From: an uncultured Enterobacteriaceae bacterium
GTDB lineage: Bacteria > Pseudomonadota > Gammaproteobacteria > Eutrophobiales > Eutrophobiaceae
Assembly (NCBI GenBank): GCA_964523895.1
Contig: CAZGBJ010000001.1
Coordinates: forward strand, 93,633 to 157,632
DNA length: 64,000 nucleotides
Reading direction: 5' to 3'
In this document: positions 1 through 64,000 of the stretch, in pieces
Numbering within the stretch: the first letter of the stretch is position 1
How the letters are laid out: each line of letters starts with the position of its first letter
Notes under the pieces: generated by a model
What the model was told of the DNA's origin: nothing
The model's input: only the letters and a program-made list of their open reading frames with translations
Database searches by the model: none
Made by a program: the position numbers and the translations under genes

Positions 1-281
1 TGGCCATCCTGGTCCGCCGCTTGTTGATAACGGAATTGTTGAACAAACCGCTCCGGGCGCTCTGTTAATGTATTAATGCCGCTACTTTTTGCTATATTTC
101 TATCTCCAGTCAACTTTATCAAAACCTGAATAAGTGCCTGTTTAATGGCTGGCTTACGTTTTGATGCTGATTCATCACTAACAGGCGCTGTTCCCTGATA
201 AAGACCCGATACCTTTATCGCATTGACCGGTTGTGATACGAGCACTGAGAAACAAATGAACATTAATAATCTAAATTTCAT
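1..281 (-). CDS. Partial CDS (N-terminal ~93 aa, runs off the window edge): secreted DUF2066-like hypothetical protein, divergent from purM
   Basis: Minus-strand translation begins MKFRLLMFICFSVLVSQPVNA (signal-peptide-like) then IKVSGLYQGTAPVSDES... and stays open to the window edge. A DUF2066 gene lying divergent to purM is the usual arrangement in gammaproteobacteria. The ORF track omits it because it is truncated. Confidence 0.45.
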   Translation of the reverse strand, partial: MKFRLLMFICFSVLVSQPVNAIKVSGLYQGTAPVSDESASKRKPAIKQALIQVLIKLTGDRNIAKSSGINTLTERPERFVQQFRYQQAADQDG

Positions 282-357
282 ACGTAAACACGCTATTCAA
301 GACTTGAGGATAAGTCAAGGATTGCGATGAAGAGTCGACACCGATACCATACGCCCA

Positions 358-1401
358 ATGAACAAACCAACAGACAAAAAATTCAGCTATAAAGACGCCG
401 GCGTTGATATAGAACAGGGCAATGAACTGATTCAACGGTTAAAAAAGAGCGTCAGCAAAACGCATAGAGCCGGTGTTATGGGTGGTCTTGGTGGTTTCGG
501 CGCTTTATTTGATCTCGGTTCATTAAATTACAAACAACCGGTGCTGGTTTCGGGAACAGATGGCGTTGGCACTAAAATCAAGCTCGCCATCGAAAATAAT
601 ATGCATGACTCTATCGGCATTGATCTGGTTGGCATGTGTGTCAATGACTTAATTGTGCAAGGAGCCGATCCTTTATTCTTTCTTGATTACTTTGCCTGCT
701 CCAGTCTTGATGTTGATATTGCCGAAACCGTGATTAATGGTATTACTCAAGGTTGTTCATTGGCTGGCTGCAGTCTCATTGGTGGTGAAACGGCTGAAAT
801 GCCAGGCATGTACCAAGCGGGTGATTATGATCTGGCTGGATTTTGTGTCGGTGTTGTTGAAAAAGATGAACTGATTACGGGACAAAATGTATCTGCAGGC
901 GATGCCATTATTGCGCTTGCTTCTAGCGGTTGTCATTCAAACGGTTATTCTCTGGTCAGGAAAATAATTGATGAAACAAATCAGGATTTATCTGAAAAGC
1001 TGGATAATAAAACGTTACTTGAGCTCTTAGTCAAACCTACCCGCATCTATGTAAAACAGATTCTTGGATTAATTAATGAAGTACCGGTTACGGCTATTGC
1101 CCATATTACCGGCGGTGGATTAGTCGAAAATATTCCTCGCGTCATTCCTGACAATTTATCAGTAGAAATTGACGCGAACAGCTGGAAACTACCGTCCATT
1201 TTTAATTGGCTTCAAGAACAGGGAAATATTGAGTCAGATGAGATGTATAAAACATTTAATTGTGGTGTCGGCATGGTTGTTTGTGTTGCGCAGGAAAACA
1301 AAGAGAAAACAATTAGTCATCTAAACAATGCTGGTGAAACTGCCTGGGAAATAGGAAAAATAATTTCCTGCGACAGTTCAGAAGATAGAGTAAAAATATA
1401 A
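358..1401 (+). CDS. purM: Phosphoribosylformylglycinamidine cyclo-ligase (AIR synthetase)
   Basis: 347 aa. The N-terminal SYKDAGVDI and the GLGGFGALF and GTDGVGTK motifs, plus overall similarity to E. coli PurM, support the call. Confidence 0.95.
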
Positions 1402-1565
1402 TGAGACCTTTGCACGATTGTTATTTTTTCATCTAGCAGCGTTGCCTAAAGCACCTACTGTTGGTGAAACGTACTCAATCGGTCATTTATAATTATAAAC
1501 TCCCTCACTCCGTGCATTTTTGCCTTACTTGAGAAAAAATTACCTGTTCGTGCAAAATCTCATAA

Positions 1566-2534
1566 CTACTTATCTGACATATAGTCAGATGGCTTTATGT
1601 CCTTGATTAGGTAGAGCGGTCTATTTTTCGTTTCGTTAAACACTCGCCCAAGATATTCACCGATTATTCCCAAAGCTAATAACTGGATCCCACCAATAAA
1701 GGTAATTAATACGACTAATGAAGGGTAACCTGCGACAGGATCACCATACATCATCTTCTTAATGATAATAAAAATTGCAAAAGTCAGCCCGGCTATCGCA
1801 GATAAAACACCCAGCATTGAAGCAAGTCTTAATGGTAATACTGAAAACGAGGTTAATCCTTCGAAGGCTAAATCCAGTAAACCTAAAAACTTCCATTTTG
1901 TTTCACCCGCGTAGCGCTCATCACGCTCATAGGTAATTTCAGCTTGCGAATAACCTACCCACGCAAACAGACCTTTCATATAACGATGTTTTTCTCGTAA
2001 CTTTAATAACGCATCTAAAGCGTTTCTACTAAGCAACCTGAAGTCGCCCGTGTCCTTTGGTATTTTTATATCACTTAGTTGATATAGAAAACGATAATAG
2101 ACAAATGAAGAGATTTTTTTGAAGGCGCTTTCACCCCTTCTCTTGATTCTTTTTGCATTAACAACATCATATCCGTCACGCCATCGCTCAACCAATTTGG
2201 GGATCAACTCCGGGGGATCCTGCAAATCCGTATCGATAACAACAACAGCATCACCTGATGCATGATCCAATCCTGCAGTAAGCGCAATCTCTTTACCAAA
2301 ATTTCTGCTTAAATCAATAATGGAGATACGAGAATCGTTATTATGTTGCCTACTCATTATTTCAAGAGTGCCATCCTGACTACCGTCGTTCACATAGATA
2401 ATTTCCAGATCAAGGTTTAGAATTTTTACTGCATCCACAAGTCTTGAATAAAACTCATCCAGCCCTGCTTCCTCATTGTAAGCAGGCGCAACAATGGACA
2501 ATACTTTATTACTACCTGTCTCTTTACTTTCCAT
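1566..2534 (-). CDS. Family 2 glycosyltransferase, polyprenyl-phosphate sugar transferase type (GtrB/ArnC-like), C-terminal TM helices
   Basis: LSIVAPAYNEE...IIYVNDGSQDGT plus the DxD region and two C-terminal hydrophobic helices typical of undecaprenyl-phosphate glycosyltransferases. Confidence 0.8.
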   Translation of the reverse strand: MESKETGSNKVLSIVAPAYNEEAGLDEFYSRLVDAVKILNLDLEIIYVNDGSQDGTLEIMSRQHNNDSRISIIDLSRNFGKEIALTAGLDHASGDAVVVIDTDLQDPPELIPKLVERWRDGYDVVNAKRIKRRGESAFKKISSFVYYRFLYQLSDIKIPKDTGDFRLLSRNALDALLKLREKHRYMKGLFAWVGYSQAEITYERDERYAGETKWKFLGLLDLAFEGLTSFSVLPLRLASMLGVLSAIAGLTFAIFIIIKKMMYGDPVAGYPSLVVLITFIGGIQLLALGIIGEYLGRVFNETKNRPLYLIKDIKPSDYMSDK

Positions 2535-2536
2535 GT

Positions 2537-3268
2537 TTATATTTTTTCCGCAACAACTATGATTGAAAGACCAAAAGGAAAAGAAAAATGTCCTATTAAT
2601 CTGGATTCAAAACTGAATATTTTTTCAAGTAACATATTAATAAGTTTAGGCGGCATTTTTAGTTTATTGCCTTTTTCTGTTGGAAATATTTTTTGTTTTA
2701 TTCTGTCAACAAGTGCTAGTGGAAATAATAAAGAATTAAAGTATGAAATAGTATCTACTTTCCAGCCATTATTTTCTATCAAAATTTTTAAATATTTGGC
2801 AGTATATCTTCTTTTGTGATGGTGTTGTTCATCATGAGCAGTCCATAAAAATTGATATGCCGGAACAGTAATGATTAACTTTCCATTATCATTCACGTAG
2901 TCTCTTAATACAGCCAAACTCTCAGCGTCTTCATCAATATGTTCTAAAACATCCAATAGTACAATTAAATCGTTATTTTTATTTATCTCCGCTGGTATCT
3001 TATCTGGCAACGAACCTTTTGACACGTTGCCTATCTGTCTGGCTTTCGCTTTAAGTAAGGCATTATCATCTCGCTCCATAGCAGTAACATCACCGTATTT
3101 TGATAGGAAAGCAAGGTTGTCTCCATTACCACAACCCGCATCCATAATACGGGAAACTTTCTCAAGATCTAAGCTTTGAACAACACTATCAATTATTTTT
3201 CGTCGCGCAACAAACCACCAATGTTGAGTTTCAACGTTATACATTTCATCAAATAATTCATTTTCCAT
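2537..3268 (-). CDS. Class I SAM-dependent methyltransferase
   Basis: MDAGCGNGDNLAFL is a glycine-rich SAM-binding motif I. The likely true start is the internal MENELFDEMY (residue 33 of the track ORF), which removes the overlap with trmJ. Confidence 0.7.
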   Translation of the reverse strand: MENELFDEMYNVETQHWWFVARRKIIDSVVQSLDLEKVSRIMDAGCGNGDNLAFLSKYGDVTAMERDDNALLKAKARQIGNVSKGSLPDKIPAEINKNNDLIVLLDVLEHIDEDAESLAVLRDYVNDNGKLIITVPAYQFLWTAHDEQHHHKRRYTAKYLKILIENNGWKVDTISYFNSLLFPLALVDRIKQKIFPTEKGNKLKMPPKLINMLLEKIFSFESRLIGHFSFPFGLSIIVVAEKI

Positions 3269-3290
3269 AATAAAATCAGCGTTAATTCTT

Positions 3291-4016
3291 TTATTTATTT
3301 TTATCCTGAACTTTTGCCAAAATGCCGCGCAAGATATTACATTCATTTTCTTCCAGCTGCGCACGATTAAAAAGCCGACGCATTCTATGCATCAATAAAC
3401 GTGGATTTTCAGGATCATGAAAACCTATATCGACCATGCATTTTTCCAGATGCTGATAAAACATTTCCATTTTATCCTGATCAACTAATGGAGAATCGCT
3501 CTCCAGTAATTCATTGCTGCTATCACTAATACCTAACAGGTATATTTCATAACAAATAAGTTGCACTGCAGAAGCCAGATTTAGTGAACTATATTCTGTA
3601 TTAGCAGGAATTTGTAATACAAGATTACATAATTCCAGCTCTTCATTACTCAGACCTGAATTTTCTCTACCAAAGACAATAGCAACAGATGAATATTTAT
3701 TTTCAGAAATTGTTTTAGCGCATTCACGAGGAAAAACTAATGGCCATGGTATACTTCTGATGCGAGCACTCGTACCAATAACCAAATCACAATCTGAAAT
3801 TGCTTCTTTTAAATCCGAACAAACAGTTGCATTAGCCAAAATATCGTCGGCACCGGTCGCTCTTGCGGATGCTTCTGCAGAAGGAAAAATTTTGGGTTCA
3901 ACAAGATATAACTTTTCTTGTGACATCGTTTTCATTGCCCGTGCTGCCGCACCAATATTACCGGGATGGGTTGTTCCAACCAGCACTATCCTCGTTTTAT
4001 CTAAAATATTTTTCAT
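3291..4016 (-). CDS. trmJ: tRNA (cytidine/uridine-2'-O-)-methyltransferase TrmJ (SpoU family)
   Basis: IVLVGTTHPGNIGAAARAMKTM matches the E. coli TrmJ N-terminus. It is divergent from suhB as in E. coli. The start probably lies at the MKNILDKTRIV methionine. Confidence 0.85.
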   Translation of the reverse strand: MKNILDKTRIVLVGTTHPGNIGAAARAMKTMSQEKLYLVEPKIFPSAEASARATGADDILANATVCSDLKEAISDCDLVIGTSARIRSIPWPLVFPRECAKTISENKYSSVAIVFGRENSGLSNEELELCNLVLQIPANTEYSSLNLASAVQLICYEIYLLGISDSSNELLESDSPLVDQDKMEMFYQHLEKCMVDIGFHDPENPRLLMHRMRRLFNRAQLEENECNILRGILAKVQDKNK

Positions 4017-4083
4017 TCTTGTTATTGCTTCACTCATGACTACTGACAACGTAGAATAACTCGTTAACTATTTGGAGAACACT

Positions 4084-4854
4084 ATGCATCCCATGCTCAA
4101 TATCGCTATCCGTGCAGCCAGAGCTGCCGGCGACTCCATTGTACGTGAAATGGATCGCGTCAGTGATATTTCGATTGATATAAAAGGAAAAAATGATTTT
4201 GTAACGGAAGTTGATAGACAAGCTGAATATATTATCATCGAAACAATTAAGAAATCTTATCCTGATCATGCTTTTTTGGGAGAGGAATCAGGAAAATCGG
4301 GTGATAGTGAATACCTTTGGATCATTGATCCGCTCGATGGCACAACGAACTTCTTACATGGCATTCCCCATTTTGCTATTTCTATTGCTCTGCAATACAA
4401 AGATCGTCTTGATCAAGCCGTCATTTATGATCCGGTAAAACAAGAATTATTCACCGCATCACAAGGTAAAGGCGCGCAACTAAATGGTAAAAAAATCCGT
4501 GTTAGCCCACAAAAAACTCTTGATGGCGCACTGCTTGCCACCGGTTTTCCTTTTCGAGAAGACCAGGAAGTCGATAAGTTTATAAAAAGCTTTAAAGCAC
4601 TATTTCCGATGATAGCCGGTATCAGAAGAGCAGGCGTCGCATCACTTGATTTGGCTTATGTCGCAGCGGGAAGGTTCGATGGCTTTTGGGAATTTAGTTT
4701 AAAATCGTGGGATATTGCTGCAGGAGTATTAATTGTACAAGAAGCGGGGGGTATTAGTTCTGAAATAAATGGTGGATTGGATTATTTGGAAAGCGGCAAT
4801 ATTATTTCTGCAAACCCAAAATTAATGAAAGCTATATTACAAAATATATCTTAA
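4084..4854 (+). CDS. suhB: Inositol-1-monophosphatase SuhB
   Basis: MHPMLNIAIRAARAAG matches the E. coli SuhB N-terminus, and the WIIDPLDGTTNF metal-binding motif is present. Confidence 0.9.
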   Translation: MHPMLNIAIRAARAAGDSIVREMDRVSDISIDIKGKNDFVTEVDRQAEYIIIETIKKSYPDHAFLGEESGKSGDSEYLWIIDPLDGTTNFLHGIPHFAISIALQYKDRLDQAVIYDPVKQELFTASQGKGAQLNGKKIRVSPQKTLDGALLATGFPFREDQEVDKFIKSFKALFPMIAGIRRAGVASLDLAYVAAGRFDGFWEFSLKSWDIAAGVLIVQEAGGISSEINGGLDYLESGNIISANPKLMKAILQNIS

Positions 4855-4897
4855 CCTTATCTTAAATAAATAATTTATCATTCAATCATCATATATT

Positions 4898-5368
4898 TTA
4901 CTGATAAGTACTTAAACTTAAGTTATTCCTTTCTAATAAATCATAACGGATACCTTCAATTCCTTGTAATCTTTTCAAGATATGAAACCTCTCCTGACTT
5001 TGAGACTCCTCAGGAAAGACACTCTTTAAAAGAGAGGATATTTGAACATAGGTAAATTCATTTTCAGGATTACCCGCCAAAATTCGTATATACAGTTGAA
5101 TTTTTGGAAGCCCATCTTGTTCAGCTTCTACTAATTGGATCCACATATTATCAAGTTTATCATTCGTCATTTCAGCCAATGTCTTAACACGAAGTTTTTC
5201 TACAGCTTCAAATTGACCTGTGAAGAACAATTTATTATGTGACCTCATATAATTACGATATTTATCAACCTCTGTCTCTGCATTAAGCCACCATGCAAAT
5301 ACAAAGCAGATTACAATGGTACAAGCTAAAATTAGATGACCTATACAAAGGCCTTTATATTTAAACAT
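4898..5368 (-). CDS. Hypothetical membrane-anchored protein (156 aa), last gene of the CotH/VTC operon
   Basis: Single N-terminal hydrophobic helix (LCIGHLILACTIVICFVFAWW). Sits 30 nt downstream of the CotH gene on the same strand. No recognisable family. Confidence 0.45.
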   Translation of the reverse strand: MFKYKGLCIGHLILACTIVICFVFAWWLNAETEVDKYRNYMRSHNKLFFTGQFEAVEKLRVKTLAEMTNDKLDNMWIQLVEAEQDGLPKIQLYIRILAGNPENEFTYVQISSLLKSVFPEESQSQERFHILKRLQGIEGIRYDLLERNNLSLSTYQ

Positions 5369-5398
5369 TATCTTATGTTTTCATCATTCCTATTAAAC

Positions 5399-8101
5399 TT
5401 ACTTTAATGAGTGATATGCACTTTGTTTTATATGGTTTATTGATTCCTCGCCAACAACAATATCTTTTTCAGTAATGCCATGAAGACTCTTGCCAGATAT
5501 TACTCCTCCTCGACTATATCGCGCGTTCTTTCGATAAAGTGCTATGGCATTCCCCTTTTCAACTGAAAATTTAATATCCTCAACACGTACAATGGATTGA
5601 TCTTTAACCGCAATACCCAATACACAATCAGCAAGCTGACTCTTTTCAACTCTCACTTCACTTGCTTCACCGACTGAAATACATTTATCGCCGGTACCAT
5701 TGATATCAACATGACTAATTACTGATTTTGAATTCATCAGATCAATTGCATCATTTCCAATATTGTAAAAACGCGAATTAGATACAGAGACATCAACAAT
5801 ATCCATATCCAATGCATCAAAGGCTGTGTTATTAAATTCACAATTTCTAATGGCGCCACTACTATATGTGACATGCAAAGCATCATCGCCTACGGAATTA
5901 TTACTTATGAAACAGTTCTCTAATTGAAAAGAATTAACATAATGAATATTAAGCTGCCCCGGATAATTAATCAGGTTTCGTTGTGCAATAGAACCGCCAT
6001 TAACGTTAATATGAGCCATGACGCTTCCAGATGCTTCTTTACCTTGTATCACAATACTGCCCCAGGCCTGATCCAGATCTTTTTGTTTAAACTTGATTGG
6101 TGATTCTTCTGTTCCCTTTGCTATTACTTTTCCATAAAAAAATAGAGAACTATTCTTTGCCATCTTAAACACCGTCCCGGGCAAAATGTTTACTGTTTGC
6201 TCTTTTGTGAAATAGCGATCCTGATTAACTTCTATTTCACCCGATAATACAATCTCACTCACTACTTTTTCTTGTGTAAGTAATTCCCATGGATGAAATG
6301 AGGCTGTGTCAGCATCATCAGGTAAATTATCTACTTTTTCAATTGTTATGATATTTGAAGTGATTGCATTTTTACCTGTTAGTTTTTTTGTTTTAATTAG
6401 ATCAGCACTCTTCGCTCCTGTGATTAAGTATTCATAATGCAATGGTGATTGTTCATATGATTCATAAACTTTTGTTTCAGCCCCGCCTATTACATTATTT
6501 GATTGGTAACTTTCTGTTACTGCAATACCTGGATATAATCGATCTAATTGTTTTTTGTTTAGTACAGGATAAATCTCACCCTCATAGATGCGGAATAATT
6601 TAATTTCCTTATCGTTTGAATTTGACACAATTGACCAAGGATTAAAATCGACCGGACTGTTACCAAATATCGAAATAGAAACTTGAAACTGATCCTTAAT
6701 ATTCTCTTTAATATGATAATTTGCAGAAATAAAATTTAACCTATTCGCTATAAGTCCATATCGATAGTTATAAACTGTTTTCAACGTTTCGATAGCATTA
6801 CTATACTCATTCATAGAAAAAGGTAGAACCTTACCAAAACGACCAAATTTAAAATAATCATCGGGTTGTTGACGATAAGGATCCGCTGCTAGTTCACGTG
6901 CAATAATGTCATCTGCTTTATCAAGCATGTCAGCAACATAATCTACAGTAAACCTTTTCCGCAAATCATAAACTGTTAGATCATGTTCATATCTTAATAC
7001 AGGATTTAATAGTATTTGTTTATAGAGAGGTGTTACCGAAAGCGATTCGGATGTACTCCAAAAACGAATATCCCATTCAATCGGTTCAAATTTTCCTAAA
7101 TAGGGATCAAAATAAATTCGATGGTTATGAAATAAATCATGATGATCACTGCCAACTAATTTATCCAATGCCCAAAAAAGATAAAATTTATTCTTATCAA
7201 AGTAAGTGTCAAAATTTTTCATAAACATTAGTGGGTCTGGATCGTGAACCGATTTTATAAACAGCTCGATATCTTCACGGTTACCTGTTGATTCTATATT
7301 TCTTGAGGCATCTTTCTTCCATAATCTACTGTCAAACCATAATTCCGGTCTACCACGATTTACATAGACTTTCTCAGAAAGTCCTCTTTCTATTCCAAAT
7401 GGATCCGGCATATATATGGTATCGCCCGAATATATACTGCCGGGCATTCGATTATTTTTACGTAAAAATGATTCATCTATTTTACTTAGAAAAAAATGTA
7501 ATCCATTTGTTTCATTATTTATGAAGACACGTGCAGGAAAATATTCCGGCGTTAATAATCCAATCGAGCGCGCCATATCATAACTCACCCAGTCTGTAAC
7601 AGTGGCCATGGTTGATGGATTAACTAAATTAAACTGACGCTCATTACGATAAGTACTAAAAGGTGGGAGCTTGATTCTGATTGATTTTTTTTCATATAAC
7701 CAATGTAAATCCATTCCTCCCCGATAACGAAACTGAGCTTCACTTAAAAATTCCGGTCGATCTACCTTTAGATGACCTTTAACAAATTTACCTTTAGCAC
7801 TTTCAGGCAAGTTCGATACTAATGACTCTAAATCTTTATTATCAGCATATAAGTAAAATGAAGGTAGGCTAGTCTGTGCAGGTAGTTGTTTAATTGTTAA
7901 CTGTTGGTAATGGCGCTCTATATATTCGTTAATAAAATAGCGTAAATGGTCTAATGTATAACTTTCTTCAATAGCCATTACCTTCTTATATTGCATCATC
8001 TCTCTTACGCCACCAAACACAATACTACTTAATATAGTTAAGATGAATAGCGCTGAAAGAATAGGCCAATATGAACAATGTCTCGAGTGACTAATATTCA
8101 T
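5399..8101 (-). CDS. CotH kinase family protein with N-terminal signal anchor and C-terminal right-handed parallel beta-helix (PbH1) domain
   Basis: Central region RYRGGMDLHWLYEKKSIRIKLPP...QFNLVNPSTMATVTDWVSYDMARSIGLLTPEYFPARVFINNETNGLHFFLSKIDESFLRKNN...IYSGD fits the CotH domain pattern. The C-terminal ~200 aa carry repeated NxxxGDDAL, NTAFDALDMD, NIGNDAIDLM and GTGDKCISVG units typical of pectate-lyase-like beta-helices. The N-terminal hydrophobic segment is WPILSALFILTILSSIVFGG. Confidence 0.75.
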   Translation of the reverse strand: MNISHSRHCSYWPILSALFILTILSSIVFGGVREMMQYKKVMAIEESYTLDHLRYFINEYIERHYQQLTIKQLPAQTSLPSFYLYADNKDLESLVSNLPESAKGKFVKGHLKVDRPEFLSEAQFRYRGGMDLHWLYEKKSIRIKLPPFSTYRNERQFNLVNPSTMATVTDWVSYDMARSIGLLTPEYFPARVFINNETNGLHFFLSKIDESFLRKNNRMPGSIYSGDTIYMPDPFGIERGLSEKVYVNRGRPELWFDSRLWKKDASRNIESTGNREDIELFIKSVHDPDPLMFMKNFDTYFDKNKFYLFWALDKLVGSDHHDLFHNHRIYFDPYLGKFEPIEWDIRFWSTSESLSVTPLYKQILLNPVLRYEHDLTVYDLRKRFTVDYVADMLDKADDIIARELAADPYRQQPDDYFKFGRFGKVLPFSMNEYSNAIETLKTVYNYRYGLIANRLNFISANYHIKENIKDQFQVSISIFGNSPVDFNPWSIVSNSNDKEIKLFRIYEGEIYPVLNKKQLDRLYPGIAVTESYQSNNVIGGAETKVYESYEQSPLHYEYLITGAKSADLIKTKKLTGKNAITSNIITIEKVDNLPDDADTASFHPWELLTQEKVVSEIVLSGEIEVNQDRYFTKEQTVNILPGTVFKMAKNSSLFFYGKVIAKGTEESPIKFKQKDLDQAWGSIVIQGKEASGSVMAHINVNGGSIAQRNLINYPGQLNIHYVNSFQLENCFISNNSVGDDALHVTYSSGAIRNCEFNNTAFDALDMDIVDVSVSNSRFYNIGNDAIDLMNSKSVISHVDINGTGDKCISVGEASEVRVEKSQLADCVLGIAVKDQSIVRVEDIKFSVEKGNAIALYRKNARYSRGGVISGKSLHGITEKDIVVGEESINHIKQSAYHSLK

Positions 8102-9162
8102 AAATTGCCTTTGAATTCAGACTTGGCAACTTTACGAAAATCATTCCGCTTTGAATATCTGCCTAAAACAAGATAAATGAAAAGAAAGCCGATCATACTG
8201 AGACAAACAATCTGCCCAATCGAAAATAGTATTGGATATTCTCGAAATGATGCACGACTGGGTAAAATGGTTGTTGCCAACTTATGATATTCAGCATAAC
8301 CAAACCATGACGAGGATTTGATGTGAGGGAAATATAACTGGAATAATTTATCTGCTTGGCAAAAAAACATGTTGAGACTGCTTTCTTCATGTGCAGTAAG
8401 AATGTTTTCTTTATTAGAAAATATTTCGAACTTTAATAAAAACGAAGTGTTTGGCATACCAAAATCAACCACGCTGAACAAACTTAATGTGACAGCCCCA
8501 TATGGAATTCCAAAATGCGTTACTAAATTAACATTCTCAATTGATTTTAGCTTTAAAGACTCTGAAATTAGTTCCGGCTTTTCTATGTTAACAGTAGATA
8601 GCATTTCAAAAAGTATCGGCCGTTCTTTTCGTTTTACTCGTCCAAAAAGAGAGTGTTTATCGAATGGAGTTAATTTTTTGTTATAACTTCTTACAGTAAA
8701 ACTTTTCATCCCTTCAGTTAACTCGCCACGATCGCTAAAGATTATTTCTTCTTTTTCTACTCTATTTTCCGGTAAACTTTCATTGAATACATGCATCAAT
8801 TCTTTATTCGTATTTAGTAATTCCAAATTATCAAAATCATAATAAGTAATGCTTCTGGTAAGTTCTCCATCATAAATAATTAGTCGTGGTTCTTTAAAGG
8901 GAACATCTCTAGAGATACCTCGAATAAAAGTGGATACTGCAGCAATATCCTTATTATCAATTAAGTAATAAGTGTTTTTGAATTTTTGATTCTGACAAAC
9001 ATTTGGAAAAGCATCATTAGCAAAGACATGAGTAACTGTACACGTCAAAATACAGACGGTGACTAAAAAGAGTATCTTTACTATAGAAAACAATGGTGAA
9101 CTTCTATACAGAAGATAAATCCTGATCGTAAGTAACCAGAGTAGCTCGAATAACACTATCAT
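8098..9162 (-). CDS. Hypothetical protein (354 aa) with N-terminal signal/anchor and C-terminal TM helix
   Basis: In-operon ORF between the DUF4956 and CotH genes. The 5' end overlaps the DUF4956 stop by 59 nt, so the true start is probably internal. The C-terminal LFSIGQIVCLSMIGFLFIYLVLG is a TM helix. No family recognised. Confidence 0.5.
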   Translation of the reverse strand: MIVLFELLWLLTIRIYLLYRSSPLFSIVKILFLVTVCILTCTVTHVFANDAFPNVCQNQKFKNTYYLIDNKDIAAVSTFIRGISRDVPFKEPRLIIYDGELTRSITYYDFDNLELLNTNKELMHVFNESLPENRVEKEEIIFSDRGELTEGMKSFTVRSYNKKLTPFDKHSLFGRVKRKERPILFEMLSTVNIEKPELISESLKLKSIENVNLVTHFGIPYGAVTLSLFSVVDFGMPNTSFLLKFEIFSNKENILTAHEESSLNMFFCQADKLFQLYFPHIKSSSWFGYAEYHKLATTILPSRASFREYPILFSIGQIVCLSMIGFLFIYLVLGRYSKRNDFRKVAKSEFKGNL

Positions 9163-9820
9163 TAGTTTGCAGTTTATTCATAAAACCAGTTTGCTCTTGA
9201 TTTGTTTTTATCTCCAATGTGATCTCAGTTCCTGCAGCAGAAACTGTTTTTGATTTTATTGAAAAGAGATCAGCTTTTTGCTTTATTTCATTGAGAACAT
9301 TGTCTTCTTTTGATGAATCAGATAGTTGGATCACTAATAAAAACGTATCGGCTACGTCTTTTCCAGAACGTGTTAAAAACAGCATAAAAACTGCAATCAT
9401 AATAGAGCCAACAATTGAAATATTAAAATAACCAACGCCATTAGCAATACCAACACTAATCGCCCAAAATAGAAAAACGAGATCCATACTATCTTTAACC
9501 GGCGTTCTAAAACGAACAATCGACAATGCACCAACCATACCTAAAGAAAGTATCAAATTGCCACTGATCGTCATTATGATCATGGATGTCACTGTACTCG
9601 CTAAAACTAACGAGATATTAAAACTGCGTTGATATAAAACGCCCTGATATGTTTTCTTATAAATAAAAAATATAAACATGCCTACAAAAAATGACATCGA
9701 TATATTAAGCAGAATATTTAATGTTGTAATTCTATCCGTACTACCCATAGACATTGCGATAAAACTTTTCTGTAGTACGTCTGCAAAGGTAACTTGATCC
9801 ATGATTAGTTGTCCTCCCAT
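9104..9820 (-). CDS. DUF4956-like polytopic membrane protein
   Basis: 238 aa with four hydrophobic helices followed by a soluble C-terminal domain. Its gene order matches the conserved VTC/DUF4956/CotH triad. Confidence 0.6.
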   Translation of the reverse strand: MGGQLIMDQVTFADVLQKSFIAMSMGSTDRITTLNILLNISMSFFVGMFIFFIYKKTYQGVLYQRSFNISLVLASTVTSMIIMTISGNLILSLGMVGALSIVRFRTPVKDSMDLVFLFWAISVGIANGVGYFNISIVGSIMIAVFMLFLTRSGKDVADTFLLVIQLSDSSKEDNVLNEIKQKADLFSIKSKTVSAAGTEITLEIKTNQEQTGFMNKLQTNDSVIRATLVTYDQDLSSV

Positions 9821-10518
9821 TTACGGACTTTATGGAAACGTCTGGCTAATGTGTATTTACTAATAGCCATTCTTTCGGAATTAATTGATGATAATACATT
9901 CTTTAAATATCCAGGAAAAAAATTGTCATACTTTATTTCCAGTATTTGTTTGCCTTCAAGAATTACTGGCATCATATCTTTTACAGATGAAAACAAATCA
10001 AGGTGGTTTATATTCGAACGTAAACCTTGATCAAACGTCACTCTAATATTAGAAACAGGCAAAACATAAGCAACTCGATTATATTCAACGATCACTTTAG
10101 GTTTATAGAGCTTTGTAACAAAGGTGGTGTAAATTTCATTAAGAACAGGGTTATTTTTACCTAATAGCACAGTATAGTTACCCAGACATACTTGTTCAGC
10201 CTCTTCTTTGCTAATTATCGCAACATCTTTTTTTACAATTTGCCCCTGTTTACGCTTTATCTCAAATTTTACAGACTCATTGGCTCCGTCACCGTAGGTA
10301 CGTAATCGAATTTTTTTTCGCAATAGATTTCCTGACTGCTTCTCATATAAGCATTCATCGTCGTGCGAATCAAAGTAAAGACTACGTACACGATAACCTT
10401 GTTGATTCTTACAGTATGCATCGACATCCATCAACGAATTTAATTGATGTAACGATCTGTCAGATTGAATCTCGTTGAGATAGAATTTTAATTCGTAACG
10501 TTTTGATTGTATTTGCAC
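9805..10518 (-). CDS. VTC-domain (polyphosphate polymerase-like, CYTH/triphosphate tunnel) protein
   Basis: KRYELKFYL...VRSLYFDSHDDECLY...KKIRLRTYGD...KFEIKRK...YNRVAY...IRVTFDQGL...ILEIKYD...ISKYTLARRF follows the VTC-domain pattern: basic tunnel residues and the RxR/KxK, RxTxD and EIK motifs. Confidence 0.75.
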   Translation of the reverse strand: MQIQSKRYELKFYLNEIQSDRSLHQLNSLMDVDAYCKNQQGYRVRSLYFDSHDDECLYEKQSGNLLRKKIRLRTYGDGANESVKFEIKRKQGQIVKKDVAIISKEEAEQVCLGNYTVLLGKNNPVLNEIYTTFVTKLYKPKVIVEYNRVAYVLPVSNIRVTFDQGLRSNINHLDLFSSVKDMMPVILEGKQILEIKYDNFFPGYLKNVLSSINSERMAISKYTLARRFHKVRKWEDN

Positions 10519-10725
10519 TGATATAAAGTAATTTATATTTTTATAAATTTTATTTAATAGTTAACAATTTCTTTAATTCTGAAGAAATATATCATGTATG
10601 ACTGACAATATATTTCAACTAGTACTTACGTTATTGATTTCACAATTACACTTTAATTTATTTCGTATTAGATGAAAGATTGAATAACTTAATGTTTTTT
10701 CACAATAATATCTTTAGTAAAAACA

Positions 10726-10786
10726 TGACAATCTTGTCACTTTATGACAACAAAAGTCATTTTTATCGATTCGATATCAGTCGAAT
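10726..10786. promoter_or_regulatory. Cluster of three palindromes, candidate enhancer/UAS sites: TGACAAtcTTGTCA, ATGACaacaaaaGTCAT, ATCGAtTCGAT/ATTCGAtatcagTCGAAT
   Basis: Perfect inverted repeats read directly at 10726-10739, 10744-10760 and 10765-10786. They lie 75-135 bp upstream of the sigma-54 -24/-12 element of pilin 1, which is the position expected for a bacterial enhancer-binding protein such as PilR. They could instead serve the divergent VTC operon. Confidence 0.3.
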
Positions 10787-10858
10787 TTATTTTTATATGT
10801 TTCATTAAATTATTGAATATATTAGGAATATTTATTATATCTGTGTTTCTACCAATTC

Positions 10859-10875
10859 TGGCATAAGCTCTGCTT
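10859..10875 (+). promoter_or_regulatory. Sigma-54 (RpoN) -24/-12 promoter for pilin gene 1
   Basis: TGGCATaagctcTGCTT has GG and GC at the canonical 10-nt spacing (consensus TGGCAC-N5-TTGCW). It lies ~95 nt upstream of the pilin ATG. The sigma-54-dependent activator PilR is encoded nearby. Confidence 0.55.
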
Positions 10876-10968
10876 AACAGTAAACACCTCAAACTGAGGT
10901 AAAAACTATAGTTTTTGTAATCAGTTTTAAACTTATATAAACAAATCCATACAAACGGAGATTTTATA

Positions 10969-11388
10969 ATGAAACAAATGAAGAAAATCACTAGTACAAG
11001 TGAAAGAGGTTTTACTCTTATCGAATTAATGATTGTGGTTGCTATTATCGGTATTCTTGCCGCAGTAGCAATTCCGTCATATCGTGCATATGTTGCTGAA
11101 TCACACGGTGGTGCAGCAATGAAAGGTGTAGGTGCTTATGTATCTCAATCTCAAGTATGTGTCGAAACAGGTGTTGGCTGTACTGAATTAACTACCAGTG
11201 CTGGTGCTGATGCTGCGGTCACTTTAACCTCTGTTTCTGAAGGCGCTACTAGCTCAACCGTCGCATATAACGAAGGTGCCTGTATTATTACTGCTACCCT
11301 TGTTGCTGCATCTGTAACCTATGTTGCAACTGTTGGTACTGCAGGTGGTGCAACAGCTGCACAGTGTCAATCTGGCGCAGGTCTATAA
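10969..11388 (+). CDS. pilA: Type IVa major pilin (PilA-like), copy 1
   Basis: Leader ends ...SERG followed by [24 protein letters not shown], the class III signal peptide and N-terminal helix. GGAG RBS. Four Cys residues (one C-x6-C pair plus a C-terminal disulfide loop). Ser/Thr/Ala/Gly-rich C-terminal domain. Confidence 0.9.
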
Positions 11389-11412
11389 TTCTTAGATTAT
11401 AGAAACGTTACT

Positions 11413-11442
11413 AAAAAGACCCGCTGATGCGGGTCTTTTTAA
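11413..11442 (+). terminator. Rho-independent terminator after pilin 1
   Basis: aaaaAGACCCGCtgatGCGGGTCTtttt: an 8-bp GC-rich stem, 4-nt loop and T-run, A-tract upstream, so it is bidirectional in form. Confidence 0.8.
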
Positions 11443-11632
11443 ATAATAATAAAGATTTATGTGGTTCTGTGCTTAGTTGTTATTTACATCGATTCATAAG
11501 GTGTTTATTCATCTCAACCAAAAGATACATCTAGTCACATCCATGGGGAATGGATAGACGCTCAAAAGCTATATTCGCGTTGACTCCATTTACAGAAAAA
11601 ATATTTTTTGTATATCGTGAAGGAGTAAACTC

Positions 11633-12040
11633 ATGAATAATAAACACTCATCTCAACAGGGTTTTACCTTAATTGAATTAATGATCGTTGTTGCGATTAT
11701 CGGTATTCTTGCCGCAGTAGCAATTCCATCATATCGTGCTTATGTTGCTGAATCACATGGTGGTGCAGCTATGAAAGGGGTCAGTGCTTATGTGGCTCAG
11801 TCTCAAGCTTGCATTGAAACAGGTGTCGGTTGTACAGAATTAGCTACTAGTGCCGGTGGTGATGCAGCAGTCACTTTAACCTCTGTTTCTGAAGCTGCTA
11901 CCAGCTCAACCGTCGCATATAATGAAGGTGCTTGTATCGTTACTGCTACCCTCACTGCCGCATCTGTGGCCTATGTTGCAACTGTTGGTACTGCAGGTGG
12001 AGCAACAGCTGCACAGTGCCAAGCCGGAGCAGGTTTATAA
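11633..12040 (+). CDS. Type IVa major pilin, copy 2 (tandem paralog)
   Basis: Different leader ([10 protein letters not shown]). The mature protein differs from copy 1 at ~11 of 125 positions. AGGAG RBS. Confidence 0.9.
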
Positions 12041-12189
12041 TTATAAAACTGTTGAAATGTTACTAAAAAGATTTGTGTAGGTTTGCACTTAGTTGTTATA
12101 AAGTTACCAATTTCATTAGCTACTAAGTGTCATACTTACAAAGAGTTACAATCTTGTTATTCGTAAACAAATTTTCAACCCAATTCCGG

Positions 12190-13515
12190 TTATTTATTAA
12201 GACCATACTTATCTAAACGATAGCGTAAAACGCGTAAGCTTATACCCAATTTTTTCGCTGCCGCTGTTCGATTCCATTTAGTCTGCTCAAGCACTTCCAG
12301 AATAGCGTTTCGTTCTATGTCATCTAGTTGATTGACCAATGAAGCCGATTTCAGCTTATCTTGCTCGTTTTCGCCCTTACTTTTCTTGTCACTTAACAAT
12401 AAACCTTCTGGTTCAATTACATCGCTTTCAGCAAGCGTGAGTGCACGCTCAAGAATATTTTCCAGTTCACGAATATTGCCAGGGAAGTGATAAGTTTGAA
12501 GCTTACTTAAAGCCTCTGTAGATAAACGCGCTATCTGTTCTCCCGACTTATCTGCCATTTGCAACAAAATATGATTCACCAGGGAAACAATATCTTCCAT
12601 ACGATCTCTCAAAGCAGGAACATGAATTTCTATAACATTAATTCGATAATATAAATCCTTGCGAAAACTTTCCTGTTCCACCATCGCAGATAGTTGCTTA
12701 TGTGTTGCGCTTAAAATGCGTATGTCGATTTCTATTTCTTCTTGCGCGCCGACAGGTCGAATGCGTTTCTCCTGAATAGCACGTAATAATTTAACCTGAA
12801 GATGTAAGGGTAAATCCGCTACTTCATCAAGAAATAAAGTCCCTCCTTCAGCTGTATGAAGTAAACCTTCTTTATCAGAATCTGCGCCGGTAAAACTGCC
12901 TTTTTTGTGTCCAAAAAATTCACTTTCCATTAATTCATGCGGAATAGCACCACAATTAACCGGAACAAATGGTTTGTTAGTACGTGGACCAATATCATGA
13001 ATCATTCTTGCTACCAATTCTTTACCTGTACCCGATTCGCCGCTGATATGTATTGGTGCCTGACTACGAGCAACTTTATTAATCGTGTTATGCAATTCTC
13101 GAATGACGGTACTATCACCGACGATCGTTGCCTTTGAAGTATTATCACTTAAACCTGAATGCAAAGCATTTTGCACCACTGTTCTTAATGAATTTAAATC
13201 AATGGGTTTTGTCAGGAAATCAAACGCACCATATTTTAATGCCTGGATAGCACTATCCATACTTCCATGAGCGGTGATTACAGCAATAGGTATTTGTGGA
13301 AAATTCGCTTGTAATTCATTAACAAATTCTACACCATTGCCGTCGGGCAATTTCATATCTGTCAGACACAAATCAAATTTATATTGATCTAACAATAATC
13401 GCGCCTTGGCAAGATCCTCTGCGCAATGACAATCAATTTGCATCCGTTGCAGTGTTATCTGCAACAGCTCCCGAATATCTGGCTCATCATCAATGATTAA
13501 CGCAAGTTGCGACAT
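12190..13515 (-). CDS. pilR: Sigma-54-dependent response regulator PilR (NtrC family)
   Basis: REC domain (IIDDEPDIRELL...DMKLPDGNG), AAA+ sigma-54 activation domain (GESGTGKELVARMIH, GAFTGA) and a C-terminal Fis-type HTH. Very close to the P. aeruginosa PilR N-terminus. Confidence 0.9.
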   Translation of the reverse strand: MSQLALIIDDEPDIRELLQITLQRMQIDCHCAEDLAKARLLLDQYKFDLCLTDMKLPDGNGVEFVNELQANFPQIPIAVITAHGSMDSAIQALKYGAFDFLTKPIDLNSLRTVVQNALHSGLSDNTSKATIVGDSTVIRELHNTINKVARSQAPIHISGESGTGKELVARMIHDIGPRTNKPFVPVNCGAIPHELMESEFFGHKKGSFTGADSDKEGLLHTAEGGTLFLDEVADLPLHLQVKLLRAIQEKRIRPVGAQEEIEIDIRILSATHKQLSAMVEQESFRKDLYYRINVIEIHVPALRDRMEDIVSLVNHILLQMADKSGEQIARLSTEALSKLQTYHFPGNIRELENILERALTLAESDVIEPEGLLLSDKKSKGENEQDKLKSASLVNQLDDIERNAILEVLEQTKWNRTAAAKKLGISLRVLRYRLDKYGLNK

Positions 13516-13517
13516 AT

Positions 13518-15131
13518 TTATACCAGTTCACCTTGTTTGTCAGTGTGCATAAAATTCAGTCTAAATGTTGTGCCATATTCTGAAGTTGAGTGTAAATTTA
13601 AATTTGCCTGATTGGCCTCGCATAATTCACGAGCAAGATATAATCCCAAACCCGAGCCCTGTGTCTCTGTTGTAAAAAAAGGTTCGAAAAGATGTTCTTT
13701 AATTTTTTCGGACACTCCAGAACCCGTATCAATGATATCAATATACGGTCTTTGTATTTCCTCGTTAATATCACAAGATAAAGTAATAACGGGCTTGCTC
13801 TGACTATAACGTATCGCATTCTCACAAAGATTCCAGACAACCTGATGTAATTGAGATGGATCCATTCTGACAAGAATATTTTCTCTCATTACCTCAAGTG
13901 CGATATCTCCGCTGGATAAATTATGCCTGGATTCAAATTCGTTAATAAATTTTTTCATCCAGGAAATTATTTCAAAATCTTCTAACGTTGCCTGATCTCT
14001 GCGACTAATACTTAGTACATTTTCAATAATATTGTTAACACGAAGAGAATGCTCATTAATAATTTCAGTTAAGCGTTTATCCTCCAGGCAGATCGTATCA
14101 GATTCTTGCAATAACTGACCTGCATGATTAATTGCGCCCAAAGGGTTCCTGACTTCATGTGCAATACTTGCTGTTAATCTTCCTAATGAAGCAAGTTTTA
14201 GATGCTGGGCTCGCTGTCTCAACCTCGCTATATCTTCAAGGAAAACTAAGATCTGATAATTTATTCCTAATGTTAATTTAATAAATGAAACCTGCAACTC
14301 GGCTTCATATTCATTTAGTTTAATAATTACATTTTGCATTCCATTGTTATTTAGCCAGTCATCTATATAAGCTTTCAGATAGTTATTTATAAAATGGAAA
14401 ATTTTATGTGTGTCTCCTTGCTGTTGCCCCAATAACTGTTTAGATGATTCATTAATAAGTAATACATTCATATTGCTATCAAGAACAATAATCCCTGATT
14501 GCATGCGCTGAACAATATGCTCATTTAATTTTGCTAATTCATTTATTTCTATAGCCTGCTGCTCAGCCAATGCTTCCGTTTCGCGTACTCGCGCAGCTAA
14601 AAGATTTCCAATAATAGCTGTGATAAAGAATGTTGCACCGAGCATTCCAGCGTGAATGTAGTTTACCCTGTCGAAGAAGAGGACGAATTGAACATACAGC
14701 TCGTGTCCCAGGACAAATAGTGTTGCAATTGCAGCAAAAAGTATCGAGATCCTTCCTTCTCGTAGTATGCTACCACCAGCAACTGCAATAATGATTAACA
14801 GACCAAAACCGCTACCAAGACCACTGCTCGAGTACATCAATAATCCCAACATAATGATGTCTAGCAGGACATGAAATGCAATTTGAATATTAAATCCGGG
14901 GCTCTGCTGCAGAATAAACCAGCTAAAAATGAAAGCCGCAAATAAATAAATGTGGCTAGTTACTGAAAAAAAATGAGCATTCATACTACCCAATGGCGCA
15001 GGCAGTTGGCCTATGTAGACCAAAATGACAAATAAACCGGAAAGCAAAACTCGATAATTATTAAAATACCGTAATGCACGCCAATCCATGGATTTGGTCT
15101 GCTTCCGTATTATTTTATTAGCTTTATCCAT
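13518..15131 (-). CDS. pilS: Sensor histidine kinase PilS
   Basis: Six N-terminal TM helices, an H-box (ASIAHEVRNPL) and an HATPase domain (N, G1 and G2 boxes). Lies immediately upstream of pilR, with 2 nt between them. Confidence 0.85.
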   Translation of the reverse strand: MDKANKIIRKQTKSMDWRALRYFNNYRVLLSGLFVILVYIGQLPAPLGSMNAHFFSVTSHIYLFAAFIFSWFILQQSPGFNIQIAFHVLLDIIMLGLLMYSSSGLGSGFGLLIIIAVAGGSILREGRISILFAAIATLFVLGHELYVQFVLFFDRVNYIHAGMLGATFFITAIIGNLLAARVRETEALAEQQAIEINELAKLNEHIVQRMQSGIIVLDSNMNVLLINESSKQLLGQQQGDTHKIFHFINNYLKAYIDDWLNNNGMQNVIIKLNEYEAELQVSFIKLTLGINYQILVFLEDIARLRQRAQHLKLASLGRLTASIAHEVRNPLGAINHAGQLLQESDTICLEDKRLTEIINEHSLRVNNIIENVLSISRRDQATLEDFEIISWMKKFINEFESRHNLSSGDIALEVMRENILVRMDPSQLHQVVWNLCENAIRYSQSKPVITLSCDINEEIQRPYIDIIDTGSGVSEKIKEHLFEPFFTTETQGSGLGLYLARELCEANQANLNLHSTSEYGTTFRLNFMHTDKQGELV

Positions 15132-15315
15132 AATTATTCAGATTAAATATAAATTTTGGCACATTAATTGAGTATAAATCACACAAATAGGATTAAAATG
15201 AGAAAAAGCTATCTTAAATATTTCAAAAAATACATGTCTTGACTATATTTAAAGAAAAATAGCGTGTTTCCGATATATACCCATGACTCTCAATCTAGCA
15301 CTATAAGGATATAAC

Positions 15316-16485
15316 ATGAACTTACACGAATATCAGGCAAAAAAGCTGTTTGCTGACTATGGCGTTCCCGTTCCAGCTGGCAAACCCGCACATTCTATCA
15401 AAGAGGTACTGCGCAACGCTGCTGAACTAGGTGGTGATAGCTGGGTAGTCAAGGCACAAGTGCACGCGGGTGGCCGAGGAAAAGCCGGTGGCGTAAAATT
15501 AGTTAGCGGAACAGAGGAACTCGAGTCTGTCGCCCGTTCATTACTCGGGTCTCAACTTATTACAAAGCAATCCGCACCGACAGGACAACCAGTTAATTGC
15601 TTGCTGATATCATCAGTTTCCAACATTGATAAAGAATTATATCTTGGCATCGTTGTTGACCGTGCCAGTCGTCGCGTTGCTATCATGGCATCTACCGAAG
15701 GCGGGATGGATATAGAAGAAGTCGCCGCCACACAACCTGAAAAAATCATCAGTATCACTATCGACCCTATCCTTGGTTTACAGGATCACCAAAGTCGGCA
15801 AATTGGTTTTGCCCTGGGATTTGATGATAAACAACGCAAGCAGCTAAGTTCTATATTAAAGGGTTTGTATAATCTGTATGTCGAGAAAGATCTGAATCTG
15901 GTTGAAATAAATCCACTCATCATTGATGGGGAAGGCAATCTTGAAGCCCTGGATGCCAAAGTTGCCATTGATGATAATGCCTTGTTTCGACAACCAAATC
16001 TGGAGGAATGGCATGATCCAAGTCAGGAAGACGAAAAAGAAAGTATTGCCAAACGTTTTGACCTCAACTATATCACTCTGGATGGAAATATAGCCTGCAT
16101 GGTCAATGGTGCCGGATTAGCAATGGCAACCATGGATATCATCAAATTGCATGGTGGTGATCCCGCTAACTTTCTCGACGTGGGTGGCGGTGCTACCGCA
16201 GAGAGAGTGGCAGAAGCATTCAAACTAATTGTTTCTGACAAAAATGTTGAAGCTATTCTGGTCAATATTTTTGGTGGTATCGTCCGTTGTGACTTGATTG
16301 CAGAAGGTATTATAAAGGCGGTAAAAGAAGTTGGTGTTGAGGTCCCCGTCGTCGTTAGACTGGAAGGTACAAAAGTGAATGAAGGTAAGGCATTGCTTGC
16401 CGATAGTGGTCTAACAATAACCACTGCCGATGACTTGACGGACGCAGCTAAAAAAGTAGTCGCTGCAGCAGAAGGAGCACAATAA
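15316..16485 (+). CDS. sucC: Succinyl-CoA synthetase beta subunit
   Basis: [19 protein letters not shown]-terminus, ATP-grasp fold, 389 aa. Confidence 0.95.
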
Positions 16486-17357
16486 TGGCCATTCTAATTA
16501 ACAAGGATACTAAAGTTATTGTTCAAGGCTTTACCGGTCGCCAAGGTACTTTCCACGCTGAACAAGCGATAGATTACGGAACCCAGATAGTCGGTGGCGT
16601 GACACCCGGTAGAGGTGGAGAAAAACACCTTAAACAACCCGTATTTGATACCGTTGCCGATGCCGTCGATGGCACTGGCGCAAATGCGAGCATGATTATG
16701 GTTCCTGCCGCTTATGCTGCGGAAGCAATCACAGAAGCGGCTGAAGCCGGAATTGCTATCATCGTCTGCATCACAGAGGGTATACCTGTTATTGACATGG
16801 TCAAAGTCAGGTCATATCTGGAACAGTTTCCTGACATTCGTCTTGTTGGGCCAAATTGTCCCGGTCTTATCACACCTGATCAATGTAAGATCGGTATTAT
16901 GCCGGGCAGTATTCATAAATCTGGAAACATTGGTATTGTTTCTCGCTCCGGCACTTTGACTTATGAAGCAGTTCATCAAACCACACAAAATGGGCTCGGA
17001 CAAAGTACCTGTGTCGGTATTGGCGGCGATCCAATACATGGGATGAACTTCATAGACTGTCTAGGCCTGTTTGAAGAGGACTCTGATACCAAGGGAATTA
17101 TCATGGTGGGTGAAATTGGCGGCACTGCTGAAGAAGAAGCTGCACAATTTATTAAAGAAAACGTCACTAAACCTGTCGTTGGCTATATCGCTGGCGTCAC
17201 TGCCCCTCCTGGAAAGAGAATGGGGCATGCGGGCGCAATTATTTCAGGCGGCAAAGGCACAGCCGATGATAAGTTTGCTGCACTTGAAGATGCCAATGTT
17301 AAAACGGTACGTTCTCCAGGCGATCTTGGTATGGCAATTGCCGAACGACTTTCGTAA
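16485..17357 (+). CDS. sucD: Succinyl-CoA synthetase alpha subunit
   Basis: [22 protein letters not shown], the catalytic His region GHAGAII, and start overlap (ATGA) with sucC. Confidence 0.95.
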
Positions 17358-17411
17358 ATATTATATCTACTTGGTAAACTTCTGACTTATGGGTATAGTC
17401 CCTCCGTTTTC

Positions 17412-19064
17412 TTGTCGCCACTTGAAATTATGTCAGATAATTCATTGCACATTCTTCTTGCCCAATTAAATCTCACCGTTGGAGATATAGAAGGCAATAC
17501 AAAAAAGATAATTGAGTCTATCAATGACGCCGAATTTAAATATGAGGCTGATATTATTGTCTTCCCTGAATTAAGTATCAGTTCCTATCCTCCGGAAGAT
17601 CTATTATTACGTCCTGCATTTAATCAATATATTAAAACGGCATTAGAAAAAATCGTAGCAGAAACTAAAAACATCCATGTAATACTTGGCTATCCAACAA
17701 AACAAAACGACAAACTCTATAATGCATGCAGCCTCATCTACAAAGGGGAAATTAAACAAACTTACTATAAACAACATCTTCCAAATTACGGTGTGTTTGA
17801 TGAAAAGCGATATTTCACTCCTGCAAATGAAACCTGTATTTTTAATATTAAAGGTATCACCGCAGCATTAAGTATATGTGAAGATATATGGGTTTCTAAG
17901 CCTATTGCCTCCGCTGCTGCTGCTGGCGCTAAAATCATGTTTAACATTAACGCTTCGCCTTATCATAAAAACAAGCTCGACGAACGTGAAAAGATAATTT
18001 CAAAACGAGCGCAAAATTCTGAAATGTATGTCGTTTACACTAATTTAGTTGGTGGTCAGGATGAACTTGTCTTTGATGGCAACTCTATGGTCGTTAATAA
18101 TAATGGTGAACTTGTTTTTCATGCACCACAATTTGAAGAAGGTTTGTTCGGTGTCCATTTGGATATTAAACAAGCTGAAAAGAAGAAAGAAGAAAAAACA
18201 ACTCAGCCTGATTTGATTGAGGAGGAAAATATTTATAACGCATTGGTTCTGGGCGTACAAGACTATGTAGGAAAAAATAATTTTAAAGGGGCTATTATCG
18301 GTTTATCTGGCGGAATTGATTCTGCATTAACATTGAGCATCGCTGTAGATGCTTTAGGTTCGGAGAATGTTGAAGCTTTAATTATGCCTTCGCGTTTTAC
18401 TGCGGATATGAGTAATGAAGATGCCTGTCTACAGGCACAAACACTTGGCGTGAAGCATGAAATAATCTCTATTGAACAACCTTTTGAATCTTTTCTTAAA
18501 GTGCTTGAACCACGCTTTAAAGATTTACCAACCGACACCACTGAGGAAAACATACAAGCACGTTGCAGAGGAATTCTGTTGATGGCTGCTTCAAATAAAA
18601 GCGGCAAACTGATTTTAACTACCGGCAACAAAAGCGAAATGGCTGTTGGCTATGCAACTTTGTATGGTGATATGGCAGGCGGCTACGCTCCGCTTAAAGA
18701 TGTATGGAAAACTCTGGTGTATCGATTAGCAAAGTGGCGCAACACAAAACAACAAGTTATTCCTGAAAGAGTAATAAGCCGACCACCTACTGCAGAATTA
18801 CGTCACGAACAATTAGATCAGGATTCATTACCTGATTATGAAATATTGGATCCGATTCTTGAGCAATACATTGAACTTGATACACATCCAAAACAGATTA
18901 TTGAAAATGGCCACGATGCTAACACTGTATATAAAGTAATTAGTCTGGTAGATAAAAATGAATATAAACGAAGACAAGCAGCGCCAGGCGTTCGAATAAC
19001 AGAAAGAGCCTTTGGCAGAGATCGACGCTACCCTATCAGTTCAGCTTATATAGAAAAAGAGTAG
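17412..19064 (+). CDS. nadE: Glutamine-dependent NAD+ synthetase (N-terminal nitrilase domain plus NAD synthetase domain)
   Basis: Carbon-nitrogen hydrolase N-terminus (FPELSISSYPPEDL, catalytic Cys region ICEDIW) and the PP-loop SGGIDSAL in the C-terminal half. 550 aa. Confidence 0.9.
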   Translation: MSPLEIMSDNSLHILLAQLNLTVGDIEGNTKKIIESINDAEFKYEADIIVFPELSISSYPPEDLLLRPAFNQYIKTALEKIVAETKNIHVILGYPTKQNDKLYNACSLIYKGEIKQTYYKQHLPNYGVFDEKRYFTPANETCIFNIKGITAALSICEDIWVSKPIASAAAAGAKIMFNINASPYHKNKLDEREKIISKRAQNSEMYVVYTNLVGGQDELVFDGNSMVVNNNGELVFHAPQFEEGLFGVHLDIKQAEKKKEEKTTQPDLIEEENIYNALVLGVQDYVGKNNFKGAIIGLSGGIDSALTLSIAVDALGSENVEALIMPSRFTADMSNEDACLQAQTLGVKHEIISIEQPFESFLKVLEPRFKDLPTDTTEENIQARCRGILLMAASNKSGKLILTTGNKSEMAVGYATLYGDMAGGYAPLKDVWKTLVYRLAKWRNTKQQVIPERVISRPPTAELRHEQLDQDSLPDYEILDPILEQYIELDTHPKQIIENGHDANTVYKVISLVDKNEYKRRQAAPGVRITERAFGRDRRYPISSAYIEKE

Positions 19065-19068
19065 CCTG

Positions 19069-19845
19069 TTATTTTACTTTCACATTTTTTACGTCATACG
19101 TGCCCGGATGGTTCGGGTAATTTAATTCTAATACGCGTAAGGCATCATCCGAAAGATCATTCATTTCCATTACACGATACGCTTTTGCCATAACAACTAA
19201 CGCATCAGGAACGGCTGGTGTGCGTGGATAATTTTCTACCACATATCTTGCTCTATTCGCAGCGGCAACAAATGCACCTCGGCGCATATAATAATTCGCA
19301 ACATGAACTTCGTTTTTTGCCAGAATGTTTCGTAAATATCGCATCCGCTGTTCTGAATCAGCAACATATTCGCTATCTGGGTAGCGTTTCACCAACTCGG
19401 AAAAAGACTGAAAAGCATTAAGAGCAGCACCAGGATCACGTTGCGATTCATCCGTAGGCAAATAACGCTGTGTAAAACCTTTGCCTTTATTAAAATTTGC
19501 CAGACCTTTCAAATAGTACGCATAATCAACATGTTTATTTTGAGGGTACAATTTGATAAAACGATCGCATGCTGACACTGATGCTTCAGGTTCATCATTC
19601 TTATAATAAGCATAAGATAAATCCAGTAATGCCTGTTGTGCATAAACCCCAAACGGGTATCTTGTTTCCAGTTTCTGATATAGCTCAACCGCTTCTGAAT
19701 AATCTCCAGACTCCAGAGCTCCTTTTGCTTCAGCATAAAAATGATCCGCATTCCAACCTGCAGTCTCATCTTCCTCCTCGTCACCACCAAAATAAGAACA
19801 AGCGGAAATAAAAAAAATCAGTAAAAAAGTGATTAAATGTCGCAT
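19069..19845 (-). CDS. bamD: Outer membrane protein assembly factor BamD (TPR lipoprotein)
   Basis: Lipobox ISACS, TPR repeats, and the conserved arrangement divergent from rluD (as E. coli yfiO/rluD). Confidence 0.85.
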   Translation of the reverse strand: MRHLITFLLIFFISACSYFGGDEEEDETAGWNADHFYAEAKGALESGDYSEAVELYQKLETRYPFGVYAQQALLDLSYAYYKNDEPEASVSACDRFIKLYPQNKHVDYAYYLKGLANFNKGKGFTQRYLPTDESQRDPGAALNAFQSFSELVKRYPDSEYVADSEQRMRYLRNILAKNEVHVANYYMRRGAFVAAANRARYVVENYPRTPAVPDALVVMAKAYRVMEMNDLSDDALRVLELNYPNHPGTYDVKNVKVK

Positions 19846-19898
19846 AGACTGTAGGTTAGCCTAATCCTATCTTAAGGGCAAAGCTTAGAAATATAGCC

Positions 19899-20849
19899 AT
19901 GAGTAAACTGCAATTACAAACAATCATACCAGAAGAGCTGGCTGGGAAACGCCTTGATCAGGCGCTTTCCAGACTATACCCCGAGCATTCTCGCTCAAGA
20001 ATTCAATCCTGGATTAAGTCTGGTGATGTCCGTGTTAATAATTTAAATATTAAACAACGGGATCAAGTCAGTGTTGGTGATGCCATTGAAATAAACACAG
20101 AACTGAATAGTGTTGATAAATATCAGGCTGAAGCAATTGAACTTGATATTATTCACGAAGATGATGCCATCATCATTATTAATAAACCTGCAGGCCTCGT
20201 AGTGCACCCAGGAGCAGGAAACCCGAATCGTACTTTGCTAAATGCCCTGCTAAACTTTGATAACAGCCTCGACACCATACCTCGTGCTGGCATCATTCAT
20301 CGCCTTGATAAGGAAACAACCGGTATTATGGTCGTTGCAAGAACGCTAGAAGCACACACCTATTTAGTTGATAAACTGCAAAAGAGAGAAATTAAACGTG
20401 AATATCAGGCGATTGTTTGCGGACAACTTGTTGCCGGCGGTTCTATTGAAAATAAAATGGGAAGGCATCCTGTTCACAGAGTCAAAATGGCAGTGACAAA
20501 CTCTGGCAAAAATGCAACGACGCACTACAGAGTACTTAAAAAATTTCAGCACTACACTCATCTGCATGTCCAACTTGAAACTGGTAGAACCCATCAGATT
20601 CGAGTACATATGTCACATATAAAACACCCGATTGTCGGCGACCCTGTATATGGAAATAATAACTCTATAAGAAAAGGCGTGAATTCATCGCTACGTGACA
20701 TTATTAAAAACTTTAAACGTCAGGCTCTGCACGCATACTCTTTGGAACTTCCTCACCCCACAACAGGAAACAAGATGAAATTTAATGCTGAATTACCTGA
20801 TGATATTAATTCATTAATAGATGCATTAAATACCCATGACCAGGCATAA
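19899..20849 (+). CDS. rluD: 23S rRNA pseudouridine synthase RluD
   Basis: S4 domain followed by the catalytic HRLDKETTG motif. 316 aa. Confidence 0.9.
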   Translation: MSKLQLQTIIPEELAGKRLDQALSRLYPEHSRSRIQSWIKSGDVRVNNLNIKQRDQVSVGDAIEINTELNSVDKYQAEAIELDIIHEDDAIIIINKPAGLVVHPGAGNPNRTLLNALLNFDNSLDTIPRAGIIHRLDKETTGIMVVARTLEAHTYLVDKLQKREIKREYQAIVCGQLVAGGSIENKMGRHPVHRVKMAVTNSGKNATTHYRVLKKFQHYTHLHVQLETGRTHQIRVHMSHIKHPIVGDPVYGNNNSIRKGVNSSLRDIIKNFKRQALHAYSLELPHPTTGNKMKFNAELPDDINSLIDALNTHDQA

Positions 20850-21579
20850 AGATAAACACTGGCTCTGGGCAGACTGGCCTGCACCAGAACATATTCACGC
20901 TGGCACATCTATTCGAACTGGCGGTCATAGCAAAAAACCTTTTAACAGTTTTAATCTCGCACAGCATGTTGGTGATAAGCCTGCCGATGTTAAAAAAAAT
21001 CGTAAAATACTAATCAGTCATCTAGGATTGCCGTCTGAACCCGCCTGGTTAAATCAAACGCATAGTTCAAAAATCATCTCTATTGATTCCACTTCTGAAA
21101 ATCGGAATGCTGATGGCAGTTTCACGATTAAACAAAATAACGTTTGTGCCATCCTGACCGCAGATTGCGTTCCGATTTTATTTTGTAATAAGGACGGAAC
21201 AAAAATCGCGGCTATTCATGCAGGTTGGAAAGGAATCTGCAACGGCATCATTGAAAATACCATTAAGATATTTTCTGACTCTGAAACAATATTAGTCTGG
21301 ATAGGCCCCTGCATCAGTAGCGAGCATTACGAGGTCGGCAAAGATGTCTATGAACGTTGTTTAAATCATTCAAGCTTGCTCAAAAGTGCATTTAATCAAA
21401 CTAATATTAATCATTGGCATTGTGACTTAGTCAAAATTGTTAACATTATTCTGAAAAATGCAGGAATTGGCACAATTTATGAGTGCAATTCATGTACTTA
21501 TAAAATGGATGAATTATTCTTTTCATATCGGCGTGAGGGCAACACAGGTCGTACAGCGTCAATGATCTGGATGGAATAG
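20836..21579 (+). CDS. pgeF: Purine nucleoside phosphorylase/laccase-domain protein PgeF (YfiH)
   Basis: DUF152 pattern (ADG...TADCVPIL...HAGWKG). Follows rluD as in E. coli. Confidence 0.8.
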   Translation: MTRHKDKHWLWADWPAPEHIHAGTSIRTGGHSKKPFNSFNLAQHVGDKPADVKKNRKILISHLGLPSEPAWLNQTHSSKIISIDSTSENRNADGSFTIKQNNVCAILTADCVPILFCNKDGTKIAAIHAGWKGICNGIIENTIKIFSDSETILVWIGPCISSEHYEVGKDVYERCLNHSSLLKSAFNQTNINHWHCDLVKIVNIILKNAGIGTIYECNSCTYKMDELFFSYRREGNTGRTASMIWME

Positions 21580-21639
21580 TGCCAATTTTAGTCTAAGCTT
21601 TAGCCATAAGAAGCAAAAAGAATAATAGGGAGCAGCATA

Positions 21640-23064
21640 ATGAGCAACAACAAGAATAAATCTCTAAGTTTCAGTGAAAGCGTCAATTTCATGGTCGATC
21701 GAGCATTAACTGTGCTTGATGTCGATCCAGGCACTTCCGCAGCTATTAAGGCCTGCAATTCAACCATTAAGGTCAGCTTTCCCGTTGAAATAAATGGCAC
21801 GATTGAAGTATTCACGGGATGGCGCTCTGTACATAGCGATCACAGATTGCCTTCAAAAGGTGGGATTCGTTTCGCCCCCATTGTCAATGAAGACGAAGTA
21901 GAAGCGCTAGCCTCATTGATGACCTATAAATGTGCCATAGTTGACGTGCCTTTTGGCGGCTCAAAAGGCGGCTTATTGATAGACCCCTCCAAGTATAACC
22001 GTGACGACCTACAACGAATCACACGCCGATTTGCGCGTGAACTTGTCCGAAAAGGCTTTCTAAGTCCGGCAACCAATGTCCCGGCCCCCGATATGGGTAC
22101 CGGGGAAAGAGAAATGGCCTGGATTACTGATACCTATAAGCACTTACACCCTGAAGATATCAATTATCTAGGCTGTGTTACCGGCAAACCAATTGCCCAT
22201 GGTGGTATTCGAGGTCGCACAGAAGCTACAGGTCGCGGTGTTGTCTATTCTATTCGTGAGTTTTTTAGACATGCTGACGACGTCAAGACCGTAGGGTTAA
22301 CGCCCGATCTTGGCGGGAAAAAAATTGTCGTCCAGGGATTAGGAAATGTGGGTTATTACGCAGCAAAATTATTAGACGAAGAAGACGATTGCAAGATCAT
22401 CGCTATTATTGAACGTGATGGTGTTTTGATAAATGAGGACGGTGTCTGTGTTGAAGATGTGAGACAGCATATTAATGAACATAAAACCATTAAAGGCTTT
22501 GCCGATGCAAAATTTTCAAAAGATGGTGCATCCGGTCTCGAGATCGAGTGTGACATTCTCATACCAGCGGCTATGGAAGCACAAATAACAAAAGATAATG
22601 CGGAGAATATTAAAACAAAGCTCATCTTTGAAGCAGCGAATGGACCTGTCACATTTGAAGCAGACGATATATTGCGTCGCCGTGGCATCACGATTATGCC
22701 CGATGCCTATGTTAACGCGGGTGGGGTAACTGTCTCTTATTTTGAATGGGTACGTAATCTATCTCATATCCGTTTTGGACGCATGGAAAGACGACATGAC
22801 GAAATGCGTGGCTCACAAATGATCAAAGTATTAGAAACAATGACTGATAAGACTGCAGAAGACTGGATGAGAAAGGAACTGATTTATGGGGCAGACGAAC
22901 TTGATCTGGTTCGATCCGGACTTGATGACACCATGCGTAACAGCTATCAACAATTAAAAAATGTTTTGGACTCTAACGAGAAAGTTGATGATTTCCGTAC
23001 TGCATCTTATGTTGTCGCCATCCAGAAATTATTACGCACCTATATTGATATTGGAGTTTATTGA
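21640..23064 (+). CDS. gdh: Glu/Leu/Phe/Val dehydrogenase family, probable glutamate dehydrogenase
   Basis: Catalytic lysine motif VPFGGSKGG and Rossmann region GLGNVGYYAAKLL. 474 aa. Confidence 0.85.
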   Translation: MSNNKNKSLSFSESVNFMVDRALTVLDVDPGTSAAIKACNSTIKVSFPVEINGTIEVFTGWRSVHSDHRLPSKGGIRFAPIVNEDEVEALASLMTYKCAIVDVPFGGSKGGLLIDPSKYNRDDLQRITRRFARELVRKGFLSPATNVPAPDMGTGEREMAWITDTYKHLHPEDINYLGCVTGKPIAHGGIRGRTEATGRGVVYSIREFFRHADDVKTVGLTPDLGGKKIVVQGLGNVGYYAAKLLDEEDDCKIIAIIERDGVLINEDGVCVEDVRQHINEHKTIKGFADAKFSKDGASGLEIECDILIPAAMEAQITKDNAENIKTKLIFEAANGPVTFEADDILRRRGITIMPDAYVNAGGVTVSYFEWVRNLSHIRFGRMERRHDEMRGSQMIKVLETMTDKTAEDWMRKELIYGADELDLVRSGLDDTMRNSYQQLKNVLDSNEKVDDFRTASYVVAIQKLLRTYIDIGVY

Positions 23065-23184
23065 CGTGCACTAGCAATTGCTCCTGCATCGCCTATAGCG
23101 CCTACTGTCGGTGCTAGTATTTCCGTCTTCCATGTCGATCAAACGTGTGGCATTGCCTATTTGAAATTTTGCTTTCTGAAAGCA

Positions 23185-23212
23185 CTTGAATATTTATAAC
23201 ATGGCCTCATTT
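23185..23212 (+). promoter_or_regulatory. Candidate sigma-32 heat-shock promoter for clpB
   Basis: CTTGAA-N14-CCTCATTT resembles the sigma-32 consensus (CTTGAAA-N13-15-CCCCATNT). It lies ~30 nt upstream of the clpB start. Confidence 0.45.
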
Positions 23213-23241
23213 TATGATCATAGCTATAAATGAGACAAAAA

Positions 23242-25833
23242 ATGCGACCCGATAAATTAACAACAAAATTACAACTGGCACTGGCTGAAGCACAGAGTCT
23301 GGCTGTGGGTCGCGATCACCAATATATCGAACCTGTCCATCTGGCACAGGCATTACTTAACCAGGATGGCGGAACACTTTCTCACATACTGTCTAGTTCA
23401 GGAGTTAAACTGAATAAATTAGGCTCGGAAATATTAAAACTTCTGGATTCATTACCAACTGTCAGTGGTGCAGGTGGTGATGTTCATATCAGTCGTGACC
23501 TGGATCGCGTCTTGAACCTTATGGATAAGATTGCCCAGGATCGGAATGATGATTTTATTGCCAGTGAACTTTTTGCCCTGGCTGCATTGCAAGACAAAGG
23601 AAAATTAGGTGCTTTATTAAAACAAAATGGTGCTGATGAGAACAAGCTTAATGTTGCGATCAACGCCTTACGTGGCGGCGAAAAAGTCAAGGATGCAAAC
23701 ACTGAAGAAAATCGACAGGTACTGGAAAAATATACCAATGATCTTACTGCCATGGCTGAAAGCGGCAAACTGGATCCTGTCATTGGTCGCGATGAAGAAA
23801 TTCGACGCACCATCCAGGTATTACAACGCCGTACTAAAAATAATCCGATCTTAATTGGTGAGCCCGGCGTAGGGAAAACAGCGATTGTCGAAGGTTTGGC
23901 GCAACGTATTGTCAATGGTGAAGTGCCTGAATTATTAAAACGAAAAAGATTATTAGCGCTTGATATGGCTGCACTCATTGCTGGCGCCAAATTTCGTGGT
24001 GAATTTGAAGAACGTTTAAAGGCAGTCTTGCATGATCTTGCAAAACAGGAAGGTCAGATAATCCTGTTCATCGATGAAGTACACACGATGGTTAGTGCTG
24101 GCAAAGCTGAAGGTGCTATGGACGCCGGAAATATGCTTAAACCTGCTTTAGCACGCGGTGAACTTCATTGCATTGGTGCGACTACGCTCGATGAGTTCCG
24201 TGAAAATATTGAGAAGGACGCTGCTTTGGAACGTCGATTCCAAAAGGTGCTGGTTAATGAACCTAATGTTGATGACACCATTGCCATACTTCGGGGTTTA
24301 AAGGAACGTTACGAGGTTCATCATAATGTGCAGATAACTGATCCTGCCATTGTTGCAGCCGCAACATTGTCCAATCGTTACATCACCGATAGACAATTAC
24401 CTGATAAGGCAATTGATTTGATTGATGAGTCAGCAAGTCGTATCAGTATAGAAATTAATTCAAAGCCGGAAGCTATGGATCGGCTTGAACGTCGAGTAAT
24501 TCAAATGAAAATTGAACGTGAGGCATTAAAAAAGGAAACAGATACTGCATCGGAAAAACGACTAAAGTTACTTGAAACAGATATTGAAGAGACTGAACGA
24601 GAATTTACTGATCTGGAAGAAATATGGATATCTGAAAAAGCAGCCTTGCAAGGAACTCACCATATTAAAGAAAAACTTGAACAAGCAAGATTCAATTTTG
24701 AAGCAGCTAAACGTTCAAGTGATTTGAATCAGATGTCAGAACTCCAGTATGGCGTCATCCCGGAACTTGAAAAACAACTGGATATGGCGGGACAGGCTGA
24801 GATGCAAGAATTGAAATTACTTCGCAATAAAGTGACTGAGAACGAAATTGCTGAAGTTGTTGCTAATTGGACAGGTATCCCGGTCAATAAAATGATGCAA
24901 GGCGAACGTGAAAAATTACTGGCGATGGAAGATGCATTACATCAGCGCGTGGTCGGACAAGAACAAGCCATTACTGCCGTTGCTAATGCCATTCGTCGCT
25001 CACGTGCAGGACTTTCTGATCCAGACAAACCCAATGGCAGTTTTCTTTTTCTAGGGCCAACTGGCGTAGGCAAAACAGAGCTGTGTAAAAGTCTGACTGA
25101 ATTTTTATTTGATAGTGAAGATGCCATGATCCGGGTCGATATGTCCGAATACATGGAAAAACATGCAGTCGCACGGTTGATTGGCGCGCCTCCAGGTTAT
25201 GTTGGCTATGAACAAGGCGGAATGTTGACTGAAGCCGTAAGACGACGTCCTTATAGCCTGATTTTACTAGACGAGATAGAAAAGGCTCATACCGATATAT
25301 TTAATATATTACTACAGGTACTCGATGATGGGCGTTTGACCGATGGACATGGTCGTACCGTGGACTTTCGCAATACTGTCATTGTTATGACCTCAAATCT
25401 CGGTTCACAGCTAATACAGGAAATGTCTACCGATTCAGAATATGACAATATGAAAGAAATTGTATTGAATGAAGTCAGTCACTATTTCAGACCTGAATTT
25501 ATTAACCGAATCGATGACGTCGTTGTTTTCCATGCACTGCTTCAGGAACAAATCCACGCTATTACAGAAATTCAGGTAGAGCGTCTGCGTCAGCGCTTAC
25601 ATGAACAGGAAATTGCGCTGGAATTAAGCGATGAGGTAATTACCAGTCTGGGCAACGCAGGATTTGACCCTGTTTATGGTGCCCGCCCGTTAAAACGTGC
25701 TATTCAGGAAAAGCTTGAAACACCTATAGCTGAGAAAATTCTGGCCGGAAAATATGGTGCTGGATCACTGATAAAAGTAAGCCTGGCTGAAGGGGAAATG
25801 CAGTTTTCTGAACTCGAAACAAATGCAGCATAA
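23242..25833 (+). CDS. clpB: Chaperone disaggregase ClpB
   Basis: [18 protein letters not shown] matches the E. coli ClpB start. Two AAA+ modules ([15 protein letters not shown] and [12 protein letters not shown]) and a middle coiled coil. Confidence 0.95.
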
Positions 25834-25938
25834 TTTTCTATCTTTAATTAATCTTTAATAGAAAAATAGCGATTTAGGTAAAATACTAAGATTATTAATT
25901 AAAACAGTTGGTTATTTACCTCATATACTCTAATATCT

Positions 25939-25978
25939 TTCCGAAATACTTGATAAAAATAGGTCAAGAGATTCGGAA
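25939..25978 (+). promoter_or_regulatory. Nested inverted repeat/hairpin immediately upstream of and overlapping the pilB RBS
   Basis: TTCCGAAatACTTGAtaaaaataggTCAAGagaTTCGGAA ATG: an outer 7-bp stem and an inner 5-bp stem, with the 3' arm ending at the start codon. Confidence 0.3.
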
Positions 25979-27694
25979 ATGTCGACACCTGCAAAAAAAA
26001 TAAATCTGAGTGGGCTAGCACGGAAACTCGTGCAAGATGGCCTGCTTGATGAAGAAAAAGCGCAAAGTACGCATGAAGAGGCACTAAAGAAGAAAAGACC
26101 TTTTGTTAGTCTTCTCGTAGAAAACAAACTTGTCCCCAGTAGCAGCATTGCATTGGCGGCGGCCCAGGAATTTGGTGCGCCACTGGTTGATATCGATTTA
26201 CTGGAAATTGACCCTGATGTCATCAAGCTGGTCAAAGAAGACCTCATCAAGAAACACCATGCCCTACCCATTTTCAAACGCGGTAAGCGCCTTGCTGTTG
26301 CTGTCGCTGATCCAACCAATATCCTGGCTCTTGACGAAATTAAATTTGCAACCAGCTTAGGTACTGACGCTATTGTTGTAGAAGAAGATAAACTCACAAA
26401 GACCATCGAGAAAGCCATAGAAGAAGCAGAGGGTGGCTTGGGCGACATGGATGGTGACGATTTCGATGATCTCGATGATTTGGAAGTTGCTGAAGATGGC
26501 CCACAAGAGGAGGATGACTCTGACGTTGACGATGCACCAGTAGTACGTTTTGTCAATAAATGTTTGCTTGATGCCATTAAAAAAGGCGCGTCAGATTTAC
26601 ATTTTGAACCCTATGAAAAAATGTACCGCGTACGCTTTCGTGTAGACGGTGTTTTAATGGAAGTAGCAAAACCTCCCTTGAGCCTTAATTTGAAAATAGC
26701 GGCACGCATAAAAGTAATGTCACGAATGGACGTATCAGAACGACGTGTTCCACAAGACGGACGTATCAAATTAAAACTCTCAAAAACAAAAGCGATTGAT
26801 TTTCGTGTTAGTACTTGCCCAACACTGTTCGGTGAAAAAACCTGTATGCGAATTCTGGATTCAGATGCCGCCGCATTACAAATAGATCAGTTGGGATATG
26901 AAGACCACCAGAAAGAAATGTTTTTAGACAACTTGCATAAACCTTATGGCATGTTCCTTGTTACCGGGCCAACGGGTAGTGGTAAAACTGTTTCGCTTTA
27001 TACTGGCATCAATATCCTGAATCAGGTAGATATCAATATTTCCACTGCCGAAGATCCTGTTGAAATTAATCTCCCCGGCGTCAACCAGGTTCAGGTTGAT
27101 GAGAAACAAGGCATGACATTCGATAAAGCCTTGAAAGCTTTTTTAAGACAGGATCCGGACATTATTCTGGTAGGGGAAATACGCGATTTGGGTACAGCTT
27201 CTATTGCGGTAAAAGCAGCACAGACAGGACATATGGTAATGTCGACATTGCATACCAATGATTGCCCGCAAACCCTGACCCGTTTACAAGACATGGGCAT
27301 ACAGGCTTTTGCCGTGGCAACCAGTATTAACCTTATTACTGCACAACGATTACTCCGACGCCTAAAGGAAGATAATCGGGCAGTGATAGAAATGCCTGAC
27401 GAGACCCTAAGAGAAGAAGGCTTCCCTGAAGAAATGATTAAAGAGGGCATTACTCTGTATGGCCCTGCTGAAGATACAGAAGATAATCCAGGCTACAAAG
27501 GGCGAGCAGGCATCTATCAAGTTATGCCCATATCAGATGACATGAAACGTTTGATTATTGAAGGTGCTAACGCGGTACAGTTGGCCGATCAAGCTTCGTC
27601 AGAGGGTATATGGGACATCCGTAAATCAGGTTTAATGAAGGCGGCCGCTGGCGTCACCAGTATGGTCGAAGTTAATCGAGTAACCGTAGAGTAG
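25979..27694 (+). CDS. pilB: Type IV pilus assembly ATPase PilB
   Basis: Walker A GPTGSGKT, Asp and His boxes, tetracysteine region and N-terminal GSPII domains. Confidence 0.95.
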   Translation: MSTPAKKINLSGLARKLVQDGLLDEEKAQSTHEEALKKKRPFVSLLVENKLVPSSSIALAAAQEFGAPLVDIDLLEIDPDVIKLVKEDLIKKHHALPIFKRGKRLAVAVADPTNILALDEIKFATSLGTDAIVVEEDKLTKTIEKAIEEAEGGLGDMDGDDFDDLDDLEVAEDGPQEEDDSDVDDAPVVRFVNKCLLDAIKKGASDLHFEPYEKMYRVRFRVDGVLMEVAKPPLSLNLKIAARIKVMSRMDVSERRVPQDGRIKLKLSKTKAIDFRVSTCPTLFGEKTCMRILDSDAAALQIDQLGYEDHQKEMFLDNLHKPYGMFLVTGPTGSGKTVSLYTGINILNQVDINISTAEDPVEINLPGVNQVQVDEKQGMTFDKALKAFLRQDPDIILVGEIRDLGTASIAVKAAQTGHMVMSTLHTNDCPQTLTRLQDMGIQAFAVATSINLITAQRLLRRLKEDNRAVIEMPDETLREEGFPEEMIKEGITLYGPAEDTEDNPGYKGRAGIYQVMPISDDMKRLIIEGANAVQLADQASSEGIWDIRKSGLMKAAAGVTSMVEVNRVTVE

Positions 27695-27699
27695 ATATT

Positions 27700-28920
27700 A
27701 TGGCTGAAGCAAAAAAAGCAGATATGTATGCCTGGGAAGGCACGGACAAAAAAGGCAAACGTGTTAAAGGAGAGTTGAGTGGGCAGAGCGAAGCATTAGT
27801 AAAAGCCCAATTAAGACGCCAGGGCATTAATCCTCTTAAAGTTAAAAAGAAATCAAAACCTTTATTGGGCGGTGGTGGTGGAAAAATAACACCGAAAGAC
27901 ATCACAGTCTTTAGCCGACAGTTAGCTACAATGATGTCATCAGGTGTACCTCTTGTGCAGGCTTTCGAAATTGTTGGTCGAGGTCATGATAATCCTGCTA
28001 TGCAAGATTTAATTCTGGGCGTTAAAGCAGATGTAGAAGCGGGTAATAACCTAACTGAGGCACTCAGGAAAAAACCATTACAATTTAATGATTTATATTG
28101 CAACCTTGTAGAAGCAGGTGAACATGCCGGTATACTTGAAGCCATTCTGCATAAACTTGCAACCTACATGGAGAAATCTGAAGCATTAAAATCTAAAATC
28201 AAGGCAGCGTTATTCTACCCAGGTGCGGTTATAGCAATGGCAGGCATTGTTGTAAGTATCCTAATGATCTTTGTCATACCACAATTCTCTGAACTTTTTT
28301 CCAGCTTTGGCGCTGACTTACCGGCTCTAACACAACTATTGGTAGATTGTTCAAATTTTTTCGTTGCTTATTGGTGGCTAATATTTGGCGTTACCGGTGG
28401 CGCTATTTATGGCGCAATGGAGATAAAGAAAAGATCAAAAGCCGTCCAGCAATTTCTTGATCGGGCCATATTAAAAATGCCCGTTCTTGGTGAAATAATG
28501 GAAAAAGCCGCTATCGCTCGTTTTGCTCGAACGTTAGAAACCATGTTTGCAGCAGGTACGCCTATGGTAGAAGCTATGGTTTCGGTAGCAGGTGCTTGCG
28601 GTAATATTGTTTTTTATGATGCCACTATGAAAATGAAAGATGAAATTTCTACCGGCACACAGCTTCAGGCATCCATGAGAGAAACAGGTTTATTTCCAAA
28701 CATGGTCATTCAAATGGTAGCCATCGGTGAAGAATCAGGCGCTATAGATACTATGCTTGGTAAAGTTGCTGATTGGTATGAACAAGAAGTTGATGATGCT
28801 GTTGAAGCACTGACAAGTTTACTTGAGCCGGCGATTATGGCATTTTTAGGTGGCGTTATTGGTACCATTGTTATTGGTATGTATCTTCCTATCTTCCAGA
28901 TGGGTCAAGTCGTTAAGTAA
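27700..28920 (+). CDS. pilC: Type IV pilus platform protein PilC
   Basis: Two GspF repeats. 406 aa. Follows pilB. Confidence 0.95.
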   Translation: MAEAKKADMYAWEGTDKKGKRVKGELSGQSEALVKAQLRRQGINPLKVKKKSKPLLGGGGGKITPKDITVFSRQLATMMSSGVPLVQAFEIVGRGHDNPAMQDLILGVKADVEAGNNLTEALRKKPLQFNDLYCNLVEAGEHAGILEAILHKLATYMEKSEALKSKIKAALFYPGAVIAMAGIVVSILMIFVIPQFSELFSSFGADLPALTQLLVDCSNFFVAYWWLIFGVTGGAIYGAMEIKKRSKAVQQFLDRAILKMPVLGEIMEKAAIARFARTLETMFAAGTPMVEAMVSVAGACGNIVFYDATMKMKDEISTGTQLQASMRETGLFPNMVIQMVAIGEESGAIDTMLGKVADWYEQEVDDAVEALTSLLEPAIMAFLGGVIGTIVIGMYLPIFQMGQVVK

Positions 28921-29029
28921 AATAATAATAAATGTATCGTTACTGAAGTTTCAGCAAAATAAATATATTTCTAAAAATATTTTTTTAGAGCTGTTTTTTA
29001 CGTGACCAACCAAGCCACCGAGAATATTC

Positions 29030-29908
29030 GTGCCTATAATCATTGAGTTATTTCATACATCCCCTGCCTTTTATCTCAGTACTATCTTCGTATTAGGGCT
29101 ACTCGTTGGAAGTTTTCTGAATGTTGTTATTTTTCGTTTACCTACAATGATGGAAAGCGACTGGCAGCAACAATGTTGTGAGTTACTTGATATAGATGAT
29201 GCTAAATATAAAAAAGAAAACGAAGGTTTTAATCTCATTACTCCTCGCTCGCGTTGCCCGTCTTGCAATCATCAAATTAGCGCAATGGAGAACATCCCTG
29301 TCATTAGTTATTTATTTTTAAAAGGGAAATGTAGTAATTGCGAAAATAAAATTTCGATTCGTTATCCATTAATTGAATTAGTAAGCGCAATAACTGTAAC
29401 TATTGTTGCATTTTATTTTGGTGTTACATTACAAGCGTTATTTGCAATATGTCTTACCTGGGCACTCATTGCCTTAAGCATGATTGATTTTGATCATCAA
29501 TTACTTCCTGATGATATTACACTACCCTTCTTATGGCTTGGAATTATCATAAACTTGTTTGGTATTTTTACAGATATTGAATCAAGTATACTCGGTGCAA
29601 TATTTGGCTACGGCTCATTATGGCTTGTCTATATCTCATTTAAATTAGTTACTGGTAAAGAAGGAATGGGGCATGGTGATTTTAAATTATTAGCCGTATT
29701 AGGTGCGTGGTTTGGTTGGCAGGCACTTCCTCTAATTATTATATTATCCTCTGTCGTTGGTGCCAGCATTGGCATTTTATTAATGATCTTTAAATCATAT
29801 AACAGAACAACAGCAATACCATTTGGACCCTACTTGGCAATTGCTGGCTGGACATCTATGTTATGGGGACCGTACATCATGTCTGCTTATTTAAATGCAG
29901 TAATTTAA
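29030..29908 (+). CDS. pilD: Prepilin peptidase/N-methyltransferase PilD
   Basis: CPSC...CSNC zinc motif plus polytopic membrane helices with the catalytic Asp residues. Confidence 0.9.
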   Translation: MPIIIELFHTSPAFYLSTIFVLGLLVGSFLNVVIFRLPTMMESDWQQQCCELLDIDDAKYKKENEGFNLITPRSRCPSCNHQISAMENIPVISYLFLKGKCSNCENKISIRYPLIELVSAITVTIVAFYFGVTLQALFAICLTWALIALSMIDFDHQLLPDDITLPFLWLGIIINLFGIFTDIESSILGAIFGYGSLWLVYISFKLVTGKEGMGHGDFKLLAVLGAWFGWQALPLIIILSSVVGASIGILLMIFKSYNRTTAIPFGPYLAIAGWTSMLWGPYIMSAYLNAVI

Positions 29909-29946
29909 AGACCATCCACCTGCAAAATGAATCGAATAGCTTCTTA

Positions 29947-30552
29947 ATGTCCAAGGTATTACGCATTGCCTTAACGGGTGGTATAGGTAGCGGGAAATCA
30001 ACTGTCGCAGATAAATTTCAGGATCTTGGCGCACCTATTATTGATTCAGATGTAATATCGAGAGAAATCGTCAAGCCTGGCACAGCCTGTTTAAACACTA
30101 TTGTTAACGAATTTGGCTCGGAACTTTTAACTAGCAAAGGAACGCTTGATCGGCATAAATTACGCAAGATTATATTTAATGATGAAACTACAAAAAAAAA
30201 GCTGGAAGACATTTTACACCCTGTTATCTATCAAGAAATAGAAGATCAAATATCTAGAATAAACTATCCATATTGCTTAATTGTTATTCCTCTACTTGTA
30301 GAAACACAGGCTATGCACCGTTTTGATAGAATTTTAGTTGTTGATACAGCAAAAGATTTACAAATAAAAAGAGCAACTAGTAGAGATAAATCGTCCGTCC
30401 AAATTATAGAAAAAATCATAAACAGTCAGGCTAGCCGCAATCAACGTCTTAAATATGCAGACGACATTATCGACAATAACGTTAATATTGAAGAACTTAA
30501 TGGGGCCATACTCAAATTACACAAAAGGTATCTGGAACCAAATAAGCTCTGA
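29947..30552 (+). CDS. coaE: Dephospho-CoA kinase
   Basis: LRIALTGGIGSGKST P-loop. The start is placed at MSKVL; the track ORF begins upstream and overlaps pilD. Confidence 0.9.
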   Translation: MSKVLRIALTGGIGSGKSTVADKFQDLGAPIIDSDVISREIVKPGTACLNTIVNEFGSELLTSKGTLDRHKLRKIIFNDETTKKKLEDILHPVIYQEIEDQISRINYPYCLIVIPLLVETQAMHRFDRILVVDTAKDLQIKRATSRDKSSVQIIEKIINSQASRNQRLKYADDIIDNNVNIEELNGAILKLHKRYLEPNKL

Positions 30553-30595
30553 TTAAGTAGCTATATTCATGAAAAGAATGAATAATTAATTCTAT

Positions 30596-31369
30596 ATGCA
30601 GAATAAAATAATATTTGAACAACCGCTAAACGAAAGAATGAGAAACCTATTACGTTTAGAGCATCTTTTTGATCTTATTGCGTGTCGCTCGCTAGAGACT
30701 ACTAATAAATGGGATTATCGAAATATTCTGGAATCTCTTCTTGAAATCAATGACCTTTTAAACCGCTCTGATTTTAAATCTGAATTAATTAAAGAATTAG
30801 ACCGCCATTCATCAATGCTTATATCGCTGGAAAATAACCCTGCTGTCGATCAACAAAGATTAAAAAATATAAATAATGAAATTCGTGAACTATTAATAGA
30901 ACTTAGAAATACTTCATACCAGCCCGGAAATCAATTAAAGAATGATGAGTTGATAACAAGTTTCAAACAGCGCATAAGTATTCCTGGCGGAACCTGTAAT
31001 TTTGATCTACCTCGACTTCACTTTTGGCTAAACCAGGCTGACGTCAAACAGAAACAGGATTTGGAGAATTGGTCAAATGATCTCGAGCCAATAAAAAAAT
31101 CAATTTACCTGGCATTAGATATGATAAGAAATAGTGCCAATCCGACGAGAGAAAAAGCAGAGTCCGGTTTTTACCAACAACCCATCGAATCAAATCTTTC
31201 CTGTCAGTTGATAAGAGTGTTATTACCTTCTGCCAGTCGATATTACCCGGAAATCAGTGGTGGCAAACATCGTTTTACCATACGTTTCATGGAAGAGATT
31301 ACGACAGATAATAGATCTAACCAAACAAAAAATGATGTCGATTTCGAACTTCATAGCTGTATTTTATGA
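30596..31369 (+). CDS. zapD: Cell division protein ZapD (YacF)
   Basis: [21 protein letters not shown] matches the E. coli ZapD N-terminus. Confidence 0.85.
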
Positions 31370-31566
31370 ATAAGAAATCACTATGCCCAACATGCGAAAA
31401 AAAGACGGAACTTAACAATTCCAATTCATATCGCCCTTTTTGTTCTAAACGTTGCAAACTAATCGATCTTGGCCAATGGGCTGACGAAAGTTATTCAATA
31501 TCCGAAACAACTGTCACTGATAACAATATTGATTCTGATTCTTACAAAAATATTGAGATTAGTTAG
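31366..31566 (+). CDS. yacG: DNA gyrase inhibitor YacG (zinc ribbon)
   Basis: CPTCEKK...[17 protein letters not shown] matches E. coli YacG. Confidence 0.85.
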
Positions 31567-31598
31567 AAAAAATAGTGCTTATATACCCGTGATACCGC

Positions 31599-32543
31599 TT
31601 AGTTCCAGATTGCACCAATCATAGCTACTCCGTAAGCATTATGTAATTTAGCAATTTTTAAATCTGTTGGCGTCATACCACCGAGAGCATATACCGGAAA
31701 ATTTACTTTCCTGGTCAATTTAGAAAAACTATCCCAACCTATTGCATTCTGTTCTGGATGGCTACTAGTCTTTAAGACAGGAGAAATAAAAGCATAATTA
31801 ACATTTAATTCTTCTGCACGAACAAGCTCTTCCTCATTATGGCACGACGCGCCCAAAATATAATCTTCGCTAATCGGCCTGCTCTCATAACTCATTAGCA
31901 TGTTAGACTTTAAGTGAAGTCCATCAACATTATATCTATTCACGTCAGAAGGAACGCCATTAAGGATTAATTTTGCATTGTTCTTTTTTGCTAACTTAGC
32001 TAATTCCTTAACTAGTACTGAAAGATCACTTTCATCCCTTGATTTCAACCTTAATTGAAAAAGCTTTAAACCTGAGGAAAAACATTTGCCAGCAACAGAA
32101 AGCAACCGGGCAGTATCCTCATATGATTCCTGGCTTATCACATAAATCGAACTTAATGATAATGTTTGAATAATATGTTTATTAGCCTCAGGAAATTCAT
32201 ATTTATATAATTCACTTATTCTCGACCATGCTATTTCCTGATTTTCTTTGCTGATTGGCTCACCGCTCCATTCAAATACTTTCCAGACATCTAGAAAAAC
32301 TTTTTTATCAGGATAATCATATAAAACAGTTGTAAATTGCTTTGCATCTTTGACAACTATTCCCAACTCTTCATATAACTCACGACTTAATGCAGGCAGT
32401 ACATCTTCATTTTCTTCAAGCTTACCGCCGGGAAATTCCCATAAACCAGCCAGATGTTGTCTAGCCGTTCTTTTTGTTATTAAAACTTTATTTTTATCTG
32501 AATTGTATATAACACCAACGGCAACATGTGTTCTTGGATTCAC
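31599..32543 (-). CDS. mutT: NUDIX (MutT-like 8-oxo-dGTP diphosphatase) fused to a thiamine-phosphate-synthase-like (ThiE/TenI) TIM-barrel domain
   Basis: NUDIX box GLWEFPGGKLEENEDVLPALSRELYEELGI at the N-terminus and a ThiE-like C-terminal half. About 315 aa, like the Pseudomonas PA4400-type fusion. Confidence 0.8.
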   Translation of the reverse strand: MNPRTHVAVGVIYNSDKNKVLITKRTARQHLAGLWEFPGGKLEENEDVLPALSRELYEELGIVVKDAKQFTTVLYDYPDKKVFLDVWKVFEWSGEPISKENQEIAWSRISELYKYEFPEANKHIIQTLSLSSIYVISQESYEDTARLLSVAGKCFSSGLKLFQLRLKSRDESDLSVLVKELAKLAKKNNAKLILNGVPSDVNRYNVDGLHLKSNMLMSYESRPISEDYILGASCHNEEELVRAEELNVNYAFISPVLKTSSHPEQNAIGWDSFSKLTRKVNFPVYALGGMTPTDLKIAKLHNAYGVAMIGAIWN

Positions 32544-32552
32544 TTAGGAAAA

Positions 32553-33773
32553 CTAGGTCCGATATTCTGCATTTATAGTAATGTATTCATGTGATAAATC
32601 TGTTGTCCATATTTCTTCCTGACAATTACCTCTATCAAGCCTGATTGATAACGTTATTTCACTCTGACTCATTACCGTTTTCCCTTTAGCTTCAGTATAT
32701 GTTGCGCAACGCTGTCCATTCTCAATAATACACACGTCATCAAGGCAGATATCTACTTTATTTATATCTAAATCATCAATGCCTGAGTTTCCTATCGCTG
32801 CAAGAATCCTTCCCCAATTTGGATCAGATGCAGTAAATGCAGTTTTGACTAAAGGTGACTCTGCAATTTTATATGCCACAGATAAACATTCTTCCGCATT
32901 CTTTCCTCCGTTTACTTCTATAGATATAAATTTTGTCGCGCCTTCACCATCTCTGACGATTGCTTGTGCTAGCTCACGACAAATATTTATCATTGCATTT
33001 TCAAAATCTATATAGCCATCATTATTACAACTATCGATTAATGAGTTACTCGCTTTACCCGTAGCCATAATAACACATGCATCATTTGTTGATGTATCAC
33101 CATCAATTGTAATTCTATTAAAACTCTTTTCTACCGCATTTAATAAAATTTTATCTAGAATGTTTTTATTTATATTCGCATCTGTTGCTATAAACGAAAG
33201 CATCGTTGCCATATCAGGCTTTATCATGCCCGCCCCTTTCACAATGCCAGTAATATTAACCATTTTCCCATCTATACTAAGTTGGCTTGATATTGCTTTA
33301 GGAATTGTATCAGTCGTCATTATTGCTTTTGCGGTATCTAGCCAATTATCATCAGATAAGTTTGTTAGCAAACCCGGTAATGCATTGTTTATTTTTTCTA
33401 CAGGTAAATCCTCGCCAATTACGCCTGTCGAAAAAGGAAGAACTTCCATTTCTTTACAAGCTGCTATATCAGCTAAAGTTTTACAGGTATTTTTCGCATT
33501 TAACATTCCCTGCTTGCCTGTTCCGGCATTTGCATTACCTGCATTTATTAAACAATAACGTGGCTTGGCATCATTCAAATTATTTTTTGCTACTTCAACT
33601 GGAGCAGCACAAAACAGATTTTTTGTAAAAACAGCTGAAACAGCACTGCCTTCAACAAGTTCTATCAGTGCCAAATCATTTCTTTTTTCTGCATAGATAT
33701 TTGCTGACGTCACTGAAAGGCGAACACCTTCTATAGGTATAAGTGATGAGGGAAATTCTAAACCAACTGACAT
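32553..33773 (-). CDS. argJ: Bifunctional glutamate N-acetyltransferase/ornithine acetyltransferase ArgJ
   Basis: Autocleavage site ATML (DMATMLSFIATDA). 406 aa. Confidence 0.9.
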   Translation of the reverse strand: MSVGLEFPSSLIPIEGVRLSVTSANIYAEKRNDLALIELVEGSAVSAVFTKNLFCAAPVEVAKNNLNDAKPRYCLINAGNANAGTGKQGMLNAKNTCKTLADIAACKEMEVLPFSTGVIGEDLPVEKINNALPGLLTNLSDDNWLDTAKAIMTTDTIPKAISSQLSIDGKMVNITGIVKGAGMIKPDMATMLSFIATDANINKNILDKILLNAVEKSFNRITIDGDTSTNDACVIMATGKASNSLIDSCNNDGYIDFENAMINICRELAQAIVRDGEGATKFISIEVNGGKNAEECLSVAYKIAESPLVKTAFTASDPNWGRILAAIGNSGIDDLDINKVDICLDDVCIIENGQRCATYTEAKGKTVMSQSEITLSIRLDRGNCQEEIWTTDLSHEYITINAEYRT

Positions 33774-33800
33774 TTATTCAGCCTGCTTCAATAATGGTAG

Positions 33801-36500
33801 TTAAACTAATTTCCCGTGGCATTGCTTATACTTCTTACCTGAACCACACGGGCATGGCTCATTACGTCCTATTTTTGGCTTATTACGTACAAATGGTTTA
33901 TCAGCAGAAGATGCTTGTTCAGGTGAATCAGGATTTAAGCTATTTGGTGCAGAAGCATGGCTAAAATTCATATTTTGCTCGTGCTCTTGATTCTCAGCTG
34001 CTTCAACGTCTTTTTCAGTCCTTATACTTACTTTAGAAAGAAAAACAATCACATCATGCTTTATGTTTTCAAGCATTTGTACAAACAATTCAAATGCTTC
34101 ACGTTTATACTCCTGTTTGGGGTTTTTTGCCGCGAAGCCTCTAAGATGTATGCCTTGTCTAAGATGATCCATATTTATGAGATGTTCTTTCCAATGTCTA
34201 TCCAGTACATCAAGCATAATTTGCTTTTCAATACGCCTCATTAATTCAGGCGTGATTACATCTTCTTTATCCTTTACTACCTTCTCCATGGCTGCATGAA
34301 GTTTTTCACGTAAACTTTCTTCATGTAATGATTTGTCCTCCTTGAGCCATAAACCTATATCAACAGATAAATCAAATTCATGCTGAAATGCCTCTTTTAA
34401 TCCATCTATATCCCACAATTCATCCATACTGCCACGAGGAATAAACGTATCAATAACAGCATCAATAACATCAAAACGCATTGCATTTACTTCTTCAGCA
34501 ACTGTGTCTCCATCAAGCAAATCATTTCTTTGCTCGTAGACAACTTTTCTCTGATCATTTGCTACATCATCAAAATCCAGTAAGTGTTTACGAATATCAA
34601 AGTTATGCGCTTCAACCTTGCGCTGTGCATTTTCTATTGCGCGAGTTACCAGTTTAGACTCAATAGCCTCACCTTCATCCATGCCCAGCTTCTGCATAAT
34701 TGAAGAAATACGATCTGAAGCAAAGATTCGCATTAGATTATCTTCCAAAGAAAGATAAAAACGACTTGAACCAGGATCTCCCTGACGTCCTGATCGACCA
34801 CGAAGTTGATTATCTATTCGTCGTGACTCATGCCGTTCTGTACCTATAATGTGTAAACCGCCACTATCCAGAACTTGTTGATGACGTTCAGCCCAATCCT
34901 CATTAATTTTATCAATTTGTTTTTGATCAGGATCCTTTAATGAATTAATTTCTGCCTCAAAATTACCACCCAGTACAATATCTGTACCTCGACCCGCCAT
35001 ATTCGTAGCTATGGTAATTGAACCTGACTTACCAGCTTGAGCAATAATTTCTGCTTCTTTTTGATGGAATTTGGCATTTAATACCTGATGTTTAATATTT
35101 TCCTTATTAAGGACATTAGATAGATACTCTGATACTTCAATTGATGCCGTACCAACTAATATTGGTTGGCCTTTTGATTGACGATCTTTTATATCCTCAA
35201 TCATTGCTGCATATTTTTCTTTTGCAGTCAGAAAGATAACGTCACTCTGATCATCTCTAATCATTGTCATATTAGTCGGAATAACAACGACTTCCAGATC
35301 ATATATTGATTGAAACTCAAATGCCTCTGTATCGGCAGTCCCTGTCATACCCGAGAGCTTTGAATATAAACGAAAATAATTTTGATATGTTATAGATGCA
35401 AGCGTCTGGTTTTCATTCTGTATCGATACACCTTCCTTAGCTTCTATCGCTTGATGTAATCCTTCAGACCAACGACGACCTTGCATTGTACGCCCGGTGA
35501 ATTCATCAACAATGACAATTTCGTTATCCTTAACGATATAATCAACATCAATTTTAAATAAATGGTGTGCTCTTAATGCGGCATTCAAATGATGCAAAAC
35601 AATAATATTAGCAGGATCGTACAAAGTCTGACCTTCTTTAAGAATATTATGTTCTGTTAATAATGTCTCAATATGGTCATGTCCATCTTCGGTAAAGTAA
35701 GCCTGCTTCGACTTTTCATCTAGAGTAAAATCGCCAGGTCCATCTTCAATTTTTTGAACTACTAACTTGGGAATTAATGCATTTATCGAAATATATAACT
35801 CTGATTTATCGTCCACCATTCCTGAAATAACCAGTGGTGTTCTGGCTTCATCAATAAGAATTGAATCTACTTCATCAACAATAGCGAAATTTAGACCTCT
35901 CTGAACACGACCTTCTTTAGCAAACGCCATGTTGTCACGCAAATAATCAAAACCAAACTCATTATTTGTGCCATAGGTAATATCACATTGGTATGCAACT
36001 TTTCTCTCTTCCGTTGACAGGCCACTAACAATCACGCCTGTACTTAGTCCTAGAAAACTGTATATCTGACCCATCCACTCAGAATCACGTTTAGCCAGAT
36101 AATCATTAACTGTTATGACATGAACACCTAAACCTGACAAGGCATTTAAATATGCCGCTAAAGTTGCAACCAGCGTTTTACCTTCACCTGTGCGCATTTC
36201 AGCGATACTGCCGTTATGCAATACTATCCCGCCAATGAGTTGCACATCAAAATGACGCATACTTAAAACACGTTGCCCTGCTTCTCTAACCAGGGCAAAT
36301 GCTTCTGGTAATATGCTATCGAGATTTTCGCCTTCTTTAATTCTTTCTTTTAACTGATTTGTTTTATCAGGAAAATCCTCATCATTTAATAATTTCAATT
36401 CATCTTCAAGAGGATTTATTTTCGTTACTACCTTGCTTAGTTTTTTGACTACCCGATCATTTCGAGAACCAAATATTTTTTTTACTAAATCTATAATCAT
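33801..36500 (-). CDS. secA: Preprotein translocase ATPase SecA
   Basis: 899 aa with DEAD motor motifs and the C-terminal zinc finger [14 protein letters not shown]. Confidence 0.97.
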
Positions 36501-36583
36501 ACTAGTTTATATTTTGTTTATTACGCAATATGTCACGTACTATTACGCAAAATGAATTTTAATCGGTAAGAAAATTAGAGGTA

Positions 36584-37516
36584 TTATTGCAAAGAAATAT
36601 ATTTTTTTGGATTGACTGCTTTTCCATTGTTGACCACTTCGAAATGAACATGCGGTCCGGTTGCTCTTCCTGATGAACCCATCAGAGCAATAACCTCACC
36701 TTGTTCAACCTTTTGGCCAACTACAACCAGATTTTTCTTATTATGTGCATAACGAGTTTGGTAACCATTGCCGTGGTTTACCTCGACCATTTTACCATAG
36801 CCATAGCGAACACCTGACCAGGTAACAATTCCGGAAGCAACTGTAAGTACAGGAGAACCTGTCTTGCCCGCATAATCAACACCTCCATGAAATTCCATTT
36901 TTCCTGTCATTGGATCAGTTCGCATACCAAACAACGAAGATACCCAGCCAGTCTTTGTTGGCCGACCTGTTGGAATAGTCTGATTCTGTAACGTTCTATC
37001 AATTAACATTGACTCCATCGCTGCCATTTTTTCTGCACGATCCTGTATTTTTAGATTTAACTGATCCAATGCTTCAAGAAAGTCACTGACTTCCATCGAA
37101 CCGTGCAAGTTAATTGGCTGTGGACCGCCTAAACCAGGAGCAGATGTAATATCAAATTCAATTTCATTAAGATCAGCCATATCAGCCAGGCGAGAACCAA
37201 GTGCATCCAAACGCATAACATGAGCCTGTAATTTACTTAATCTTGCTGCTAAAGCATCAAGATTTTTTTCAGCATTTTCTTGCGCTTGGTCAAGCATTTG
37301 TTGCTGGACTTCTATCTCTTTACTCCAGAGAGGTGCCGTTTGGCTATATAAAGTTTTAAATGAACCGCGTGTTAAATTTAGAGCGTAAATACTACCTGCA
37401 TGGAAAACCAATAAACCACCAACAATACTAATGATCATACACACACATAGAGTTACCGGCCCGAAAGTGAAGGACTGGCTCTTCTTTTTAGATTTTGATA
37501 TTAAAAATAATTGCAT
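36584..37516 (-). CDS. M23 family metallopeptidase with N-terminal TM and coiled-coil
   Basis: HGGVDYAG...HxH (GPHVHFEV) LytM-type active-site residues are intact. A coiled coil precedes the catalytic domain. Confidence 0.8.
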   Translation of the reverse strand: MQLFLISKSKKKSQSFTFGPVTLCVCMIISIVGGLLVFHAGSIYALNLTRGSFKTLYSQTAPLWSKEIEVQQQMLDQAQENAEKNLDALAARLSKLQAHVMRLDALGSRLADMADLNEIEFDITSAPGLGGPQPINLHGSMEVSDFLEALDQLNLKIQDRAEKMAAMESMLIDRTLQNQTIPTGRPTKTGWVSSLFGMRTDPMTGKMEFHGGVDYAGKTGSPVLTVASGIVTWSGVRYGYGKMVEVNHGNGYQTRYAHNKKNLVVVGQKVEQGEVIALMGSSGRATGPHVHFEVVNNGKAVNPKKYISLQ

Positions 37517-37554
37517 ATTTATGTTGTACCAACTAAAACCTGTATACTAAATTT

Positions 37555-38016
37555 ATGGCATTTACTGATAAAAAAAATAGAACTCTACCTATCAGCGAAT
37601 TATTACAAGATAAGCGTTATGCTATTGCTGATCTTTGTAAAAAAGCCAAGTCAATTCAGATAATAGATCAAAAATTAAAAACATATCTTGACCCATCTCT
37701 ACATGATCATTTTGAACTAGCGAATATAAAAACAGATGTTGCAACTTTACTAGTTAGTTCTTCTACCTGGGCAACCCGCCTACGTTATAATATTCCAGCT
37801 ATCCTTAACGCCTTAAATAATCAATTAAACCTTACTACTGTAAAAACAGTCAGAATTAAAGTAAAAAAAGCTATTTCTGATAACACTGCTTTAAATAAAA
37901 AACCGATTTTCTTGTCTGAAAATTCAGCTCAAGTCCTTGCTAATGTTGCAAATAATTTTAGCGACCCCGAATTACGCGCCTGTATTCTAAAACTTTCAAA
38001 AAATTATATTAAATAA
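37555..38016 (+). CDS. DUF721-like hypothetical protein
   Basis: 153 aa basic protein lying between secA and lpxC, as in Pseudomonas (the PA4405 position). Family assignment is from memory of that pattern. Confidence 0.55.
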   Translation: MAFTDKKNRTLPISELLQDKRYAIADLCKKAKSIQIIDQKLKTYLDPSLHDHFELANIKTDVATLLVSSSTWATRLRYNIPAILNALNNQLNLTTVKTVRIKVKKAISDNTALNKKPIFLSENSAQVLANVANNFSDPELRACILKLSKNYIK

Positions 38017-38017
38017 A

Positions 38018-38929
38018 TTAATCTGCAGGAATCGCCTGCATGAATGAAATTGGTGCTTCATATTCATCTTCAAAGCTAATCAACTCCCATGAATCTTCAT
38101 TAGCAATTAATTCGCGCAATAATGCATTATTTAACGCATGTCCTGATTTAAATCCTTCAAACGCGCCAATCAAACTATGCCCAAGCAAATATAAATCACC
38201 AATCGCATCAAGAATCTTATGTTTCACACATTCATCTTCATATCGAAGGCCATCTTCATTAAGAATTCTATAATCATCAACTACAACGGCATTATCAAGA
38301 CTTCCACCTAATACCAGGTTCTTCTCACGCAATAACTCAACATCACGCATAAATCCAAAAGTACGGGCACGACTCACTTCTTTAACAAATGAAGTTGTAG
38401 AGAAATCAATTTCTGCATGGCAATTACGATCACTAAAAACAGGGTGATCAAACTCAATCGTGAAGCCGACCTTAAAACCGTCAAAAGGCTCAAATATCGC
38501 CCACTTTTCTTCATGTTCGACGCGAACTTTCTTTTTTATCCGTAAAAATTTCTTTGCCGAGGACTGCTCTTCAATACCTGCAGACTGGATTAAAAACACA
38601 AACGGACCAGCACTGCCATCCATAATAGGAACTTCATCGGCACTCAAATCAATATAAGCATTATCTATTCCAAAACCTGCCAGAGCGGAAAGCAAATGTT
38701 CCACAGTTGAGATACGTACCTTATCTTTTACTAAGGTAGTTGAAAGACTGGTATCGCCAACGTATTCAGGGTTGGCTGGAATATCTACAGCAGGATCTAG
38801 ATCAACGCGACGAAACGTAATTCCGGAATTTGCAGGTGCTGGTCTTAAGGTCAAAAAGACCTTTTTTCCCGTATGAAGGCCTACCCCAGTAGCCCGAATT
38901 ACATTTTTTAATGTACGTTGCCTAATCAT
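38018..38929 (-). CDS. lpxC: UDP-3-O-acyl-N-acetylglucosamine deacetylase LpxC
   Basis: [24 protein letters not shown] matches the E. coli LpxC N-terminus. 303 aa. Confidence 0.95.
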
Positions 38930-39017
38930 TATAACTATTTAAACCTACTCTAAACTAGGAGCTTTTATTCTTATCTATTTGTATTATAGGCAATTTCGAT
39001 GTTAGCAAAACATCTAG

Positions 39018-39039
39018 CCCGGAATTTCCTAATTCCGGG
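39018..39039 (-). other. Stem-loop between ftsZ and lpxC (9-bp stem, 4-nt loop)
   Basis: CCCGGAATTtcctAATTCCGGG. There is no strong U-tract after it, so it is a possible attenuator or processing site rather than a terminator. Confidence 0.3.
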
Positions 39040-39066
39040 ACACACTATACCACGTTAAATCCGGAT

Positions 39067-40200
39067 CTAGTCCGCTTGCCTTCTTAAAAATGCAGGAATA
39101 TCAAGATAGTCCGCATCCCCTGTTACCGTATCTTCTTCTGCCTCAGGTGTCTGGTTTCGCATGATTGTCGGCCGTTCAAGATCTTTATAATCGACACTTA
39201 TGCTTTCATTTTGAACCAATTTGATACTGGATGCATCATCTTTCATATTTCCGAGTCCAGTTGCAACAATTGTAACCCGAATATCACCAGACATTTCAGG
39301 GTCAATCACGGTTCCAACGACAACTGTCGCATTATCAGAGGCAAACTCTTTGATAGTGCTACCAACTTCATCAAACTCGCCTATAGACAGATCCATACCT
39401 GCAGTAATATTCACCAAAATTCCCCTGGCACCGGAAAGATTGACATCTTCCAGTAAAGGACTGGATATCGCAGCTTCAGCTGCTATTTTTGCACGCTCTT
39501 CACCTTGTGCTTTTCCTGAGCCCATCATTGCCATACCCATTTCAGACATTACTGTTCTGACATCAGCAAAATCCACATTTATCAAACCGGGACAAGTAAT
39601 CAATTCAGCAATACCTTGAACTGCACCTAACAACACATCATTTGCTGCACTAAAAGCATTCAACAAGCTTACATCCCTACCTAGAACACTTAGCAATTTT
39701 TCATTAGGTATAGTAATTAAAGAATCAACAAACTGGCTTAGTTCAATAATTCCCTCTTCAGCAATCGCGCCACGTTTCTTGCCTTCAAAGGCAAAGGGGC
39801 GAGTCACAACTGCAACCGTTAAGATACCCATTTCTTTTGCGACCTGGGCAACAATAGGCGCGGCACCCGTACCTGTTCCCCCTCCCATACCTGCAGTAAT
39901 AAAGATCATATCTGATCCATCAAGCACATCCATTAAACGATCGCGATCTTCCAGAGCAGCTTGACGCCCAACTTCCGGATCGGCACCTGCACCCAGACCC
40001 TTGGTCATATTACTTCCCAATTGTAAAACCGTTTTTGCTCCTGAATTTTTAAGTGCTTGTGAATCTGTATTTGCACATATAAATTCAACTCCTTCTATAT
40101 TAGCGCCCAGCATATGCTGTACAGCATTGCCACCACCACCACCGACACCTATTACTTTAATAATAGCCGCCTGACTAGTTGCATCGACTAATTCAAACAT
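39067..40200 (-). CDS. ftsZ: Cell division GTPase FtsZ
   Basis: Tubulin signature GGGTGTG. 377 aa. Confidence 0.97.
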
Positions 40201-40232
40201 GTTGTAACCTCCTAAAAATTGCCATTTATTAT

Positions 40233-41468
40233 TTAAAAATTACCTTGAAACCAACTCTTCATTCTTTCAAAAATACCTTTCACACCATCATTAATATGAA
40301 TCGGTGTCATACCTTCCTGACTCTGCCTTTTTCCAAAAATTAACAAACCAACCCCCGTTGCATAAATCGGGCTTTTAACAACATCTGATAGACCTGAAAT
40401 ATATTGCGGAATACCCAGACGAACTGGCATATGAAATATTTCTTCCGCCAATTCGATCGCGCCATCCATCTTTGAACTACCTCCAGTAAGCACAATCCCG
40501 GCAGCAATCAAACTTTCAAAACCACTTCTTCTTAATTCAGATTGCACCAGACTAAATAGCTCCTCATATCTTGGCTGTACAACTTCCGCCAAAGTTTGAC
40601 GAGCGAGACGCCGCGAAGGGCGGTCACCGACGCCGGGTACTTCAATACTTTCATCATGATTTGCTAGCTGTGTCAGTGCACAAGCGTATTGAACCTTGAT
40701 ATCTTCAGCATGTTGCGTTGGCGTTCGTAGCGCCACAGCAATATCGTTAGTCACCTGATCTCCAGCAATTGGGATAACTGCAGTATGATGAATGGCACCA
40801 TCGGTGAAGACAGCAATGTCTGTAGTGCCCCCACCAATATCAATCATGCAAACGCCAAGATCTTTTTCGTCTTCTGTTAAAACGGAATAACTCGATGCCA
40901 ACTGTTCAAGAATAATATCGTCGACTTCCAAACCACAACGACGGACACACTTCACAATATTTTGCGCCGCACTGACAGCACCGGTCACAATATGTACTTT
41001 CGATTCAAGCCTAACCCCAGACATGCCAATAGGTTCTTTAACACCTTCCTGATTATCAATAACAAATTCTTGCGGCAATATATGTAAAATTTTCTGATCG
41101 GCGGGTATTGCCACAGCCTTGGCTGCATCGATAACCCGATCAACATCACTATATGAAACTTCACTATCTCGTATTGCGACAATGCCATGTGAATTCAAAC
41201 TGCGTATATGACTGCCGGCAATGCCAGTATAAACAGAATGAATTTCGCAACCTGCCATTAGCTCAGCTTCTTCAATCGCTCTTTGAATTGAGTGAACTGT
41301 CGATTCAATATTGACAACCACACCTTTTTTAAGACCACGTGACTGGTTTGAGCCAATGCCAATTATTTCAATCTCATCATCTACTGAAATCTCGCCAACA
41401 ATGGCAACTACTTTGGATGTACCAATATCCAAACCAACGATAAGATTTTTGTCTGTTTTCTTAACCAT
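40233..41468 (-). CDS. ftsA: Cell division protein FtsA
   Basis: Actin-like ATPase. [12 protein letters not shown] at the N-terminus. Confidence 0.95.
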
Positions 41469-41506
41469 ATTTTATCCGCCTGATATCATGATGCAGAATT
41501 GTTTTG

Positions 41507-42259
41507 TTATCTTTTCCATCGTATGGAAAAACCATTTGTATAACGCATATCTATTGATTCCGTCTGTTCAATTCGACCTGATATTGTCGTCGGTATTAAT
41601 GTCAAAAATCGATTTAACCGTTCCTCAAAATCACGTCGCCCCAAAACAACATTGATGCCATTATTAAGTTGAAACGACCATGCTCGTCTTTCATTCAAGC
41701 TTATTGAAACAACCTTGAAACCAATCAACTGAATCCGTTCCTGCATCGCATTAAATTGATTTAGTAAATTTAACTCCGTACCCTCAGGACCTGACAATAA
41801 CGGCAATCCCCCAGGTATAGTTGTGAGATCTGGCGCAAAATATTCTCCGGAAGAATTTAATAGGCCTGAATCTTTCCAACGAACAACAGGTATTTGTTCA
41901 ATCACGATAACTCGTAAGGCATCTGGCCATATTCGTTTTACAGTAACTTCACTAACCCATGGCTCAGCCAGTAAGGCAAGCCGAACCGCATCTACATCAA
42001 GATTAAAAAAACCACCACGAACTTTATCTGTAACAAGTAACTGTAAATCAACCGGAGACAAACGAGTAAAATCACCTTCAATTCGAACTTGCTTTATTGG
42101 CAAGGTATCTGCATGTGATAAAAATATTCCACCCCATACCAACAAAGAGATAAAACCTAAAACAAATACAATCCCAAATAGCCTTGAACCACGAACGTGA
42201 CTTCTATCTACAACGTCAAACTGTAGTTTGTTTGGATCAATGACCATGTCGATACTCAT
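41507..42259 (-). CDS. ftsQ: Cell division protein FtsQ
   Basis: Single TM followed by a POTRA domain. Sits between ddl and ftsA. Confidence 0.85.
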   Translation of the reverse strand: MSIDMVIDPNKLQFDVVDRSHVRGSRLFGIVFVLGFISLLVWGGIFLSHADTLPIKQVRIEGDFTRLSPVDLQLLVTDKVRGGFFNLDVDAVRLALLAEPWVSEVTVKRIWPDALRVIVIEQIPVVRWKDSGLLNSSGEYFAPDLTTIPGGLPLLSGPEGTELNLLNQFNAMQERIQLIGFKVVSISLNERRAWSFQLNNGINVVLGRRDFEERLNRFLTLIPTTISGRIEQTESIDMRYTNGFSIRWKR

Positions 42260-43215
42260 CAGTACTGAGATTCCTTCGCCATAGGCGCTTCCATACTTGT
42301 CGCCAATATTTGAACGGCTAACTGTTGAAAAGAAATTCCTGACTGTTTAGCCGCCATCGGAACCAGACTATGACTGGTCATGCCCGGAACTGTATTGACT
42401 TCAATTAACCACGCCTGACTTGCATCATCTATCATAAAGTCAACTCGACTCCAGCCACTGACGCCTAATAATTCACATGCTTGCAACGATAATTCGCCTA
42501 AACTTTGTTCTACACCTTCAGCCAGACCACAAGGACAAATATATTTTGTATCATCATCCTCATATTTCGCCTGGTAATCATAGAACTCACGTTTTGTTTC
42601 AAGCTTAATTATGGGCAACGTAATGTCACCTAAAATAGAAAGGGTATATTCATCTCCCTCGACCCAGCTTTCTGCCATAACTCGATCATCAAATTGATTT
42701 GCCTGTTTCCAGGCAGAAGATAAATCCGCTGCCTGGGTCACTTTACTTGCACCAACACTTGAACCTTCTCTGACAGGCTTAACCATAATCGGCAACTTCA
42801 ATTCTTCTGCTATTTGCTGCCAGTTACTTGCCTGATTTAATTCAACAGTTTCAGGTGTTAATAATCCGGCGTCGCGCCATAGTGCTTTACTACGAATCTT
42901 GTCCATTGCCAGTGCAGAACTCATTACATCGCTACCTGTATATGGCAATCCAATTGTTTCCAGCGCACCTTGTATTGTTCCATCTTCACCACCGCGACCA
43001 TGCAATGCGATAAAAACACGATCAAAATCATTATTTAATAATTGATGAAATTTATTTTTATCAAAGTCAACGGCATGAGCATCAATGCCTGCATTACAAA
43101 GCGCTGCATACACCGCCTGTCCGCTTTCCAGTGAAATTGATCGCTCAGCTGATTGGCCACCCATTAACACTGCGACCTTGCCAAATTCAGATGCTTGATA
43201 TTCCGGCAGGAGCAT
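42259..43215 (-). CDS. ddl: D-alanine--D-alanine ligase
   Basis: ATP-grasp fold. KVAVLMGGQSAERSISL at the N-terminus. Confidence 0.9.
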   Translation of the reverse strand: MLLPEYQASEFGKVAVLMGGQSAERSISLESGQAVYAALCNAGIDAHAVDFDKNKFHQLLNNDFDRVFIALHGRGGEDGTIQGALETIGLPYTGSDVMSSALAMDKIRSKALWRDAGLLTPETVELNQASNWQQIAEELKLPIMVKPVREGSSVGASKVTQAADLSSAWKQANQFDDRVMAESWVEGDEYTLSILGDITLPIIKLETKREFYDYQAKYEDDDTKYICPCGLAEGVEQSLGELSLQACELLGVSGWSRVDFMIDDASQAWLIEVNTVPGMTSHSLVPMAAKQSGISFQQLAVQILATSMEAPMAKESQY

Positions 43216-44177
43216 TATTGATCTCTCCTTTTTTCGCCAATAATTCTGACTTCCGGAATTAGTTTGATCGCATACTTTTCATATACTGTTGCCTGAATCA
43301 GTTCGATCAATTTTTCTATATCTAATGACGTTGCATTACCTGTATTAATAATAAAATTTGCATGCTTTTCCGAAACAGTCGCACCACCACATTGTTTTCC
43401 TTTCAGCCCACATGAATCAATTAACCTGGCCGCATGATCACTTTCAGGATTTCTAAACACCGAACCACAACTGTGTTGTCCTAAAGGTTGTGCCTGTGCA
43501 CGTTCACTTAATATGTTTTTTATACTTTTTTCGATTTGCTCTCTGTCTGAAATATCCAATTCCAGAGCACAGGCAATAAACCATTCATCATCGGCAAGCG
43601 AAACACTACGGTAACCAATTTCAAACTGGTCGCTGGAATAGGTCTGGCGTTCTCCTTTTCTATTTATTGTTTCTACTTGTTTTACATAGCGCCAAATTTC
43701 ACCACCATAAGCACCGGCATTCATAGCCAAAGCCCCGCCAATAGAACCGGGTATAGAGGCTAAGAACTCAATGCCTGATAAACCTTGTGTTGCAGCAAAA
43801 CGTGCTGCTTTTGCACAGGTAACACCAGCACCTAAAGTCATGCCATTTTCACCAGTGCATTCAAGTTCACTAAGTACGCCAACAACAGAGATTACGGCGC
43901 CTGGTAGTCCACCATCACGCACTAATAAATTACTACCCAAACCTACCCAGGTAACTGGCATGTCACTTGGCAAGTTGGACATAAATACAGATAAATCATC
44001 ACTATCAGCGGCGACGTAAAAATATTGTGCATTACCGCCAGTTTTCCATGACGTATGGCGTGACATTGGTTCTTGCTTTTGCAATTCACCACGTAACATT
44101 GATGTATCAATTTCAGTATTCATACTGTTATTAAAAATCACCTGCATCTGTTGCATTTCATTTTCTATACTCAACAA
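43215..44177 (-). CDS. murB: UDP-N-acetylenolpyruvoylglucosamine reductase MurB
   Basis: FAD-binding PCMH domain. Inserted between murC and ddl, as in Legionella- and Xanthomonas-type dcw clusters. Confidence 0.9.
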   Translation of the reverse strand: MLSIENEMQQMQVIFNNSMNTEIDTSMLRGELQKQEPMSRHTSWKTGGNAQYFYVAADSDDLSVFMSNLPSDMPVTWVGLGSNLLVRDGGLPGAVISVVGVLSELECTGENGMTLGAGVTCAKAARFAATQGLSGIEFLASIPGSIGGALAMNAGAYGGEIWRYVKQVETINRKGERQTYSSDQFEIGYRSVSLADDEWFIACALELDISDREQIEKSIKNILSERAQAQPLGQHSCGSVFRNPESDHAARLIDSCGLKGKQCGGATVSEKHANFIINTGNATSLDIEKLIELIQATVYEKYAIKLIPEVRIIGEKRRDQ

Positions 44178-44179
44178 AG

Positions 44180-45592
44180 TTAATGCACCGCAGTTGAGTA
44201 AAGCTGTTTCGATAAAGAACCAATATCACCGGCACCCAAGGTTAGTAACAAATCTTCTTCTTCAACTAGATTAGAAAGCACGTCCTGAACCGTTTCTTTA
44301 TCTTCGATAAAGATGGGGTCAACCTGTCCCCGTGACCGAATCGCACGGCATAAGGAACGACTATCTGCACCAGTAATCATTTCTTCACCCGCTGCATAAA
44401 CATCCAGGATTAATAAGCAATCTGCTTGTGACAAAACCTGACTAAAGTCTTCAAATAGATCACGCATGCGGGAAAAGCGATGTGGTTGATATACCACCAC
44501 CAGTCGTCGGTTCGGCCAACCCGCTTTAACAGCATCAAAAATGGCTTCTATCTCTGTTGGGTGATGAGCGTAGTCATCAATCAATGTGACGTTAATGTTA
44601 TTAAACTTGATATCACCACGAACGTGGCAACGACGTGATATACCCTGAAAATTAGATAAGGCATTAATAATGTCGTCATCACTAACACCGAGTTCATGCG
44701 CTATAGCGATAGATGCCAAGGCATTTAATAAATTGTGTTTCCCAGGTAGATTTAGTTCAACTTCCAACCAGTCTTTTTTATCTTTACGAGAAACTTTAAA
44801 CCAGGTTTTTGACTTCTCCTGCTTTATTAATTCCGCATTATAATCTGCCTCAAAATCCAGCCCATAAGTGACAACTGGTTTAGTTACTTCGGGTAGAATC
44901 TTACGTACGCCTTCATCGTCAATACATAACACGGCTAAACCATAAAAAGGTAATTGATATAAGAACTCAACAAAATTATGTCGTAAATTCGCAAAGTCGC
45001 CCGCATAAGCTTCAAGATGATCGGCGTCAATATTTGTTATTACAGCGATAACTGGATAAAGATGTAAGAAGGAGGCATCACTTTCATCGGCTTCAGCAAC
45101 AATATAATTTCCACTGCCAAGGCGTGCATGTACCCCCGAGCTATTTAACAAGCCACCTATAACATAAGTTGGATCGAGCCCGCCTTCAGCTAGGACACTT
45201 GCTACTAAACTTGTTGTTGTTGTTTTTCCATGCGTACCCGCTATAGCAATTCCCTGACTAAAACGCATGAGTTCTGCCAACATTTCTGCCCGGCGTACAA
45301 TAGGTATTCTGTTATTACGTGCAGCCACTAATTCTTCATTAGCTTCATCAATTGCACTTGTAATAACAACAACATCCGTTTCGCCTATGTTTTCAGCAGC
45401 ATGTCCGATGGTTACATTTACACCGAATGACTCCAGTCTTTGTGTGATTGCATTTTCTTTAATATCAGAACCCGTTACTTCATAACCAATGTTCTTCAAT
45501 ACTTCAGCGATGCCACCCATGCCGGCACCACCTATACCAACAAAGTGGATATGCTTCACCCGACCCATTTCATGTGTTAGCAAATCAGGCAT
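44180..45592 (-). CDS. murC: UDP-N-acetylmuramate--L-alanine ligase MurC
   Basis: RVKHIHFVGIGGAGMGGIAEVL matches E. coli MurC. The start is probably MPDLL. Confidence 0.9.
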   Translation of the reverse strand: MPDLLTHEMGRVKHIHFVGIGGAGMGGIAEVLKNIGYEVTGSDIKENAITQRLESFGVNVTIGHAAENIGETDVVVITSAIDEANEELVAARNNRIPIVRRAEMLAELMRFSQGIAIAGTHGKTTTTSLVASVLAEGGLDPTYVIGGLLNSSGVHARLGSGNYIVAEADESDASFLHLYPVIAVITNIDADHLEAYAGDFANLRHNFVEFLYQLPFYGLAVLCIDDEGVRKILPEVTKPVVTYGLDFEADYNAELIKQEKSKTWFKVSRKDKKDWLEVELNLPGKHNLLNALASIAIAHELGVSDDDIINALSNFQGISRRCHVRGDIKFNNINVTLIDDYAHHPTEIEAIFDAVKAGWPNRRLVVVYQPHRFSRMRDLFEDFSQVLSQADCLLILDVYAAGEEMITGADSRSLCRAIRSRGQVDPIFIEDKETVQDVLSNLVEEEDLLLTLGAGDIGSLSKQLYSTAVH

Positions 45593-46670
45593 GAATTGCC
45601 TCCAGACATATTTTCGCAACATCATTGGTCGCTTGTGGCTTAGACAGTGATCGTGCCTTAACTGCCATTTGCATTAGCTGTTCAGGCGCATGACATAGTT
45701 TCAATAAAAGATCTTTTAATTTCCCAATATTTAATTGTGCTTCCTGAATCAGAATTGCCGCACTTTCAACTGATAAATATTTTGCATTTTCCGTCTGGTG
45801 ATCATCGACAGCATAAGGAAATGGAATAAGTATCGAAGCACTACCCGATGCTGCTAACTCAGCAACCGTTAAAGCTCCCGCACGACAAACAACGATATCA
45901 GCCCAGGCATAAACCTCTGCCATATTATTAATGAACGGCATTACCTCTACATTTATACTGTATTCTTTATAAGCTTTTTCTGTGTCTGACAGATGTCGTT
46001 CGCCACATTGATGTTTAACTTCAAATTGATAATCACTACCCAGGGCAAACAATGTTTCAGGTATTATTTCATTTAATCTTTTCGCACCAAGACTGCCGCC
46101 AAGCACAAGTATTCTTAATAAATTTGAATCTCGATTCGCATATCGCTGCTCGGGCTCGGGTAGATTCACAATATCATTTCGTACAGGGTTCCCCGTTATA
46201 GTTAATTTTGCAGATTCCTTAAATGCCCCGGGAAATGCTGCCATAACAGAGACGGCAAATGGCGCTAATAACCGATTAGTTAAACCTGCTATTGCATTTT
46301 GTTCATGTATAAGAAGCGGTATGCGCATCATCCATGCAGCAATACCACCTGGCCCGCTTGCAAATCCACCCATGCCTAAAACAACAACAGGACGAATTTT
46401 TATCATAATCATTAATGCCTGAAATAATGCAATCATTAACATGAAGGGCGTTAACAACAAACGTATAAAACCATTACCTCTTACTCCAGCCACATTAATT
46501 TTCAATAAAGGGTAGCCATGATTTGGAACAACTCTGGCTTCCATACCTTTACTGGTTCCCAACCAGAACAATTGGAAACCTTTTTCTTTCAGATTATCTG
46601 CAACAGCCAATGCCGGATAAACATGTCCGCCTGTGCCACCTGCCATAATAAGAATATTTTTATCACGCAT
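45585..46670 (-). CDS. murG: Undecaprenyl-PP-MurNAc-pentapeptide-UDPGlcNAc GlcNAc transferase MurG
   Basis: ILIMAGGTGGHVYPALAVA motif. The start is probably MRDKNIL. Confidence 0.9.
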   Translation of the reverse strand: MRDKNILIMAGGTGGHVYPALAVADNLKEKGFQLFWLGTSKGMEARVVPNHGYPLLKINVAGVRGNGFIRLLLTPFMLMIALFQALMIMIKIRPVVVLGMGGFASGPGGIAAWMMRIPLLIHEQNAIAGLTNRLLAPFAVSVMAAFPGAFKESAKLTITGNPVRNDIVNLPEPEQRYANRDSNLLRILVLGGSLGAKRLNEIIPETLFALGSDYQFEVKHQCGERHLSDTEKAYKEYSINVEVMPFINNMAEVYAWADIVVCRAGALTVAELAASGSASILIPFPYAVDDHQTENAKYLSVESAAILIQEAQLNIGKLKDLLLKLCHAPEQLMQMAVKARSLSKPQATNDVAKICLEAIHA

Positions 46671-47871
46671 AGGCGGGCACCACTTTTGGAATAGTATTGC
46701 GAGCATCTTGTCTATTCTCATATTCAATGCGTAGCAAAATTCCCAGCAACATACAGTAGACAATTAAACTATTACCACCATAACTCATTAATGGTAGCGT
46801 CAATCCTTTAGTAGGAAGAACGCCCATATTCACACCAATGTTGATATAAGCCTGAATACCAATAATCAAACCAATACCATAGGCAAAATAGGCAGCAAAG
46901 AATTTTTCAACTCGTTCAGCAATATGTCCAATAACAAAAGCACGCCAAACAATAAATGAATATAGAAATATCATGATAATGCTTCCAAAAAGCCCAAGCT
47001 CTTCAGCAAGTACAGAAAATACAAAATCAGTATGCGCTTCAGGCAAGTAAAAAAGTTTTTGTACGCTACTACCAAGACCAACACCAAACCAATCACCACG
47101 ACCGAAAGCAATTAAGGCTTGTGTTAACTGAAATCCGCTGTCGTAAGGATCCTTCCAAGGGTCGACAAAACTCATCAGACGTTGCATACGATAGGGAGAC
47201 AAAATAGCAAGTGTAATTAATGTACTGATCGCAACAGAACCCCATGCACAAAAGCGACTTAAAGGAACGCCTGCCATGAATAACATGCCTAAGGCGGTAA
47301 CAAATAAGACAACACTGGCACCAAAGTCAGGTTCGAGTAATAACAAACCAGAGATTAGTGTCATTACACCGATTGGTCTAATAAAGCCTTTAAAATCTGT
47401 TTGCACTGTTTCACCATGGCGAACCAGATAACTGGCAAGATAAGCAATGATGCATAACTTAACTGGTTCTGATGCCTGCAATGAAAAAGGGCCTAATTGT
47501 ATCCAGCGCATACTGCCATTAACTTCCTTGCCAACACCTGGGATAAGAATTAATACCAGCATAAAAATTGCTGTCATTAATAAGGTCATACTTCCCATTT
47601 CCCATAAACGCATGGGAATTTTCAAAATAATCAGCGCTAGAGACAAGCCAATAGTTGCTGCAAGACCCTGGCGCCAAAAGTAATGTAATGGATCATCAAA
47701 CTCTCTGGCAGAAATTGAAATAGAGGCTGATGTCACCATAATCAGACCCATAAAAATAATTAGCAATGAAATGCCCATTAACCAAAGATCATAACCCGCG
47801 ATTAATTTATTCTTAATGTGATAATGCGAAGCTAAAGTTGCTTGTTGTTTATATCGTGCAGACATCAACAA
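46663..47871 (-). CDS. ftsW: Peptidoglycan glycosyltransferase/lipid II flippase FtsW (SEDS)
   Basis: Ten TM helices; member of the SEDS family. Sits between murD and murG. Confidence 0.9.
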   Translation of the reverse strand: MLMSARYKQQATLASHYHIKNKLIAGYDLWLMGISLLIIFMGLIMVTSASISISAREFDDPLHYFWRQGLAATIGLSLALIILKIPMRLWEMGSMTLLMTAIFMLVLILIPGVGKEVNGSMRWIQLGPFSLQASEPVKLCIIAYLASYLVRHGETVQTDFKGFIRPIGVMTLISGLLLLEPDFGASVVLFVTALGMLFMAGVPLSRFCAWGSVAISTLITLAILSPYRMQRLMSFVDPWKDPYDSGFQLTQALIAFGRGDWFGVGLGSSVQKLFYLPEAHTDFVFSVLAEELGLFGSIIMIFLYSFIVWRAFVIGHIAERVEKFFAAYFAYGIGLIIGIQAYINIGVNMGVLPTKGLTLPLMSYGGNSLIVYCMLLGILLRIEYENRQDARNTIPKVVPAYA

Positions 47872-49244
47872 ACCTCCAGTGCATTCACTGCGGAAACAAA
47901 TGCATCACCGCGTTGTTGATAATTTGTATACATATCCAGACTAGCGCAAGCCGGCGCAAGTAATACTAAATCACCCGATTCGGCTAGTTGTTTAGCGAAC
48001 TTGACTGCTTCATCCATATCAGCAACAAATTCATATATGACTTTCGAATCTATAACATCTGCTAATTTATTTGCATCAACACCCATCAATAACACTTTTT
48101 TCACATGTTGTTTAATAACAGAATTTAGACTGGACAAATCAGCTCCTTTACTATCGCCACCCGCAATAAGAATAATATTACCCAGATCACACAGACCTTC
48201 TATTGAGGCAATACAGGCGCCCACATTCGTCGCTTTGGAATCGTTATACCAACTAACATTATTTACTGTTTTAACCAGCTGACATCGATGTTCCAGGCCA
48301 TTAAAGTTTTTCAATGTTTCAACCATCGCATCAATGGGAACTTTAACTGAACTTGCCAAGGCCATTGCAGCCAGAGCATTAGCTACATTATGTTCACCCG
48401 TAATACCAAGTTCTTTCTGTTTAATAATTTTCTTATCACCCTGACATAAGAAAATTTCACCTTTGTCTTCAGTAACTCCAAAATTATTTCCATCTGCTTT
48501 GGATACAGAGAAAGTAATGATTTGTCTTGAGTCATCAGTCATCGCATTAACGACGTCATCATCTTGATTAATGACCATTAAACCCTGTCCTGAATAAATC
48601 TTGTTCTTTGCACCAATATATTCTTCAAGGCTTGCATAGCGATCCATATGATCAGGCGATACATTTAGTACCACGCTTGCATGCGCATTCAGAGAAAAAG
48701 TTGTTTCTAATTGAAAGCTGGACAACTCAAGCACATATAGATCTGGAATAGATTCATTCAATAACTCAAGTGCCGGCGTACCCAGATTGCCGCCAACACA
48801 CGTTTTTAAACCTGCGTTACGAGTCATCTCCGCTACCAATGTCGTCACCGTACTCTTTCCGTTAGAACCTGATATTGCAATTATTGGCGCCTTAGCTTGT
48901 CGACAAAATAATTCAATATCTCCAAAGACTGGAATGCCGTTCTCAATAGCCTGCTTAACACTATTGTTTTCCAGCGAAATTCCCGGACTCAAAATTACCT
49001 GGTCTGACGCCAATAATACGTCAGAGTTAATTTCACCAAGATACGCAGGGATAGCTTCAAACTCATTTTTTAAGACCGACAATTCTGGTGGCTCACTGCG
49101 GCTATCTGTAATTGCAATATTCAAACCTTGCATACTTAAATAACGAACACACGAAAGCCCGGTCTTGCCAAGACCAACAATAACCGCATCGTAATGAAGA
49201 TTAACTTCATCCATCGTTATCTTTTTTTCCATAACACAAAGCAA
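47865..49244 (-). CDS. murD: UDP-N-acetylmuramoylalanine--D-glutamate ligase MurD
   Basis: Mur ligase motifs (GSNGKST). Confidence 0.9.
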   Translation of the reverse strand: MLCVMEKKITMDEVNLHYDAVIVGLGKTGLSCVRYLSMQGLNIAITDSRSEPPELSVLKNEFEAIPAYLGEINSDVLLASDQVILSPGISLENNSVKQAIENGIPVFGDIELFCRQAKAPIIAISGSNGKSTVTTLVAEMTRNAGLKTCVGGNLGTPALELLNESIPDLYVLELSSFQLETTFSLNAHASVVLNVSPDHMDRYASLEEYIGAKNKIYSGQGLMVINQDDDVVNAMTDDSRQIITFSVSKADGNNFGVTEDKGEIFLCQGDKKIIKQKELGITGEHNVANALAAMALASSVKVPIDAMVETLKNFNGLEHRCQLVKTVNNVSWYNDSKATNVGACIASIEGLCDLGNIILIAGGDSKGADLSSLNSVIKQHVKKVLLMGVDANKLADVIDSKVIYEFVADMDEAVKFAKQLAESGDLVLLAPACASLDMYTNYQQRGDAFVSAVNALEVC

Positions 49245-49254
49245 GTGACATTCC

Positions 49255-50337
49255 TCAACGTATCTTCAGGCTTGCAAGGCCAATCAAAACCAGAATAACG
49301 GTAATAATCCAGAAGCGAACGATAACCCGGGGTTCTGGCCAACCTTTAAGTTCATAATGATGATGTAACGGCGCCATTTTAAAAATTCTTTTTCCGGTCA
49401 ACTTATATGAAACAACTTGTAATATGACCGAAATAGTTTCCACCACAAAAACTCCGCCCATAATAAAAAGAGCTAATTCTTGTCTAACAACTACGGCAAC
49501 TACGCCTAATGCGGCACCTAGTGATAATGCGCCAATATCACCCATAAAAACCTGTGCCGGGTACGTGTTAAACCAGAGAAACCCCAGACCTGCTCCAGCA
49601 ATTGCGCCACAAAAAATAGCCACTTCACCAACACCGGGAACGTATGGAATGGACAGATATTCTGCAAAACGAATATGGCCTGTTGCGTAAGCAAAAATAG
49701 CAAGCGCACCAGCAACTAAAACCGTGGGTAAAATAGCCAGCCCATCGAGACCATCTGTTAAATTAACTGCATTGCTTGAACCAACGATGACAAAGTAAGT
49801 AAGCACGACATACAACCAGCCCATATCGAACACAAATGATTTCACAAAAGGAACAATTAACTGTGTTTCAACAGCAAGCGTTGCGGATTGATAGAGATAA
49901 ACTCCTGCACCCAAACCAACAATTGATTGAGCCAGGTATTTATACTTTGCACTTAAACCTTTCGGATCGTTGTTAATTACTTTTTTATAATCATCAATTA
50001 AACCTATAACACCAAACAACAAAGTAACTATCAAGACAACCAATACATAACGGTTATTAATATCGGCCCAACATAAGGTACTAAATGTAATGGATATTAA
50101 AATCAATAAACCACCCATAGTAGGCGTACCCGCTTTCTCAAAATGAGTTTCCGGACCATCATCTCTTACGCTTTGACCGATTTGTTTATTTGTTAAATGC
50201 TGTATCAAATAAGGACCGAAAATAAATGAAACAAATAACGATGTCAGCACACCCAATATTATTCTTAATGTTAAATATCCGAATACATTGAAGCCGCTAT
50301 CAAACTGGGTAAGATATTCTGTTAGCCAGAGCAACAT
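49255..50337 (-). CDS. mraY: Phospho-N-acetylmuramoyl-pentapeptide transferase MraY
   Basis: [10 protein letters not shown]-terminus. 360 aa. Polytopic membrane protein. Confidence 0.95.
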
Positions 50338-51696
50338 TTATTTCCGCTCCTCTGTTAATGCATTAACTATGCGTTCCATCTGCATAGCACGCGAACCTTT
50401 GACCAGAATAGTTGTATCTTTATCAAGATAATTCATCAAAGCCTCATTTAATTCATCATGAGATTCAAAATAATAGGAATCAGAACCAAAGCCTTGTAAA
50501 GCACTAATGCTTAATTCGCCTAGAGCAAATAATTTGTCTATACCTAACTGCTTGGCTAATACACCCGCATTTTTATGAAGTTCTATCTCTGTACTACCTA
50601 ACTCACCCATATCTGCAAGAACAAGATATTTAGAACCCTTGTAATGGCTTAGCACTTTTAACGCAGCCTCAAGTGATGTTGGGTTGGCGTTATAAGTATC
50701 ATCAATAATCCGGGCGCCTTGTTTGCCTGCTTTTATTTGCAAACGTCCTTTAACTGGCAACATATTTTCAAGGCCGTTTTTGATTGTTGTTAAAGAAATA
50801 TCCAGACTCAAACAACAAGCAGTAGCTGCAAGTGCATTCATAACATTATGCTCACCACAAAGAGGCAACATAATTTCAATAGATGCTTGCGCGCAGATTA
50901 ATTCAAATTGAACCGATGAACTTTCTGCTGAGACCTTAATATTTTTTGCACGAACATCAGCATGTTCAGATTCAATTCCAAATCCAAGTTGATTTAAATG
51001 TTCACACGACTCTTTCCAATAAGTTGCATACTCATCATCAACATTTATTATTGCCGTACCTGAAGATTGCAAACCTGAATATATTTCTGCTTTTGCTTTA
51101 GCGACACCATCGATACTGCCAAAACCTTCAAGATGTGCAGGCGCGCATTGTGTAATCACCGCAACATTTGGACGGGCTATTGCACTTAACCATTCAATTT
51201 CACCTGGATGGTTGGCACCCATTTCAACTACTGCATACTGATGCTTTTTATCGAGACCAAATAAAGTTAATGGAACACCAATGTCGTTGTTAAGATTTTC
51301 CGACGTTGCATGCACTTCAGAAATTTTAGATAAAATACCACTGACCATCTCTTTGACTGTGGTCTTGCCATTACTACCGGTTATGGCAATCAACGGAATG
51401 CTTATTTCTTCACGCCAGGATTTTGCTAACAGACCCATTGCCTTGCGTGCTTCTTTTACTTGTAATACAGGTTTTGTGTTTCTTGCTTCTCGCTCAAGCA
51501 TTAAAGAAGATGCACCGTTTTCTTCAGCTACAGACACATAATCATGGCCATCAAAATGTTCGCCTGTTAATGCAATAAATAAATTTCCATCTTTAATCGT
51601 GCGACTATCAGTACTACAGCCGGAAAAGATAATATCTTCACCAATAAAATTTGAATTGGTGGCGGCAGCTGCTTTTGAAAGTGACATACTAATCAT
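50338..51696 (-). CDS. murF: UDP-MurNAc-tripeptide--D-alanyl-D-alanine ligase MurF
   Basis: Mur ligase with GSNGKTT motif. Confidence 0.9.
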   Translation of the reverse strand: MISMSLSKAAAATNSNFIGEDIIFSGCSTDSRTIKDGNLFIALTGEHFDGHDYVSVAEENGASSLMLEREARNTKPVLQVKEARKAMGLLAKSWREEISIPLIAITGSNGKTTVKEMVSGILSKISEVHATSENLNNDIGVPLTLFGLDKKHQYAVVEMGANHPGEIEWLSAIARPNVAVITQCAPAHLEGFGSIDGVAKAKAEIYSGLQSSGTAIINVDDEYATYWKESCEHLNQLGFGIESEHADVRAKNIKVSAESSSVQFELICAQASIEIMLPLCGEHNVMNALAATACCLSLDISLTTIKNGLENMLPVKGRLQIKAGKQGARIIDDTYNANPTSLEAALKVLSHYKGSKYLVLADMGELGSTEIELHKNAGVLAKQLGIDKLFALGELSISALQGFGSDSYYFESHDELNEALMNYLDKDTTILVKGSRAMQMERIVNALTEERK

Positions 51697-53201
51697 GAAT
51701 CACCTCCCATTAAGCGCCTGGCTAATTCCCGATCACTAAATGGAGACAGTGTTGAACCAATCTGTTGCGTTGTTTCGTGGCCTTTACCAGCAATTAAAAC
51801 CACATCATCTTTACCGGCACATAGAAAGGTATTTATGATTGCATCAGAGCGATCATATTTAATCACTACCTGAGATTTTTCTTTAATCCCTTCAAGAATA
51901 TTTTCAACAATTTTTTCTTCTGATTCTGTACGCGGATTATCATTCGTTAAAATAATCTGGTCAGATAAGGATTCTGCAATTGCTCCCATTTGCGATCGTT
52001 TGCCTACATCACGATCACCACCACAACCAAAGACACAATACAATTTCCCGGCGCAATAAGAACGCAATGTAGTTAATACTTTTTCAAGTGCGTCAGGAGT
52101 ATGTGCGTAGTCAACTACCAGCAATGGTTTTGACTCAGAAGAAAAATATTCCATCCGCCCAGGTATGCCAGTAAATTGAGATAGTGCCGCAGCTACTTTT
52201 TCAGGCTGAAAACCTGACACACATAATGTTGAAAATGCGGCGAGGATATTCTCTACATTAAACTTCCCCAGCAGGCCTGTTTGTGTAGTGACTTGTCCCC
52301 ACGGACTTTGTATTGTCAGATTTGTTTTAAAATGATCCGTTTCAATTTTTTCACAAGAAATAAACGAAACATCTTTTCTATTTGATTCAAGTTGATTTAT
52401 TTTTGTAGAGTACGAAAAAATATTTAACTCTGTCGGCAATATATCTATCAGTTGAATACCATAAGCATCATCAACATTAACAATGGCGTGTTTAAGACCC
52501 GATGTTTGAAACAGTTGAAATTTCGCATCAGCATAATCTTCATACGTACTATGATAATCAAGGTGGTCGCGACTCAAATTGGTAAACACGCCGATATTAA
52601 ATTCGGTTCCACCTACTCTGCCCTGATCGAGTGCATGAGAAGATACTTCCATCACGACAGAATCAACTTCATCTCTCCAGTTAGAAAACAGAGAATGTAA
52701 CTTAACTGGATCGGGCGTCGTTATATTGGCTGATTCAATTTTTCCAAATCGACCATTACCTATTGTTCCAATAACAGCGGACTGCTTTCCAAGCATAAAT
52801 AAAACTTCGGCGATCATGTACGAGACTGTTGTCTTGCCATTAGTTCCCGTAACGCCAATAACCTGCATTTCTTTTGATGGTTCATCATAAAATCGACTTA
52901 TTATGATGCCGGTCTGCTTACGTAAATTAGATACTTTAACTACTGTTACTGCTTGTGATTGCAGATTAACTTCTTCATCTTCGTCAATTGCAATTGCAAC
53001 AGCACCTGCACGAATTGCATCATCTATATAATCAATGCCATTAACTTGTGTTCCACGGTATGCCATAAATAGATCGCCTGATTCAACTTCTCTACTATCG
53101 ATAGCAACACCTGTAATATCAATTGAAACATTAACTTCAGCCAGGCCACTTAATAGTTCAGCTAGTGATTTAGAATAATTCAATTTCTCAATCGTCATCA
53201 T
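51693..53201 (-). CDS. murE: UDP-MurNAc-L-Ala-D-Glu--2,6-diaminopimelate ligase MurE
   Basis: Mur ligase with GTNGKTT motif. The DNPR motif near the C-terminus indicates meso-DAP specificity. Confidence 0.9.
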   Translation of the reverse strand: MMTIEKLNYSKSLAELLSGLAEVNVSIDITGVAIDSREVESGDLFMAYRGTQVNGIDYIDDAIRAGAVAIAIDEDEEVNLQSQAVTVVKVSNLRKQTGIIISRFYDEPSKEMQVIGVTGTNGKTTVSYMIAEVLFMLGKQSAVIGTIGNGRFGKIESANITTPDPVKLHSLFSNWRDEVDSVVMEVSSHALDQGRVGGTEFNIGVFTNLSRDHLDYHSTYEDYADAKFQLFQTSGLKHAIVNVDDAYGIQLIDILPTELNIFSYSTKINQLESNRKDVSFISCEKIETDHFKTNLTIQSPWGQVTTQTGLLGKFNVENILAAFSTLCVSGFQPEKVAAALSQFTGIPGRMEYFSSESKPLLVVDYAHTPDALEKVLTTLRSYCAGKLYCVFGCGGDRDVGKRSQMGAIAESLSDQIILTNDNPRTESEEKIVENILEGIKEKSQVVIKYDRSDAIINTFLCAGKDDVVLIAGKGHETTQQIGSTLSPFSDRELARRLMGGDS

Positions 53202-53207
53202 CCTGTA

Positions 53208-53313
53208 AACCTCAGTTGACCGGCAAAATTGCCTAATTGGCTATCACCTAAATTAATATAACGTTCTATTTTGAAATACATATTCGTGTTCTTGTGCCGG
53301 TCAACTGAGGTTT
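53208..53313. repeat. Perfect 19-bp inverted repeat (AAACCTCAGTTGACCGGCA ... TGCCGGTCAACTGAGGTTT) flanking a 68-bp AT-rich spacer in the ftsI-murE intergenic region
   Basis: Read directly: arm 1 at 53208-53226 and arm 2 at 53295-53313, exact reverse complements. With the flanking bases the arms extend to ~24 bp with one mismatch. The 3' arm on the mRNA ends 6 nt before the murE AUG and covers its RBS. Confidence 0.7.
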
Positions 53314-53324
53314 CCAGGATCATA

Positions 53325-55058
53325 TTATTCAAACCCTTGTAACCGATCAGGTTGGTGGCTATTCGCCATAATTGGGCTGGTAATTGCGGGTAGATCATCA
53401 GGCGGGATGTTCAAAATTCTAAACGCACCTTCCATCACTCTGGAAAAAACTGGCGCTGCAACAACACCGCCATAATGACTATCTCCTCTAGGTTCATCAA
53501 TGAGTATCACCATTGCAAACCGAGGTTCACTTGCAGGAGCAATACCTGCAAATAAGGACAGGTAACGATCATCGGAGTAACCACCATGTACAGATTTATG
53601 CACCGTGCCTGTTTTACCTATAACACGATAACCCCTTATTGCAGCACGTTTACCCGTACCCTTTGCAGACACCACCGTTTCCAACATCTTTCTCACTTGT
53701 CTTGCAATATTTTCAGGTAATACGCGTTTACCTGAAACAGAGTCGCTAACCTTGAGAAATGAAATTGGTAACATCACTCCACCCGTTGCTAAAACGGAAT
53801 ACGCTTGTGCAAGTTGTAGAGGTGTTACAGATAAGCCATAACCAAATGACATGGTTGCCATTTCAAAATCTGACCAGGTATTATATGGGCTTAATATTCC
53901 TGAAGACTCACCGGGAAAAGCACTACCCGTTGGCTGGCCAAAACCAAAACGCGATAATACATCCCAATATTTTTCCGGTTCCAGTGATAGTGCAATCTTG
54001 CTGGCACCAACATTACTTGATTTGGTAATAACAGTTGAAACATCGATACTTCCGTAGTTATGTATATCCCGGATGGTATGCTCACCAACCTTAAAATAGC
54101 CCGGCGATGTATTTATTGCCGTATGTGGATTATAAATTCCAGATTCCAGTCCCGCCGAGATAGTAAAGGGCTTCATTGTTGAACCGGGCTCAAACACATC
54201 GGTGACTGCACGATTACGATAAAAATGACTTTTTAAAGTTTTACGATTATTCGGGTTATAAGATGGTTGTCCAACCATCGCCATTACTTCACCTGTTCTA
54301 ACATCTAACATCACCAATGAACCACCCTTTGCCCGATGATATTTAACAGCAGCAGCCAATTCTCGGTAAGCCAAATACTGAACACGCCGATCTATACTCA
54401 GCGTCAATTTTTTCCCTGGTTCAGAAGATTCGATGCTTTCAATGTTTTCAACGACTCGATTTAAACGATCTTTCAAAACTCGTTTTTTTCCTGTTTTGCC
54501 ACTCAGCCATTGGTCATAGGCCAATTCCATACCTTCCTGACCTTGATCATCAATATTGGTAAAACCAATAATGTGAGAAGTCACTTCAGCAGCCGGGTAA
54601 TAACGCTTGTATTCGCGTTGCGTTGATACCCCTCTTATACCTAATTTTTGTATTTCCTTAACCAGGCCTGGATTCGCATGACGTTTTAAATAAACAAACT
54701 CACGACTAATTCGATCACGCAAAATTTCGTGAAGGTCTGCTACTGTCATTCCCATGACCTTTGCCAAGTCAGGAAAACGTTCAACATCTTCAAATACTTT
54801 TCGTGGCGTCACCCATATCGAATCTACCGGTGTACTCATGGCTAATGGTTCATCATTTCGATCAACAATCACACCGCGATGTGAAGGAATATCAACCACA
54901 CGAATTGATCTTGCATCGCCATGCTCTTTAAGGAATTCATTATTTAAAAGCTGCAGATAAACGGCTCGTGATGAGAGCACCGCCATGCCACACAGAAATA
55001 ACCCTAACACCAGCCAACGGCGTAATGGATATTGTGCTTGTATAGCTCGTAATTTCAT
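53325..55058 (-). CDS. ftsI: Peptidoglycan D,D-transpeptidase FtsI (PBP3)
   Basis: N-terminal TM, then SxxK (STMKP), SxN and KTG motifs. Confidence 0.9.
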   Translation of the reverse strand: MKLRAIQAQYPLRRWLVLGLFLCGMAVLSSRAVYLQLLNNEFLKEHGDARSIRVVDIPSHRGVIVDRNDEPLAMSTPVDSIWVTPRKVFEDVERFPDLAKVMGMTVADLHEILRDRISREFVYLKRHANPGLVKEIQKLGIRGVSTQREYKRYYPAAEVTSHIIGFTNIDDQGQEGMELAYDQWLSGKTGKKRVLKDRLNRVVENIESIESSEPGKKLTLSIDRRVQYLAYRELAAAVKYHRAKGGSLVMLDVRTGEVMAMVGQPSYNPNNRKTLKSHFYRNRAVTDVFEPGSTMKPFTISAGLESGIYNPHTAINTSPGYFKVGEHTIRDIHNYGSIDVSTVITKSSNVGASKIALSLEPEKYWDVLSRFGFGQPTGSAFPGESSGILSPYNTWSDFEMATMSFGYGLSVTPLQLAQAYSVLATGGVMLPISFLKVSDSVSGKRVLPENIARQVRKMLETVVSAKGTGKRAAIRGYRVIGKTGTVHKSVHGGYSDDRYLSLFAGIAPASEPRFAMVILIDEPRGDSHYGGVVAAPVFSRVMEGAFRILNIPPDDLPAITSPIMANSHQPDRLQGFE

Positions 55059-55372
55059 TTAGCTAATAGCACCACCGAGCTTCGTTCTGGCATCTTCATA
55101 TCCAGCTTGGTTCTGGCAAAGGATTCAATTCTGTCATTAATTGCCCAGGTGCTTTGTTCAAGTTGCAAACGCCCCCACTCTTCGTTCAATTCATCACCGG
55201 TTCGTTCCAATGCTTGTAACTCAACAAACAAACGGCGCGTTTCATGCCGGGCAATAACAACTTGTAACGCCGATAAAAATATAACGATGTAGAGCCCGTA
55301 ATTTAGTAATACTTTCATATCAACAACGCTCCGCCACACGTAATACAGCACTACGTGCTCGAGGATTTTCAT
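55055..55372 (-). CDS. ftsL: Cell division protein FtsL
   Basis: Small bitopic coiled-coil protein between rsmH and ftsI. The true start is probably the internal MKVLLNYGLYIV, removing the overlap with rsmH. Confidence 0.7.
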   Translation of the reverse strand: MKILEHVVLYYVWRSVVDMKVLLNYGLYIVIFLSALQVVIARHETRRLFVELQALERTGDELNEEWGRLQLEQSTWAINDRIESFARTKLDMKMPERSSVVLLAK

Positions 55373-56261
55373 TCACTTCCTTTTCAGTTGCCCGAATCTT
55401 CTTGCCTATCCTCTTTATTTTCACATTACTGTCATCCGGCATGATCGGTAATTCCGGCGGATATTCTGTCGGTGTAGATTCATCACGCATAAAACGTTTA
55501 ACGATTCTATCTTCCAGTGAATGAAAACTGATCGCGGCAAGACGACCTGCTGGACATAAAGCATCGACAGCCTGCGGTAGTACTTCTTTAATTTCATCAA
55601 GTTCACGATTAATAAAAATACGTAAGGCTTGAAATGTTTTTGTCGCCGGATGAATATCCTTTCCCTTATGTCGACTTTTCTTCGATGGAACAGCTTGACG
55701 AACAAGTTCTGCAAGTTGCGTTGTCGTTTCTATTGGAGTTTCAACACGGGCGTTAACAATATTTTTAGCAATCCGCCTGGAAGCACGTTCTTCACCATAT
55801 TCATAAATGACATTGGCAATATCAGTCTCTTCCGCTTTGTTTAACCACTCGGCAACGCTTTGTCCCTCTTCAGGATTCATACGCATATCAAGTGCTGCAT
55901 CAAAACGAAAACTAAAACCACGTTCGGCATCATCAAGTTGTGGCGAAGACACACCAAAATCAAACAAGACACCGGCACATTGTGCTTGTAAGCCATGTTG
56001 TTCAACATGTTGCGTCAACATCGTGAATGAACCTTTGATAATTTCGAAACGATTGTCTTGAACAAGGTCTGTACTGGCTGATTTAATCGCATCGGGATCT
56101 TTATCAAAAGAGAGTAGTCTGCCTTCTGGGCCAAGTCGTTTAAGAATTTCACGACTATGTCCGCCTCGACCAAACGTTGCATCAATGTAATACCCATCTG
56201 CACGTAGTTTGAGTGCCTCAATAACCTCGTCCAATAAGACTGGTTTATGCTCATAGCTCAA
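55320..56261 (-). CDS. rsmH: 16S rRNA m4C1402 methyltransferase RsmH (MraW)
   Basis: HKPVLLDEVI...DATFGRGGHS matches RsmH. Confidence 0.9.
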   Translation of the reverse strand: MSYEHKPVLLDEVIEALKLRADGYYIDATFGRGGHSREILKRLGPEGRLLSFDKDPDAIKSASTDLVQDNRFEIIKGSFTMLTQHVEQHGLQAQCAGVLFDFGVSSPQLDDAERGFSFRFDAALDMRMNPEEGQSVAEWLNKAEETDIANVIYEYGEERASRRIAKNIVNARVETPIETTTQLAELVRQAVPSKKSRHKGKDIHPATKTFQALRIFINRELDEIKEVLPQAVDALCPAGRLAAISFHSLEDRIVKRFMRDESTPTEYPPELPIMPDDSNVKIKRIGKKIRATEKEVNENPRARSAVLRVAERC

Positions 56262-56290
56262 TGTGTTGAATCACCTAACGTCGTCAAACG

Positions 56291-56749
56291 TTACAGTGAC
56301 AGCGACTGTAATGATTCTGGTGTGGGAACCGAATCATCACCGACTGTCTCCAGCCATTCATCACGTTGAGCCTCCCAAGCCTTCTCATTCCAGATTTCGA
56401 ATTTATTACCCTGCCCGAGGATGACAGCCTTTTTAGTGAGGTCAGAATAAGAACGCAATTCCTTGGGGATAAGGATGCGTCCCTGGCTATCAAGCTGACA
56501 ATCCGTAGCATAACCACGCATCATCTGCTTAGTTCGTCGGCTTTGTTTATCGAAATCAGAAAGAGAGGCTAACTTATCTTCAATCACATCCCATTCCGGC
56601 AGGGGATACAGCCAGAGAGAGCGATCTAGCGGGTTCAGAGTAATAACAAGACTGTTTTCGGCTTGCACGGAAATAAGCTCACGATAGCGAGATGGAACCG
56701 CTAAACGCCCCTTATTATCTATACTTATTTTATTAAAGCCTCGAAACAC
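56291..56749 (-). CDS. mraZ: Transcriptional regulator MraZ
   Basis: Full-length alignment to E. coli MraZ ([23 protein letters not shown] aligns with VFRGFNKISIDNKGRLAVPSRYR) places the start at the GTG at 56747-56749. The 14 extra residues in the track ORF come from an upstream GTG that is part of the MraZ box. Confidence 0.85.
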   Translation of the reverse strand: MFRGFNKISIDNKGRLAVPSRYRELISVQAENSLVITLNPLDRSLWLYPLPEWDVIEDKLASLSDFDKQSRRTKQMMRGYATDCQLDSQGRILIPKELRSYSDLTKKAVILGQGNKFEIWNEKAWEAQRDEWLETVGDDSVPTPESLQSLSL

Positions 56750-56775
56750 AATGTTATCCCCGTTCTGTTGGTAAA

Positions 56776-56800
56776 ATCCACTTTTACCCACAATTTCCCA
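56776..56800 (-). promoter_or_regulatory. MraZ-box: three direct repeats GTGGG/GTGGG/GTGGA at 10-bp periodicity upstream of mraZ
   Basis: The plus strand reads TCCAC(56776), CCCAC(56786), CCCAC(56796). On the minus strand these are GTGGA, GTGGG and GTGGG, 27-51 nt upstream of the mraZ GTG. This matches the known MraZ operator architecture (three GTGGG repeats with ~10-nt period). Confidence 0.5.
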
Positions 56801-57045
56801 CTTCGTGAACTATAGGGATTTCAAGGCTTTACTGTCAAGGTTTCTTTGTGTTTTTTTTCATGAAATATGTCTTGTGTAACAATAACTTAGCTAACAAAAG
56901 TTGATTTTAACTGTCATAAACAAATTAATTGATTCAATAAGACTATTTAATTCATTATCTTCGAATATTTACCTAATAGATTACTTTAAGTTGTGATATT
57001 TTAATTGTGAAAACTGTTATTTTTCTAAATTTATTAATGATTTAC

Positions 57046-57396
57046 TCAATTTTCTTCAAAATTTGCTCCCATCTCATGTGCAAGCTGAAAATAACGCTGA
57101 CTAAGCGCCATATTTATCTCAACACCATCCATGCCATTTTGGTACAAAATACCCAAATTATGTGCCGCAACCGCGTCTCCCATATCCACTGCCTTTTCTA
57201 ATAACTCTAGTGCTTTTACTGCATCAACCTCAACACCTGCACCTCTTTGATAAGCAACACCTAACATCCCAATTGCCCCGGCAATGCCTTCATCAGCAAG
57301 CGGTTTCAATAGAAGTAAGGCCTTACCATACTCACCATCAGAAAAAGCCTGACTAACAATTTCAATTGCGTCTTGTACGTCTTTAATTTCGTCCAT
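57046..57396 (-). CDS. Sel1-repeat (TPR-like) protein, 116 aa
   Basis: Repeated ...G.GV..D...A..L...A...G...A...LG..Y..G units typical of Sel1/HcpA-like repeats. Confidence 0.6.
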   Translation of the reverse strand: MDEIKDVQDAIEIVSQAFSDGEYGKALLLLKPLADEGIAGAIGMLGVAYQRGAGVEVDAVKALELLEKAVDMGDAVAAHNLGILYQNGMDGVEINMALSQRYFQLAHEMGANFEEN

Positions 57397-57836
57397 CAGT
57401 CACTAATCACGTACTTTAATGTTTCGACAACTTGCTCTGGTGTTTGCGCCCAGGCCATAGCAGCAGCATCCACTTCTTTCAAGGGATGGATAATAGATTC
57501 GTCATGCAAAGTGATATACGGTTTACCCAAAGCAGCACAGCAACCCGCATCAAACGCCGCGTTCCATTGTTTATATTTGTCACCAAATCGAACAATCGCG
57601 ATATCACATTTTTCGATTAAATTTTTAGTACGAATACTATTCACTTTGGATGATTTATGATCACGCCAAAAATTATTCTCATCTTTACCCAGGTGATCGC
57701 CAGCGGCATCACTTGCATCATGATCAGTCACTGCCGAAGTATAGGTAATCGGCAAACCGAGTTTATCGGTGCCTTGTTTAATTTGCTCGCGCCAATCCGT
57801 GTGGATCTCACCGGATAAGTAAACCGTCCAACTCAT
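57396..57836 (-). CDS. YtoQ-family protein (nucleoside 2-deoxyribosyltransferase-like fold), 146 aa
   Basis: MSWTVYLSGEIHTDWREQI start and the overall length and pattern match the YtoQ family. Start/stop overlap (ATGA) with the Sel1 gene. Confidence 0.55.
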   Translation of the reverse strand: MSWTVYLSGEIHTDWREQIKQGTDKLGLPITYTSAVTDHDASDAAGDHLGKDENNFWRDHKSSKVNSIRTKNLIEKCDIAIVRFGDKYKQWNAAFDAGCCAALGKPYITLHDESIIHPLKEVDAAAMAWAQTPEQVVETLKYVISD

Positions 57837-57980
57837 GCTGTGCCCTCTTTAAGAATAATTTCTTGGATTAGAATAAATGTTTAATTTTTAAAACGATACA
57901 ACAATATAGCAAGCATCATAATTGTTCATTCTTTAAACATCTTTTTGCCATTATGTTTCGAAAATAGTAAATAAAAAAAG

Positions 57981-58316
57981 AGTCGGCCGATAAGCCGGGT
58001 TCTGTCGTGGACAATCATTCATCTGGGATGCACATCACTATGCACCTCAAGCGACCTACCCGGAAACAGTGCGGGCCGCACCATCGTTTCCCTATTTGGT
58101 CTTGCTCCAGGTGGGGTTTACCCTGCCACTGTTATTGCTAACAGAGCGGTGCGCTCTTACCGCACCATTTCACCCTTACCTGCCGAAACAGGCGGTATAT
58201 TTTCTGTGGCACTTTCCATCGGCTCACGCCGCCCAGATGTTATCTGGCACCTCGCCCTATGGAGCCCGGACTTTCCTCTATTGAAATACATCAACAGCGA
58301 TTGCCTGGCCAACTCT
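57981..58316 (-). ncRNA. rnpB: RNase P RNA (type A, M1 RNA)
   Basis: The minus strand contains the universally conserved P4 elements GGAAAGTCCGGGCTCCATAGGGC... and ...ACAGAACCCGGCTTATCGGCCGACT at the 3' end, followed by a T-run. Internal conserved segments AGGGTGAAATGGTGCGGTAAGAGCGCACC and CAAGACCAAATAGGG match E. coli M1 RNA. Ends are approximate to ~10 nt. Confidence 0.88.
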
Positions 58317-58395
58317 GGTTGCTAGTTTATGGTGAGAAGAATTTGTTGCAAGGAAAAACAAAGCTTAATAAAAAAATAAAATAATCGAGTACAAA

Positions 58396-58686
58396 TTAAT
58401 GAGTTATGACGCGCTCCATTTTCTGATACAGCAGCTTATTTTTGTTCTCTAAATGCCAAAGATTCAGATTGGTCTGCATGCTTAACCAAAATCGCGGAGT
58501 ACTGCCCAATACACGACTTAAGCGAATAGCAATATCTTCGGTCACGTCACCGCGCTCATTAACCACTTTCGACACCGTATTTCTGGCAATACCACACCGT
58601 CGAGCTAATTCACTCACAGTAAGACCTGTCTCTGGCAAAATGACGTTGCGAATTAACGCACCAGGATGAGAAGGTTTACGAGCCAT
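58396..58686 (-). CDS. higA: HigA antitoxin (XRE-family HTH)
   Basis: 96 aa with an HTH (LTVSELARRCGIARNTVSKVVN). Its ATG overlaps the higB stop (TAATG). Confidence 0.8.
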   Translation of the reverse strand: MARKPSHPGALIRNVILPETGLTVSELARRCGIARNTVSKVVNERGDVTEDIAIRLSRVLGSTPRFWLSMQTNLNLWHLENKNKLLYQKMERVITH

Positions 58687-58973
58687 TAGTGATAATCCTC
58701 TAAATTAATATCGACAACGTCGTTGCCATCCATGCACCATGTAATTCGCCAGTTTCCAGTCACGCGAACACTGTACTCACCTTTACGCTGACCTTTTAAT
58801 CCATGAAAATAAAGACCTGAAATATCCATTTCTTCAGCAAATTCAATCGTATCTAATGCATCCAAAATCACAATTAATCGCCCAGCAATTTCTGCACGAA
58901 TACCGCGTTTATCTGTATAACGCGGATCTTCGAAGAAACGCTTCAATCCCTTGTGGCGAAACTTTTTGATCAT
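58686..58973 (-). CDS. higB: HigB toxin (RelE/ParE superfamily mRNA interferase)
   Basis: MIKKFRHKGLKRFFEDPRYTD...GNWRITWCMDGNDVVDINLEDYH matches the HigB plasmid-maintenance killer family. The toxin gene precedes the antitoxin, as in hig loci. Confidence 0.8.
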   Translation of the reverse strand: MIKKFRHKGLKRFFEDPRYTDKRGIRAEIAGRLIVILDALDTIEFAEEMDISGLYFHGLKGQRKGEYSVRVTGNWRITWCMDGNDVVDINLEDYH

Positions 58974-59050
58974 ATGTTTTAAGTGTAATCATTATGATTA
59001 CATAATGCAACTTGAATAGTTACAGGTTTAAAATATTAGAGAGTGCTAAT

Positions 59051-59884
59051 TTATAATTTACGTGATCGACCTTTTTCGTATTGTGGTGTATTACGTTCCT
59101 TTTGCTCATTTTGTAACTTTAAATAGTTTTCCCAACGGCGTTGCTCAAGCTCACCGGACTCTAAAGCATTTTTAACCCCGCATTTTATTTCAGTGTCATG
59201 TTGGCAGTTATTAAATTTACATTGAGAGATGAATTGCATGATGTCATCAAAGGTATCTTCAAGCCCGCTTTCACAATCACTTAGCTGTAATTCTCTAATT
59301 CCTGGGGTATCAATTAATACGCCACCATCATTAAGCAAATGTAATGATCGTGATGTTGTTGTATGTTGGCCTTTACCATCTTCTGCGCTGACTTCTGCGG
59401 TCAGTTGTTCTGCGTCCGTTAAACTATTGATCAATGTTGATTTACCAACACCAGAAGAACCAACAAGTGCAATAGTATGACCCTCTGTACATAAAGATCG
59501 TAACGACTCTAAACTTGCTTTATCTTTCGCATTAACACATTCAACACTAAGATCTTTTTGCAAACTCTGTACTTCTTCTTTATATGACTCACTATCATCT
59601 ATTAGATCAATCCTGGTTAAAACAACGACGGGGTTAATTCCAGCTTCATTGGCTAAGGTTAAATAGCGTTCTATGCGTGAAACATTAAAATCCTGATCAC
59701 ACGACATGACGATAAATAAGGTATCAACATTAGCAGCAATCGTTTGATCATTAGTCCGTTTACCCGCAGCCTTACGTATCAACACTGTTACCCGATCAAG
59801 TATTCGAAGTGGTCGTTCGCCTCCATTCGGAATTAATATCCAATCTCCCACTGCAAACACTTTTGGATCACTAAAGACACCCAC
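59051..59884 (-). CDS. rsgA: Ribosome small-subunit-dependent GTPase A (RsgA/EngC); the annotated GTG start truncates the N-terminal OB domain
   Basis: G-motifs VGSSGVGKSTLINSL and DTPG, plus the C-terminal zinc finger CKFNNCQHDTEIKC. The open frame continues 53 codons upstream with conserved OB-fold sequence (ARISKIHRSHCIVW...) but has no ATG, GTG or TTG. Confidence 0.85.
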   Translation of the reverse strand: MGVFSDPKVFAVGDWILIPNGGERPLRILDRVTVLIRKAAGKRTNDQTIAANVDTLFIVMSCDQDFNVSRIERYLTLANEAGINPVVVLTRIDLIDDSESYKEEVQSLQKDLSVECVNAKDKASLESLRSLCTEGHTIALVGSSGVGKSTLINSLTDAEQLTAEVSAEDGKGQHTTTSRSLHLLNDGGVLIDTPGIRELQLSDCESGLEDTFDDIMQFISQCKFNNCQHDTEIKCGVKNALESGELEQRRWENYLKLQNEQKERNTPQYEKGRSRKL

Positions 59885-60202
59885 TTCGAAATCTTTTACT
59901 TCTTGACTACTCCAAACAATGCAATGACTACGATGAATTTTTGAAATACGAGCGGGATAGGATTGAGCCTCCTCTTCTGAAGTTAACTGATCAGAGAAGA
60001 ATGACTTCCAACCTAATTGAGATAATCTAAAAATAATAATTTCCTAAAGTCATTACGCTATGTGTTGTTAACTCTATATGTCTGCTTTCGGCTGCGTCGA
60101 TAAGTTGAAGTCGCTAGCTTTATTATTGCAATCCTTAAATCGGTCAGAAGTGGATATTAAGCAATAAATTATTCTCTATTCAAACTATATTATTTAATCC
60201 GT

Positions 60203-60400
60203 TTACAAATTATTAAATGTTGTTGGATCTAGGACCGCGAACATTCCACCAAAAAACATAGTAAACATGAATGCAAGTATGGTTAAAATTATCATCGCTG
60301 GAATAGATGCAATCGTTGCCTTAACCATAAATATAACCATTGACCAAAACGGCATTTTAATATCGACAATATTTACTTCATTTACTCTATATTCTTCCAT
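60203..60400 (-). CDS. Small hypothetical membrane protein (65 aa, two TM helices)
   Basis: Strong SD (AGGAGA, 6 nt before the ATG). Two hydrophobic helices. The overlapping plus-strand ORF 60267-60539 has no SD. Confidence 0.5.
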   Translation of the reverse strand: MEEYRVNEVNIVDIKMPFWSMVIFMVKATIASIPAMIILTILAFMFTMFFGGMFAVLDPTTFNNL

Positions 60401-60477
60401 ATTGATTCTCCTCTACATTTACTTTTTTATAAAGTTCGCTTTGGGTTGTGATTTCAACCAATTCTTAAAAGCAAACA

Positions 60478-61314
60478 TTATTCTTTTTGTCCTGGATCTA
60501 ATGCTAATTGATACACTTCGTTCTTCTTTTTTCCTGTAATATTTGCAGTTAAACCTGCGGCATCTTTCGGCGGTAACTTTTCCGAAAGAATTTGATTGAT
60601 TCGTAAGACTTCTTGATCATTTACCGATGTTTCTTGTGCGCCTTCGATGATCACAACAAACTCGCCTTTTATTTTTATCTCGCCGCTTTCGAGCTTTTCA
60701 TTAATCACTGCTAAATTATCGCAGACGATTTGTTCGAATTGTTTAGTGAGTTCTCTGGCGATAGTAACGCGTCTTTCTGTGCTAAATATTTCCTGCATGA
60801 TTTTTACTGATTCAACGATACGATGTGGTGCTTCGTAAAAAACCAGTGTTCGTGATTCATTTGTTAATTCTTGTAAACGTTTCTTACGTGCTTCACTTTT
60901 TGCAGGCAAATACCCTTCAAAAATAAATTTGTTTGTCGGTAAACCGGATGCGGACAAGGCGGCAATAATGGCAGAAGGGCCGGGGATAGGAACGACTTGA
61001 ATATTGTTGTCATGTGCTGCAACAACCAGTTTATAACCTGGGTCATTAATCAATGGTGTTCCGGCATCGGAGATTAGCGCAATTGATTTGCCAGCTAATA
61101 GTTGCTGTATCAATTGCGGTGTTACTTTTTCTTCATTATGTTCGTGGTATGCACAGGTTTTGGTTTTAATAGCAAACCTTTCCAGTATGGTTTTACTATG
61201 GCGCGTGTCTTCGGCAGCGATTAAATCCACCTGTTTTAAGATCTCAATGGCTCGCTCGCTGATGTCGCCTAAATTGCCGATTGGCGTTGCCACAATATAG
61301 AGTGATGCTTCCAT
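60478..61314 (-). CDS. rsmI: 16S rRNA 2'-O-methyltransferase RsmI (tetrapyrrole-methylase fold)
   Basis: LYIVATPIGNLGDISERAIEIL...AAEDTRHS matches RsmI. Confidence 0.9.
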   Translation of the reverse strand: MEASLYIVATPIGNLGDISERAIEILKQVDLIAAEDTRHSKTILERFAIKTKTCAYHEHNEEKVTPQLIQQLLAGKSIALISDAGTPLINDPGYKLVVAAHDNNIQVVPIPGPSAIIAALSASGLPTNKFIFEGYLPAKSEARKKRLQELTNESRTLVFYEAPHRIVESVKIMQEIFSTERRVTIARELTKQFEQIVCDNLAVINEKLESGEIKIKGEFVVIIEGAQETSVNDQEVLRINQILSEKLPPKDAAGLTANITGKKKNEVYQLALDPGQKE

Positions 61315-61408
61315 TCTTCTGTATATGAACCCTGTTTAAAAATAAATGTCGTAATTATCGCTGCAATGTACAATAGATACCCATGATACCTAGAAATACA
61401 TATTCATA

Positions 61409-63244
61409 GTGCGACTTTTAATCATTTTTCTTTTATCTCTGTCTTTATTATCTGGCTGCGGGCCTACGCGGTCGTCTAATCAACAATCTCAGGTCGATCC
61501 TGAGGAAAGTGCTCGCGTTTTAATGCAGTCTGGTGACTACTCTGCTGCTGCGCTAGAGTATTTAACTCTGGCTGAAAACGACAAAAATAACTCGGCGGTT
61601 TACCGCCTCAAAGCAGCAGCAGCCTATGTTGAAGCAGGGCAATATACTGAAGCGAATTTTATATTGAGCGAAACCACTATTCCTGAAGAAGACTCTGTAC
61701 AACAGTTGAGAATGCGTATTTTGAGTGCACGCCTTCAACTGGAATTTGGACAACCCGGCAATGCACTCAATCTACTAAATGAAATATCCGAGCTGGAAAT
61801 TCCACAAAGTCTGCAGATTACATACTACGACATACTTGCCCGAGCGTATCTGGCACACGGTGAATATATTAAAGCGGCGTCAGAACGTTTACGACTTTCA
61901 AATATTTTGAGGGCGCCAGGCGAAATAGATCAAAATAATCGTTCGCTTTGGAAAATTTTTGAGGCGATACCTGAATCTGAACTTGAAGAGTTGCGCTTTG
62001 TTGCGCCAGATGAATTAACAAGCTGGTTTGAGCTGGCATCGATTTATCAGGGCTACCGCTATCAACCTGCCAAATTAAAGAATGCGATTGATGGCTGGAT
62101 TCAACGTTATCCGGGACACCCCGCCTATTCAGTTATAACGCCGCAACTTATCAGTCAAAGTAGTGTGTTTGTTCAACGCCCTTCCAAAATTGGATTGTTG
62201 TTACCTTTATCGGGAAAGTACAAAAAGTCATCCACTGCCATACGCGATGGTTTTCTGGCCGCCTGGTATCTTGATACGCAAGAAAAATCAGAAATTAAAA
62301 TTTATGATGCGAATTCATTAAACATTATTGAAGTATACCGACAAGCTATTGAAGATGGTGTTGATTATGTTGTTGGTCCATTGGAAAAAGAAGCCGTTAA
62401 TCAATTGGCCGATTATGGTGAGCTTCCAGTGCAAGTACTCGCACTCAATCGCCAGGATTTAAAAAGCGAACAAGAACTTAATAAAAAATTAATGCAATTT
62501 GCGTTATCTCCGGAAGATGAAGCCATTCAAATTGCTGAAGCAGCAATGTCCGATGGTCATAGACTGGCATTAGTTATAACGCCAAATATCCCCTGGGGAG
62601 ATCGAATTGCAAATGCTTTTAAAACGCGTTGGTTAGAATTAGGTGGCGGCATTCTGGAGCACACTCACTTTGAAAGCAGTGCAAAGGATTTTGCAACGCC
62701 GGTTAAACAATTATTAAATATTGATAGCAGCGAACAACGTGGCAAAGATCTTCGGAGCAAACTTAATATAAAAATAAATACTGTGACGCGTCGCCGAGAA
62801 GATGCTGATTTTATTTTCAGCGCTGCTGTACCGGGTGATGCACGTCAATTGTTTCCACAGTTTCGTTTTCATCGCGCTGCTGATTTGCCTGTGTATTCAA
62901 CTTCACATGTTTTCACTGGTATTGTTGATAGCGCTAAAGATGCTGATCTGAATGGCGCGATGTTTATTGATATGCCATGGATACTGGATACATCACGACA
63001 ACTTTCAATCATTCAGGATGCGCTTAATCGAAATTGGGCACAGGAAAAATCACAATATCGTCGATTGTATGCATTGGGTATCGATGCTTATCATTTAATT
63101 CCTGAAATGGGTCGCCTCAGTCTTGAAGAAAATAGTGTTTTAAACGGTGAAACTGGTGATCTGTCTATTGGTTCTAATAATATTGTAAAGCGACAATTGC
63201 GCCGCGCTCAATTTGTCGAGGGGAAACCGAGCTTATTGAATTAG
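61409..63244 (+). CDS. lpoA: Penicillin-binding protein 1A activator LpoA (lipoprotein)
   Basis: Lipobox LLSGCG, N-terminal TPR domain and a C-terminal periplasmic-binding-protein-like domain. The rsmI/lpoA/yraN/diaA order matches E. coli and Pseudomonas. Confidence 0.85.
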   Translation: MRLLIIFLLSLSLLSGCGPTRSSNQQSQVDPEESARVLMQSGDYSAAALEYLTLAENDKNNSAVYRLKAAAAYVEAGQYTEANFILSETTIPEEDSVQQLRMRILSARLQLEFGQPGNALNLLNEISELEIPQSLQITYYDILARAYLAHGEYIKAASERLRLSNILRAPGEIDQNNRSLWKIFEAIPESELEELRFVAPDELTSWFELASIYQGYRYQPAKLKNAIDGWIQRYPGHPAYSVITPQLISQSSVFVQRPSKIGLLLPLSGKYKKSSTAIRDGFLAAWYLDTQEKSEIKIYDANSLNIIEVYRQAIEDGVDYVVGPLEKEAVNQLADYGELPVQVLALNRQDLKSEQELNKKLMQFALSPEDEAIQIAEAAMSDGHRLALVITPNIPWGDRIANAFKTRWLELGGGILEHTHFESSAKDFATPVKQLLNIDSSEQRGKDLRSKLNIKINTVTRRREDADFIFSAAVPGDARQLFPQFRFHRAADLPVYSTSHVFTGIVDSAKDADLNGAMFIDMPWILDTSRQLSIIQDALNRNWAQEKSQYRRLYALGIDAYHLIPEMGRLSLEENSVLNGETGDLSIGSNNIVKRQLRRAQFVEGKPSLLN

Positions 63245-63250
63245 ATCTTC

Positions 63251-63646
63251 ATGTCTCAGGAATTATCAAGGATGATAAAAAATACTAAAACGAGAAACCA
63301 TTCCGGCAAACAGGCAGAAGAGTTCGCTGCAAAATATCTTGCTAAACAAAATGTAAAAATAATTACTCGAAATTTTCACTGTCGATTTGGTGAAATCGAT
63401 CTCATTGGACTCGATCAGGAAATATTGCTTTTTGTTGAAGTTCGCTATCGAAAAAACGAGAGTTATTTAGCCGCTGTTGAAACCATTGATCGACATAAAT
63501 GTAAAAAAATTGTGACAACTAGCAAATACTATTTGAACAAACAGAGAAACTATCAATCTTACTTTTGTCGGTATGATGTTATTACCCTAACCGGAGAGCT
63601 TGATAGACCTGTAATCGAGTGGATTAAAAATGCATTTCAGGCATAA
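63251..63646 (+). CDS. yraN: YraN (UPF0102) endonuclease-like protein
   Basis: GEIDLIG...VEVRYR motif of the UPF0102 family. Confidence 0.8.
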   Translation: MSQELSRMIKNTKTRNHSGKQAEEFAAKYLAKQNVKIITRNFHCRFGEIDLIGLDQEILLFVEVRYRKNESYLAAVETIDRHKCKKIVTTSKYYLNKQRNYQSYFCRYDVITLTGELDRPVIEWIKNAFQA

Positions 63647-63672
63647 TATCGGCAGTTTTTTTATGGTATTAA

Positions 63673-64000
<328 letters not shown>

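What the first reader, a model, noticed from the sequence alone, without database searches (positions are those of the whole stretch)
4898..10518. AT-rich five-gene operon encoding the VTC-domain / DUF4956 / CotH-kinase triad, inserted between suhB and the pilin locus
Five co-directional, tightly packed or overlapping minus-strand genes sit in a visibly more AT-rich stretch than the flanking housekeeping DNA. That is consistent with horizontal acquisition. The VTC + DUF4956 + CotH gene neighbourhood recurs in unrelated bacteria, but to my knowledge no function has been shown for it. Working hypothesis (inference): the soluble VTC domain, a triphosphate-tunnel polyphosphate-polymerase fold, plus the polytopic DUF4956 membrane protein mirror the eukaryotic VTC complex, in which a catalytic domain is fused to a membrane channel. 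They could make and translocate polyphosphate across the inner membrane, where the exported CotH atypical kinase uses it (or ATP) to phosphorylate envelope or surface substrates. The neighbouring type IV pilins are obvious candidates. This would be a new extracytoplasmic phosphorylation system.
Basis: partly seen in the sequence, partly recalled or inferred. Interest (0 to 1): 0.85.

Follow-up and report, generated by a model that had tools for sequence, protein, structure and literature searches.

The report
Envelope-spanning VTC–DUF4956–CotH phosphate module
A five-gene operon pairs a cytoplasmic polyphosphate-polymerase-like enzyme and a conserved membrane protein with three membrane-tethered exported proteins (a kinase fused to a polysaccharide-handling domain, a second "phosphate tunnel" protein and a small adaptor), which suggests, untested, that bacteria export polyphosphate to chemically modify a surface sugar polymer.

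Summary
Five overlapping or tightly packed minus-strand genes (4898-10518) encode VTC, DUF4956 and CotH, all above Pfam cut-offs. The stretch is AT-rich (GC 0.336 against 0.391, 0.45th percentile).

The AT-richness comes mostly from amino-acid composition. Synonymous codon usage is typical, and there are no island hallmarks. The case for transfer rests on patchy distribution and on nearest relatives lying in other phyla.

The triad is already published as an accessory set beside Gram-positive Pel operons, and two of its genes have mutant phenotypes. This genome has no PelG.

New here:
- All five genes form a module that recurs across at least five phyla.
- The 354-aa "unknown" is an exported, membrane-tethered CYTH/TTM-fold protein with degenerate catalytic motifs.
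- The 156-aa gene is an anchored TPR-like adaptor.
- CotH is fused to an AlgG/RbmB-like polysaccharide β-helix.
- Some modules add a secreted pyrophosphatase or metallophosphoesterase.
- The VTC and CotH catalytic residues are invariant.

Best reading, which is inferred: polyphosphate is made in the cytoplasm, passed through DUF4956, and used outside by the CotH/β-helix enzyme on a surface glycan. Pilins are unlikely substrates, because the pilin adjacency is confined to one genus. Nothing has been tested biochemically.

The parts
9805..10518 (-). g5: soluble, cytoplasmic VTC-domain protein (237 aa), a Vtc4-like triphosphate-tunnel polyphosphate polymerase candidate with no TM segment
   Evidence: Pfam VTC at E 4e-38. 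No hydrophobic segment. A 19-sequence bacterial profile hits yeast Vtc4 (3g3q) at E 8e-20, better than the non-catalytic Vtc2 and Vtc3. Invariant R7/K11, R71/R73, E86/K88, E194/K196 and S220/K221 align to Vtc4 R196/K200, R264/R266, E279/K281, E426/K428 and S457/K458. R264A/R266A/E426N is the published inactive Vtc4 mutant (PMC9911596).
9104..9820 (-). g4: DUF4956 polytopic inner-membrane protein (238 aa) with 4-5 TM segments and a C-terminal soluble domain of about 80 aa; the proposed conduit
   Evidence: Pfam DUF4956 at E 5e-11. Hydrophobic segments between residues 31 and 153. The central stretch MTISGNLxLSLGMVGALSIVRFRTPxKD is invariant across five phyla at only about 50-57% overall identity. 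All 11 orthologues give a sub-threshold MgtC match (best E 0.003; NCBIfam MgtC/SapB at E 3.5e-4). Published description: MgtC-like TM domain plus an intracellular ACT domain (PMC12345266).
8098..9162 (-). g3: exported, membrane-tethered CYTH/TTM-fold protein (354 aa) with an N-terminal signal or TM segment, a periplasm-facing tunnel domain, a C-terminal TM helix (309-337) and a basic tail
   Evidence: No Pfam or NCBIfam hit for the protein itself. AF2 model with pLDDT 78.7 and pTM 0.66. Foldseek top hits are TTM enzymes at E 1e-6. VIA-align gives Z 13.6 to the YgiF TTM domain (187 aa, rmsd 3.9) and Z about 11 to Vtc2/Vtc4. The family has 236 representative clusters among 1.84e9 proteins. Six of ten distant members hit Pfam CYTH, four of them above the cut-off. 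Hydrophobic ends shown.
8260..8985 (-). TTM/CYTH-like tunnel domain of g3 (residues about 60-301); canonical catalytic motifs degenerate
   Evidence: This is the model range aligned to TTM structures. In alignment A8 the distant members keep RxExExK, RxRxR and ExE. The window's subfamily has KNTYY, MHV and KxE at those positions. The residues invariant across phyla are D109, Y160, K169, H170, R178 and R181.
5399..8101 (-). g2: N-terminally membrane-anchored, periplasm-facing CotH kinase fused to a polysaccharide-type right-handed beta-helix (900 aa)
   Evidence: Pfam CotH plus Beta_helix. Single N-terminal hydrophobic segment at residues 9-36. Full-length orthologues at 32-37% identity occur in four other phyla.
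6758..7729 (-). CotH atypical-kinase domain (residues 125-448) with intact catalytic motifs
   Evidence: phmmer to B. cereus CotH (5jd9) at E 9e-6. H320-H321-D322-x-x-H325-N326 and W343-D344 are invariant in 8 orthologues. D322 and D344 are 22 residues apart, against 23 for B. subtilis D228 and D251, the residues whose mutation inactivates CotH (PMC7821199).
5402..6271 (-). Beta-helix domain (residues about 611-900) of the polysaccharide epimerase/lyase/depolymerase type, with an invariant Asp-rich ladder
   Evidence: AF2 model of the C-terminal half with pLDDT 87.4. VIA-align gives Z 27.0 to AlgG 4ozz (266 aa, rmsd 2.4), Z 26.5 to AlgE4, Z 25.2 to the Vibrio VPS lyase RbmB, and Z 24-25 to phage capsule depolymerases. 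Invariant D739/D740/H743, D762/D765/D767, N783/D784/D787, D805/K806/E812 and K833/D834.
4898..5368 (-). g1: small N-terminally anchored helical-repeat (TPR-like) protein (156 aa), the conserved partner gene immediately downstream of cotH
   Evidence: One N-terminal hydrophobic segment at residues 4-32. Protein-atlas lead to TPR clusters at score 0.89. hhalign of the g1 family against the small anchored proteins that follow cotH in other phyla gives probability 88% and E 3e-6 over 105 columns. One of those proteins scores TPR_2 at E 2.5e-8.
10519..10968 (.). AT-rich (about 23% GC) intergenic region between the operon's first gene and the divergent pilin gene; presumed promoter region, not defined
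   Evidence: GC 0.23 in the 10501-11000 window. The sigma-70 pattern scan is no better than shuffles. A sigma-54-like TGGCAT-N5-TCTGC lies at 10859-10873 on the + strand, facing the pilin gene (the window-wide count is not above chance).

Best explanation
The five genes encode one conserved, laterally mobile machine centred on the inner membrane.

Shown by sequence or fold.
- g5 is a soluble Vtc4-like polyphosphate polymerase with every catalytic tunnel residue intact.
- g4 (DUF4956, distantly MgtC-like) is a polytopic membrane protein with an extremely conserved membrane core.
- g2, g3 and g1 all face the periplasm and are all tethered to the inner membrane.
- g2 is a CotH kinase with intact catalytic Asp residues, fused to an AlgG/RbmB-type polysaccharide beta-helix.
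- g3 is a second triphosphate-tunnel (CYTH) fold protein whose canonical catalytic motifs are degenerate but which keeps an invariant basic cluster.
- g1 is a small TPR-like adaptor.

Inferred mechanism.
- g5 polymerises polyP from ATP at the cytoplasmic face.
- The chain is passed through g4, by analogy with the eukaryotic VTC complex.
- g3 receives or holds the chain on the outside.
- The CotH/beta-helix enzyme, which has no ATP supply in the periplasm, uses the chain as phosphoryl donor, or attaches it, to modify a cell-surface polysaccharide.
- The neighbouring pilins are probably not the target.
For: 1. Unit. All five genes have counterparts in modules from Campylobacterota, Desulfovibrio, SAR324, Bacteroidales and unbinned metagenome contigs, in varying gene order. 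VTC and DUF4956 co-occur in 11 of 12 VTC-positive genomes out of 400.

2. Competent enzymes. The VTC invariant residues map onto Vtc4 R264/R266/E426/K200/K458 (PMC9911596). The CotH equivalents of D228 and D251 are invariant (PMC7821199).

3. Phosphoanhydride chemistry outside the cytoplasm.
- An exported CYTH/TTM-fold partner is present.
- One module (L046) has a version with intact RxExExK, RxRxR and ExE motifs.
- Three Campylobacterota modules insert a family I inorganic pyrophosphatase (E about 1e-34) that carries an N-terminal signal-peptide-like extension.
- Two modules add a Metallophos gene, and the one in L047 also carries PKD domains.

4. Tethering. All three exported proteins carry a single TM anchor, as expected for channelling a charged donor.

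5. A dedicated role. The genome has PPK1, PPK2 and PPX elsewhere, so this VTC is not needed for bulk polyP.

6. A glycan target.
- The beta-helix matches only polysaccharide-active enzymes at the top of the list.
- Modules elsewhere are embedded among glycosyltransferases and nucleotide-sugar genes.
- The Gram-positive triad sits beside pel, and two of its genes affect Pel-dependent aggregation (PMC7112168, PMC12345266).
Against: - No biochemical activity of any bacterial VTC-domain, DUF4956 or CotH/beta-helix protein was found in the literature searched.
- DUF4956 is unrelated to the DUF202 channel of eukaryotic VTC, and nothing shows that it conducts polyP.
- The window's g3 has lost the canonical TTM catalytic motifs, so its role is a guess.
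- Type-2 modules have no detectable CYTH partner, so that component is not universal.
- No polysaccharide locus lies next to the operon in this genome, and the genome has no PelG.
- The only characterised CotH enzymes are ATP-dependent protein kinases.
- No expression data exist for this organism.
Confidence: 0.4

Rival explanations
1. PolyP itself is the product. The module secretes polyphosphate onto the cell surface or into the matrix, for example as a polyanionic coat, a metal chelator or a biofilm component. The exported proteins only process, anchor or trim it. The CotH/beta-helix ties it to a polysaccharide or acts as a regulator.
For: The evidence for export is the same as in the best explanation. 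Exported pyrophosphatase and metallophosphoesterase genes fit trimming of an exported chain. The invariant Asp ladder on the beta-helix could bind divalent cations that bridge to polyP (inference).
Against: The CotH catalytic Asp, His and Asn residues are invariant over 32-71% identity, which argues for phosphotransfer and not mere binding. The beta-helix matches enzymes that act on sugar polymers.
Confidence: 0.2
2. Exported polyP (or ATP) is used by CotH to phosphorylate envelope proteins, with the adjacent type IV pilins as the prime substrates.
For: The operon abuts two pilin genes and pilSR in the window and in the congeners G001 and G006, and in locus L024. The characterised CotH enzymes are Ser/Thr protein kinases (PMC7821199).
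Against: Pilin adjacency is confined to one genus, where it is explained by common descent. None of the 21 module loci examined from other lineages has pilins. L045, which has the window's gene order, lies between an OTCase gene and a Na/Ala symporter gene. The fused beta-helix and the recurrent glycosyltransferase context point to a glycan.
Confidence: 0.1
3. There is no export. VTC and DUF4956 form a cytoplasmic-face phosphate or energy sensing and regulatory pair, in the manner of MgtC, that tunes a surface-polymer pathway. The VTC domain may act as a (poly)triphosphatase. CotH acts independently with some other donor, or as a non-catalytic adhesin.
For: DUF4956 is weakly MgtC-like and has an ACT-like cytoplasmic domain (PMC12345266). 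TTM enzymes are functionally diverse and include hydrolases and cyclases (PMC4641920, title and abstract listed). VTC and DUF4956 occur next to each other with no detectable CotH in one genome of the class sample, G266.
Against: The profile matches catalytic Vtc4 better than non-catalytic Vtc2/3, and every polymerase residue is retained. An exported CYTH protein and exported pyrophosphatases are hard to explain if no phosphoanhydride substrate exists outside. The CotH catalytic residues are conserved.
Confidence: 0.15

Closest known systems
Gram-positive Pel-associated accessory genes (cotH, polyphosphate polymerase/VTC, DUF4956, DUF4832); S. intermedius SIR_1592-1594 (PMC7112168, PMC12345266)
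   Same: The same three families are encoded side by side. CotH is predicted to be secreted, DUF4956 to have an MgtC-like TM domain plus an ACT domain, and the VTC protein to be soluble. The set is associated with a surface polysaccharide. The mechanism is unknown.
   Different: This genome has no pel locus: PelG was not found at 98.4% completeness. CotH is fused to a beta-helix and not to FN3. None of the five products matches DUF4832 in the Pfam scan. There are two extra conserved genes, an exported CYTH-like protein and an anchored TPR protein. The setting is Gram-negative, so the exported parts are periplasmic. The 2025 paper reports not finding the synteny outside Pel loci; this window and 21 other loci show that it does occur outside them.
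Eukaryotic VTC complex (Vtc4/Vtc3 or Vtc2/Vtc1), a coupled polyP polymerase and translocase (PMC9911596)
   Same: The catalytic TTM domain has all the key residues. It is encoded with a dedicated membrane protein. A second TTM-fold protein that is degenerate in most modules is also present, loosely like Vtc2/3.
   Different: There is no SPX domain. The membrane partner is DUF4956, not the DUF202 three-helix bundle, and it is a separate polypeptide. The second TTM protein lies on the opposite (outer) side of the membrane. Translocation has not been shown.
Bacillus CotH spore-coat Ser/Thr kinase (5jd9; PMC7821199)
   Same: Same Pfam family. The equivalents of catalytic D228 and D251 and the HN motif are conserved.
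   Different: About 900 aa, membrane-anchored and periplasmic, fused to a polysaccharide beta-helix, in a non-sporulating proteobacterium. The substrate and the phosphoryl donor are unknown.
Periplasmic or secreted polysaccharide beta-helix enzymes (alginate C5-epimerases AlgG and AlgE4, Vibrio VPS lyase RbmB, phage depolymerases)
   Same: Right-handed beta-helix with Z 25-27 over about 260 residues. Extracytoplasmic location.
   Different: 8-12% identity. The hit list is flat (Z 27 down to 23), so no specific activity can be assigned. The characteristic motifs of those enzymes were not tested. Here the domain is fused to a kinase.
CYTH/TTM enzymes (E. coli YgiF tripolyphosphatase, archaeal and plant TTMs, class IV adenylate cyclase)
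   Same: g3 shares the eight-stranded tunnel fold, with Z 11-13.6. Distant family members reach the Pfam CYTH model.
   Different: g3 is exported and tail-anchored, and it lacks the ExExK, RxR and ExE catalytic motifs. The known TTMs listed are soluble intracellular enzymes.

Membership tests
CotH kinase family (PF08757) | Match to the family HMM above the gathering score | tested here: met
   78.5 bits against a cut-off of 23.8, residues 125-448. phmmer to B. cereus CotH 5jd9 at E 9e-6.
CotH kinase family (PF08757) | Catalytic Asp (B. subtilis D228) and metal-binding Asp (D251) present | tested here: met
   D322 and D344 are invariant in 8 orthologues, 22 residues apart against 23 in B. subtilis (PMC7821199). 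The mapping goes through the B. cereus alignment with one local gap, so it is an inference at the one-residue level.
CotH kinase family (PF08757) | ATP-dependent Ser/Thr protein kinase activity | not testable with these tools
   Needs an enzyme assay.
Vtc4-type polyphosphate polymerase (VTC domain, PF09359) | Match to the family HMM above the gathering score | tested here: met
   131.6 bits against a cut-off of 23. The bacterial profile hits Vtc4 3g3q at E 8e-20.
Vtc4-type polyphosphate polymerase (VTC domain, PF09359) | Catalytic tunnel residues present (Vtc4 K200, R264, R266, K281, E426, K458) | tested here: met
   K11, R71, R73, K88, E194 and K221 are invariant in 19 bacterial sequences and align to these positions. 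The inactive mutant is defined in PMC9911596. The numbering of K200, K281 and K458 is from my recall plus a chain-index offset.
Eukaryotic VTC complex | SPX regulatory domain and a DUF202-type TM channel fused to or associated with the TTM domain | tested here: not met
   g5 carries only the VTC domain and has no TM segment. The neighbouring membrane protein is DUF4956.
Eukaryotic VTC complex | PolyP synthesis coupled to membrane translocation | not testable with these tools
   Needs reconstitution.
DUF4956 (PF16316) | Match to the family HMM above the gathering score | tested here: met
   43.2 bits against a cut-off of 30.6. All 11 orthologues match.
MgtC/SapB family (PF02308) | Match to the family HMM above the gathering score | tested here: inconclusive
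   All 11 orthologues match over the same region, but below threshold (best E 0.003; 14.5 bits against a cut-off of 31.4 for the window protein).
CYTH/TTM superfamily (for g3) | Eight-stranded triphosphate-tunnel fold | tested here: met
   Z 13.6 to YgiF. Dozens of TTM structures score Z 9-13 over model residues 60-301. Med18/20 also score about Z 10.
CYTH/TTM superfamily (for g3) | Match to Pfam CYTH (PF01928) | tested here: inconclusive
   g3 and its 11 close relatives have no hit. Six of ten distant members of the same HMM-defined family hit CYTH, four above the cut-off. hhalign of g3 against bacterial VTC is not significant.
CYTH/TTM superfamily (for g3) | Catalytic ExExK in strand 1 plus basic and acidic tunnel residues | tested here: not met
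   The window subfamily has KNTYY, MHV and KxE where distant members have RxExExK, RxRxR and ExE.
Pel-associated accessory cluster (Whitfield 2020) | Contiguous with pelDEADAFG | tested here: not met
   No polysaccharide genes in the window. No PelG in the 98.4%-complete genome.
Recently acquired genomic island | Atypical base composition | tested here: met
   0.45th percentile of GC.
Recently acquired genomic island | Atypical synonymous codon usage | tested here: not met
   Karlin B is 0.149 against a null of 0.136 +/- 0.026. Individual genes sit at the 47th-65th percentile.
Recently acquired genomic island | Mobility hallmarks (tRNA target, flanking repeats, integrase) | tested here: not met
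   No tRNA in the window. Only short chance repeats. No mobility family among the ten ORFs scanned from 3291 to 13515.
Recently acquired genomic island | Patchy phyletic distribution with nearest relatives in distant taxa | tested here: met
   Present in 5 of 22 congeners and in 0 of 18 genomes outside the genus. The nearest relatives are in other phyla. Orthologues in congeners are as conserved as suhB, so the acquisition predates the split of those species.

The most novel reading that the evidence does not exclude
Bacteria possess a dedicated trans-membrane polyphosphate synthase and exporter (VTC plus DUF4956) that supplies an energy-rich phosphoryl donor to the ATP-free extracytoplasmic space. 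There a tethered CotH/beta-helix enzyme, helped by an exported TTM-fold protein, phosphorylates or polyphosphorylates a surface polysaccharide. This would be a new route of polyP export and a new class of polyP-driven extracellular glycan kinase.
Probability: 0.3. Interest if true: 0.9.

Novelty: new variant of a known kind. Interest (0 to 1): 0.68.

Why it matters
Two questions are open. The first is how bacteria get polyphosphate to the cell surface or outside the cell. The second is what secreted CotH-type kinases use as a phosphoryl donor where there is no ATP. This module puts candidate answers in one operon: a competent-looking polymerase, a dedicated membrane protein, and exported phosphate-handling proteins.

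The module occurs in gut Bacteroidales, in streptococci and clostridia (next to Pel biofilm genes, with mutant phenotypes), and in environmental Campylobacterota and Proteobacteria. A mechanism worked out once would therefore apply widely, including to biofilm and aggregation traits of opportunistic pathogens.

The five-component Gram-negative version defined here gives a minimal gene set for reconstitution. It also shows that the system does not depend on Pel.

Tried and rejected
- Complex prediction of DUF4956 with VTC (1:1, with alignments) returned 'no answer' (score 0.00). This is no evidence for or against binding.
- hhalign of the g3 family against g5 or against the broad VTC profile was not significant (probability 0.5% and 4.8%). 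The g3 link to TTM enzymes therefore rests on fold and on transitive CYTH hits, and not on direct similarity to VTC.
- A narrow 11-sequence VTC profile found nothing in the PDB even at E = 10. Only the 19-sequence profile reached Vtc4.
- The protein atlas gave nothing usable for g3 (scores 0.80-0.82, TM below 0.3) and only a TPR lead for g1.
- Pfam and NCBIfam found no family for g1 or g3.
- The sigma-70 promoter scan was no better than shuffled sequence, and no convincing terminator was found. The sigma-54 pattern count was not above chance.
- No RNA holder was listed for the operon. The three DNA holders are subsurface metagenomes that may be the source sample.
- No flanking direct or inverted repeats beyond chance, and no tRNA.
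- The idea that the adjacent suhB is functionally linked was considered, because one Campylobacterota module sits among cysDN/cysC and a cysQ-like gene of the same phosphatase family. It was rejected. suhB and the SpoU methylase are conserved neighbours in congeners that lack the operon.
- The exported CYTH partner is not universal. Type-2 modules have none detectable. One far family member (P0162) lies in a defence island and not in a module. Three other look-ups gave contigs too short to judge.


Full report
OBSERVATION. Successive genes overlap by 16, 59 and 4 nt, followed by a 30-nt gap. Pfam confirms VTC (E 4e-38), DUF4956 (E 5e-11) and CotH (E 8e-22) with a C-terminal Beta_helix (E 3e-10). 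It also confirms the flanks: suhB, a SpoU methylase, two N_methyl pilins and PilR.

COMPOSITION. The region has GC 0.336 against a genome value of 0.391, which is the 0.45th percentile of equal-sized windows. The deficit lies mainly in codon positions 1 and 2. GC3 is only at the 5th-32nd percentile. Synonymous codon bias is ordinary: Karlin B is 0.149 against a null of 0.136 +/- 0.026. AT-codon amino acids (FYMINK) are enriched, at the 93rd percentile. There is no tRNA, no flanking repeat and no mobility gene.

ORIGIN. The genome (2.57 Mb, 98.4% complete) belongs to an uncultured gammaproteobacterial lineage known from MAGs, and the DNA is held by subsurface metagenomes.
- VTC is found in 5 of 22 congeners and in none of the 18 genomes outside the genus in that sample.
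- G001, G006 and a further related MAG (L024) have the operon next to the pilin locus, and G001 and G006 also show suhB on the other side. A fourth related MAG (L025) carries the same five-gene operon, but its contig ends inside the VTC gene.
- In these relatives VTC and DUF4956 are 83-89% identical to the window's proteins, about as conserved as SuhB. The operon was therefore already present in the ancestor of that subclade.
- CotH (59-71%), g3 (44-60%) and g1 (33-56%) diverge much faster.
- Two other congeners carry a different module at another locus, with VTC only about 30% identical.
- The window's VTC is 46-50% identical to proteins from Sulfurovum and other Campylobacterota, Desulfovibrio, SAR324 and Bacteroidales. 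That pattern supports lateral transfer, but not a recent one.
- In five congeners without the operon, synteny breaks right after suhB and the pilin locus lies elsewhere. A clean 'insertion' therefore cannot be shown.

CO-OCCURRENCE. Among 400 genomes sampled evenly from the class, 12 have VTC, 15 have DUF4956 and 20 have CotH at E <= 1e-5.
- 11 of the 12 VTC genomes have DUF4956, where about 0.45 would be expected if the two were independent.
- 8 of the 12 have CotH, where about 0.6 would be expected.
- The positive genomes come from different families.
- In nine genomes a CotH, or a divergent CotH/beta-helix that the Pfam scan missed, lies within 10 kb of VTC on the same contig.
- All three families also ring in the control genomes B. 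thetaiotaomicron, C. glutamicum and M. acetivorans.

WHAT IS ALREADY KNOWN. The neighbourhood is published. cotH, a polyphosphate polymerase gene, DUF4956 and DUF4832 are accessory genes contiguous with pelDEADAFG in streptococci, clostridia and bifidobacteria (PMC7112168). In S. intermedius, deleting SIR_1592 (MgtC-like TM plus ACT) or SIR_1594 (secreted CotH-FN3) lowers Pel levels and aggregation. Those authors note a possible role in phosphate metabolism and say they did not find the synteny outside Pel loci (PMC12345266). A C. perfringens pathogenicity locus has the same genes (PMC2879425). No paper among those searched proposes or tests a mechanism. Here the genome has no PelG and the window contains only housekeeping genes around the operon.

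THE TWO 'UNKNOWN' GENES.
g3.
- It has only 12 close relatives in the word-indexed search and no Pfam hit.
- Its AF2 model (pLDDT 78.7) is a triphosphate-tunnel fold. Foldseek gives E 1e-6 to YgiF. VIA-align gives Z 13.6 to YgiF, Z 11-12 to archaeal, plant and bacterial TTMs, and Z about 11 to Vtc2/Vtc4.
- A profile search of 1.84 billion representatives finds a small family of 236 clusters at E <= 1e-3.
- Six of ten distant members reach Pfam CYTH.
- Those distant members keep RxExExK, RxRxR and ExE. The window's subfamily has lost them but keeps D109, Y160, K169, H170, R178 and R181 across phyla.
- All members have a signal-peptide-like N-terminus and a C-terminal TM helix with a basic tail. 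The tunnel domain should therefore face the periplasm. This is inferred from the positive-inside rule.

g1.
- It is an N-anchored helical protein.
- Its family aligns with the small anchored proteins that follow cotH in other phyla (hhalign probability 88%, E 3e-6).
- One of those proteins is a bona fide TPR protein.

THE MODULE.
- In Sulfurovum and other Campylobacterota, Desulfovibrio, SAR324, another gammaproteobacterium (G365) and three metagenome contigs, the same parts recur in various orders: a CotH/beta-helix of about 860-920 aa, an anchored TPR protein, VTC, DUF4956 and an exported CYTH-like protein. In the Bacteroidales locus (L032) no CYTH-like gene was detected.
- L045 has the window's own order.
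- Three Campylobacterota modules insert a family I inorganic pyrophosphatase (E about 1e-34) with an N-terminal signal-peptide-like extension.
- L047 adds a PKD-domain metallophosphoesterase and L046 a Metallophos gene.
- In L046 the module is interleaved with GT2 and PMT_2 glycosyltransferases and lies downstream of nucleotide-sugar genes. L046 also has a CYTH partner with intact catalytic motifs.
- Several Campylobacterota and SAR324 loci are flanked by glycosyltransferase and nucleotide-sugar genes. I recognised these by reading their N-terminal sequences and did not scan them.
- A second module type (DUF4956, CotH/beta-helix and VTC) has no detectable CYTH partner.

ENZYME COMPETENCE.
- Across 19 bacterial VTC proteins as little as 19% identical, the invariant residues are the charged tunnel set.
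- That profile hits Vtc4 at E 8e-20, Vtc2 at 1.6e-10 and Vtc3 at about 1e-7 to 1e-9.
- It aligns g5 R71/R73/E194 with Vtc4 R264/R266/E426, the triple mutant used to inactivate the yeast enzyme, and g5 K11, K88 and S220/K221 with K200, K281 and S457/K458 (PMC9911596).
- CotH keeps H320-H321-D322-x-x-H325-N326 and W343-D344 in all eight orthologues. These correspond to B. subtilis D228 and D251.
- The beta-helix half (model pLDDT 87.4) matches AlgG (Z 27.0), AlgE4, the VPS lyase RbmB, phage depolymerases and polygalacturonases. It carries an invariant Asp-rich ladder.
- DUF4956 has an invariant membrane core across phyla and a consistent sub-threshold MgtC match.
- The genome has PPK1, PPK2 and PPX elsewhere.

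MECHANISM. The shown and inferred steps are separated in the Best explanation section. In short, a competent-looking polyP polymerase on the inside, a dedicated and highly constrained membrane protein, and three tethered exported proteins with phosphate-handling or glycan-handling folds fit best with coupled synthesis and export of polyP and its use outside. The periplasm has no ATP (established knowledge). Exported TTM, pyrophosphatase and phosphoesterase genes imply that a phosphoanhydride substrate exists outside. The glycan target is suggested by the beta-helix, by the glycosyltransferase contexts and by the Pel link. Pilin adjacency is genus-specific, so pilins are unlikely targets. No step has been tested biochemically.

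VERDICT. The triad itself is known, but the five-component Gram-negative form, the exported CYTH-fold partner, the CotH/beta-helix fusion, the exported pyrophosphatase in some modules and the independence from Pel are additions. I rate it a new variant of a known but mechanistically unexplained system, with interest 0.68.

Noticed in passing
window 10969-15131: Two tandem type IV pilin genes (10969-11388 and 11633-12040, both with the N_methyl motif) are followed by convergent PilR-like (12190-13515) and PilS-like (13518-15131) genes. pilB-like and pilC-like genes lie at 25979-28920. A sigma-54-like TGGCAT-N5-TCTGC lies at 10859-10873 (+), about 95 nt upstream of the first pilin gene.
   Followed up: partly
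window 4855 onward; L017-L021: The 3' end of suhB is a synteny breakpoint in this genus. Five congeners keep the SpoU methylase and suhB but have unrelated DNA downstream, and the pilin locus is elsewhere.
   Followed up: partly
L010 (G008), L011 (G004): Two congeners carry a second, divergent module type (DUF4956, CotH/beta-helix, VTC; VTC about 30% identical to the window's) at a different locus. This implies independent acquisitions within one genus.
   Followed up: partly
L027 11428-12075; L028 11391-12035; L031 11448-12092: A family I inorganic pyrophosphatase with an N-terminal signal-peptide-like extension is encoded inside the Campylobacterota modules, between DUF4956 and the CYTH-like gene. 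Family I pyrophosphatases are normally cytoplasmic.
   Followed up: partly
window 8098-9162 (start region 9045-9162): The long g3 ORF overlaps g4 by 59 nt. The database version of this protein is 316 aa, with a later start that removes the hydrophobic N-terminus. The upstream residues (IRIYLLYR...) are conserved in orthologues, which favours the long form.
   Followed up: partly
L028 6904-9638; L033 10589-13267: The CotH/beta-helix gene is split into two ORFs in one Campylobacterota MAG, and in G056 it carries an in-frame TAG. These could be pseudogenes or assembly errors.
   Followed up: no
L046 6919-7629 and 14539-15243: This metagenome module has two DUF4956 genes. GT2 and PMT_2 glycosyltransferases lie between the CotH-like beta-helix gene and DUF4956-VTC.
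   Followed up: no
L052 2669-3679: A far member of the exported CYTH family (P0162, intact ExExK) lies in a defence-island-like context (GmrSD, an MmeI-type restriction-modification enzyme, a DEAD helicase) and not in a VTC module.
   Followed up: no
window 2501-3000 (ORF 2537-3364, minus strand): This is the lowest-GC coding stretch in the first 20 kb outside the operon (0.29). The 275-aa ORF is only 66-71% identical in congeners while its neighbours are 76-87% identical. It is missing between the SpoU methylase and the 358-1401 ORF in G007.
   Followed up: no
window 33801-56261: A large ORF of 899 aa is followed by a long co-directional run of ORFs whose sizes and order look like a dcw-type cell-wall and division cluster. 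This was judged from ORF sizes and order only and was not scanned.
   Followed up: no

What the first reader, a model, noticed from the sequence alone, without database searches (positions are those of the whole stretch)
5399..8101. 900-aa exported protein fusing a CotH kinase domain to a C-terminal pectate-lyase-like beta-helix
The N-terminal signal anchor places the protein outside the cytoplasm. Bacillus CotH is an atypical protein kinase. The extra ~200-aa parallel beta-helix (PbH1 repeats NxxxGDDAL, NIGNDAIDLM, GTGDKCISVG) is a carbohydrate- or polymer-binding scaffold. Together they suggest a surface-anchored kinase targeted to a glycan or polymer substrate. Such an architecture is unstudied in Gram-negative bacteria.
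Basis: partly seen in the sequence, partly recalled or inferred. Interest (0 to 1): 0.55.

Follow-up and report, generated by a model that had tools for sequence, protein, structure and literature searches.

The report
Periplasmic CotH kinase in polyphosphate operon
The 900-aa protein is a real membrane-anchored CotH-type kinase fused to a conserved beta-helix, and it belongs to a conserved operon with a yeast-Vtc4-like polyphosphate polymerase, so the cell may export polyphosphate to power phosphorylation outside the cytoplasm.

Summary
ORF 5399-8101 (-) encodes an N-terminal membrane anchor, a CotH kinase fold (Pfam E 8e-22; Foldseek to B. cereus CotH E 2e-15, TM 0.8), a beta-sandwich, and a ~270-aa right-handed beta-helix (AF2 pLDDT 89.5).

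This is gene 4 of a 5-gene operon:
- a VTC-domain protein that keeps all nine triphosphate/Mn-binding residues of yeast Vtc4, including the K458 equivalent;
- a DUF4956 membrane protein;
- "X", an exported, C-terminally anchored protein with a triphosphate-tunnel (CYTH/TTM) fold;
- the CotH-beta-helix protein;
- "Y", a small anchored protein.

VTC and DUF4956 flank CotH-beta-helix genes in 51 of 61 non-redundant loci from more than 10 phyla. Only 3 loci with intact flanks lack them. Other lineages add an OprO/P-type phosphate porin (9 loci), a signal-peptide pyrophosphatase (Sulfurovum) and glycosyltransferases. In Gammaproteobacteria the operon always abuts a type IV pilin gene.

Best reading (inferred, about 0.45): polyphosphate is made in the cytoplasm and exported. 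The periplasmic CotH then uses it to phosphorylate an envelope polymer held by the beta-helix. The module is known only as an uncharacterised accessory of Gram-positive Pel loci, so this is a new diderm variant.

The parts
9805..10518 (-). Gene 1: soluble 237-aa VTC-domain protein. It is a Vtc4-like triphosphate-tunnel polyphosphate polymerase candidate.
   Evidence: Pfam VTC PF09359, E 4e-38. A profile of 39 orthologues hits the yeast Vtc4 catalytic domain 3g3q at E 5e-19, better than Vtc2/Vtc3. Residue equivalences to Vtc4, read from the alignment of the family-profile consensus to Vtc4 combined with the conserved positions of A2: K11=K200, R71=R264, R73=R266, K88=K281, Y146=Y359, R148=R361, E194=E426, S220=S457, K221=K458. 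Eight are invariant and S220 is >=90% conserved in the orthologues. These are the triphosphate/Mn2+ ligands needed for polyP synthesis; K458 separates active Vtc4 from inactive Vtc2/3 (bioRxiv 10.1101/2023.01.27.525886). No TM segment.
9104..9820 (-). Gene 2: 238-aa DUF4956 membrane protein with about 4-5 TM segments and a soluble C-terminal domain. Proposed inner-membrane conduit.
   Evidence: Pfam DUF4956 PF16316, E 5e-11, plus a weak MgtC match. It lies next to the VTC gene in 51 of 61 non-redundant loci. The loop R103-F-R105...K109-D113 is invariant. No solved relative was found. The channel role is inferred, not shown.
8098..9162 (-). Gene 3 ('X'): exported, C-terminally membrane-anchored protein with a triphosphate tunnel metalloenzyme (CYTH/TTM) fold. 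The likely true start is TTG at 9093, giving a Sec-type signal peptide MFSIVKILFLVTVCILTCTVTHVFA|ND.
   Evidence: No Pfam or NCBIfam hit. AF2 model: pLDDT 78.6, pTM 0.66. Top Foldseek PDB hits are all TTM/CYTH proteins: E. coli YgiF with tripolyphosphate 5a60 (E 9e-7), thiamine triphosphatase, AtTTM3, SaTTM (TM 0.62) and Vtc3/Vtc4, all at probability 1.00. Independent weak sequence signals point the same way. Orthologues have signal peptides and a K/R-rich tail after the C-terminal TM. The family is tiny: 119 clusters among 1.84 billion representatives. It lacks the ExExK motif but keeps a basic cluster, KxYNKK and DKHPLFGRVKRKER.
5399..8101 (-). Gene 4: the finding itself, a 900-aa CotH-beta-helix protein.
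7976..8068 (-). Signal-anchor helix of the CotH-beta-helix protein (aa 12-42 in the model; hydrophobic core 12-32).
   Evidence: Hydropathy. AF2 helix 12-42. Net charge of the N-flank exceeds that of the C-flank in 93% of 59 family members, mean difference +2.7, which indicates an N-in/C-out orientation.
6734..7864 (-). CotH atypical-kinase domain (aa ~80-456).
   Evidence: Pfam. Family profile vs 5jd9, E 6e-26. Foldseek TM 0.8. Family-conserved positions shared with B. cereus CotH: RYRG125-128, KS139-140, N195, G200, E210, GSIY221-224, N326, D344. D344 aligns with B. subtilis D251, where D251A is inactive (PMC7821199). D322 is kept in 61 of 64 members, but the catalytic loop HHDxxHN is one residue shorter than Bacillus FDGFVHN.
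6302..6730 (-). Beta-sandwich linker domain (aa ~458-600), poorly conserved.
   Evidence: AF2 secondary structure. Only 3.5 positions per 100 aa are >=90% conserved.
5447..6256 (-). Right-handed parallel beta-helix (aa ~616-885) with a conserved polar stripe: D739 D740 H743 / D762 D765 D767 / N783 D784 D787 / D805 K806 S809 E812 / K833 D834 / Y856 K858 N859.
   Evidence: Pfam Beta_helix. AF2 shows three-strand rungs of 22 residues. Structural neighbours are GH87, PL31 alginate lyase, GH28, AlgE4/AlgG epimerases and tailspikes, all weak. Relatives give only sub-threshold hits to NosD, GH28 and RHGA-epimerase models.
4898..5368 (-). Gene 5 ('Y'): 156-aa protein with an N-terminal TM helix and a helical domain. 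Found only in the gammaproteobacterial 5-gene form.
   Evidence: No Pfam hit. TM segment. Nine orthologues were aligned, always directly after the CotH gene. Resemblance to the small 'Z' proteins of other phyla is weak and confined to the TM region.
10969..12040 (+). Two tandem type IVa major-pilin genes (10969-11388 and 11633-12040), divergent from the operon. They are positional partners and a candidate substrate; their membership in the system is not proven.
   Evidence: Pfam N_methyl. A pilin gene is the immediate neighbour of every gammaproteobacterial 5-gene operon whose flank is present, in three different arrangements. The pilins themselves look ordinary: 125-136 aa mature, 4 Cys, S+T 13-21%.

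Best explanation
The gene encodes an inner-membrane-anchored, periplasm-facing CotH-family phosphotransferase. It is joined through a beta-sandwich to a catalytically or ligand-competent beta-helix.

It works as part of a five-gene envelope machine that resembles a bacterial counterpart of the eukaryotic VTC polyphosphate polymerase/translocase. The proposed steps are:
1. The soluble Vtc4-like TTM enzyme polymerises polyphosphate from ATP in the cytoplasm. The active site is shown to be conserved; the activity is inferred.
2. The adjacent DUF4956 membrane protein passes the chain across the inner membrane. This step is inferred from strict gene linkage and analogy with VTC.
3. The exported TTM-fold protein X receives or holds the chain in the periplasm. 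The fold and topology are shown by prediction; the function is inferred.
4. The CotH domain uses the phosphoanhydride polymer in place of cytoplasmic ATP to phosphorylate, or attach polyphosphate to, an envelope polymer held in the conserved groove of its beta-helix. This step is inferred.

In most phyla the likely acceptor is a polysaccharide. In Gammaproteobacteria, including this window, the type IV pilin or a glycan on it is a candidate.
For: Domain identity and quality.

Operon structure: stops and starts overlap or nearly abut at 8098-8101, 9104-9162 and 9805-9820.

Linkage: VTC and DUF4956 lie beside CotH-beta-helix genes in 51 of 61 non-redundant loci. These come from Gammaproteobacteria, Campylobacterota, Planctomycetota, Myxococcota, Bacteroidales, Elusimicrobia, Latescibacterota, Acidobacteriota, Aminicenantes, a Christensenellaceae MAG and Patescibacteria. 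Seven of the ten exceptions are cut by contig ends.

Polymerase active site: the VTC protein keeps all nine Vtc4 triphosphate/Mn ligands, including the K458 equivalent that inactive Vtc2/3 lack.

Kinase active site: the CotH family keeps the residues it shares with the biochemically proven Bacillus kinase, including the Asn and the metal-binding Asp.

Extracytoplasmic location: charge bias of the anchor, a signal peptide on X, and a beta-helix of the kind found in secreted enzymes.

Independent hints that a phosphate polymer is present outside the inner membrane:
- X has the tunnel fold of tripolyphosphate-binding enzymes.
- Nine Myxococcota/Latescibacterota loci place a Porin_O_P (OprO/OprP phosphate/pyrophosphate porin family) gene directly upstream of the CotH gene (specificity of OprO/OprP from PMC9769906).
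- The Sulfurovum operon contains an inorganic pyrophosphatase with a classical signal peptide.

Polymer context: GT4 glycosyltransferases, epimerases, a deacetylase and a sulfotransferase surround the module in other phyla. Deleting the cotH and DUF4956 homologues in S. intermedius lowers Pel polysaccharide and aggregation (PMC12345266).
Against: - No biochemical activity is known for any bacterial VTC-domain, DUF4956 or X protein. Everything beyond folds and conserved residues is inference.
- The CotH domain keeps the residues shared with an ATP-using kinase, and no kinase-fold enzyme is known (to my knowledge) to use polyphosphate as donor.
- DUF4956 is unrelated to the Vtc1-type channel and has no solved relative.
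- X lacks the ExExK motif and occurs only in Gammaproteobacteria and Campylobacterota (18 loci), so it is not essential to the core module.
- Topology rests on charge bias only. Counts of Lys+Arg alone are about equal on the two sides.
- The Porin_O_P matches are modest (best E 6e-14; the two checked singly gave 4e-7 and 1e-6).
- No acceptor has been identified. The pilins next door look ordinary, and there is no polysaccharide cluster at this window's operon apart from a GT2 and a methyltransferase 2-3 kb away.
Confidence: 0.45

Rival explanations
1. Polyphosphate export is the point of the system, and CotH-beta-helix acts on polyphosphate itself. It could anchor, cap, cut or ligate the exported chain, for example with metal-bridged binding along the Asp ladder of the beta-helix. 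The product would be a surface or matrix polyanion used for cation binding, biofilm cross-linking or phosphate storage outside the cell. There would be no third-party phosphorylation substrate.
For: The beta-helix is invariant across all phyla although the neighbouring glycan genes differ, so its ligand should be common to all systems. Polyphosphate is the only obvious common molecule. A phosphate/pyrophosphate-type porin and an exported pyrophosphatase sit in some operons. In Gram-positives the module accompanies cationic Pel, which would bind a polyanion.
Against: Acidic ladders are a poor direct binder for a polyanion. The structural neighbours of the beta-helix are all glycan-active enzymes. 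The CotH active site is conserved like that of a true phosphotransferase.
Confidence: 0.2
2. One reading: a self-contained, ATP-dependent, surface-exposed CotH kinase. Its beta-helix merely docks it on a glycan or polymer, and the neighbouring genes are functionally unrelated.
For: The CotH fold and ATP-site residues are shared with Bacillus CotH. The beta-helix fold is typical of glycan binders.
Against: Linkage to VTC and DUF4956 holds across more than 10 phyla. There is no known ATP supply in the periplasm (general knowledge). The beta-helix is conserved like an active site. A single N-terminal TM segment does not put a protein on the outer surface of a diderm.
Confidence: 0.15
3. The beta-helix is the working enzyme (a glycoside hydrolase, lyase or epimerase that trims or modifies an exopolysaccharide). 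It would parallel the DUF4832 glycosidase of the Gram-positive module. The CotH domain would be a regulatory or binding pseudokinase.
For: There is a stripe of invariant acidic and basic residues on successive rungs, as in GH28, PL and AlgG-type enzymes. The catalytic loop of the CotH domain is one residue shorter than in Bacillus, so a His occupies the position that aligns with the catalytic Asp. The Gram-positive module carries an active glycosidase, SIR_1591.
Against: D322, N326 and D344 and the shared nucleotide-site positions are almost invariant, which is not expected of a pseudokinase. No CAZy-type family model reaches threshold.
Confidence: 0.12
4. The protein faces the cytoplasm (N-out/C-in). 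It would be an ordinary ATP-dependent Ser/Thr kinase that regulates pilus or polysaccharide production, and the VTC protein would make intracellular polyphosphate.
For: Lys+Arg counts are similar on both sides of the TM segment, and 'YKK' follows it. B. subtilis CotH works in the mother-cell cytoplasm (PMC7821199).
Against: Net-charge bias favours N-in in 93% of members. Beta-helix domains of this type, the signal peptide on X, the porin and the exported pyrophosphatase all point outward. The S. intermedius homologue is predicted to be secreted.
Confidence: 0.08

Closest known systems
Bacillus CotH spore-coat kinase (PDB 5JD9/5JDA; B. subtilis D228Q and D251A are inactive)
   Same: Same atypical kinase fold (Foldseek E 2e-15, TM 0.8; profile E 6e-26). 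It shares the family-conserved positions RYRG, KS, N195, G200, E210, GSIY, N326 and D344.
   Different: - This protein has a membrane anchor and a probable periplasmic location.
- It carries an extra beta-sandwich and a 270-aa beta-helix.
- Its catalytic loop is one residue shorter (HHDxxHN against FDGFVHN).
- It sits in an operon with VTC and DUF4956 instead of the cotB/cotG substrate genes.
- It comes from a non-sporulating diderm organism.
Gram-positive Pel accessory module: cotH + 'polyphosphate polymerase' (VTC) + DUF4956 + DUF4832 (Whitfield et al., bioRxiv 768473; S. intermedius SIR_1591-1594, PMC12345266)
   Same: The same three core families are adjacent, and the CotH protein is predicted to be extracytoplasmic. 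The function is also unknown there. Deleting the cotH and DUF4956 genes reduces Pel and aggregation.
   Different: - No pel genes flank the operon here.
- CotH is fused to a beta-helix rather than FN3.
- There are extra genes X (TTM fold) and Y.
- This is a diderm envelope; some relatives have an OprO/P-type porin.
- The S. intermedius authors report not finding this three-gene synteny outside the Pel locus. The loci found here contradict that.
Eukaryotic VTC complex (Vtc4/Vtc3/Vtc1), which couples polyphosphate synthesis to membrane translocation
   Same: The neighbouring gene's product matches the Vtc4 catalytic tunnel with all nine ligand residues. It is encoded next to a multi-spanning membrane protein, as expected for coupled synthesis and export.
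   Different: - There is no SPX domain.
- The catalytic and membrane parts are separate polypeptides.
- The membrane part is DUF4956/MgtC-like, not the three-helix Vtc1 type.
- Translocation is not demonstrated.
Secretory-pathway kinases of the Fam20/POMK type (my own knowledge, except that PMC7821199 states CotH is distantly related to Fam20C)
   Same: These are kinase-like folds working in an extracytoplasmic compartment. Some act on glycans, for example Fam20B on xylose and POMK on mannose.
   Different: Those enzymes use ATP imported into the lumen. Here a polyphosphate supply is proposed. No sequence-level membership was tested.
Right-handed beta-helix carbohydrate enzymes (GH28 polygalacturonases, GH87, PL31/PL6 alginate lyases, AlgG/AlgE epimerases, phage tailspikes) and NosD
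   Same: The same fold, with polar catalytic-type residues stacked on one face of consecutive rungs.
   Different: Structural matches are weak (TM 0.25-0.45 normalised to the target). No family model passes threshold, and the motif set does not match any of these families.

Membership tests
CotH kinase family (Pfam PF08757) | Significant match to the family model over its full length | tested here: met
   E 8.3e-22, 78.5 bits against a cut-off of 23.8, profile positions 2-319 of 322.
CotH kinase family (Pfam PF08757) | Atypical protein-kinase-like fold as in 5JD9/5JDA | tested here: met
   AF2 model pLDDT 89.5. Foldseek E 2e-15, TM 0.79-0.81 normalised to the target.
CotH kinase family (Pfam PF08757) | Metal-binding Asp (B. 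subtilis D251) and the catalytic-loop Asn | tested here: met
   D344 and N326 align with B. cereus D247 and N229, which correspond to B. subtilis D251 and the Asn 5 residues after D228. N326 is invariant and D344 is >=90% conserved in 64 sequences.
CotH kinase family (Pfam PF08757) | Catalytic Asp (B. subtilis D228) at the canonical position, 5 residues before the Asn | tested here: inconclusive
   The aligned position is H321. The conserved Asp is D322, 4 residues before N326, and is kept in 61 of 64 members. The loop is one residue shorter.
CotH kinase family (Pfam PF08757) | Protein Ser/Thr kinase activity with ATP | not testable with these tools
   Needs an enzyme assay.
Pectate-lyase-like right-handed beta-helix (Pfam Beta_helix PF13229, PbH1 repeats) | Repeated three-strand rungs forming a right-handed parallel beta-helix | tested here: met
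   Pfam E 2.8e-10. AF2 shows 22-residue rungs from about aa 616 to 885. Beta-helix enzymes appear among the Foldseek hits.
Pectate lyase / polysaccharide lyase or GH28 families proper | Match to a specific family model and its catalytic motif set (for GH28: NTD, G/QDD, G/SHG, RIK, from my own knowledge) | tested here: not met
   No lyase or GH family passes threshold for the window protein. Relatives give only sub-threshold GH28, RHGA-epimerase and NosD matches. Structural matches are weak.
Vtc4-type polyphosphate polymerase (neighbouring gene 9805-10518) | TTM tunnel with K200, R264, R266, K281, Y359, R361, E426, S457 and K458 | tested here: met
   All nine have conserved equivalents (eight invariant, S220 >=90%): K11, R71, R73, K88, Y146, R148, E194, S220, K221. 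The residue list comes from the cryo-EM paper.
Vtc4-type polyphosphate polymerase (neighbouring gene 9805-10518) | Synthesis of polyphosphate from ATP, coupled to a membrane channel | not testable with these tools
   Only the adjacency to DUF4956 is shown.
CYTH/TTM superfamily (gene X, 8098-9162) | Eight-stranded tunnel fold | tested here: met
   The top 6 and most of the top 50 Foldseek PDB hits are TTM/CYTH proteins (the rest are mainly Mediator Med18/20). E is down to 9e-7, TM up to 0.62 normalised to the target, probability 1.00 for all but the last hit (0.96). The model has moderate confidence, pLDDT 78.6.
CYTH/TTM superfamily (gene X, 8098-9162) | ExExK motif on strand 1 with acidic metal ligands | tested here: not met
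   Strand 1 reads YYLID. The only invariant residues are D109, Y160, H170, R178 and R181. X therefore resembles a TTM in fold but should not be filed as a catalytically canonical member.
Gram-positive Pel accessory module (cotH-VTC-DUF4956 contiguous with pelDEADAFG) | The three families are adjacent | tested here: met
Gram-positive Pel accessory module (cotH-VTC-DUF4956 contiguous with pelDEADAFG) | Contiguity with pel biosynthesis genes | tested here: not met
   The flanks are suhB/trmJ-like genes on one side and pilin/pilRS on the other. No pel-type domains appear among the 29 window ORFs scanned.

The most novel reading that the evidence does not exclude
Bacteria from many phyla possess a VTC-type machine, so far regarded as eukaryotic. 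It synthesises polyphosphate at the inner membrane and threads it outward. The exported polymer is the phosphoryl donor for extracytoplasmic CotH-family kinases. This would answer how kinases can work where there is no ATP. In Gammaproteobacteria the system would be a new type IV pilin (or pilin-glycan) modification pathway, encoded beside pilA.
Probability: 0.3. Interest if true: 0.9.

Novelty: new variant of a known kind. Interest (0 to 1): 0.68.

Why it matters
- Polyphosphate synthesis in bacteria is attributed to PPK1/PPK2, and VTC is treated as a eukaryotic invention (PMC10657179). A widespread bacterial Vtc4-like enzyme with a complete active site would add a third route. Its strict linkage to a membrane protein and to extracytoplasmic proteins suggests that route is directed outward.
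- Many CotH-family proteins are predicted to be secreted, but their energy source outside the cell is unexplained. A co-encoded polyphosphate supply makes that question directly testable.
- The module affects Pel-dependent aggregation in a streptococcal pathogen, and its function there is unknown. The diderm variant offers extra parts (a TTM-fold periplasmic protein, a phosphate/pyrophosphate-type porin, an exported pyrophosphatase) that constrain the mechanism.
- A cultured host is available for genetics: Microbulbifer rhizosphaerae CECT 8799.
- The constant adjacency to pilA suggests a possible new pilin modification.

Tried and rejected
- NCBIfam gave nothing for the protein.
- Single-sequence PDB searches with the VTC protein found nothing; a profile was needed.
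- The DUF4956 profile has no solved relative.
- The original CotH kinase paper (Nguyen et al. 2016) is not held. Catalytic residues were therefore taken from PMC7821199 and mapped by alignment.
- The promoter and terminator scan of 4700-12300 was not above shuffled expectation, so it gives no operon boundaries.
I redid it with 12 database homologues.
I could not measure how often VTC-DUF4956 occurs without CotH.
- A search with the beta-helix alone returned only fragments of the same family.
- The idea that Y is the same family as the small 'Z' proteins of other phyla has only weak support, confined to the TM region.
- The idea that the neighbouring pilins are unusually Ser/Thr-rich, like CotB/CotG, is rejected. 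S+T is 13-21% and they look like ordinary type IVa pilins.
- Filing the beta-helix as a pectate lyase is rejected, because no family-level match was found.

Full report
**1. Observation**

ORF 5399-8101 (minus strand, ATG, 900 aa) exists exactly as described.
- Pfam places a CotH domain at aa 125-448 (E 8e-22) and a right-handed beta-helix at aa 719-860 (E 3e-10).
- An AlphaFold2 model built on 64 homologues is confident: pLDDT 89.5, pTM 0.89.
- The model shows an N-terminal helix (12-42), a kinase-like domain (~80-456), a beta-sandwich (~458-600) and about 11 rungs of parallel beta-helix (~616-885).
- Foldseek against the PDB ranks B. cereus CotH first (5jda/5jd9, E 2e-15, TM 0.8 normalised to the target). 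After it come beta-helix glycan enzymes and tailspikes with weak scores.

It is 'pectate-lyase-like' only at the level of fold.

**2. The family**

The architecture is conserved. 117 protein clusters were found in the first search, mostly 830-1060 aa with both domains. Sixty loci were found in species-representative genomes of Gammaproteobacteria, Campylobacterota, Planctomycetota, Myxococcota, Bacteroidales, Elusimicrobia, Latescibacterota, Acidobacteriota, Aminicenantes, Christensenellaceae and Patescibacteria.

CotH domain:
- The family-conserved positions coincide with residues shared with the Bacillus kinase: RYRG125-128, K139-S140, N195, G200, E210, GSIY221-224, N326 and D344.
- D344 aligns with B. 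subtilis D251, and N326 with the catalytic-loop Asn.
- The conserved Asp D322 lies one position later than the Bacillus catalytic Asp, because the loop HHDxxHN is one residue shorter than FDGFVHN. D322 is kept in 61 of 64 members.
- D228Q and D251A inactivate B. subtilis CotH (PMC7821199).
- I read the domain as an active phosphotransferase with a slightly remodelled catalytic loop.

Beta-helix:
- It is as constrained as the kinase domain: 17 vs 14 positions per 100 aa at >=90% conservation, against 3.5 in the sandwich.
- Its conserved polar residues fall in register on six successive 22-residue rungs: D739/D740/H743, D762/D765/D767, N783/D784/D787, D805/K806/S809/E812, K833/D834, Y856/K858/N859.
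- That is the pattern of an active or specific binding groove, not of a passive scaffold.

**3. Context, which changes the interpretation**

The gene is the fourth of five co-directional genes whose stops and starts overlap or nearly abut.

*Gene 1 (9805-10518)* is a soluble VTC-domain protein (Pfam E 4e-38).
- A profile of 39 orthologues hits the catalytic domain of yeast Vtc4 at E 5e-19, better than the inactive paralogues Vtc2/3.
- Every residue that binds triphosphate or Mn2+ in Vtc4 and is needed for polyphosphate synthesis has a conserved counterpart here. The Vtc4 residues are K200, R264, R266, K281, Y359, R361, E426, S457 and K458. K458 distinguishes active Vtc4.
- The counterparts are K11, R71, R73, K88, Y146, R148, E194, S220 and K221.

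*Gene 2 (9104-9820)* is a DUF4956 membrane protein with about 4-5 TM segments and an invariant basic loop, RFRxxxK.

*Gene 3, 'X' (8098-9162)* has no family assignment.
- Its likely start is TTG 9093, giving a Sec signal peptide.
- Its AF2 model (pLDDT 78.6) matches triphosphate tunnel metalloenzymes throughout the top of the list: YgiF with tripolyphosphate, thiamine triphosphatase, AtTTM3, SaTTM and Vtc3/4, with E down to 9e-7.
- Orthologues have signal peptides, a C-terminal TM helix and a K/R-rich tail. The tunnel domain should therefore be periplasmic.
- It lacks ExExK but keeps a dense basic cluster, so I regard it as a phosphate-polymer binding module rather than a canonical hydrolase.
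- The family is very small: 119 clusters among 1.84 billion representatives.

*Gene 5, 'Y' (4898-5368)* is a small anchored helical protein found only in the gammaproteobacterial form.

**4. How strong is the linkage?**

I ran iterative HMM searches on six-frame ORFs of 64 loci (61 non-redundant).
- VTC and DUF4956 both lie next to the CotH-beta-helix gene in 54 loci (51 non-redundant).
- Seven of the ten exceptions are cut by contig ends.
- Only L019, L044 and L056 have flanks of >=2.5 kb and lack them (examples with Pfam calls).

Among 144 other neighbouring ORFs from non-gamma loci (plus three gammaproteobacterial loci that lack Y), the most frequent families are:
- GT4 glycosyltransferases (11);
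- Porin_O_P, the OprO/OprP phosphate/pyrophosphate-specific porin family (9);
- methyltransferases, sugar epimerases/dehydratases and lamin-tail domains.

The porin gene sits directly upstream of the CotH gene in nine Myxococcota/Latescibacterota loci (OprO/OprP specificity from PMC9769906).

In Sulfurovum, a family I inorganic pyrophosphatase with a classical signal peptide (MKKVTGFLAFLSILSA|QE) lies between the DUF4956 and X genes. The locus is embedded in GT4, epimerase and deacetylase genes.

**5. Location**

The N-flank of the anchor is more positive than the C-flank in 93% of 59 family members, with a mean net difference of +2.7. This favours N-in/C-out.

The signal peptide on X, the porin, the exported pyrophosphatase, the nature of the beta-helix and the predicted secretion of the streptococcal homologue all agree with this.

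The evidence remains indirect. Lys+Arg counts alone are balanced between the two sides.

**6. Mechanism proposed**

Shown here:
- the folds;
- the conserved active-site residues of the Vtc4-like enzyme and of CotH;
- the predicted export signals;
- the gene linkage across phyla.

Inferred:
- The Vtc4-like enzyme makes polyphosphate from ATP.
- DUF4956 conducts it across the inner membrane.
- X holds it in the periplasm.
- The CotH domain uses it as phosphoryl donor, or transfers it, to modify an envelope polymer bound by the beta-helix.

This would solve the donor problem for a kinase in an ATP-free compartment. I give it about 0.45.

Main rivals:
- The protein works on exported polyphosphate itself (0.2).
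- A beta-helix glycanase with a regulatory pseudokinase (0.12).
- A cytoplasm-facing regulatory kinase (0.08).

**7. The acceptor**

The acceptor is unknown.
- In most phyla the surroundings are polysaccharide genes.
- In all gammaproteobacterial loci with the five-gene form and a preserved flank, a type IV major pilin gene is the immediate neighbour, in three different arrangements:
  - divergent, next to pilRS (window, L001);
  - upstream on the same strand (L005, L007, L008, L028, L030);
  - with the operon inserted between pilB and pilA (L009 Thiodiazotropha, L011 Sedimenticola, L012), or next to pilA-pilBCD (L002 Microbulbifer).
- The pilins themselves are unremarkable.
- The operon is AT-richer than its surroundings: 33-36% GC against about 40%.

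Co-inheritance at a pilA-linked variable spot is therefore an alternative to functional coupling.

**8. Comparison with what is known**

- The cotH + 'polyphosphate polymerase' + DUF4956 (+ DUF4832) set was described as an accessory block of Gram-positive pel operons.
- In S. intermedius, deleting the DUF4956 and cotH genes lowers Pel and aggregation. The function is unknown, and the authors say the triad was not found outside pel loci.
- Here the triad occurs without pel genes and in diderms. It has a beta-helix fusion and additional parts.
- A C. perfringens pathogenicity locus carries the same families.
- No paper in the library treats a bacterial VTC-domain enzyme or DUF4956 functionally. 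A recent review treats VTC as eukaryotic and PPK1/2 as the bacterial enzymes.

**9. Verdict**

The protein is a new diderm variant of a known but uncharacterised CotH/VTC/DUF4956 module. The operon-level reading is the interesting part, and it is testable in a cultured Microbulbifer strain.

Noticed in passing
window 10969-11388 and 11633-12040 (+); pilR 12190-13515 (-), pilS 13518-15131 (-); pilBCD 25979-29908 (+): Two tandem, nearly identical type IVa pilin genes sit between the operon and pilRS. pilBCD lie 15 kb away, behind housekeeping genes. A pilin gene abuts every gammaproteobacterial 5-gene operon examined, in three different arrangements.
   Followed up: partly
L003 12966-13610 (+) (Sulfurovum MAG): A family I inorganic pyrophosphatase with a classical Sec signal peptide is encoded inside the operon, between the DUF4956 and X genes. 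An exported soluble pyrophosphatase is unusual.
   Followed up: partly
L029 5306-6787, L037 5373-6788 and seven further Myxococcota/Latescibacterota loci: A Porin_O_P (OprO/OprP family) outer-membrane porin gene lies directly upstream of the CotH-beta-helix gene.
   Followed up: partly
L031 11080-12978; L043 11763-12377; L036, L037: A second CotH paralogue with a lamin-tail domain and a chitobiase-C domain, or a stand-alone lamin-tail protein, follows DUF4956 in these loci.
   Followed up: no
L029 9751-10365, L004 6394-7044, L003 10693-11517 and 14 others (alignment A6): A family of small (~170-270 aa) proteins with an invariant P-x-x-G ('PSxGF') just before a single TM helix. They have no Pfam match and are always inside the module in Myxococcota, Planctomycetota and Campylobacterota.
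   Followed up: partly
window 4000-10500: The operon region has 33-36% GC against about 40% in the rest of the window. This suggests acquisition by horizontal transfer.
   Followed up: no
window 1566-3364 (-) versus L001 13344-15511: The window has a GT2 glycosyltransferase and a SAM methyltransferase between purM and the trmJ-like gene. The 66%-identical relative L001 instead has an unknown 351-aa protein and an Acyl_transf_3 acyltransferase right after gene Y. Envelope-modification genes near the operon are therefore variable.
   Followed up: no
alignment A1, columns for aa 320-326 (P0075, P0085, P0097): Three family members lack the conserved Asp D322. P0085 shares a contig with an intact paralogue, P0090, which hints at occasional pseudokinase copies.
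   Followed up: no
window 9093 vs 9162 (-): The longest ORF of gene X overlaps the end of the DUF4956 gene by 59 nt. A TTG at 9093, 10 nt after the DUF4956 stop, gives a typical signal peptide and matches the N-termini of orthologues. The database call of 316 aa starts even later and would remove the signal peptide.
   Followed up: yes

Follow-up and report, generated by a model that had tools for sequence, protein, structure and literature searches.

Tandem PilA-type pilin genes in an uncultured marine gammaproteobacterium: old duplicates with separately conserved leaders and upstream regions and a probably homogenised mature part

Why would a bacterium keep, one directly after the other, two pilin genes whose mature products are almost the same? 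Tandem major-pilin paralogues are already known in several cultured bacteria. In this work, we have analysed such a pair in a stretch of 64,000 nucleotides (the window) together with the equivalent loci of related lineages, and uncultured marine gammaproteobacteria thereby contribute a clean case for comparison. An earlier reading, made from the letters of the window alone (the sequence-only reading), had offered two interpretations of the pair, recombination between the cassettes as a means of antigenic or phase variation, and differential expression of alternative major pilins. Our results do not support the first and fit the second. We propose that the genes are old PilA duplicates, that their mature part has been converted between the copies and that each is regulated separately, an explanation that we regard, taken as a whole, as reasonably probable. 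The features on which it is built are collected in Table 1.

Table 1. Positions of the pilin genes, their candidate regulatory elements and the associated pilus genes in the window
Feature	Position	Strand	Description
Candidate upstream activator (PilR) site	10717..10751	+	GTAAAAACATGACAATCTTGTCACTTTATGACAAC; core TGACA-N4-TGTCA plus a third TGACA
IHF-like AT-rich element	10806..10819	+	TAAATTATTGAATA; between activator site and promoter
Sigma-54 (-24/-12) promoter of copy 1 (putative)	10859..10874	+	TGGCATAAGCTCTGCT
Conserved 5' UTR of copy 1	10886..10916	+	Hairpin ACCTCAAACTGAGGT, then palindrome AAAAACTATAGTTTTT
Shine-Dalgarno of copy 1	10957-10960		GGAG, 8 nt before the copy-1 ATG
Pilin copy 1 (pilA1-like)	10969..11388	+	139-aa prepilin: 14-aa leader and 125-aa mature protein
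Intrinsic terminator hairpin after copy 1	11412..11441	+	13-bp stem (arms 11412-11424 and 11429-11441), loop TGAT, then T-run
Segment specific to the copy-1 flank	~11420..11455	+	36 nt; contains the 3' part of the hairpin
Duplicated 3' flank, second block, copy-1 version	11451..11483	+	AAAGATTT...CTTAGTTGTTAT; 27/33 identical to 12067-12099
Conserved blocks before copy 2	11555..11614	+	TAGACGCT...CGCGTTGACTCC, TTGACT/TTTACA -35-like hexamers, palindrome ACAGAAAAAATATTTTTTGT
Shine-Dalgarno of copy 2	11621-11625		AGGAG, 7 nt before the copy-2 ATG
Pilin copy 2 (pilA2-like)	11633..12040	+	135-aa prepilin: 10-aa leader and 125-aa mature protein
Duplicated 3' flank of copy 2	12041..12099	+	Without the hairpin segment
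pilR	12190..13515	-	Sigma-54-dependent response regulator (NtrC-type), convergent with copy 2; Pfam Response_reg, Sigma54_activat, HTH_8
pilS	13518..15131	-	Sensor kinase, 6TM PilS-type membrane domain; Pfam 6TM_PilS, HisKA, HATPase_c
pilB	25979-27694	+	NCBIfam type_IV_pilB (TIGR02538), 793 bits, above cutoff
pilC	27700-28920	+	PilC/GspF-family matches, each below the model's curated cutoff
pilD prepilin peptidase	29030-29908	+	Pfam A24_N_bact, Peptidase_A24

The two genes lie on the same strand, 244 nt apart, and each has its own start codon, Shine-Dalgarno sequence, leader and stop codon. The junctions between leader and mature part, marked here by a slash, read ...ERG/FTLIELM and ...QQG/FTLIELM. 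The mature proteins are 91.2% identical over 125 aa, without a single difference in residues 1-40, while the leaders have 20% of their aligned residues in common and no DNA similarity between the copies was found 5' of about codon -3. The 11 substitutions in the mature protein (positions 41, 45, 49, 51, 61, 66, 78, 93, 98, 103 and 121) are conservative, and they are spread over alpha1-C, the alpha-beta loop, the strands and the C-terminal helix. The sequence-only reading had thus described the pair well, as tandem pilins with unrelated leaders, about 91% identity of the mature domains, an identical N-terminal helix and about 11 scattered differences. Alignment of the two cassettes nucleotide by nucleotide, which had been proposed together with that reading, gave 86.7% identity for the mature coding DNA, where 50 of the 375 nt differ (36 of these in third codon positions) and exact shared runs reach 32 nt, and it resolved the duplicated 3' flank into two blocks.

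The first of these blocks runs from the stop codon to AAAGA (27/34 identical), and the two blocks have BLAST E values of 5e-4 and 4e-5. The common flank extends for ~60 nt after copy 2 and for ~95 nt after copy 1, because a 36-nt segment edged by the 5-nt repeat AAAGA, a microhomology, occurs after copy 1 only. The hairpin in this place has 13 perfect pairs, seven of them G-C, between the arms TAAAAAGACCCGC and GCGGGTCTTTTTA, and its region folds with a dG of -22.1 kcal/mol (z -4.4, 0/200 shuffles equally good), while the fold of the equivalent stretch after copy 2 was no better than that of shuffled sequence (z -0.01). A duplication extending past both stop codons, and a perfect hairpin interrupting it after copy 1 only, had both been noticed before; the stem, at 13 bp, turned out to be longer than had been stated. 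A simple terminator scan missed this hairpin, since its A/T pairs absorb the T-run, and it was recovered by folding and with a repeat finder. An Rfam scan of 10400-12300 produced sub-threshold matches only, all of them driven by the same hairpin.

Both products have the features of class III signal peptides, namely a short hydrophilic leader ending in Gly, Phe at +1, Glu at +5 and a hydrophobic N-terminal segment, and both match the prepilin motif of Pfam N_methyl (PF07963; E 4e-9 for copy 1 and 9e-11 for copy 2) and TIGR02532. Both are homologous over their full length to the filament subunit 9LAA (55% identity; for copy 1, E 5.5e-36, residues 10-139 against 8-138), which is the PilA pilus of Shewanella oneidensis MR-1, where the filament is lost in a pilA mutant (PMC13334000). 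The AlphaFold2 model of copy 1 (pLDDT 90.7) has the pilin fold of an alpha1 helix, four strands and a C-terminal helix (H17-67, H71-80, E84-87, E95-101, E105-112, E115-122, H130-137), and in a Foldseek search 9laa_A was the top and only significant match (55% identity, TM 0.70/0.76). Four cysteines (Cys64, Cys71, Cys105 and Cys133) are unchanged across 66 homologues, Cys105 and Cys133 being candidates for the disulfide of a C-terminal D-region. The full-length homology to 9LAA establishes both window proteins, as far as homology can, as filament-forming PilA-type subunits, and they are probably two complete and functional type IVa major pilin PilA paralogues of the Shewanella PilA type, which would be assembled into pili. 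The genes of the PilR and PilS type adjoin the pair, and the orthologs of this pilR carry the name PilR at JGI. A single PilD would process both precursors, and a single PilBC machinery would assemble both.

Four further lineages of uncultured marine gammaproteobacteria, here called B, C, D and E, have the tandem pair in the same synteny, the lineage of the window being W. All five are represented by metagenome assemblies, and the comparisons that follow rest on these five lineages. The conserved gene order is CotH/DUF4956/VTC, the two pilin genes, and then pilR, pilS and sucCD, with a stop-to-stop distance between copy 2 and the convergent pilR of 24-149 nt in lineages C, B and W. The lineages have diverged to ~76% DNA identity at the genome level, and the PilR proteins of those carrying the pair are 74-81% identical to that of the window, E being at 81%. 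Contigs with 94% ClpB identity to the window were also seen; their PilR is only 68% identical and they carry a different pilin type, so that they are no near neighbours for this locus. A pattern scan of the genome collection with the copy-1 protein returned, among the matches listed, only an unrelated N-terminal match in Stutzerimonas. The pattern of the conserved 5' UTR had no match in a metagenome DNA collection, which apparently lacks the contigs with this locus.

Two parts of the locus carry different histories. Copy 2 has orthologs with the same leader type in B, C, D and E, and leader identity is 43-100% among the copy-1 genes and 50-80% among the copy-2 genes, against 20-40% across copies. 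The neighbour-joining tree of leader DNA is divided by position (bootstrap 100 and 80), and the upstream regions cluster by position like the leaders. The mature coding regions, in contrast, cluster by genome in three of the five lineages: the tree of mature DNA joins W1 with W2 (100) and D1 with D2 (100), while B1 with C1 (85) and B2 with C2 (100) stay orthologous. Within a genome the mature proteins of the two copies are 91, 83, 86, 87 and 84% identical in the five lineages, and the E pilins share 48-57% of their mature residues with those of all other lineages. In quartet site patterns, the leader sites were all of the 'ortholog' class and the C-terminal sites mostly of the 'concerted' class (W/B 19:13, W/C 26:12, B/C 8:30). 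Leaders and upstream regions that group by position, together with mature parts that group by genome, indicate an old duplication whose mature part was homogenised repeatedly. The duplication is old, and leader type and upstream region are particular to each copy; we rejected a recent duplication on the dS of 0.5 between the window copies and on the orthologous placement of the pair in the five lineages.

We consider it rather likely that gene conversion between the copies has overwritten the mature part repeatedly, in W together with ~60 nt of the 3' flank, and that this is why the paralogues of one genome are more alike than their positional counterparts. In the flank, the 11-mer TTAGTTGTTAT is present on both sides in W, and flank 1 of B and C differs (TAGATGTTTT), which points to homogenisation of the flank within the W lineage. 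The proposed conversion tract begins with the strongly conserved N-terminal helix, and neither leader nor promoter is ever part of it. Grouping by genome could also arise through independent re-duplications with replacement, a course that is less parsimonious given leaders and upstream regions that follow position. Between W1 and W2, dS is 0.50, dN 0.049 and omega 0.10, dS being a rough estimate from 125 codons of a gene that is probably highly expressed and codon-biased. Because dS is ~0.5, the last conversion in the window genome is not recent. Omega is 0.09-0.28 in all comparisons, the paralogue pairs of W, B and C having dN/dS values of 0.10-0.15; since the last conversion, only conservative changes have gathered, under purifying selection.

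What keeps the two genes apart in their upstream regions? In P. aeruginosa and other bacteria, pilin genes are known to depend on PilSR and sigma-54, and the PilR elements of P. aeruginosa are of the GTCT/TGTC type (PMC6058289). Upstream of copy 1, TGGCATAAGCTCTGCT is the sole exact match to TGGCAY-N6-TGCW in 64 kb, where 0.74 matches would be expected by chance window-wide, and its GG-N10-GC element, TGGCATG....CTGCT, stands at the same aligned position before copy 1 in all five lineages. The palindromic candidate PilR site lies ~128 bp 5' of the -24 GG, and its TGACA-N4-TGTCA core is unchanged in 5/5 lineages, the surrounding AT-rich spacer being otherwise poorly conserved; we infer its assignment to PilR from its position, the adjoining pilR gene and the PilR elements known from P. 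aeruginosa. Between site and promoter, TAAATTATTGAATA bears what we take to be a resemblance to the IHF consensus (a putative site), and W, B, C and E all retain the block TAA.T.ATTGAATA. The 5' UTR of copy 1 is nearly unchanged in the five lineages, two variable positions still pairing through G-U wobble, and it may serve as a 5'-terminal stabiliser of the mRNA. Downstream, the terminator stem GACCCGC/GCGGGTC is unchanged in W, B, C and E, with a variable loop, and in lineage D the equivalent place is taken by another G+C-rich hairpin, which also precedes a T-run.

The alignment showed that all five lineages lack a GG-N10-GC element before copy 2, and a sigma-54 promoter for this gene was rejected on that ground. 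The stretch before copy 2 has conserved blocks of its own. In B and C, the equivalent of TAGACGCT...CGCGTTGACTCC is an inverted repeat, AACGCT-N13-AGCGTT, and the inverted repeat before copy 2 overlaps a -35-like TTGA(C/G/A)T; these blocks may form the promoter or operator of copy 2. The sigma-70-like matches there (TTGACT-16-TATTTT and TTTACA-18-TATCGT) are weak and their -10 element is not conserved, and eight such matches were found where 7.5 are expected from shuffled sequence.

Our best reading of this anatomy is that two near-identical major pilins are differentially expressed. Of the two proposals made in the sequence-only reading, this is the one that fits, given a sigma-54 promoter and a candidate activator site before copy 1 only, a conserved terminator and separate blocks before copy 2; the anatomy is what we observe, and the expression what we infer from it. 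Copy 1 would be a monocistronic unit, transcribed from a sigma-54 promoter activated by PilR and ending at a strong intrinsic terminator, and copy 2 would be expressed separately from a PilR-independent intergenic promoter, possibly with some read-through. Essentially one pilus subunit would then come under two kinds of control, or be produced at two levels.

It is possible, though we think it unlikely, that the pair is instead a single operon with attenuation, in which the sigma-54/PilR promoter serves both genes and the hairpin stops most transcripts, so that the output of copy 2 is held at a fixed, lower level; its product might, for instance, be an accessory or low-abundance subunit co-assembling with copy 1. 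A terminator after the gene of the major subunit is a common means of setting subunit ratios in fimbrial operons; the genes lie on one strand at a distance of 244 nt, and matched mature domains would suit co-assembly. There is no convincing conserved -10 element before copy 2, where the promoter-like matches are weak and at chance level, which leaves read-through from copy 1 as a possible source of copy 2 transcripts. However, the hairpin, with its 13 bp, seven G-C pairs and T-run, is a strong canonical terminator, and the 190 nt from hairpin to copy 2 hold several blocks conserved across lineages, of which a passive spacer would need none. Furthermore, both genes of the closest studied analogue, pilA2-pilA1 of L. 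pneumophila, were reported to be monocistronic (PMC13170364).

Separate regulation could also be part of a selected circuit of matched subunits, an extension that we put forward as speculative and rather improbable. Conversion would here be favoured by a shared fibre and by identical sensing of both pilins by PilS through the N-terminal 40 residues, and expression would toggle between the sigma-54/PilR-driven copy 1 and the PilR-independent copy 2. The couplings might be the pilin feedback of PilS and transcription of the terminator-less copy 2 antisense into pilR, so that copy 2 might shut copy 1 down, or the two might co-polymerise in a set ratio.

That copy 2 is a dispensable spare, kept transiently or for gene dosage, is very unlikely. 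The mature proteins are indeed nearly identical, and in several species one of two tandem pilins has little or no piliation phenotype, as with PilA1 of L. pneumophila (PMC13170364). Nevertheless, intact reading frames, Shine-Dalgarno sequences and position-specific leaders have been kept in five lineages that are ~76% identical genome-wide, both copies are under purifying selection, and their regulatory regions are distinct and conserved.

The interpretation that our results do not support is antigenic or phase variation, according to which the cassettes would recombine frequently within the population, making variants or switching the expressed type. The raw material for exchange is there: direct repeats with 86.7% identity and exact runs of up to 32 nt are sufficient for RecA-dependent exchange, gene conversion between the copies demonstrably occurred during evolution, and lineage D has decayed, 5'-truncated pilin fragments beside its two genes. 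Yet both copies in the window are complete and translatable, in direct orientation, and neither silent cassettes nor any further pilin-like DNA or protein was found within the 64 kb (blastn with word size 7, and tblastn). The ORFs of 120 aa or more that lie up to ~10 kb to each side gave no match to a recombinase or invertase family; these ORFs had other assignments, no family match (8098-9162 and 4898-5368), or an assignment through orthologous loci only (sucCD, NAD synthase, CotH). Both genes being on the + strand, a search for long inverted repeats found none, the longest besides the terminator being 11-24 nt at 71-92% complementarity, and upstream of copy 1 (10700-10968, a region of 24-25% G+C) there is no GGG run of the kind that a guanine quadruplex requires. 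Neither diversifying selection nor hypervariable segments were found between the copies, whose dN/dS is 0.10; with only 11 conservative substitutions, exchange would give almost no antigenic novelty, and a dS of 0.5 means that no recent exchange took place between them. Within each of W, B and C, the contigs match one another at 100% identity over 2.6-12.4 kb including the flanks; they may come from the same population or be re-assemblies, so they carry no information on strain variation or cassette shuffling. As far as the sources indicate, the host is a free-living marine bacterium and not a pathogen facing adaptive immunity. Recombination between the copies acts on an evolutionary timescale and homogenises them, and we regard variation by cassette exchange as highly improbable.

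Over a long divergence, then, the leaders and promoters of the pair have remained orthologous, and the structural part has been homogenised within genomes yet diverges fast between lineages, as the E pilins illustrate. This combination suggests that regulation, and not structure or antigenicity, is the reason for keeping the two genes. The locus also illustrates how recombination tracts in pilin genes are bounded by the invariant N-terminal helix, and for annotation it means that a pair of 91%-identical pilins with a shared flank should not be taken as antigenic-variation cassettes.

How does this arrangement compare with known systems? In Legionella pneumophila (Barajas et al., mBio 2026, PMC13170364), the pilA2-pilA1 pair is 72% identical and lies apart from other pilus genes, and its two pilins are functionally split, in that only PilA2 forms pili and there is an iron phenotype. 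The resemblance includes tandem genes of the major-pilin type on one strand (spaced by 196 bp there and by 244 bp here), predicted major pilins of ~136 aa and conservation of the pair across the species of the group, and both genes are reported as monocistronic there (PMC13170364). Unlike in the present pair, where the mature parts are 91% identical and the first 40 residues do not differ, the differences in L. pneumophila are distributed along the whole length, and here pilR and pilS adjoin the pair and concerted evolution is evident. PilA of S. oneidensis MR-1 (9LAA), the closest protein with a solved structure, has the four cysteines of the window proteins and, like them, a long hydrophilic leader whose last residue is Gly, a comparison that applies at the protein level. 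In P. stutzeri, another gammaproteobacterium with a PilA/PilSR-type system, a second, closely related pilA also lies directly downstream of the first; these paralogues, pilAI and pilAII, are said to be much more divergent and to have opposite effects on transformation. The tandem pilins of Kingella kingae, a member of another bacterial class with another pilin subtype, are under sigma-54/PilS/PilR control, a dependence that at our locus is suggested by the upstream anatomy; the first gene, pilA1, reportedly encodes the sigma-54/PilR-dependent major pilin and the second, pilA2, is reportedly dispensable for piliation, and to our knowledge concerted evolution has not been described for that pair. 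Neisseria pilE/pilS and Moraxella tfpQ/I likewise have more than one pilin-coding sequence at the locus and recombination between copies. Neisseria uses promoterless, truncated cassettes and RecA-dependent, non-reciprocal transfer, and Moraxella a site-specific invertase (Piv) acting on inverted segments, and in both diversity is generated; at the locus described here, where no invertase was found, two complete genes stand in direct orientation and recombination between them homogenises.

Our results show that the two tandem genes are bona fide PilA-type major-pilin genes. In both copies the prepilin cleavage/methylation motif is recognised (Pfam, NCBIfam), and a hydrophilic leader with Gly at its end directly precedes the mature part. 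Residues 10-139 of copy 1 match over its full length the PilA pilus subunit of Shewanella oneidensis MR-1 (9LAA; E 5.5e-36 among solved structures), which was described as the subunit of a 6-nm type IV pilus that is gone in the pilA mutant (PMC13334000). An AlphaFold2 model built from 66 homologues (pLDDT 90.7) has the long alpha1 helix, short alpha-beta-loop helix, four strands and C-terminal helix expected for a pilin, and the sole significant Foldseek match is again 9laa_A (55% identity, TM 0.70/0.76). Four Cys are invariant throughout these homologues, pilB, pilC and pilD lie within the window, and pilR and pilS adjoin copy 2 directly downstream on the opposite strand. The globular part of both pilins consists of Ala, Gly, Ser, Thr and Val to 75-76%, and each whole mature pilin contains a single Lys and a single Arg, a surface unusually small-residue and weakly charged for a pilin. 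The start of copy 1 differs among public gene calls (10969 or 10978): the clustered representative P0001 (136 aa) starts with the second Met (MKKITS...), and a JGI gene call in one related lineage (B, below) is five residues longer. Judged by the GGAG at 10957-10960, 10969 is the likelier start, and the leader then has 14 aa.

Features of the pilin locus and its surroundings (window positions)
Feature	Position	Strand	Remarks
CotH kinase-like/beta-helix protein (900 aa), unannotated 354-aa ORF, DUF4956, VTC-domain protein	5399-10518	-	cluster directly upstream of pilins; syntenic in 5/5 lineages
Candidate PilR site	10717-10751		~128 bp upstream of sigma-54 element; invariant core TGACA-N4-TGTCA, then TGACA
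Sigma-54 -24/-12 promoter motif TGGCATAAGCTCTGCT	10859-10874		upstream of copy 1; consensus match
Hairpin and palindrome in predicted copy-1 5' UTR	10886-10916
Pilin copy 1	10969-11388	+	complete ORF, 139 aa; GGAG 8 nt 5' of ATG
Globular part, copy 1	11170-11385
Pilin copy 2	11633-12040	+	complete ORF, 135 aa; AGGAG 7 nt 5' of ATG
Globular part, copy 2	11822-12037
11-mer ATTAGCTACTA	11839-11849; 12115-12125		within copy 2; 75 nt past its stop
Inverted-repeat partner of the 11-mer	12086-12098		imperfect, 13 nt
Copy 2-pilR gap	12041-12189
pilR	12190-13515	-
ClpB gene	23230-25833
pilB, pilC, prepilin peptidase pilD	25979-29908

The sequence-only reading had described the pair as paralogs with unrelated leaders, nearly identical mature domains and a duplicated 3' flank, and this description was borne out in detail. 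The mature parts (125 aa each) are 91.2% identical, residues 1-40 being the same in both copies; the 11 substitutions (G41S, S45A, V49A, V51I, T61A, A66G, G78A, I93V, V98T, T103A, S121A) are all conservative and all C-terminal to residue 40. The corresponding DNA is 86.7% identical, with 36 of its 50 differences at third codon positions. The leaders have 2/10 aligned residues in common, and the DNA cannot be aligned upstream of about codon -3. Past the stop codons two common blocks were found (27/34 and 27/33 identical; E 5e-4 and 4e-5), which in copy 1 are parted by a 36-nt segment with the repeat AAAGA at its borders; this segment and the preceding A-run fold into a hairpin of 13 perfect pairs with a T-run behind it (dG -22.1 kcal/mol, z -4.4). 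The copy-2 flank has no such hairpin (z -0.01). An exact 11-mer, ATTAGCTACTA, occurs both within copy 2 and beyond it, and is also part of an imperfect inverted repeat; this could be chance, or the remnant of a lost third copy.

Exact-protein look-ups met the window locus twice more, 100% identical over >11 kb (L001, L002), and four further lineages have the same gene order, CotH/DUF4956/VTC, pilin, pilin, pilR, pilS, sucC, sucD: B (contigs L003-L005), C (L006-L008, including MAG GCA_013112535.1), D (L010) and E (L011, GCA_021773245.1). Within each lineage the available contigs are identical throughout, beyond the pilins as well; among lineages, including that of the window (W), genome-level DNA identity is ~76%, and source names and ClpB matches assign every one of them to uncultured marine Gammaproteobacteria. 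Compared with the window, lineages B-E are 74-81% identical in PilR and 84-86% in ClpB, and a 460-kb JGI contig is 94% identical in ClpB (P0122) and just 68% in PilR (P0271). Divergence is uneven between the two proteins; ClpB or the pilus regulatory region has had an evolutionary history different from that of the remaining genome. A more distant group (L013, PilR 68%) has another pilin type (PF00114), likewise as a tandem pair: at L013 5619-8742, pilins of 141 and 151 aa come after pilS-pilR on the same strand, separated by a G+C-rich hairpin with T-run, and then a 629-aa ORF that has no Pfam matches.

Across these lineages leader type tracks position, copy 1 always beginning MKQMK(K/R)... 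and copy 2 M(N/K)(N/Y)K(H/N)..QQG. Leader identity is 43-100% among first copies, 50-80% among second copies (80% between E2 and W2) and 20-40% across positions; in a neighbour-joining tree, leader DNA separates into a copy-1 and a copy-2 branch (bootstrap 80 and 100), and the upstream regions of each position align mutually. In the tree of mature coding DNA of W, B, C and D, W1+W2 and D1+D2 group by genome (100% each), whereas B1+C1 (85%) and B2+C2 (100%) stay orthologous pairs; the pairing in lineage E comes from amino-acid identity (E1 and E2 84%, either against any other pilin of the set just 48-57%). Quartet site patterns indicated orthology at every informative leader site, and mostly within-genome grouping in the C-terminal domain (W/B 19:13, W/C 26:12, B/C 8:30). 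Such incongruence between leaders and upstream regions on one side and mature parts on the other is the hallmark of an old duplication after which gene conversion has recurred, limited to the part that begins at the invariant N-terminal helix. At the place where flank 1 of B and C reads TAGATGTTTT, both W flanks carry the derived motif TTAGTTGTTAT, so the homogenised tract in W runs from the mature start to ~60 nt past the stop. With dS(W1-W2) of 0.50 the conversion in W is not recent. Selection on the pilins is purifying (omega 0.10 between the W copies, 0.09-0.28 in all comparisons). Lineage D also has decayed, 5'-truncated pilin fragments, one downstream of the second pilin (L010 ~6337-6472; 78% identical to D1 nt 129-265, E 1e-27) and one inside the D1-D2 intergenic region (~5516-5585); its array seems to have grown and shrunk by unequal crossing-over. 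No equivalent fragments were found in the window.

Upstream of copy 1, TGGCATAAGCTCTGCT is the only sigma-54 consensus match in the 64 kb and occupies the same aligned position in 5/5 lineages. This element, the candidate PilR site with its invariant core, an AT-rich IHF-like block between them and the adjoining pilR-pilS are arranged in the way that is standard for pilin promoters dependent on PilR and sigma-54, known from P. aeruginosa and others (PMC6058289); PilR would bind the candidate site. The predicted 5' UTR opens with a hairpin, ACCTCAAACTGAGGT, adjoined by a perfect palindrome, AAAAACTATAGTTTTT; in the five lineages they hardly vary, and the only two variable positions still pair through G-U wobble. 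They have no Rfam match, and may stabilise the mRNA at its 5' end or be bound by a protein.

How is copy 2 expressed? Upstream of it the GG-N10-GC element is absent in 5/5 lineages, and there are several conserved blocks, among them an inverted repeat (AACGCT-N13-AGCGTT in B and C, ACGC...GCGT in W) overlapping a -35-like TTGA(C/G/A)T, and a palindrome just 5' of the Shine-Dalgarno sequence. Sigma-70-like matches there are weak and no commoner than in shuffles. Four lineages (W, B, C, E) have an identical terminator stem 3' of copy 1, with a varying loop, and lineage D has another G+C-rich hairpin at that position. The main rival is that copy 2 is expressed by attenuated read-through from copy 1; on the evidence of this regulatory layout we consider separate, PilR-independent expression more likely. 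Copy 2 itself has no recognisable intrinsic terminator and is convergent with pilR, the stop-to-stop gap being 149 nt in the window, 79 nt in lineage B (L004 6400-6484) and 24 nt in lineage C (L007 3462-3491), so its transcripts may run antisense into pilR. That the two genes form a selected matched-subunit toggle, coupled via PilS feedback and this antisense transcription, appears improbable to us. Antigenic or phase variation by cassette recombination, as had been proposed, is not supported, as the pair differs from both Neisseria pilE/pilS and the Moraxella invertible system in their defining features: we found no further pilin-like DNA or peptide in the 64-kb window, no recombinase or invertase among the ORFs examined within ~10 kb, no long inverted repeats at the pair, whose genes are in direct orientation, no G-runs upstream of copy 1, and no diversifying selection on the pilins in the omega analysis.

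The overall result is tidy and unsurprising. What is notable here is comparative: the structural part has evolved strongly in concert, two leaders and two control regions have stayed distinct over the long term, and the pilin has diverged fast between lineages. The window locus belongs to a known kind, that of tandem paralogous major-pilin genes, which also includes P. stutzeri pilAI/pilAII and K. kingae pilA1/pilA2. The pilA2 and pilA1 genes of L. pneumophila share 72% identity and lie 196 bp from each other, each monocistronic, and PilA2 alone behaves as the fibre subunit (PMC13170364).
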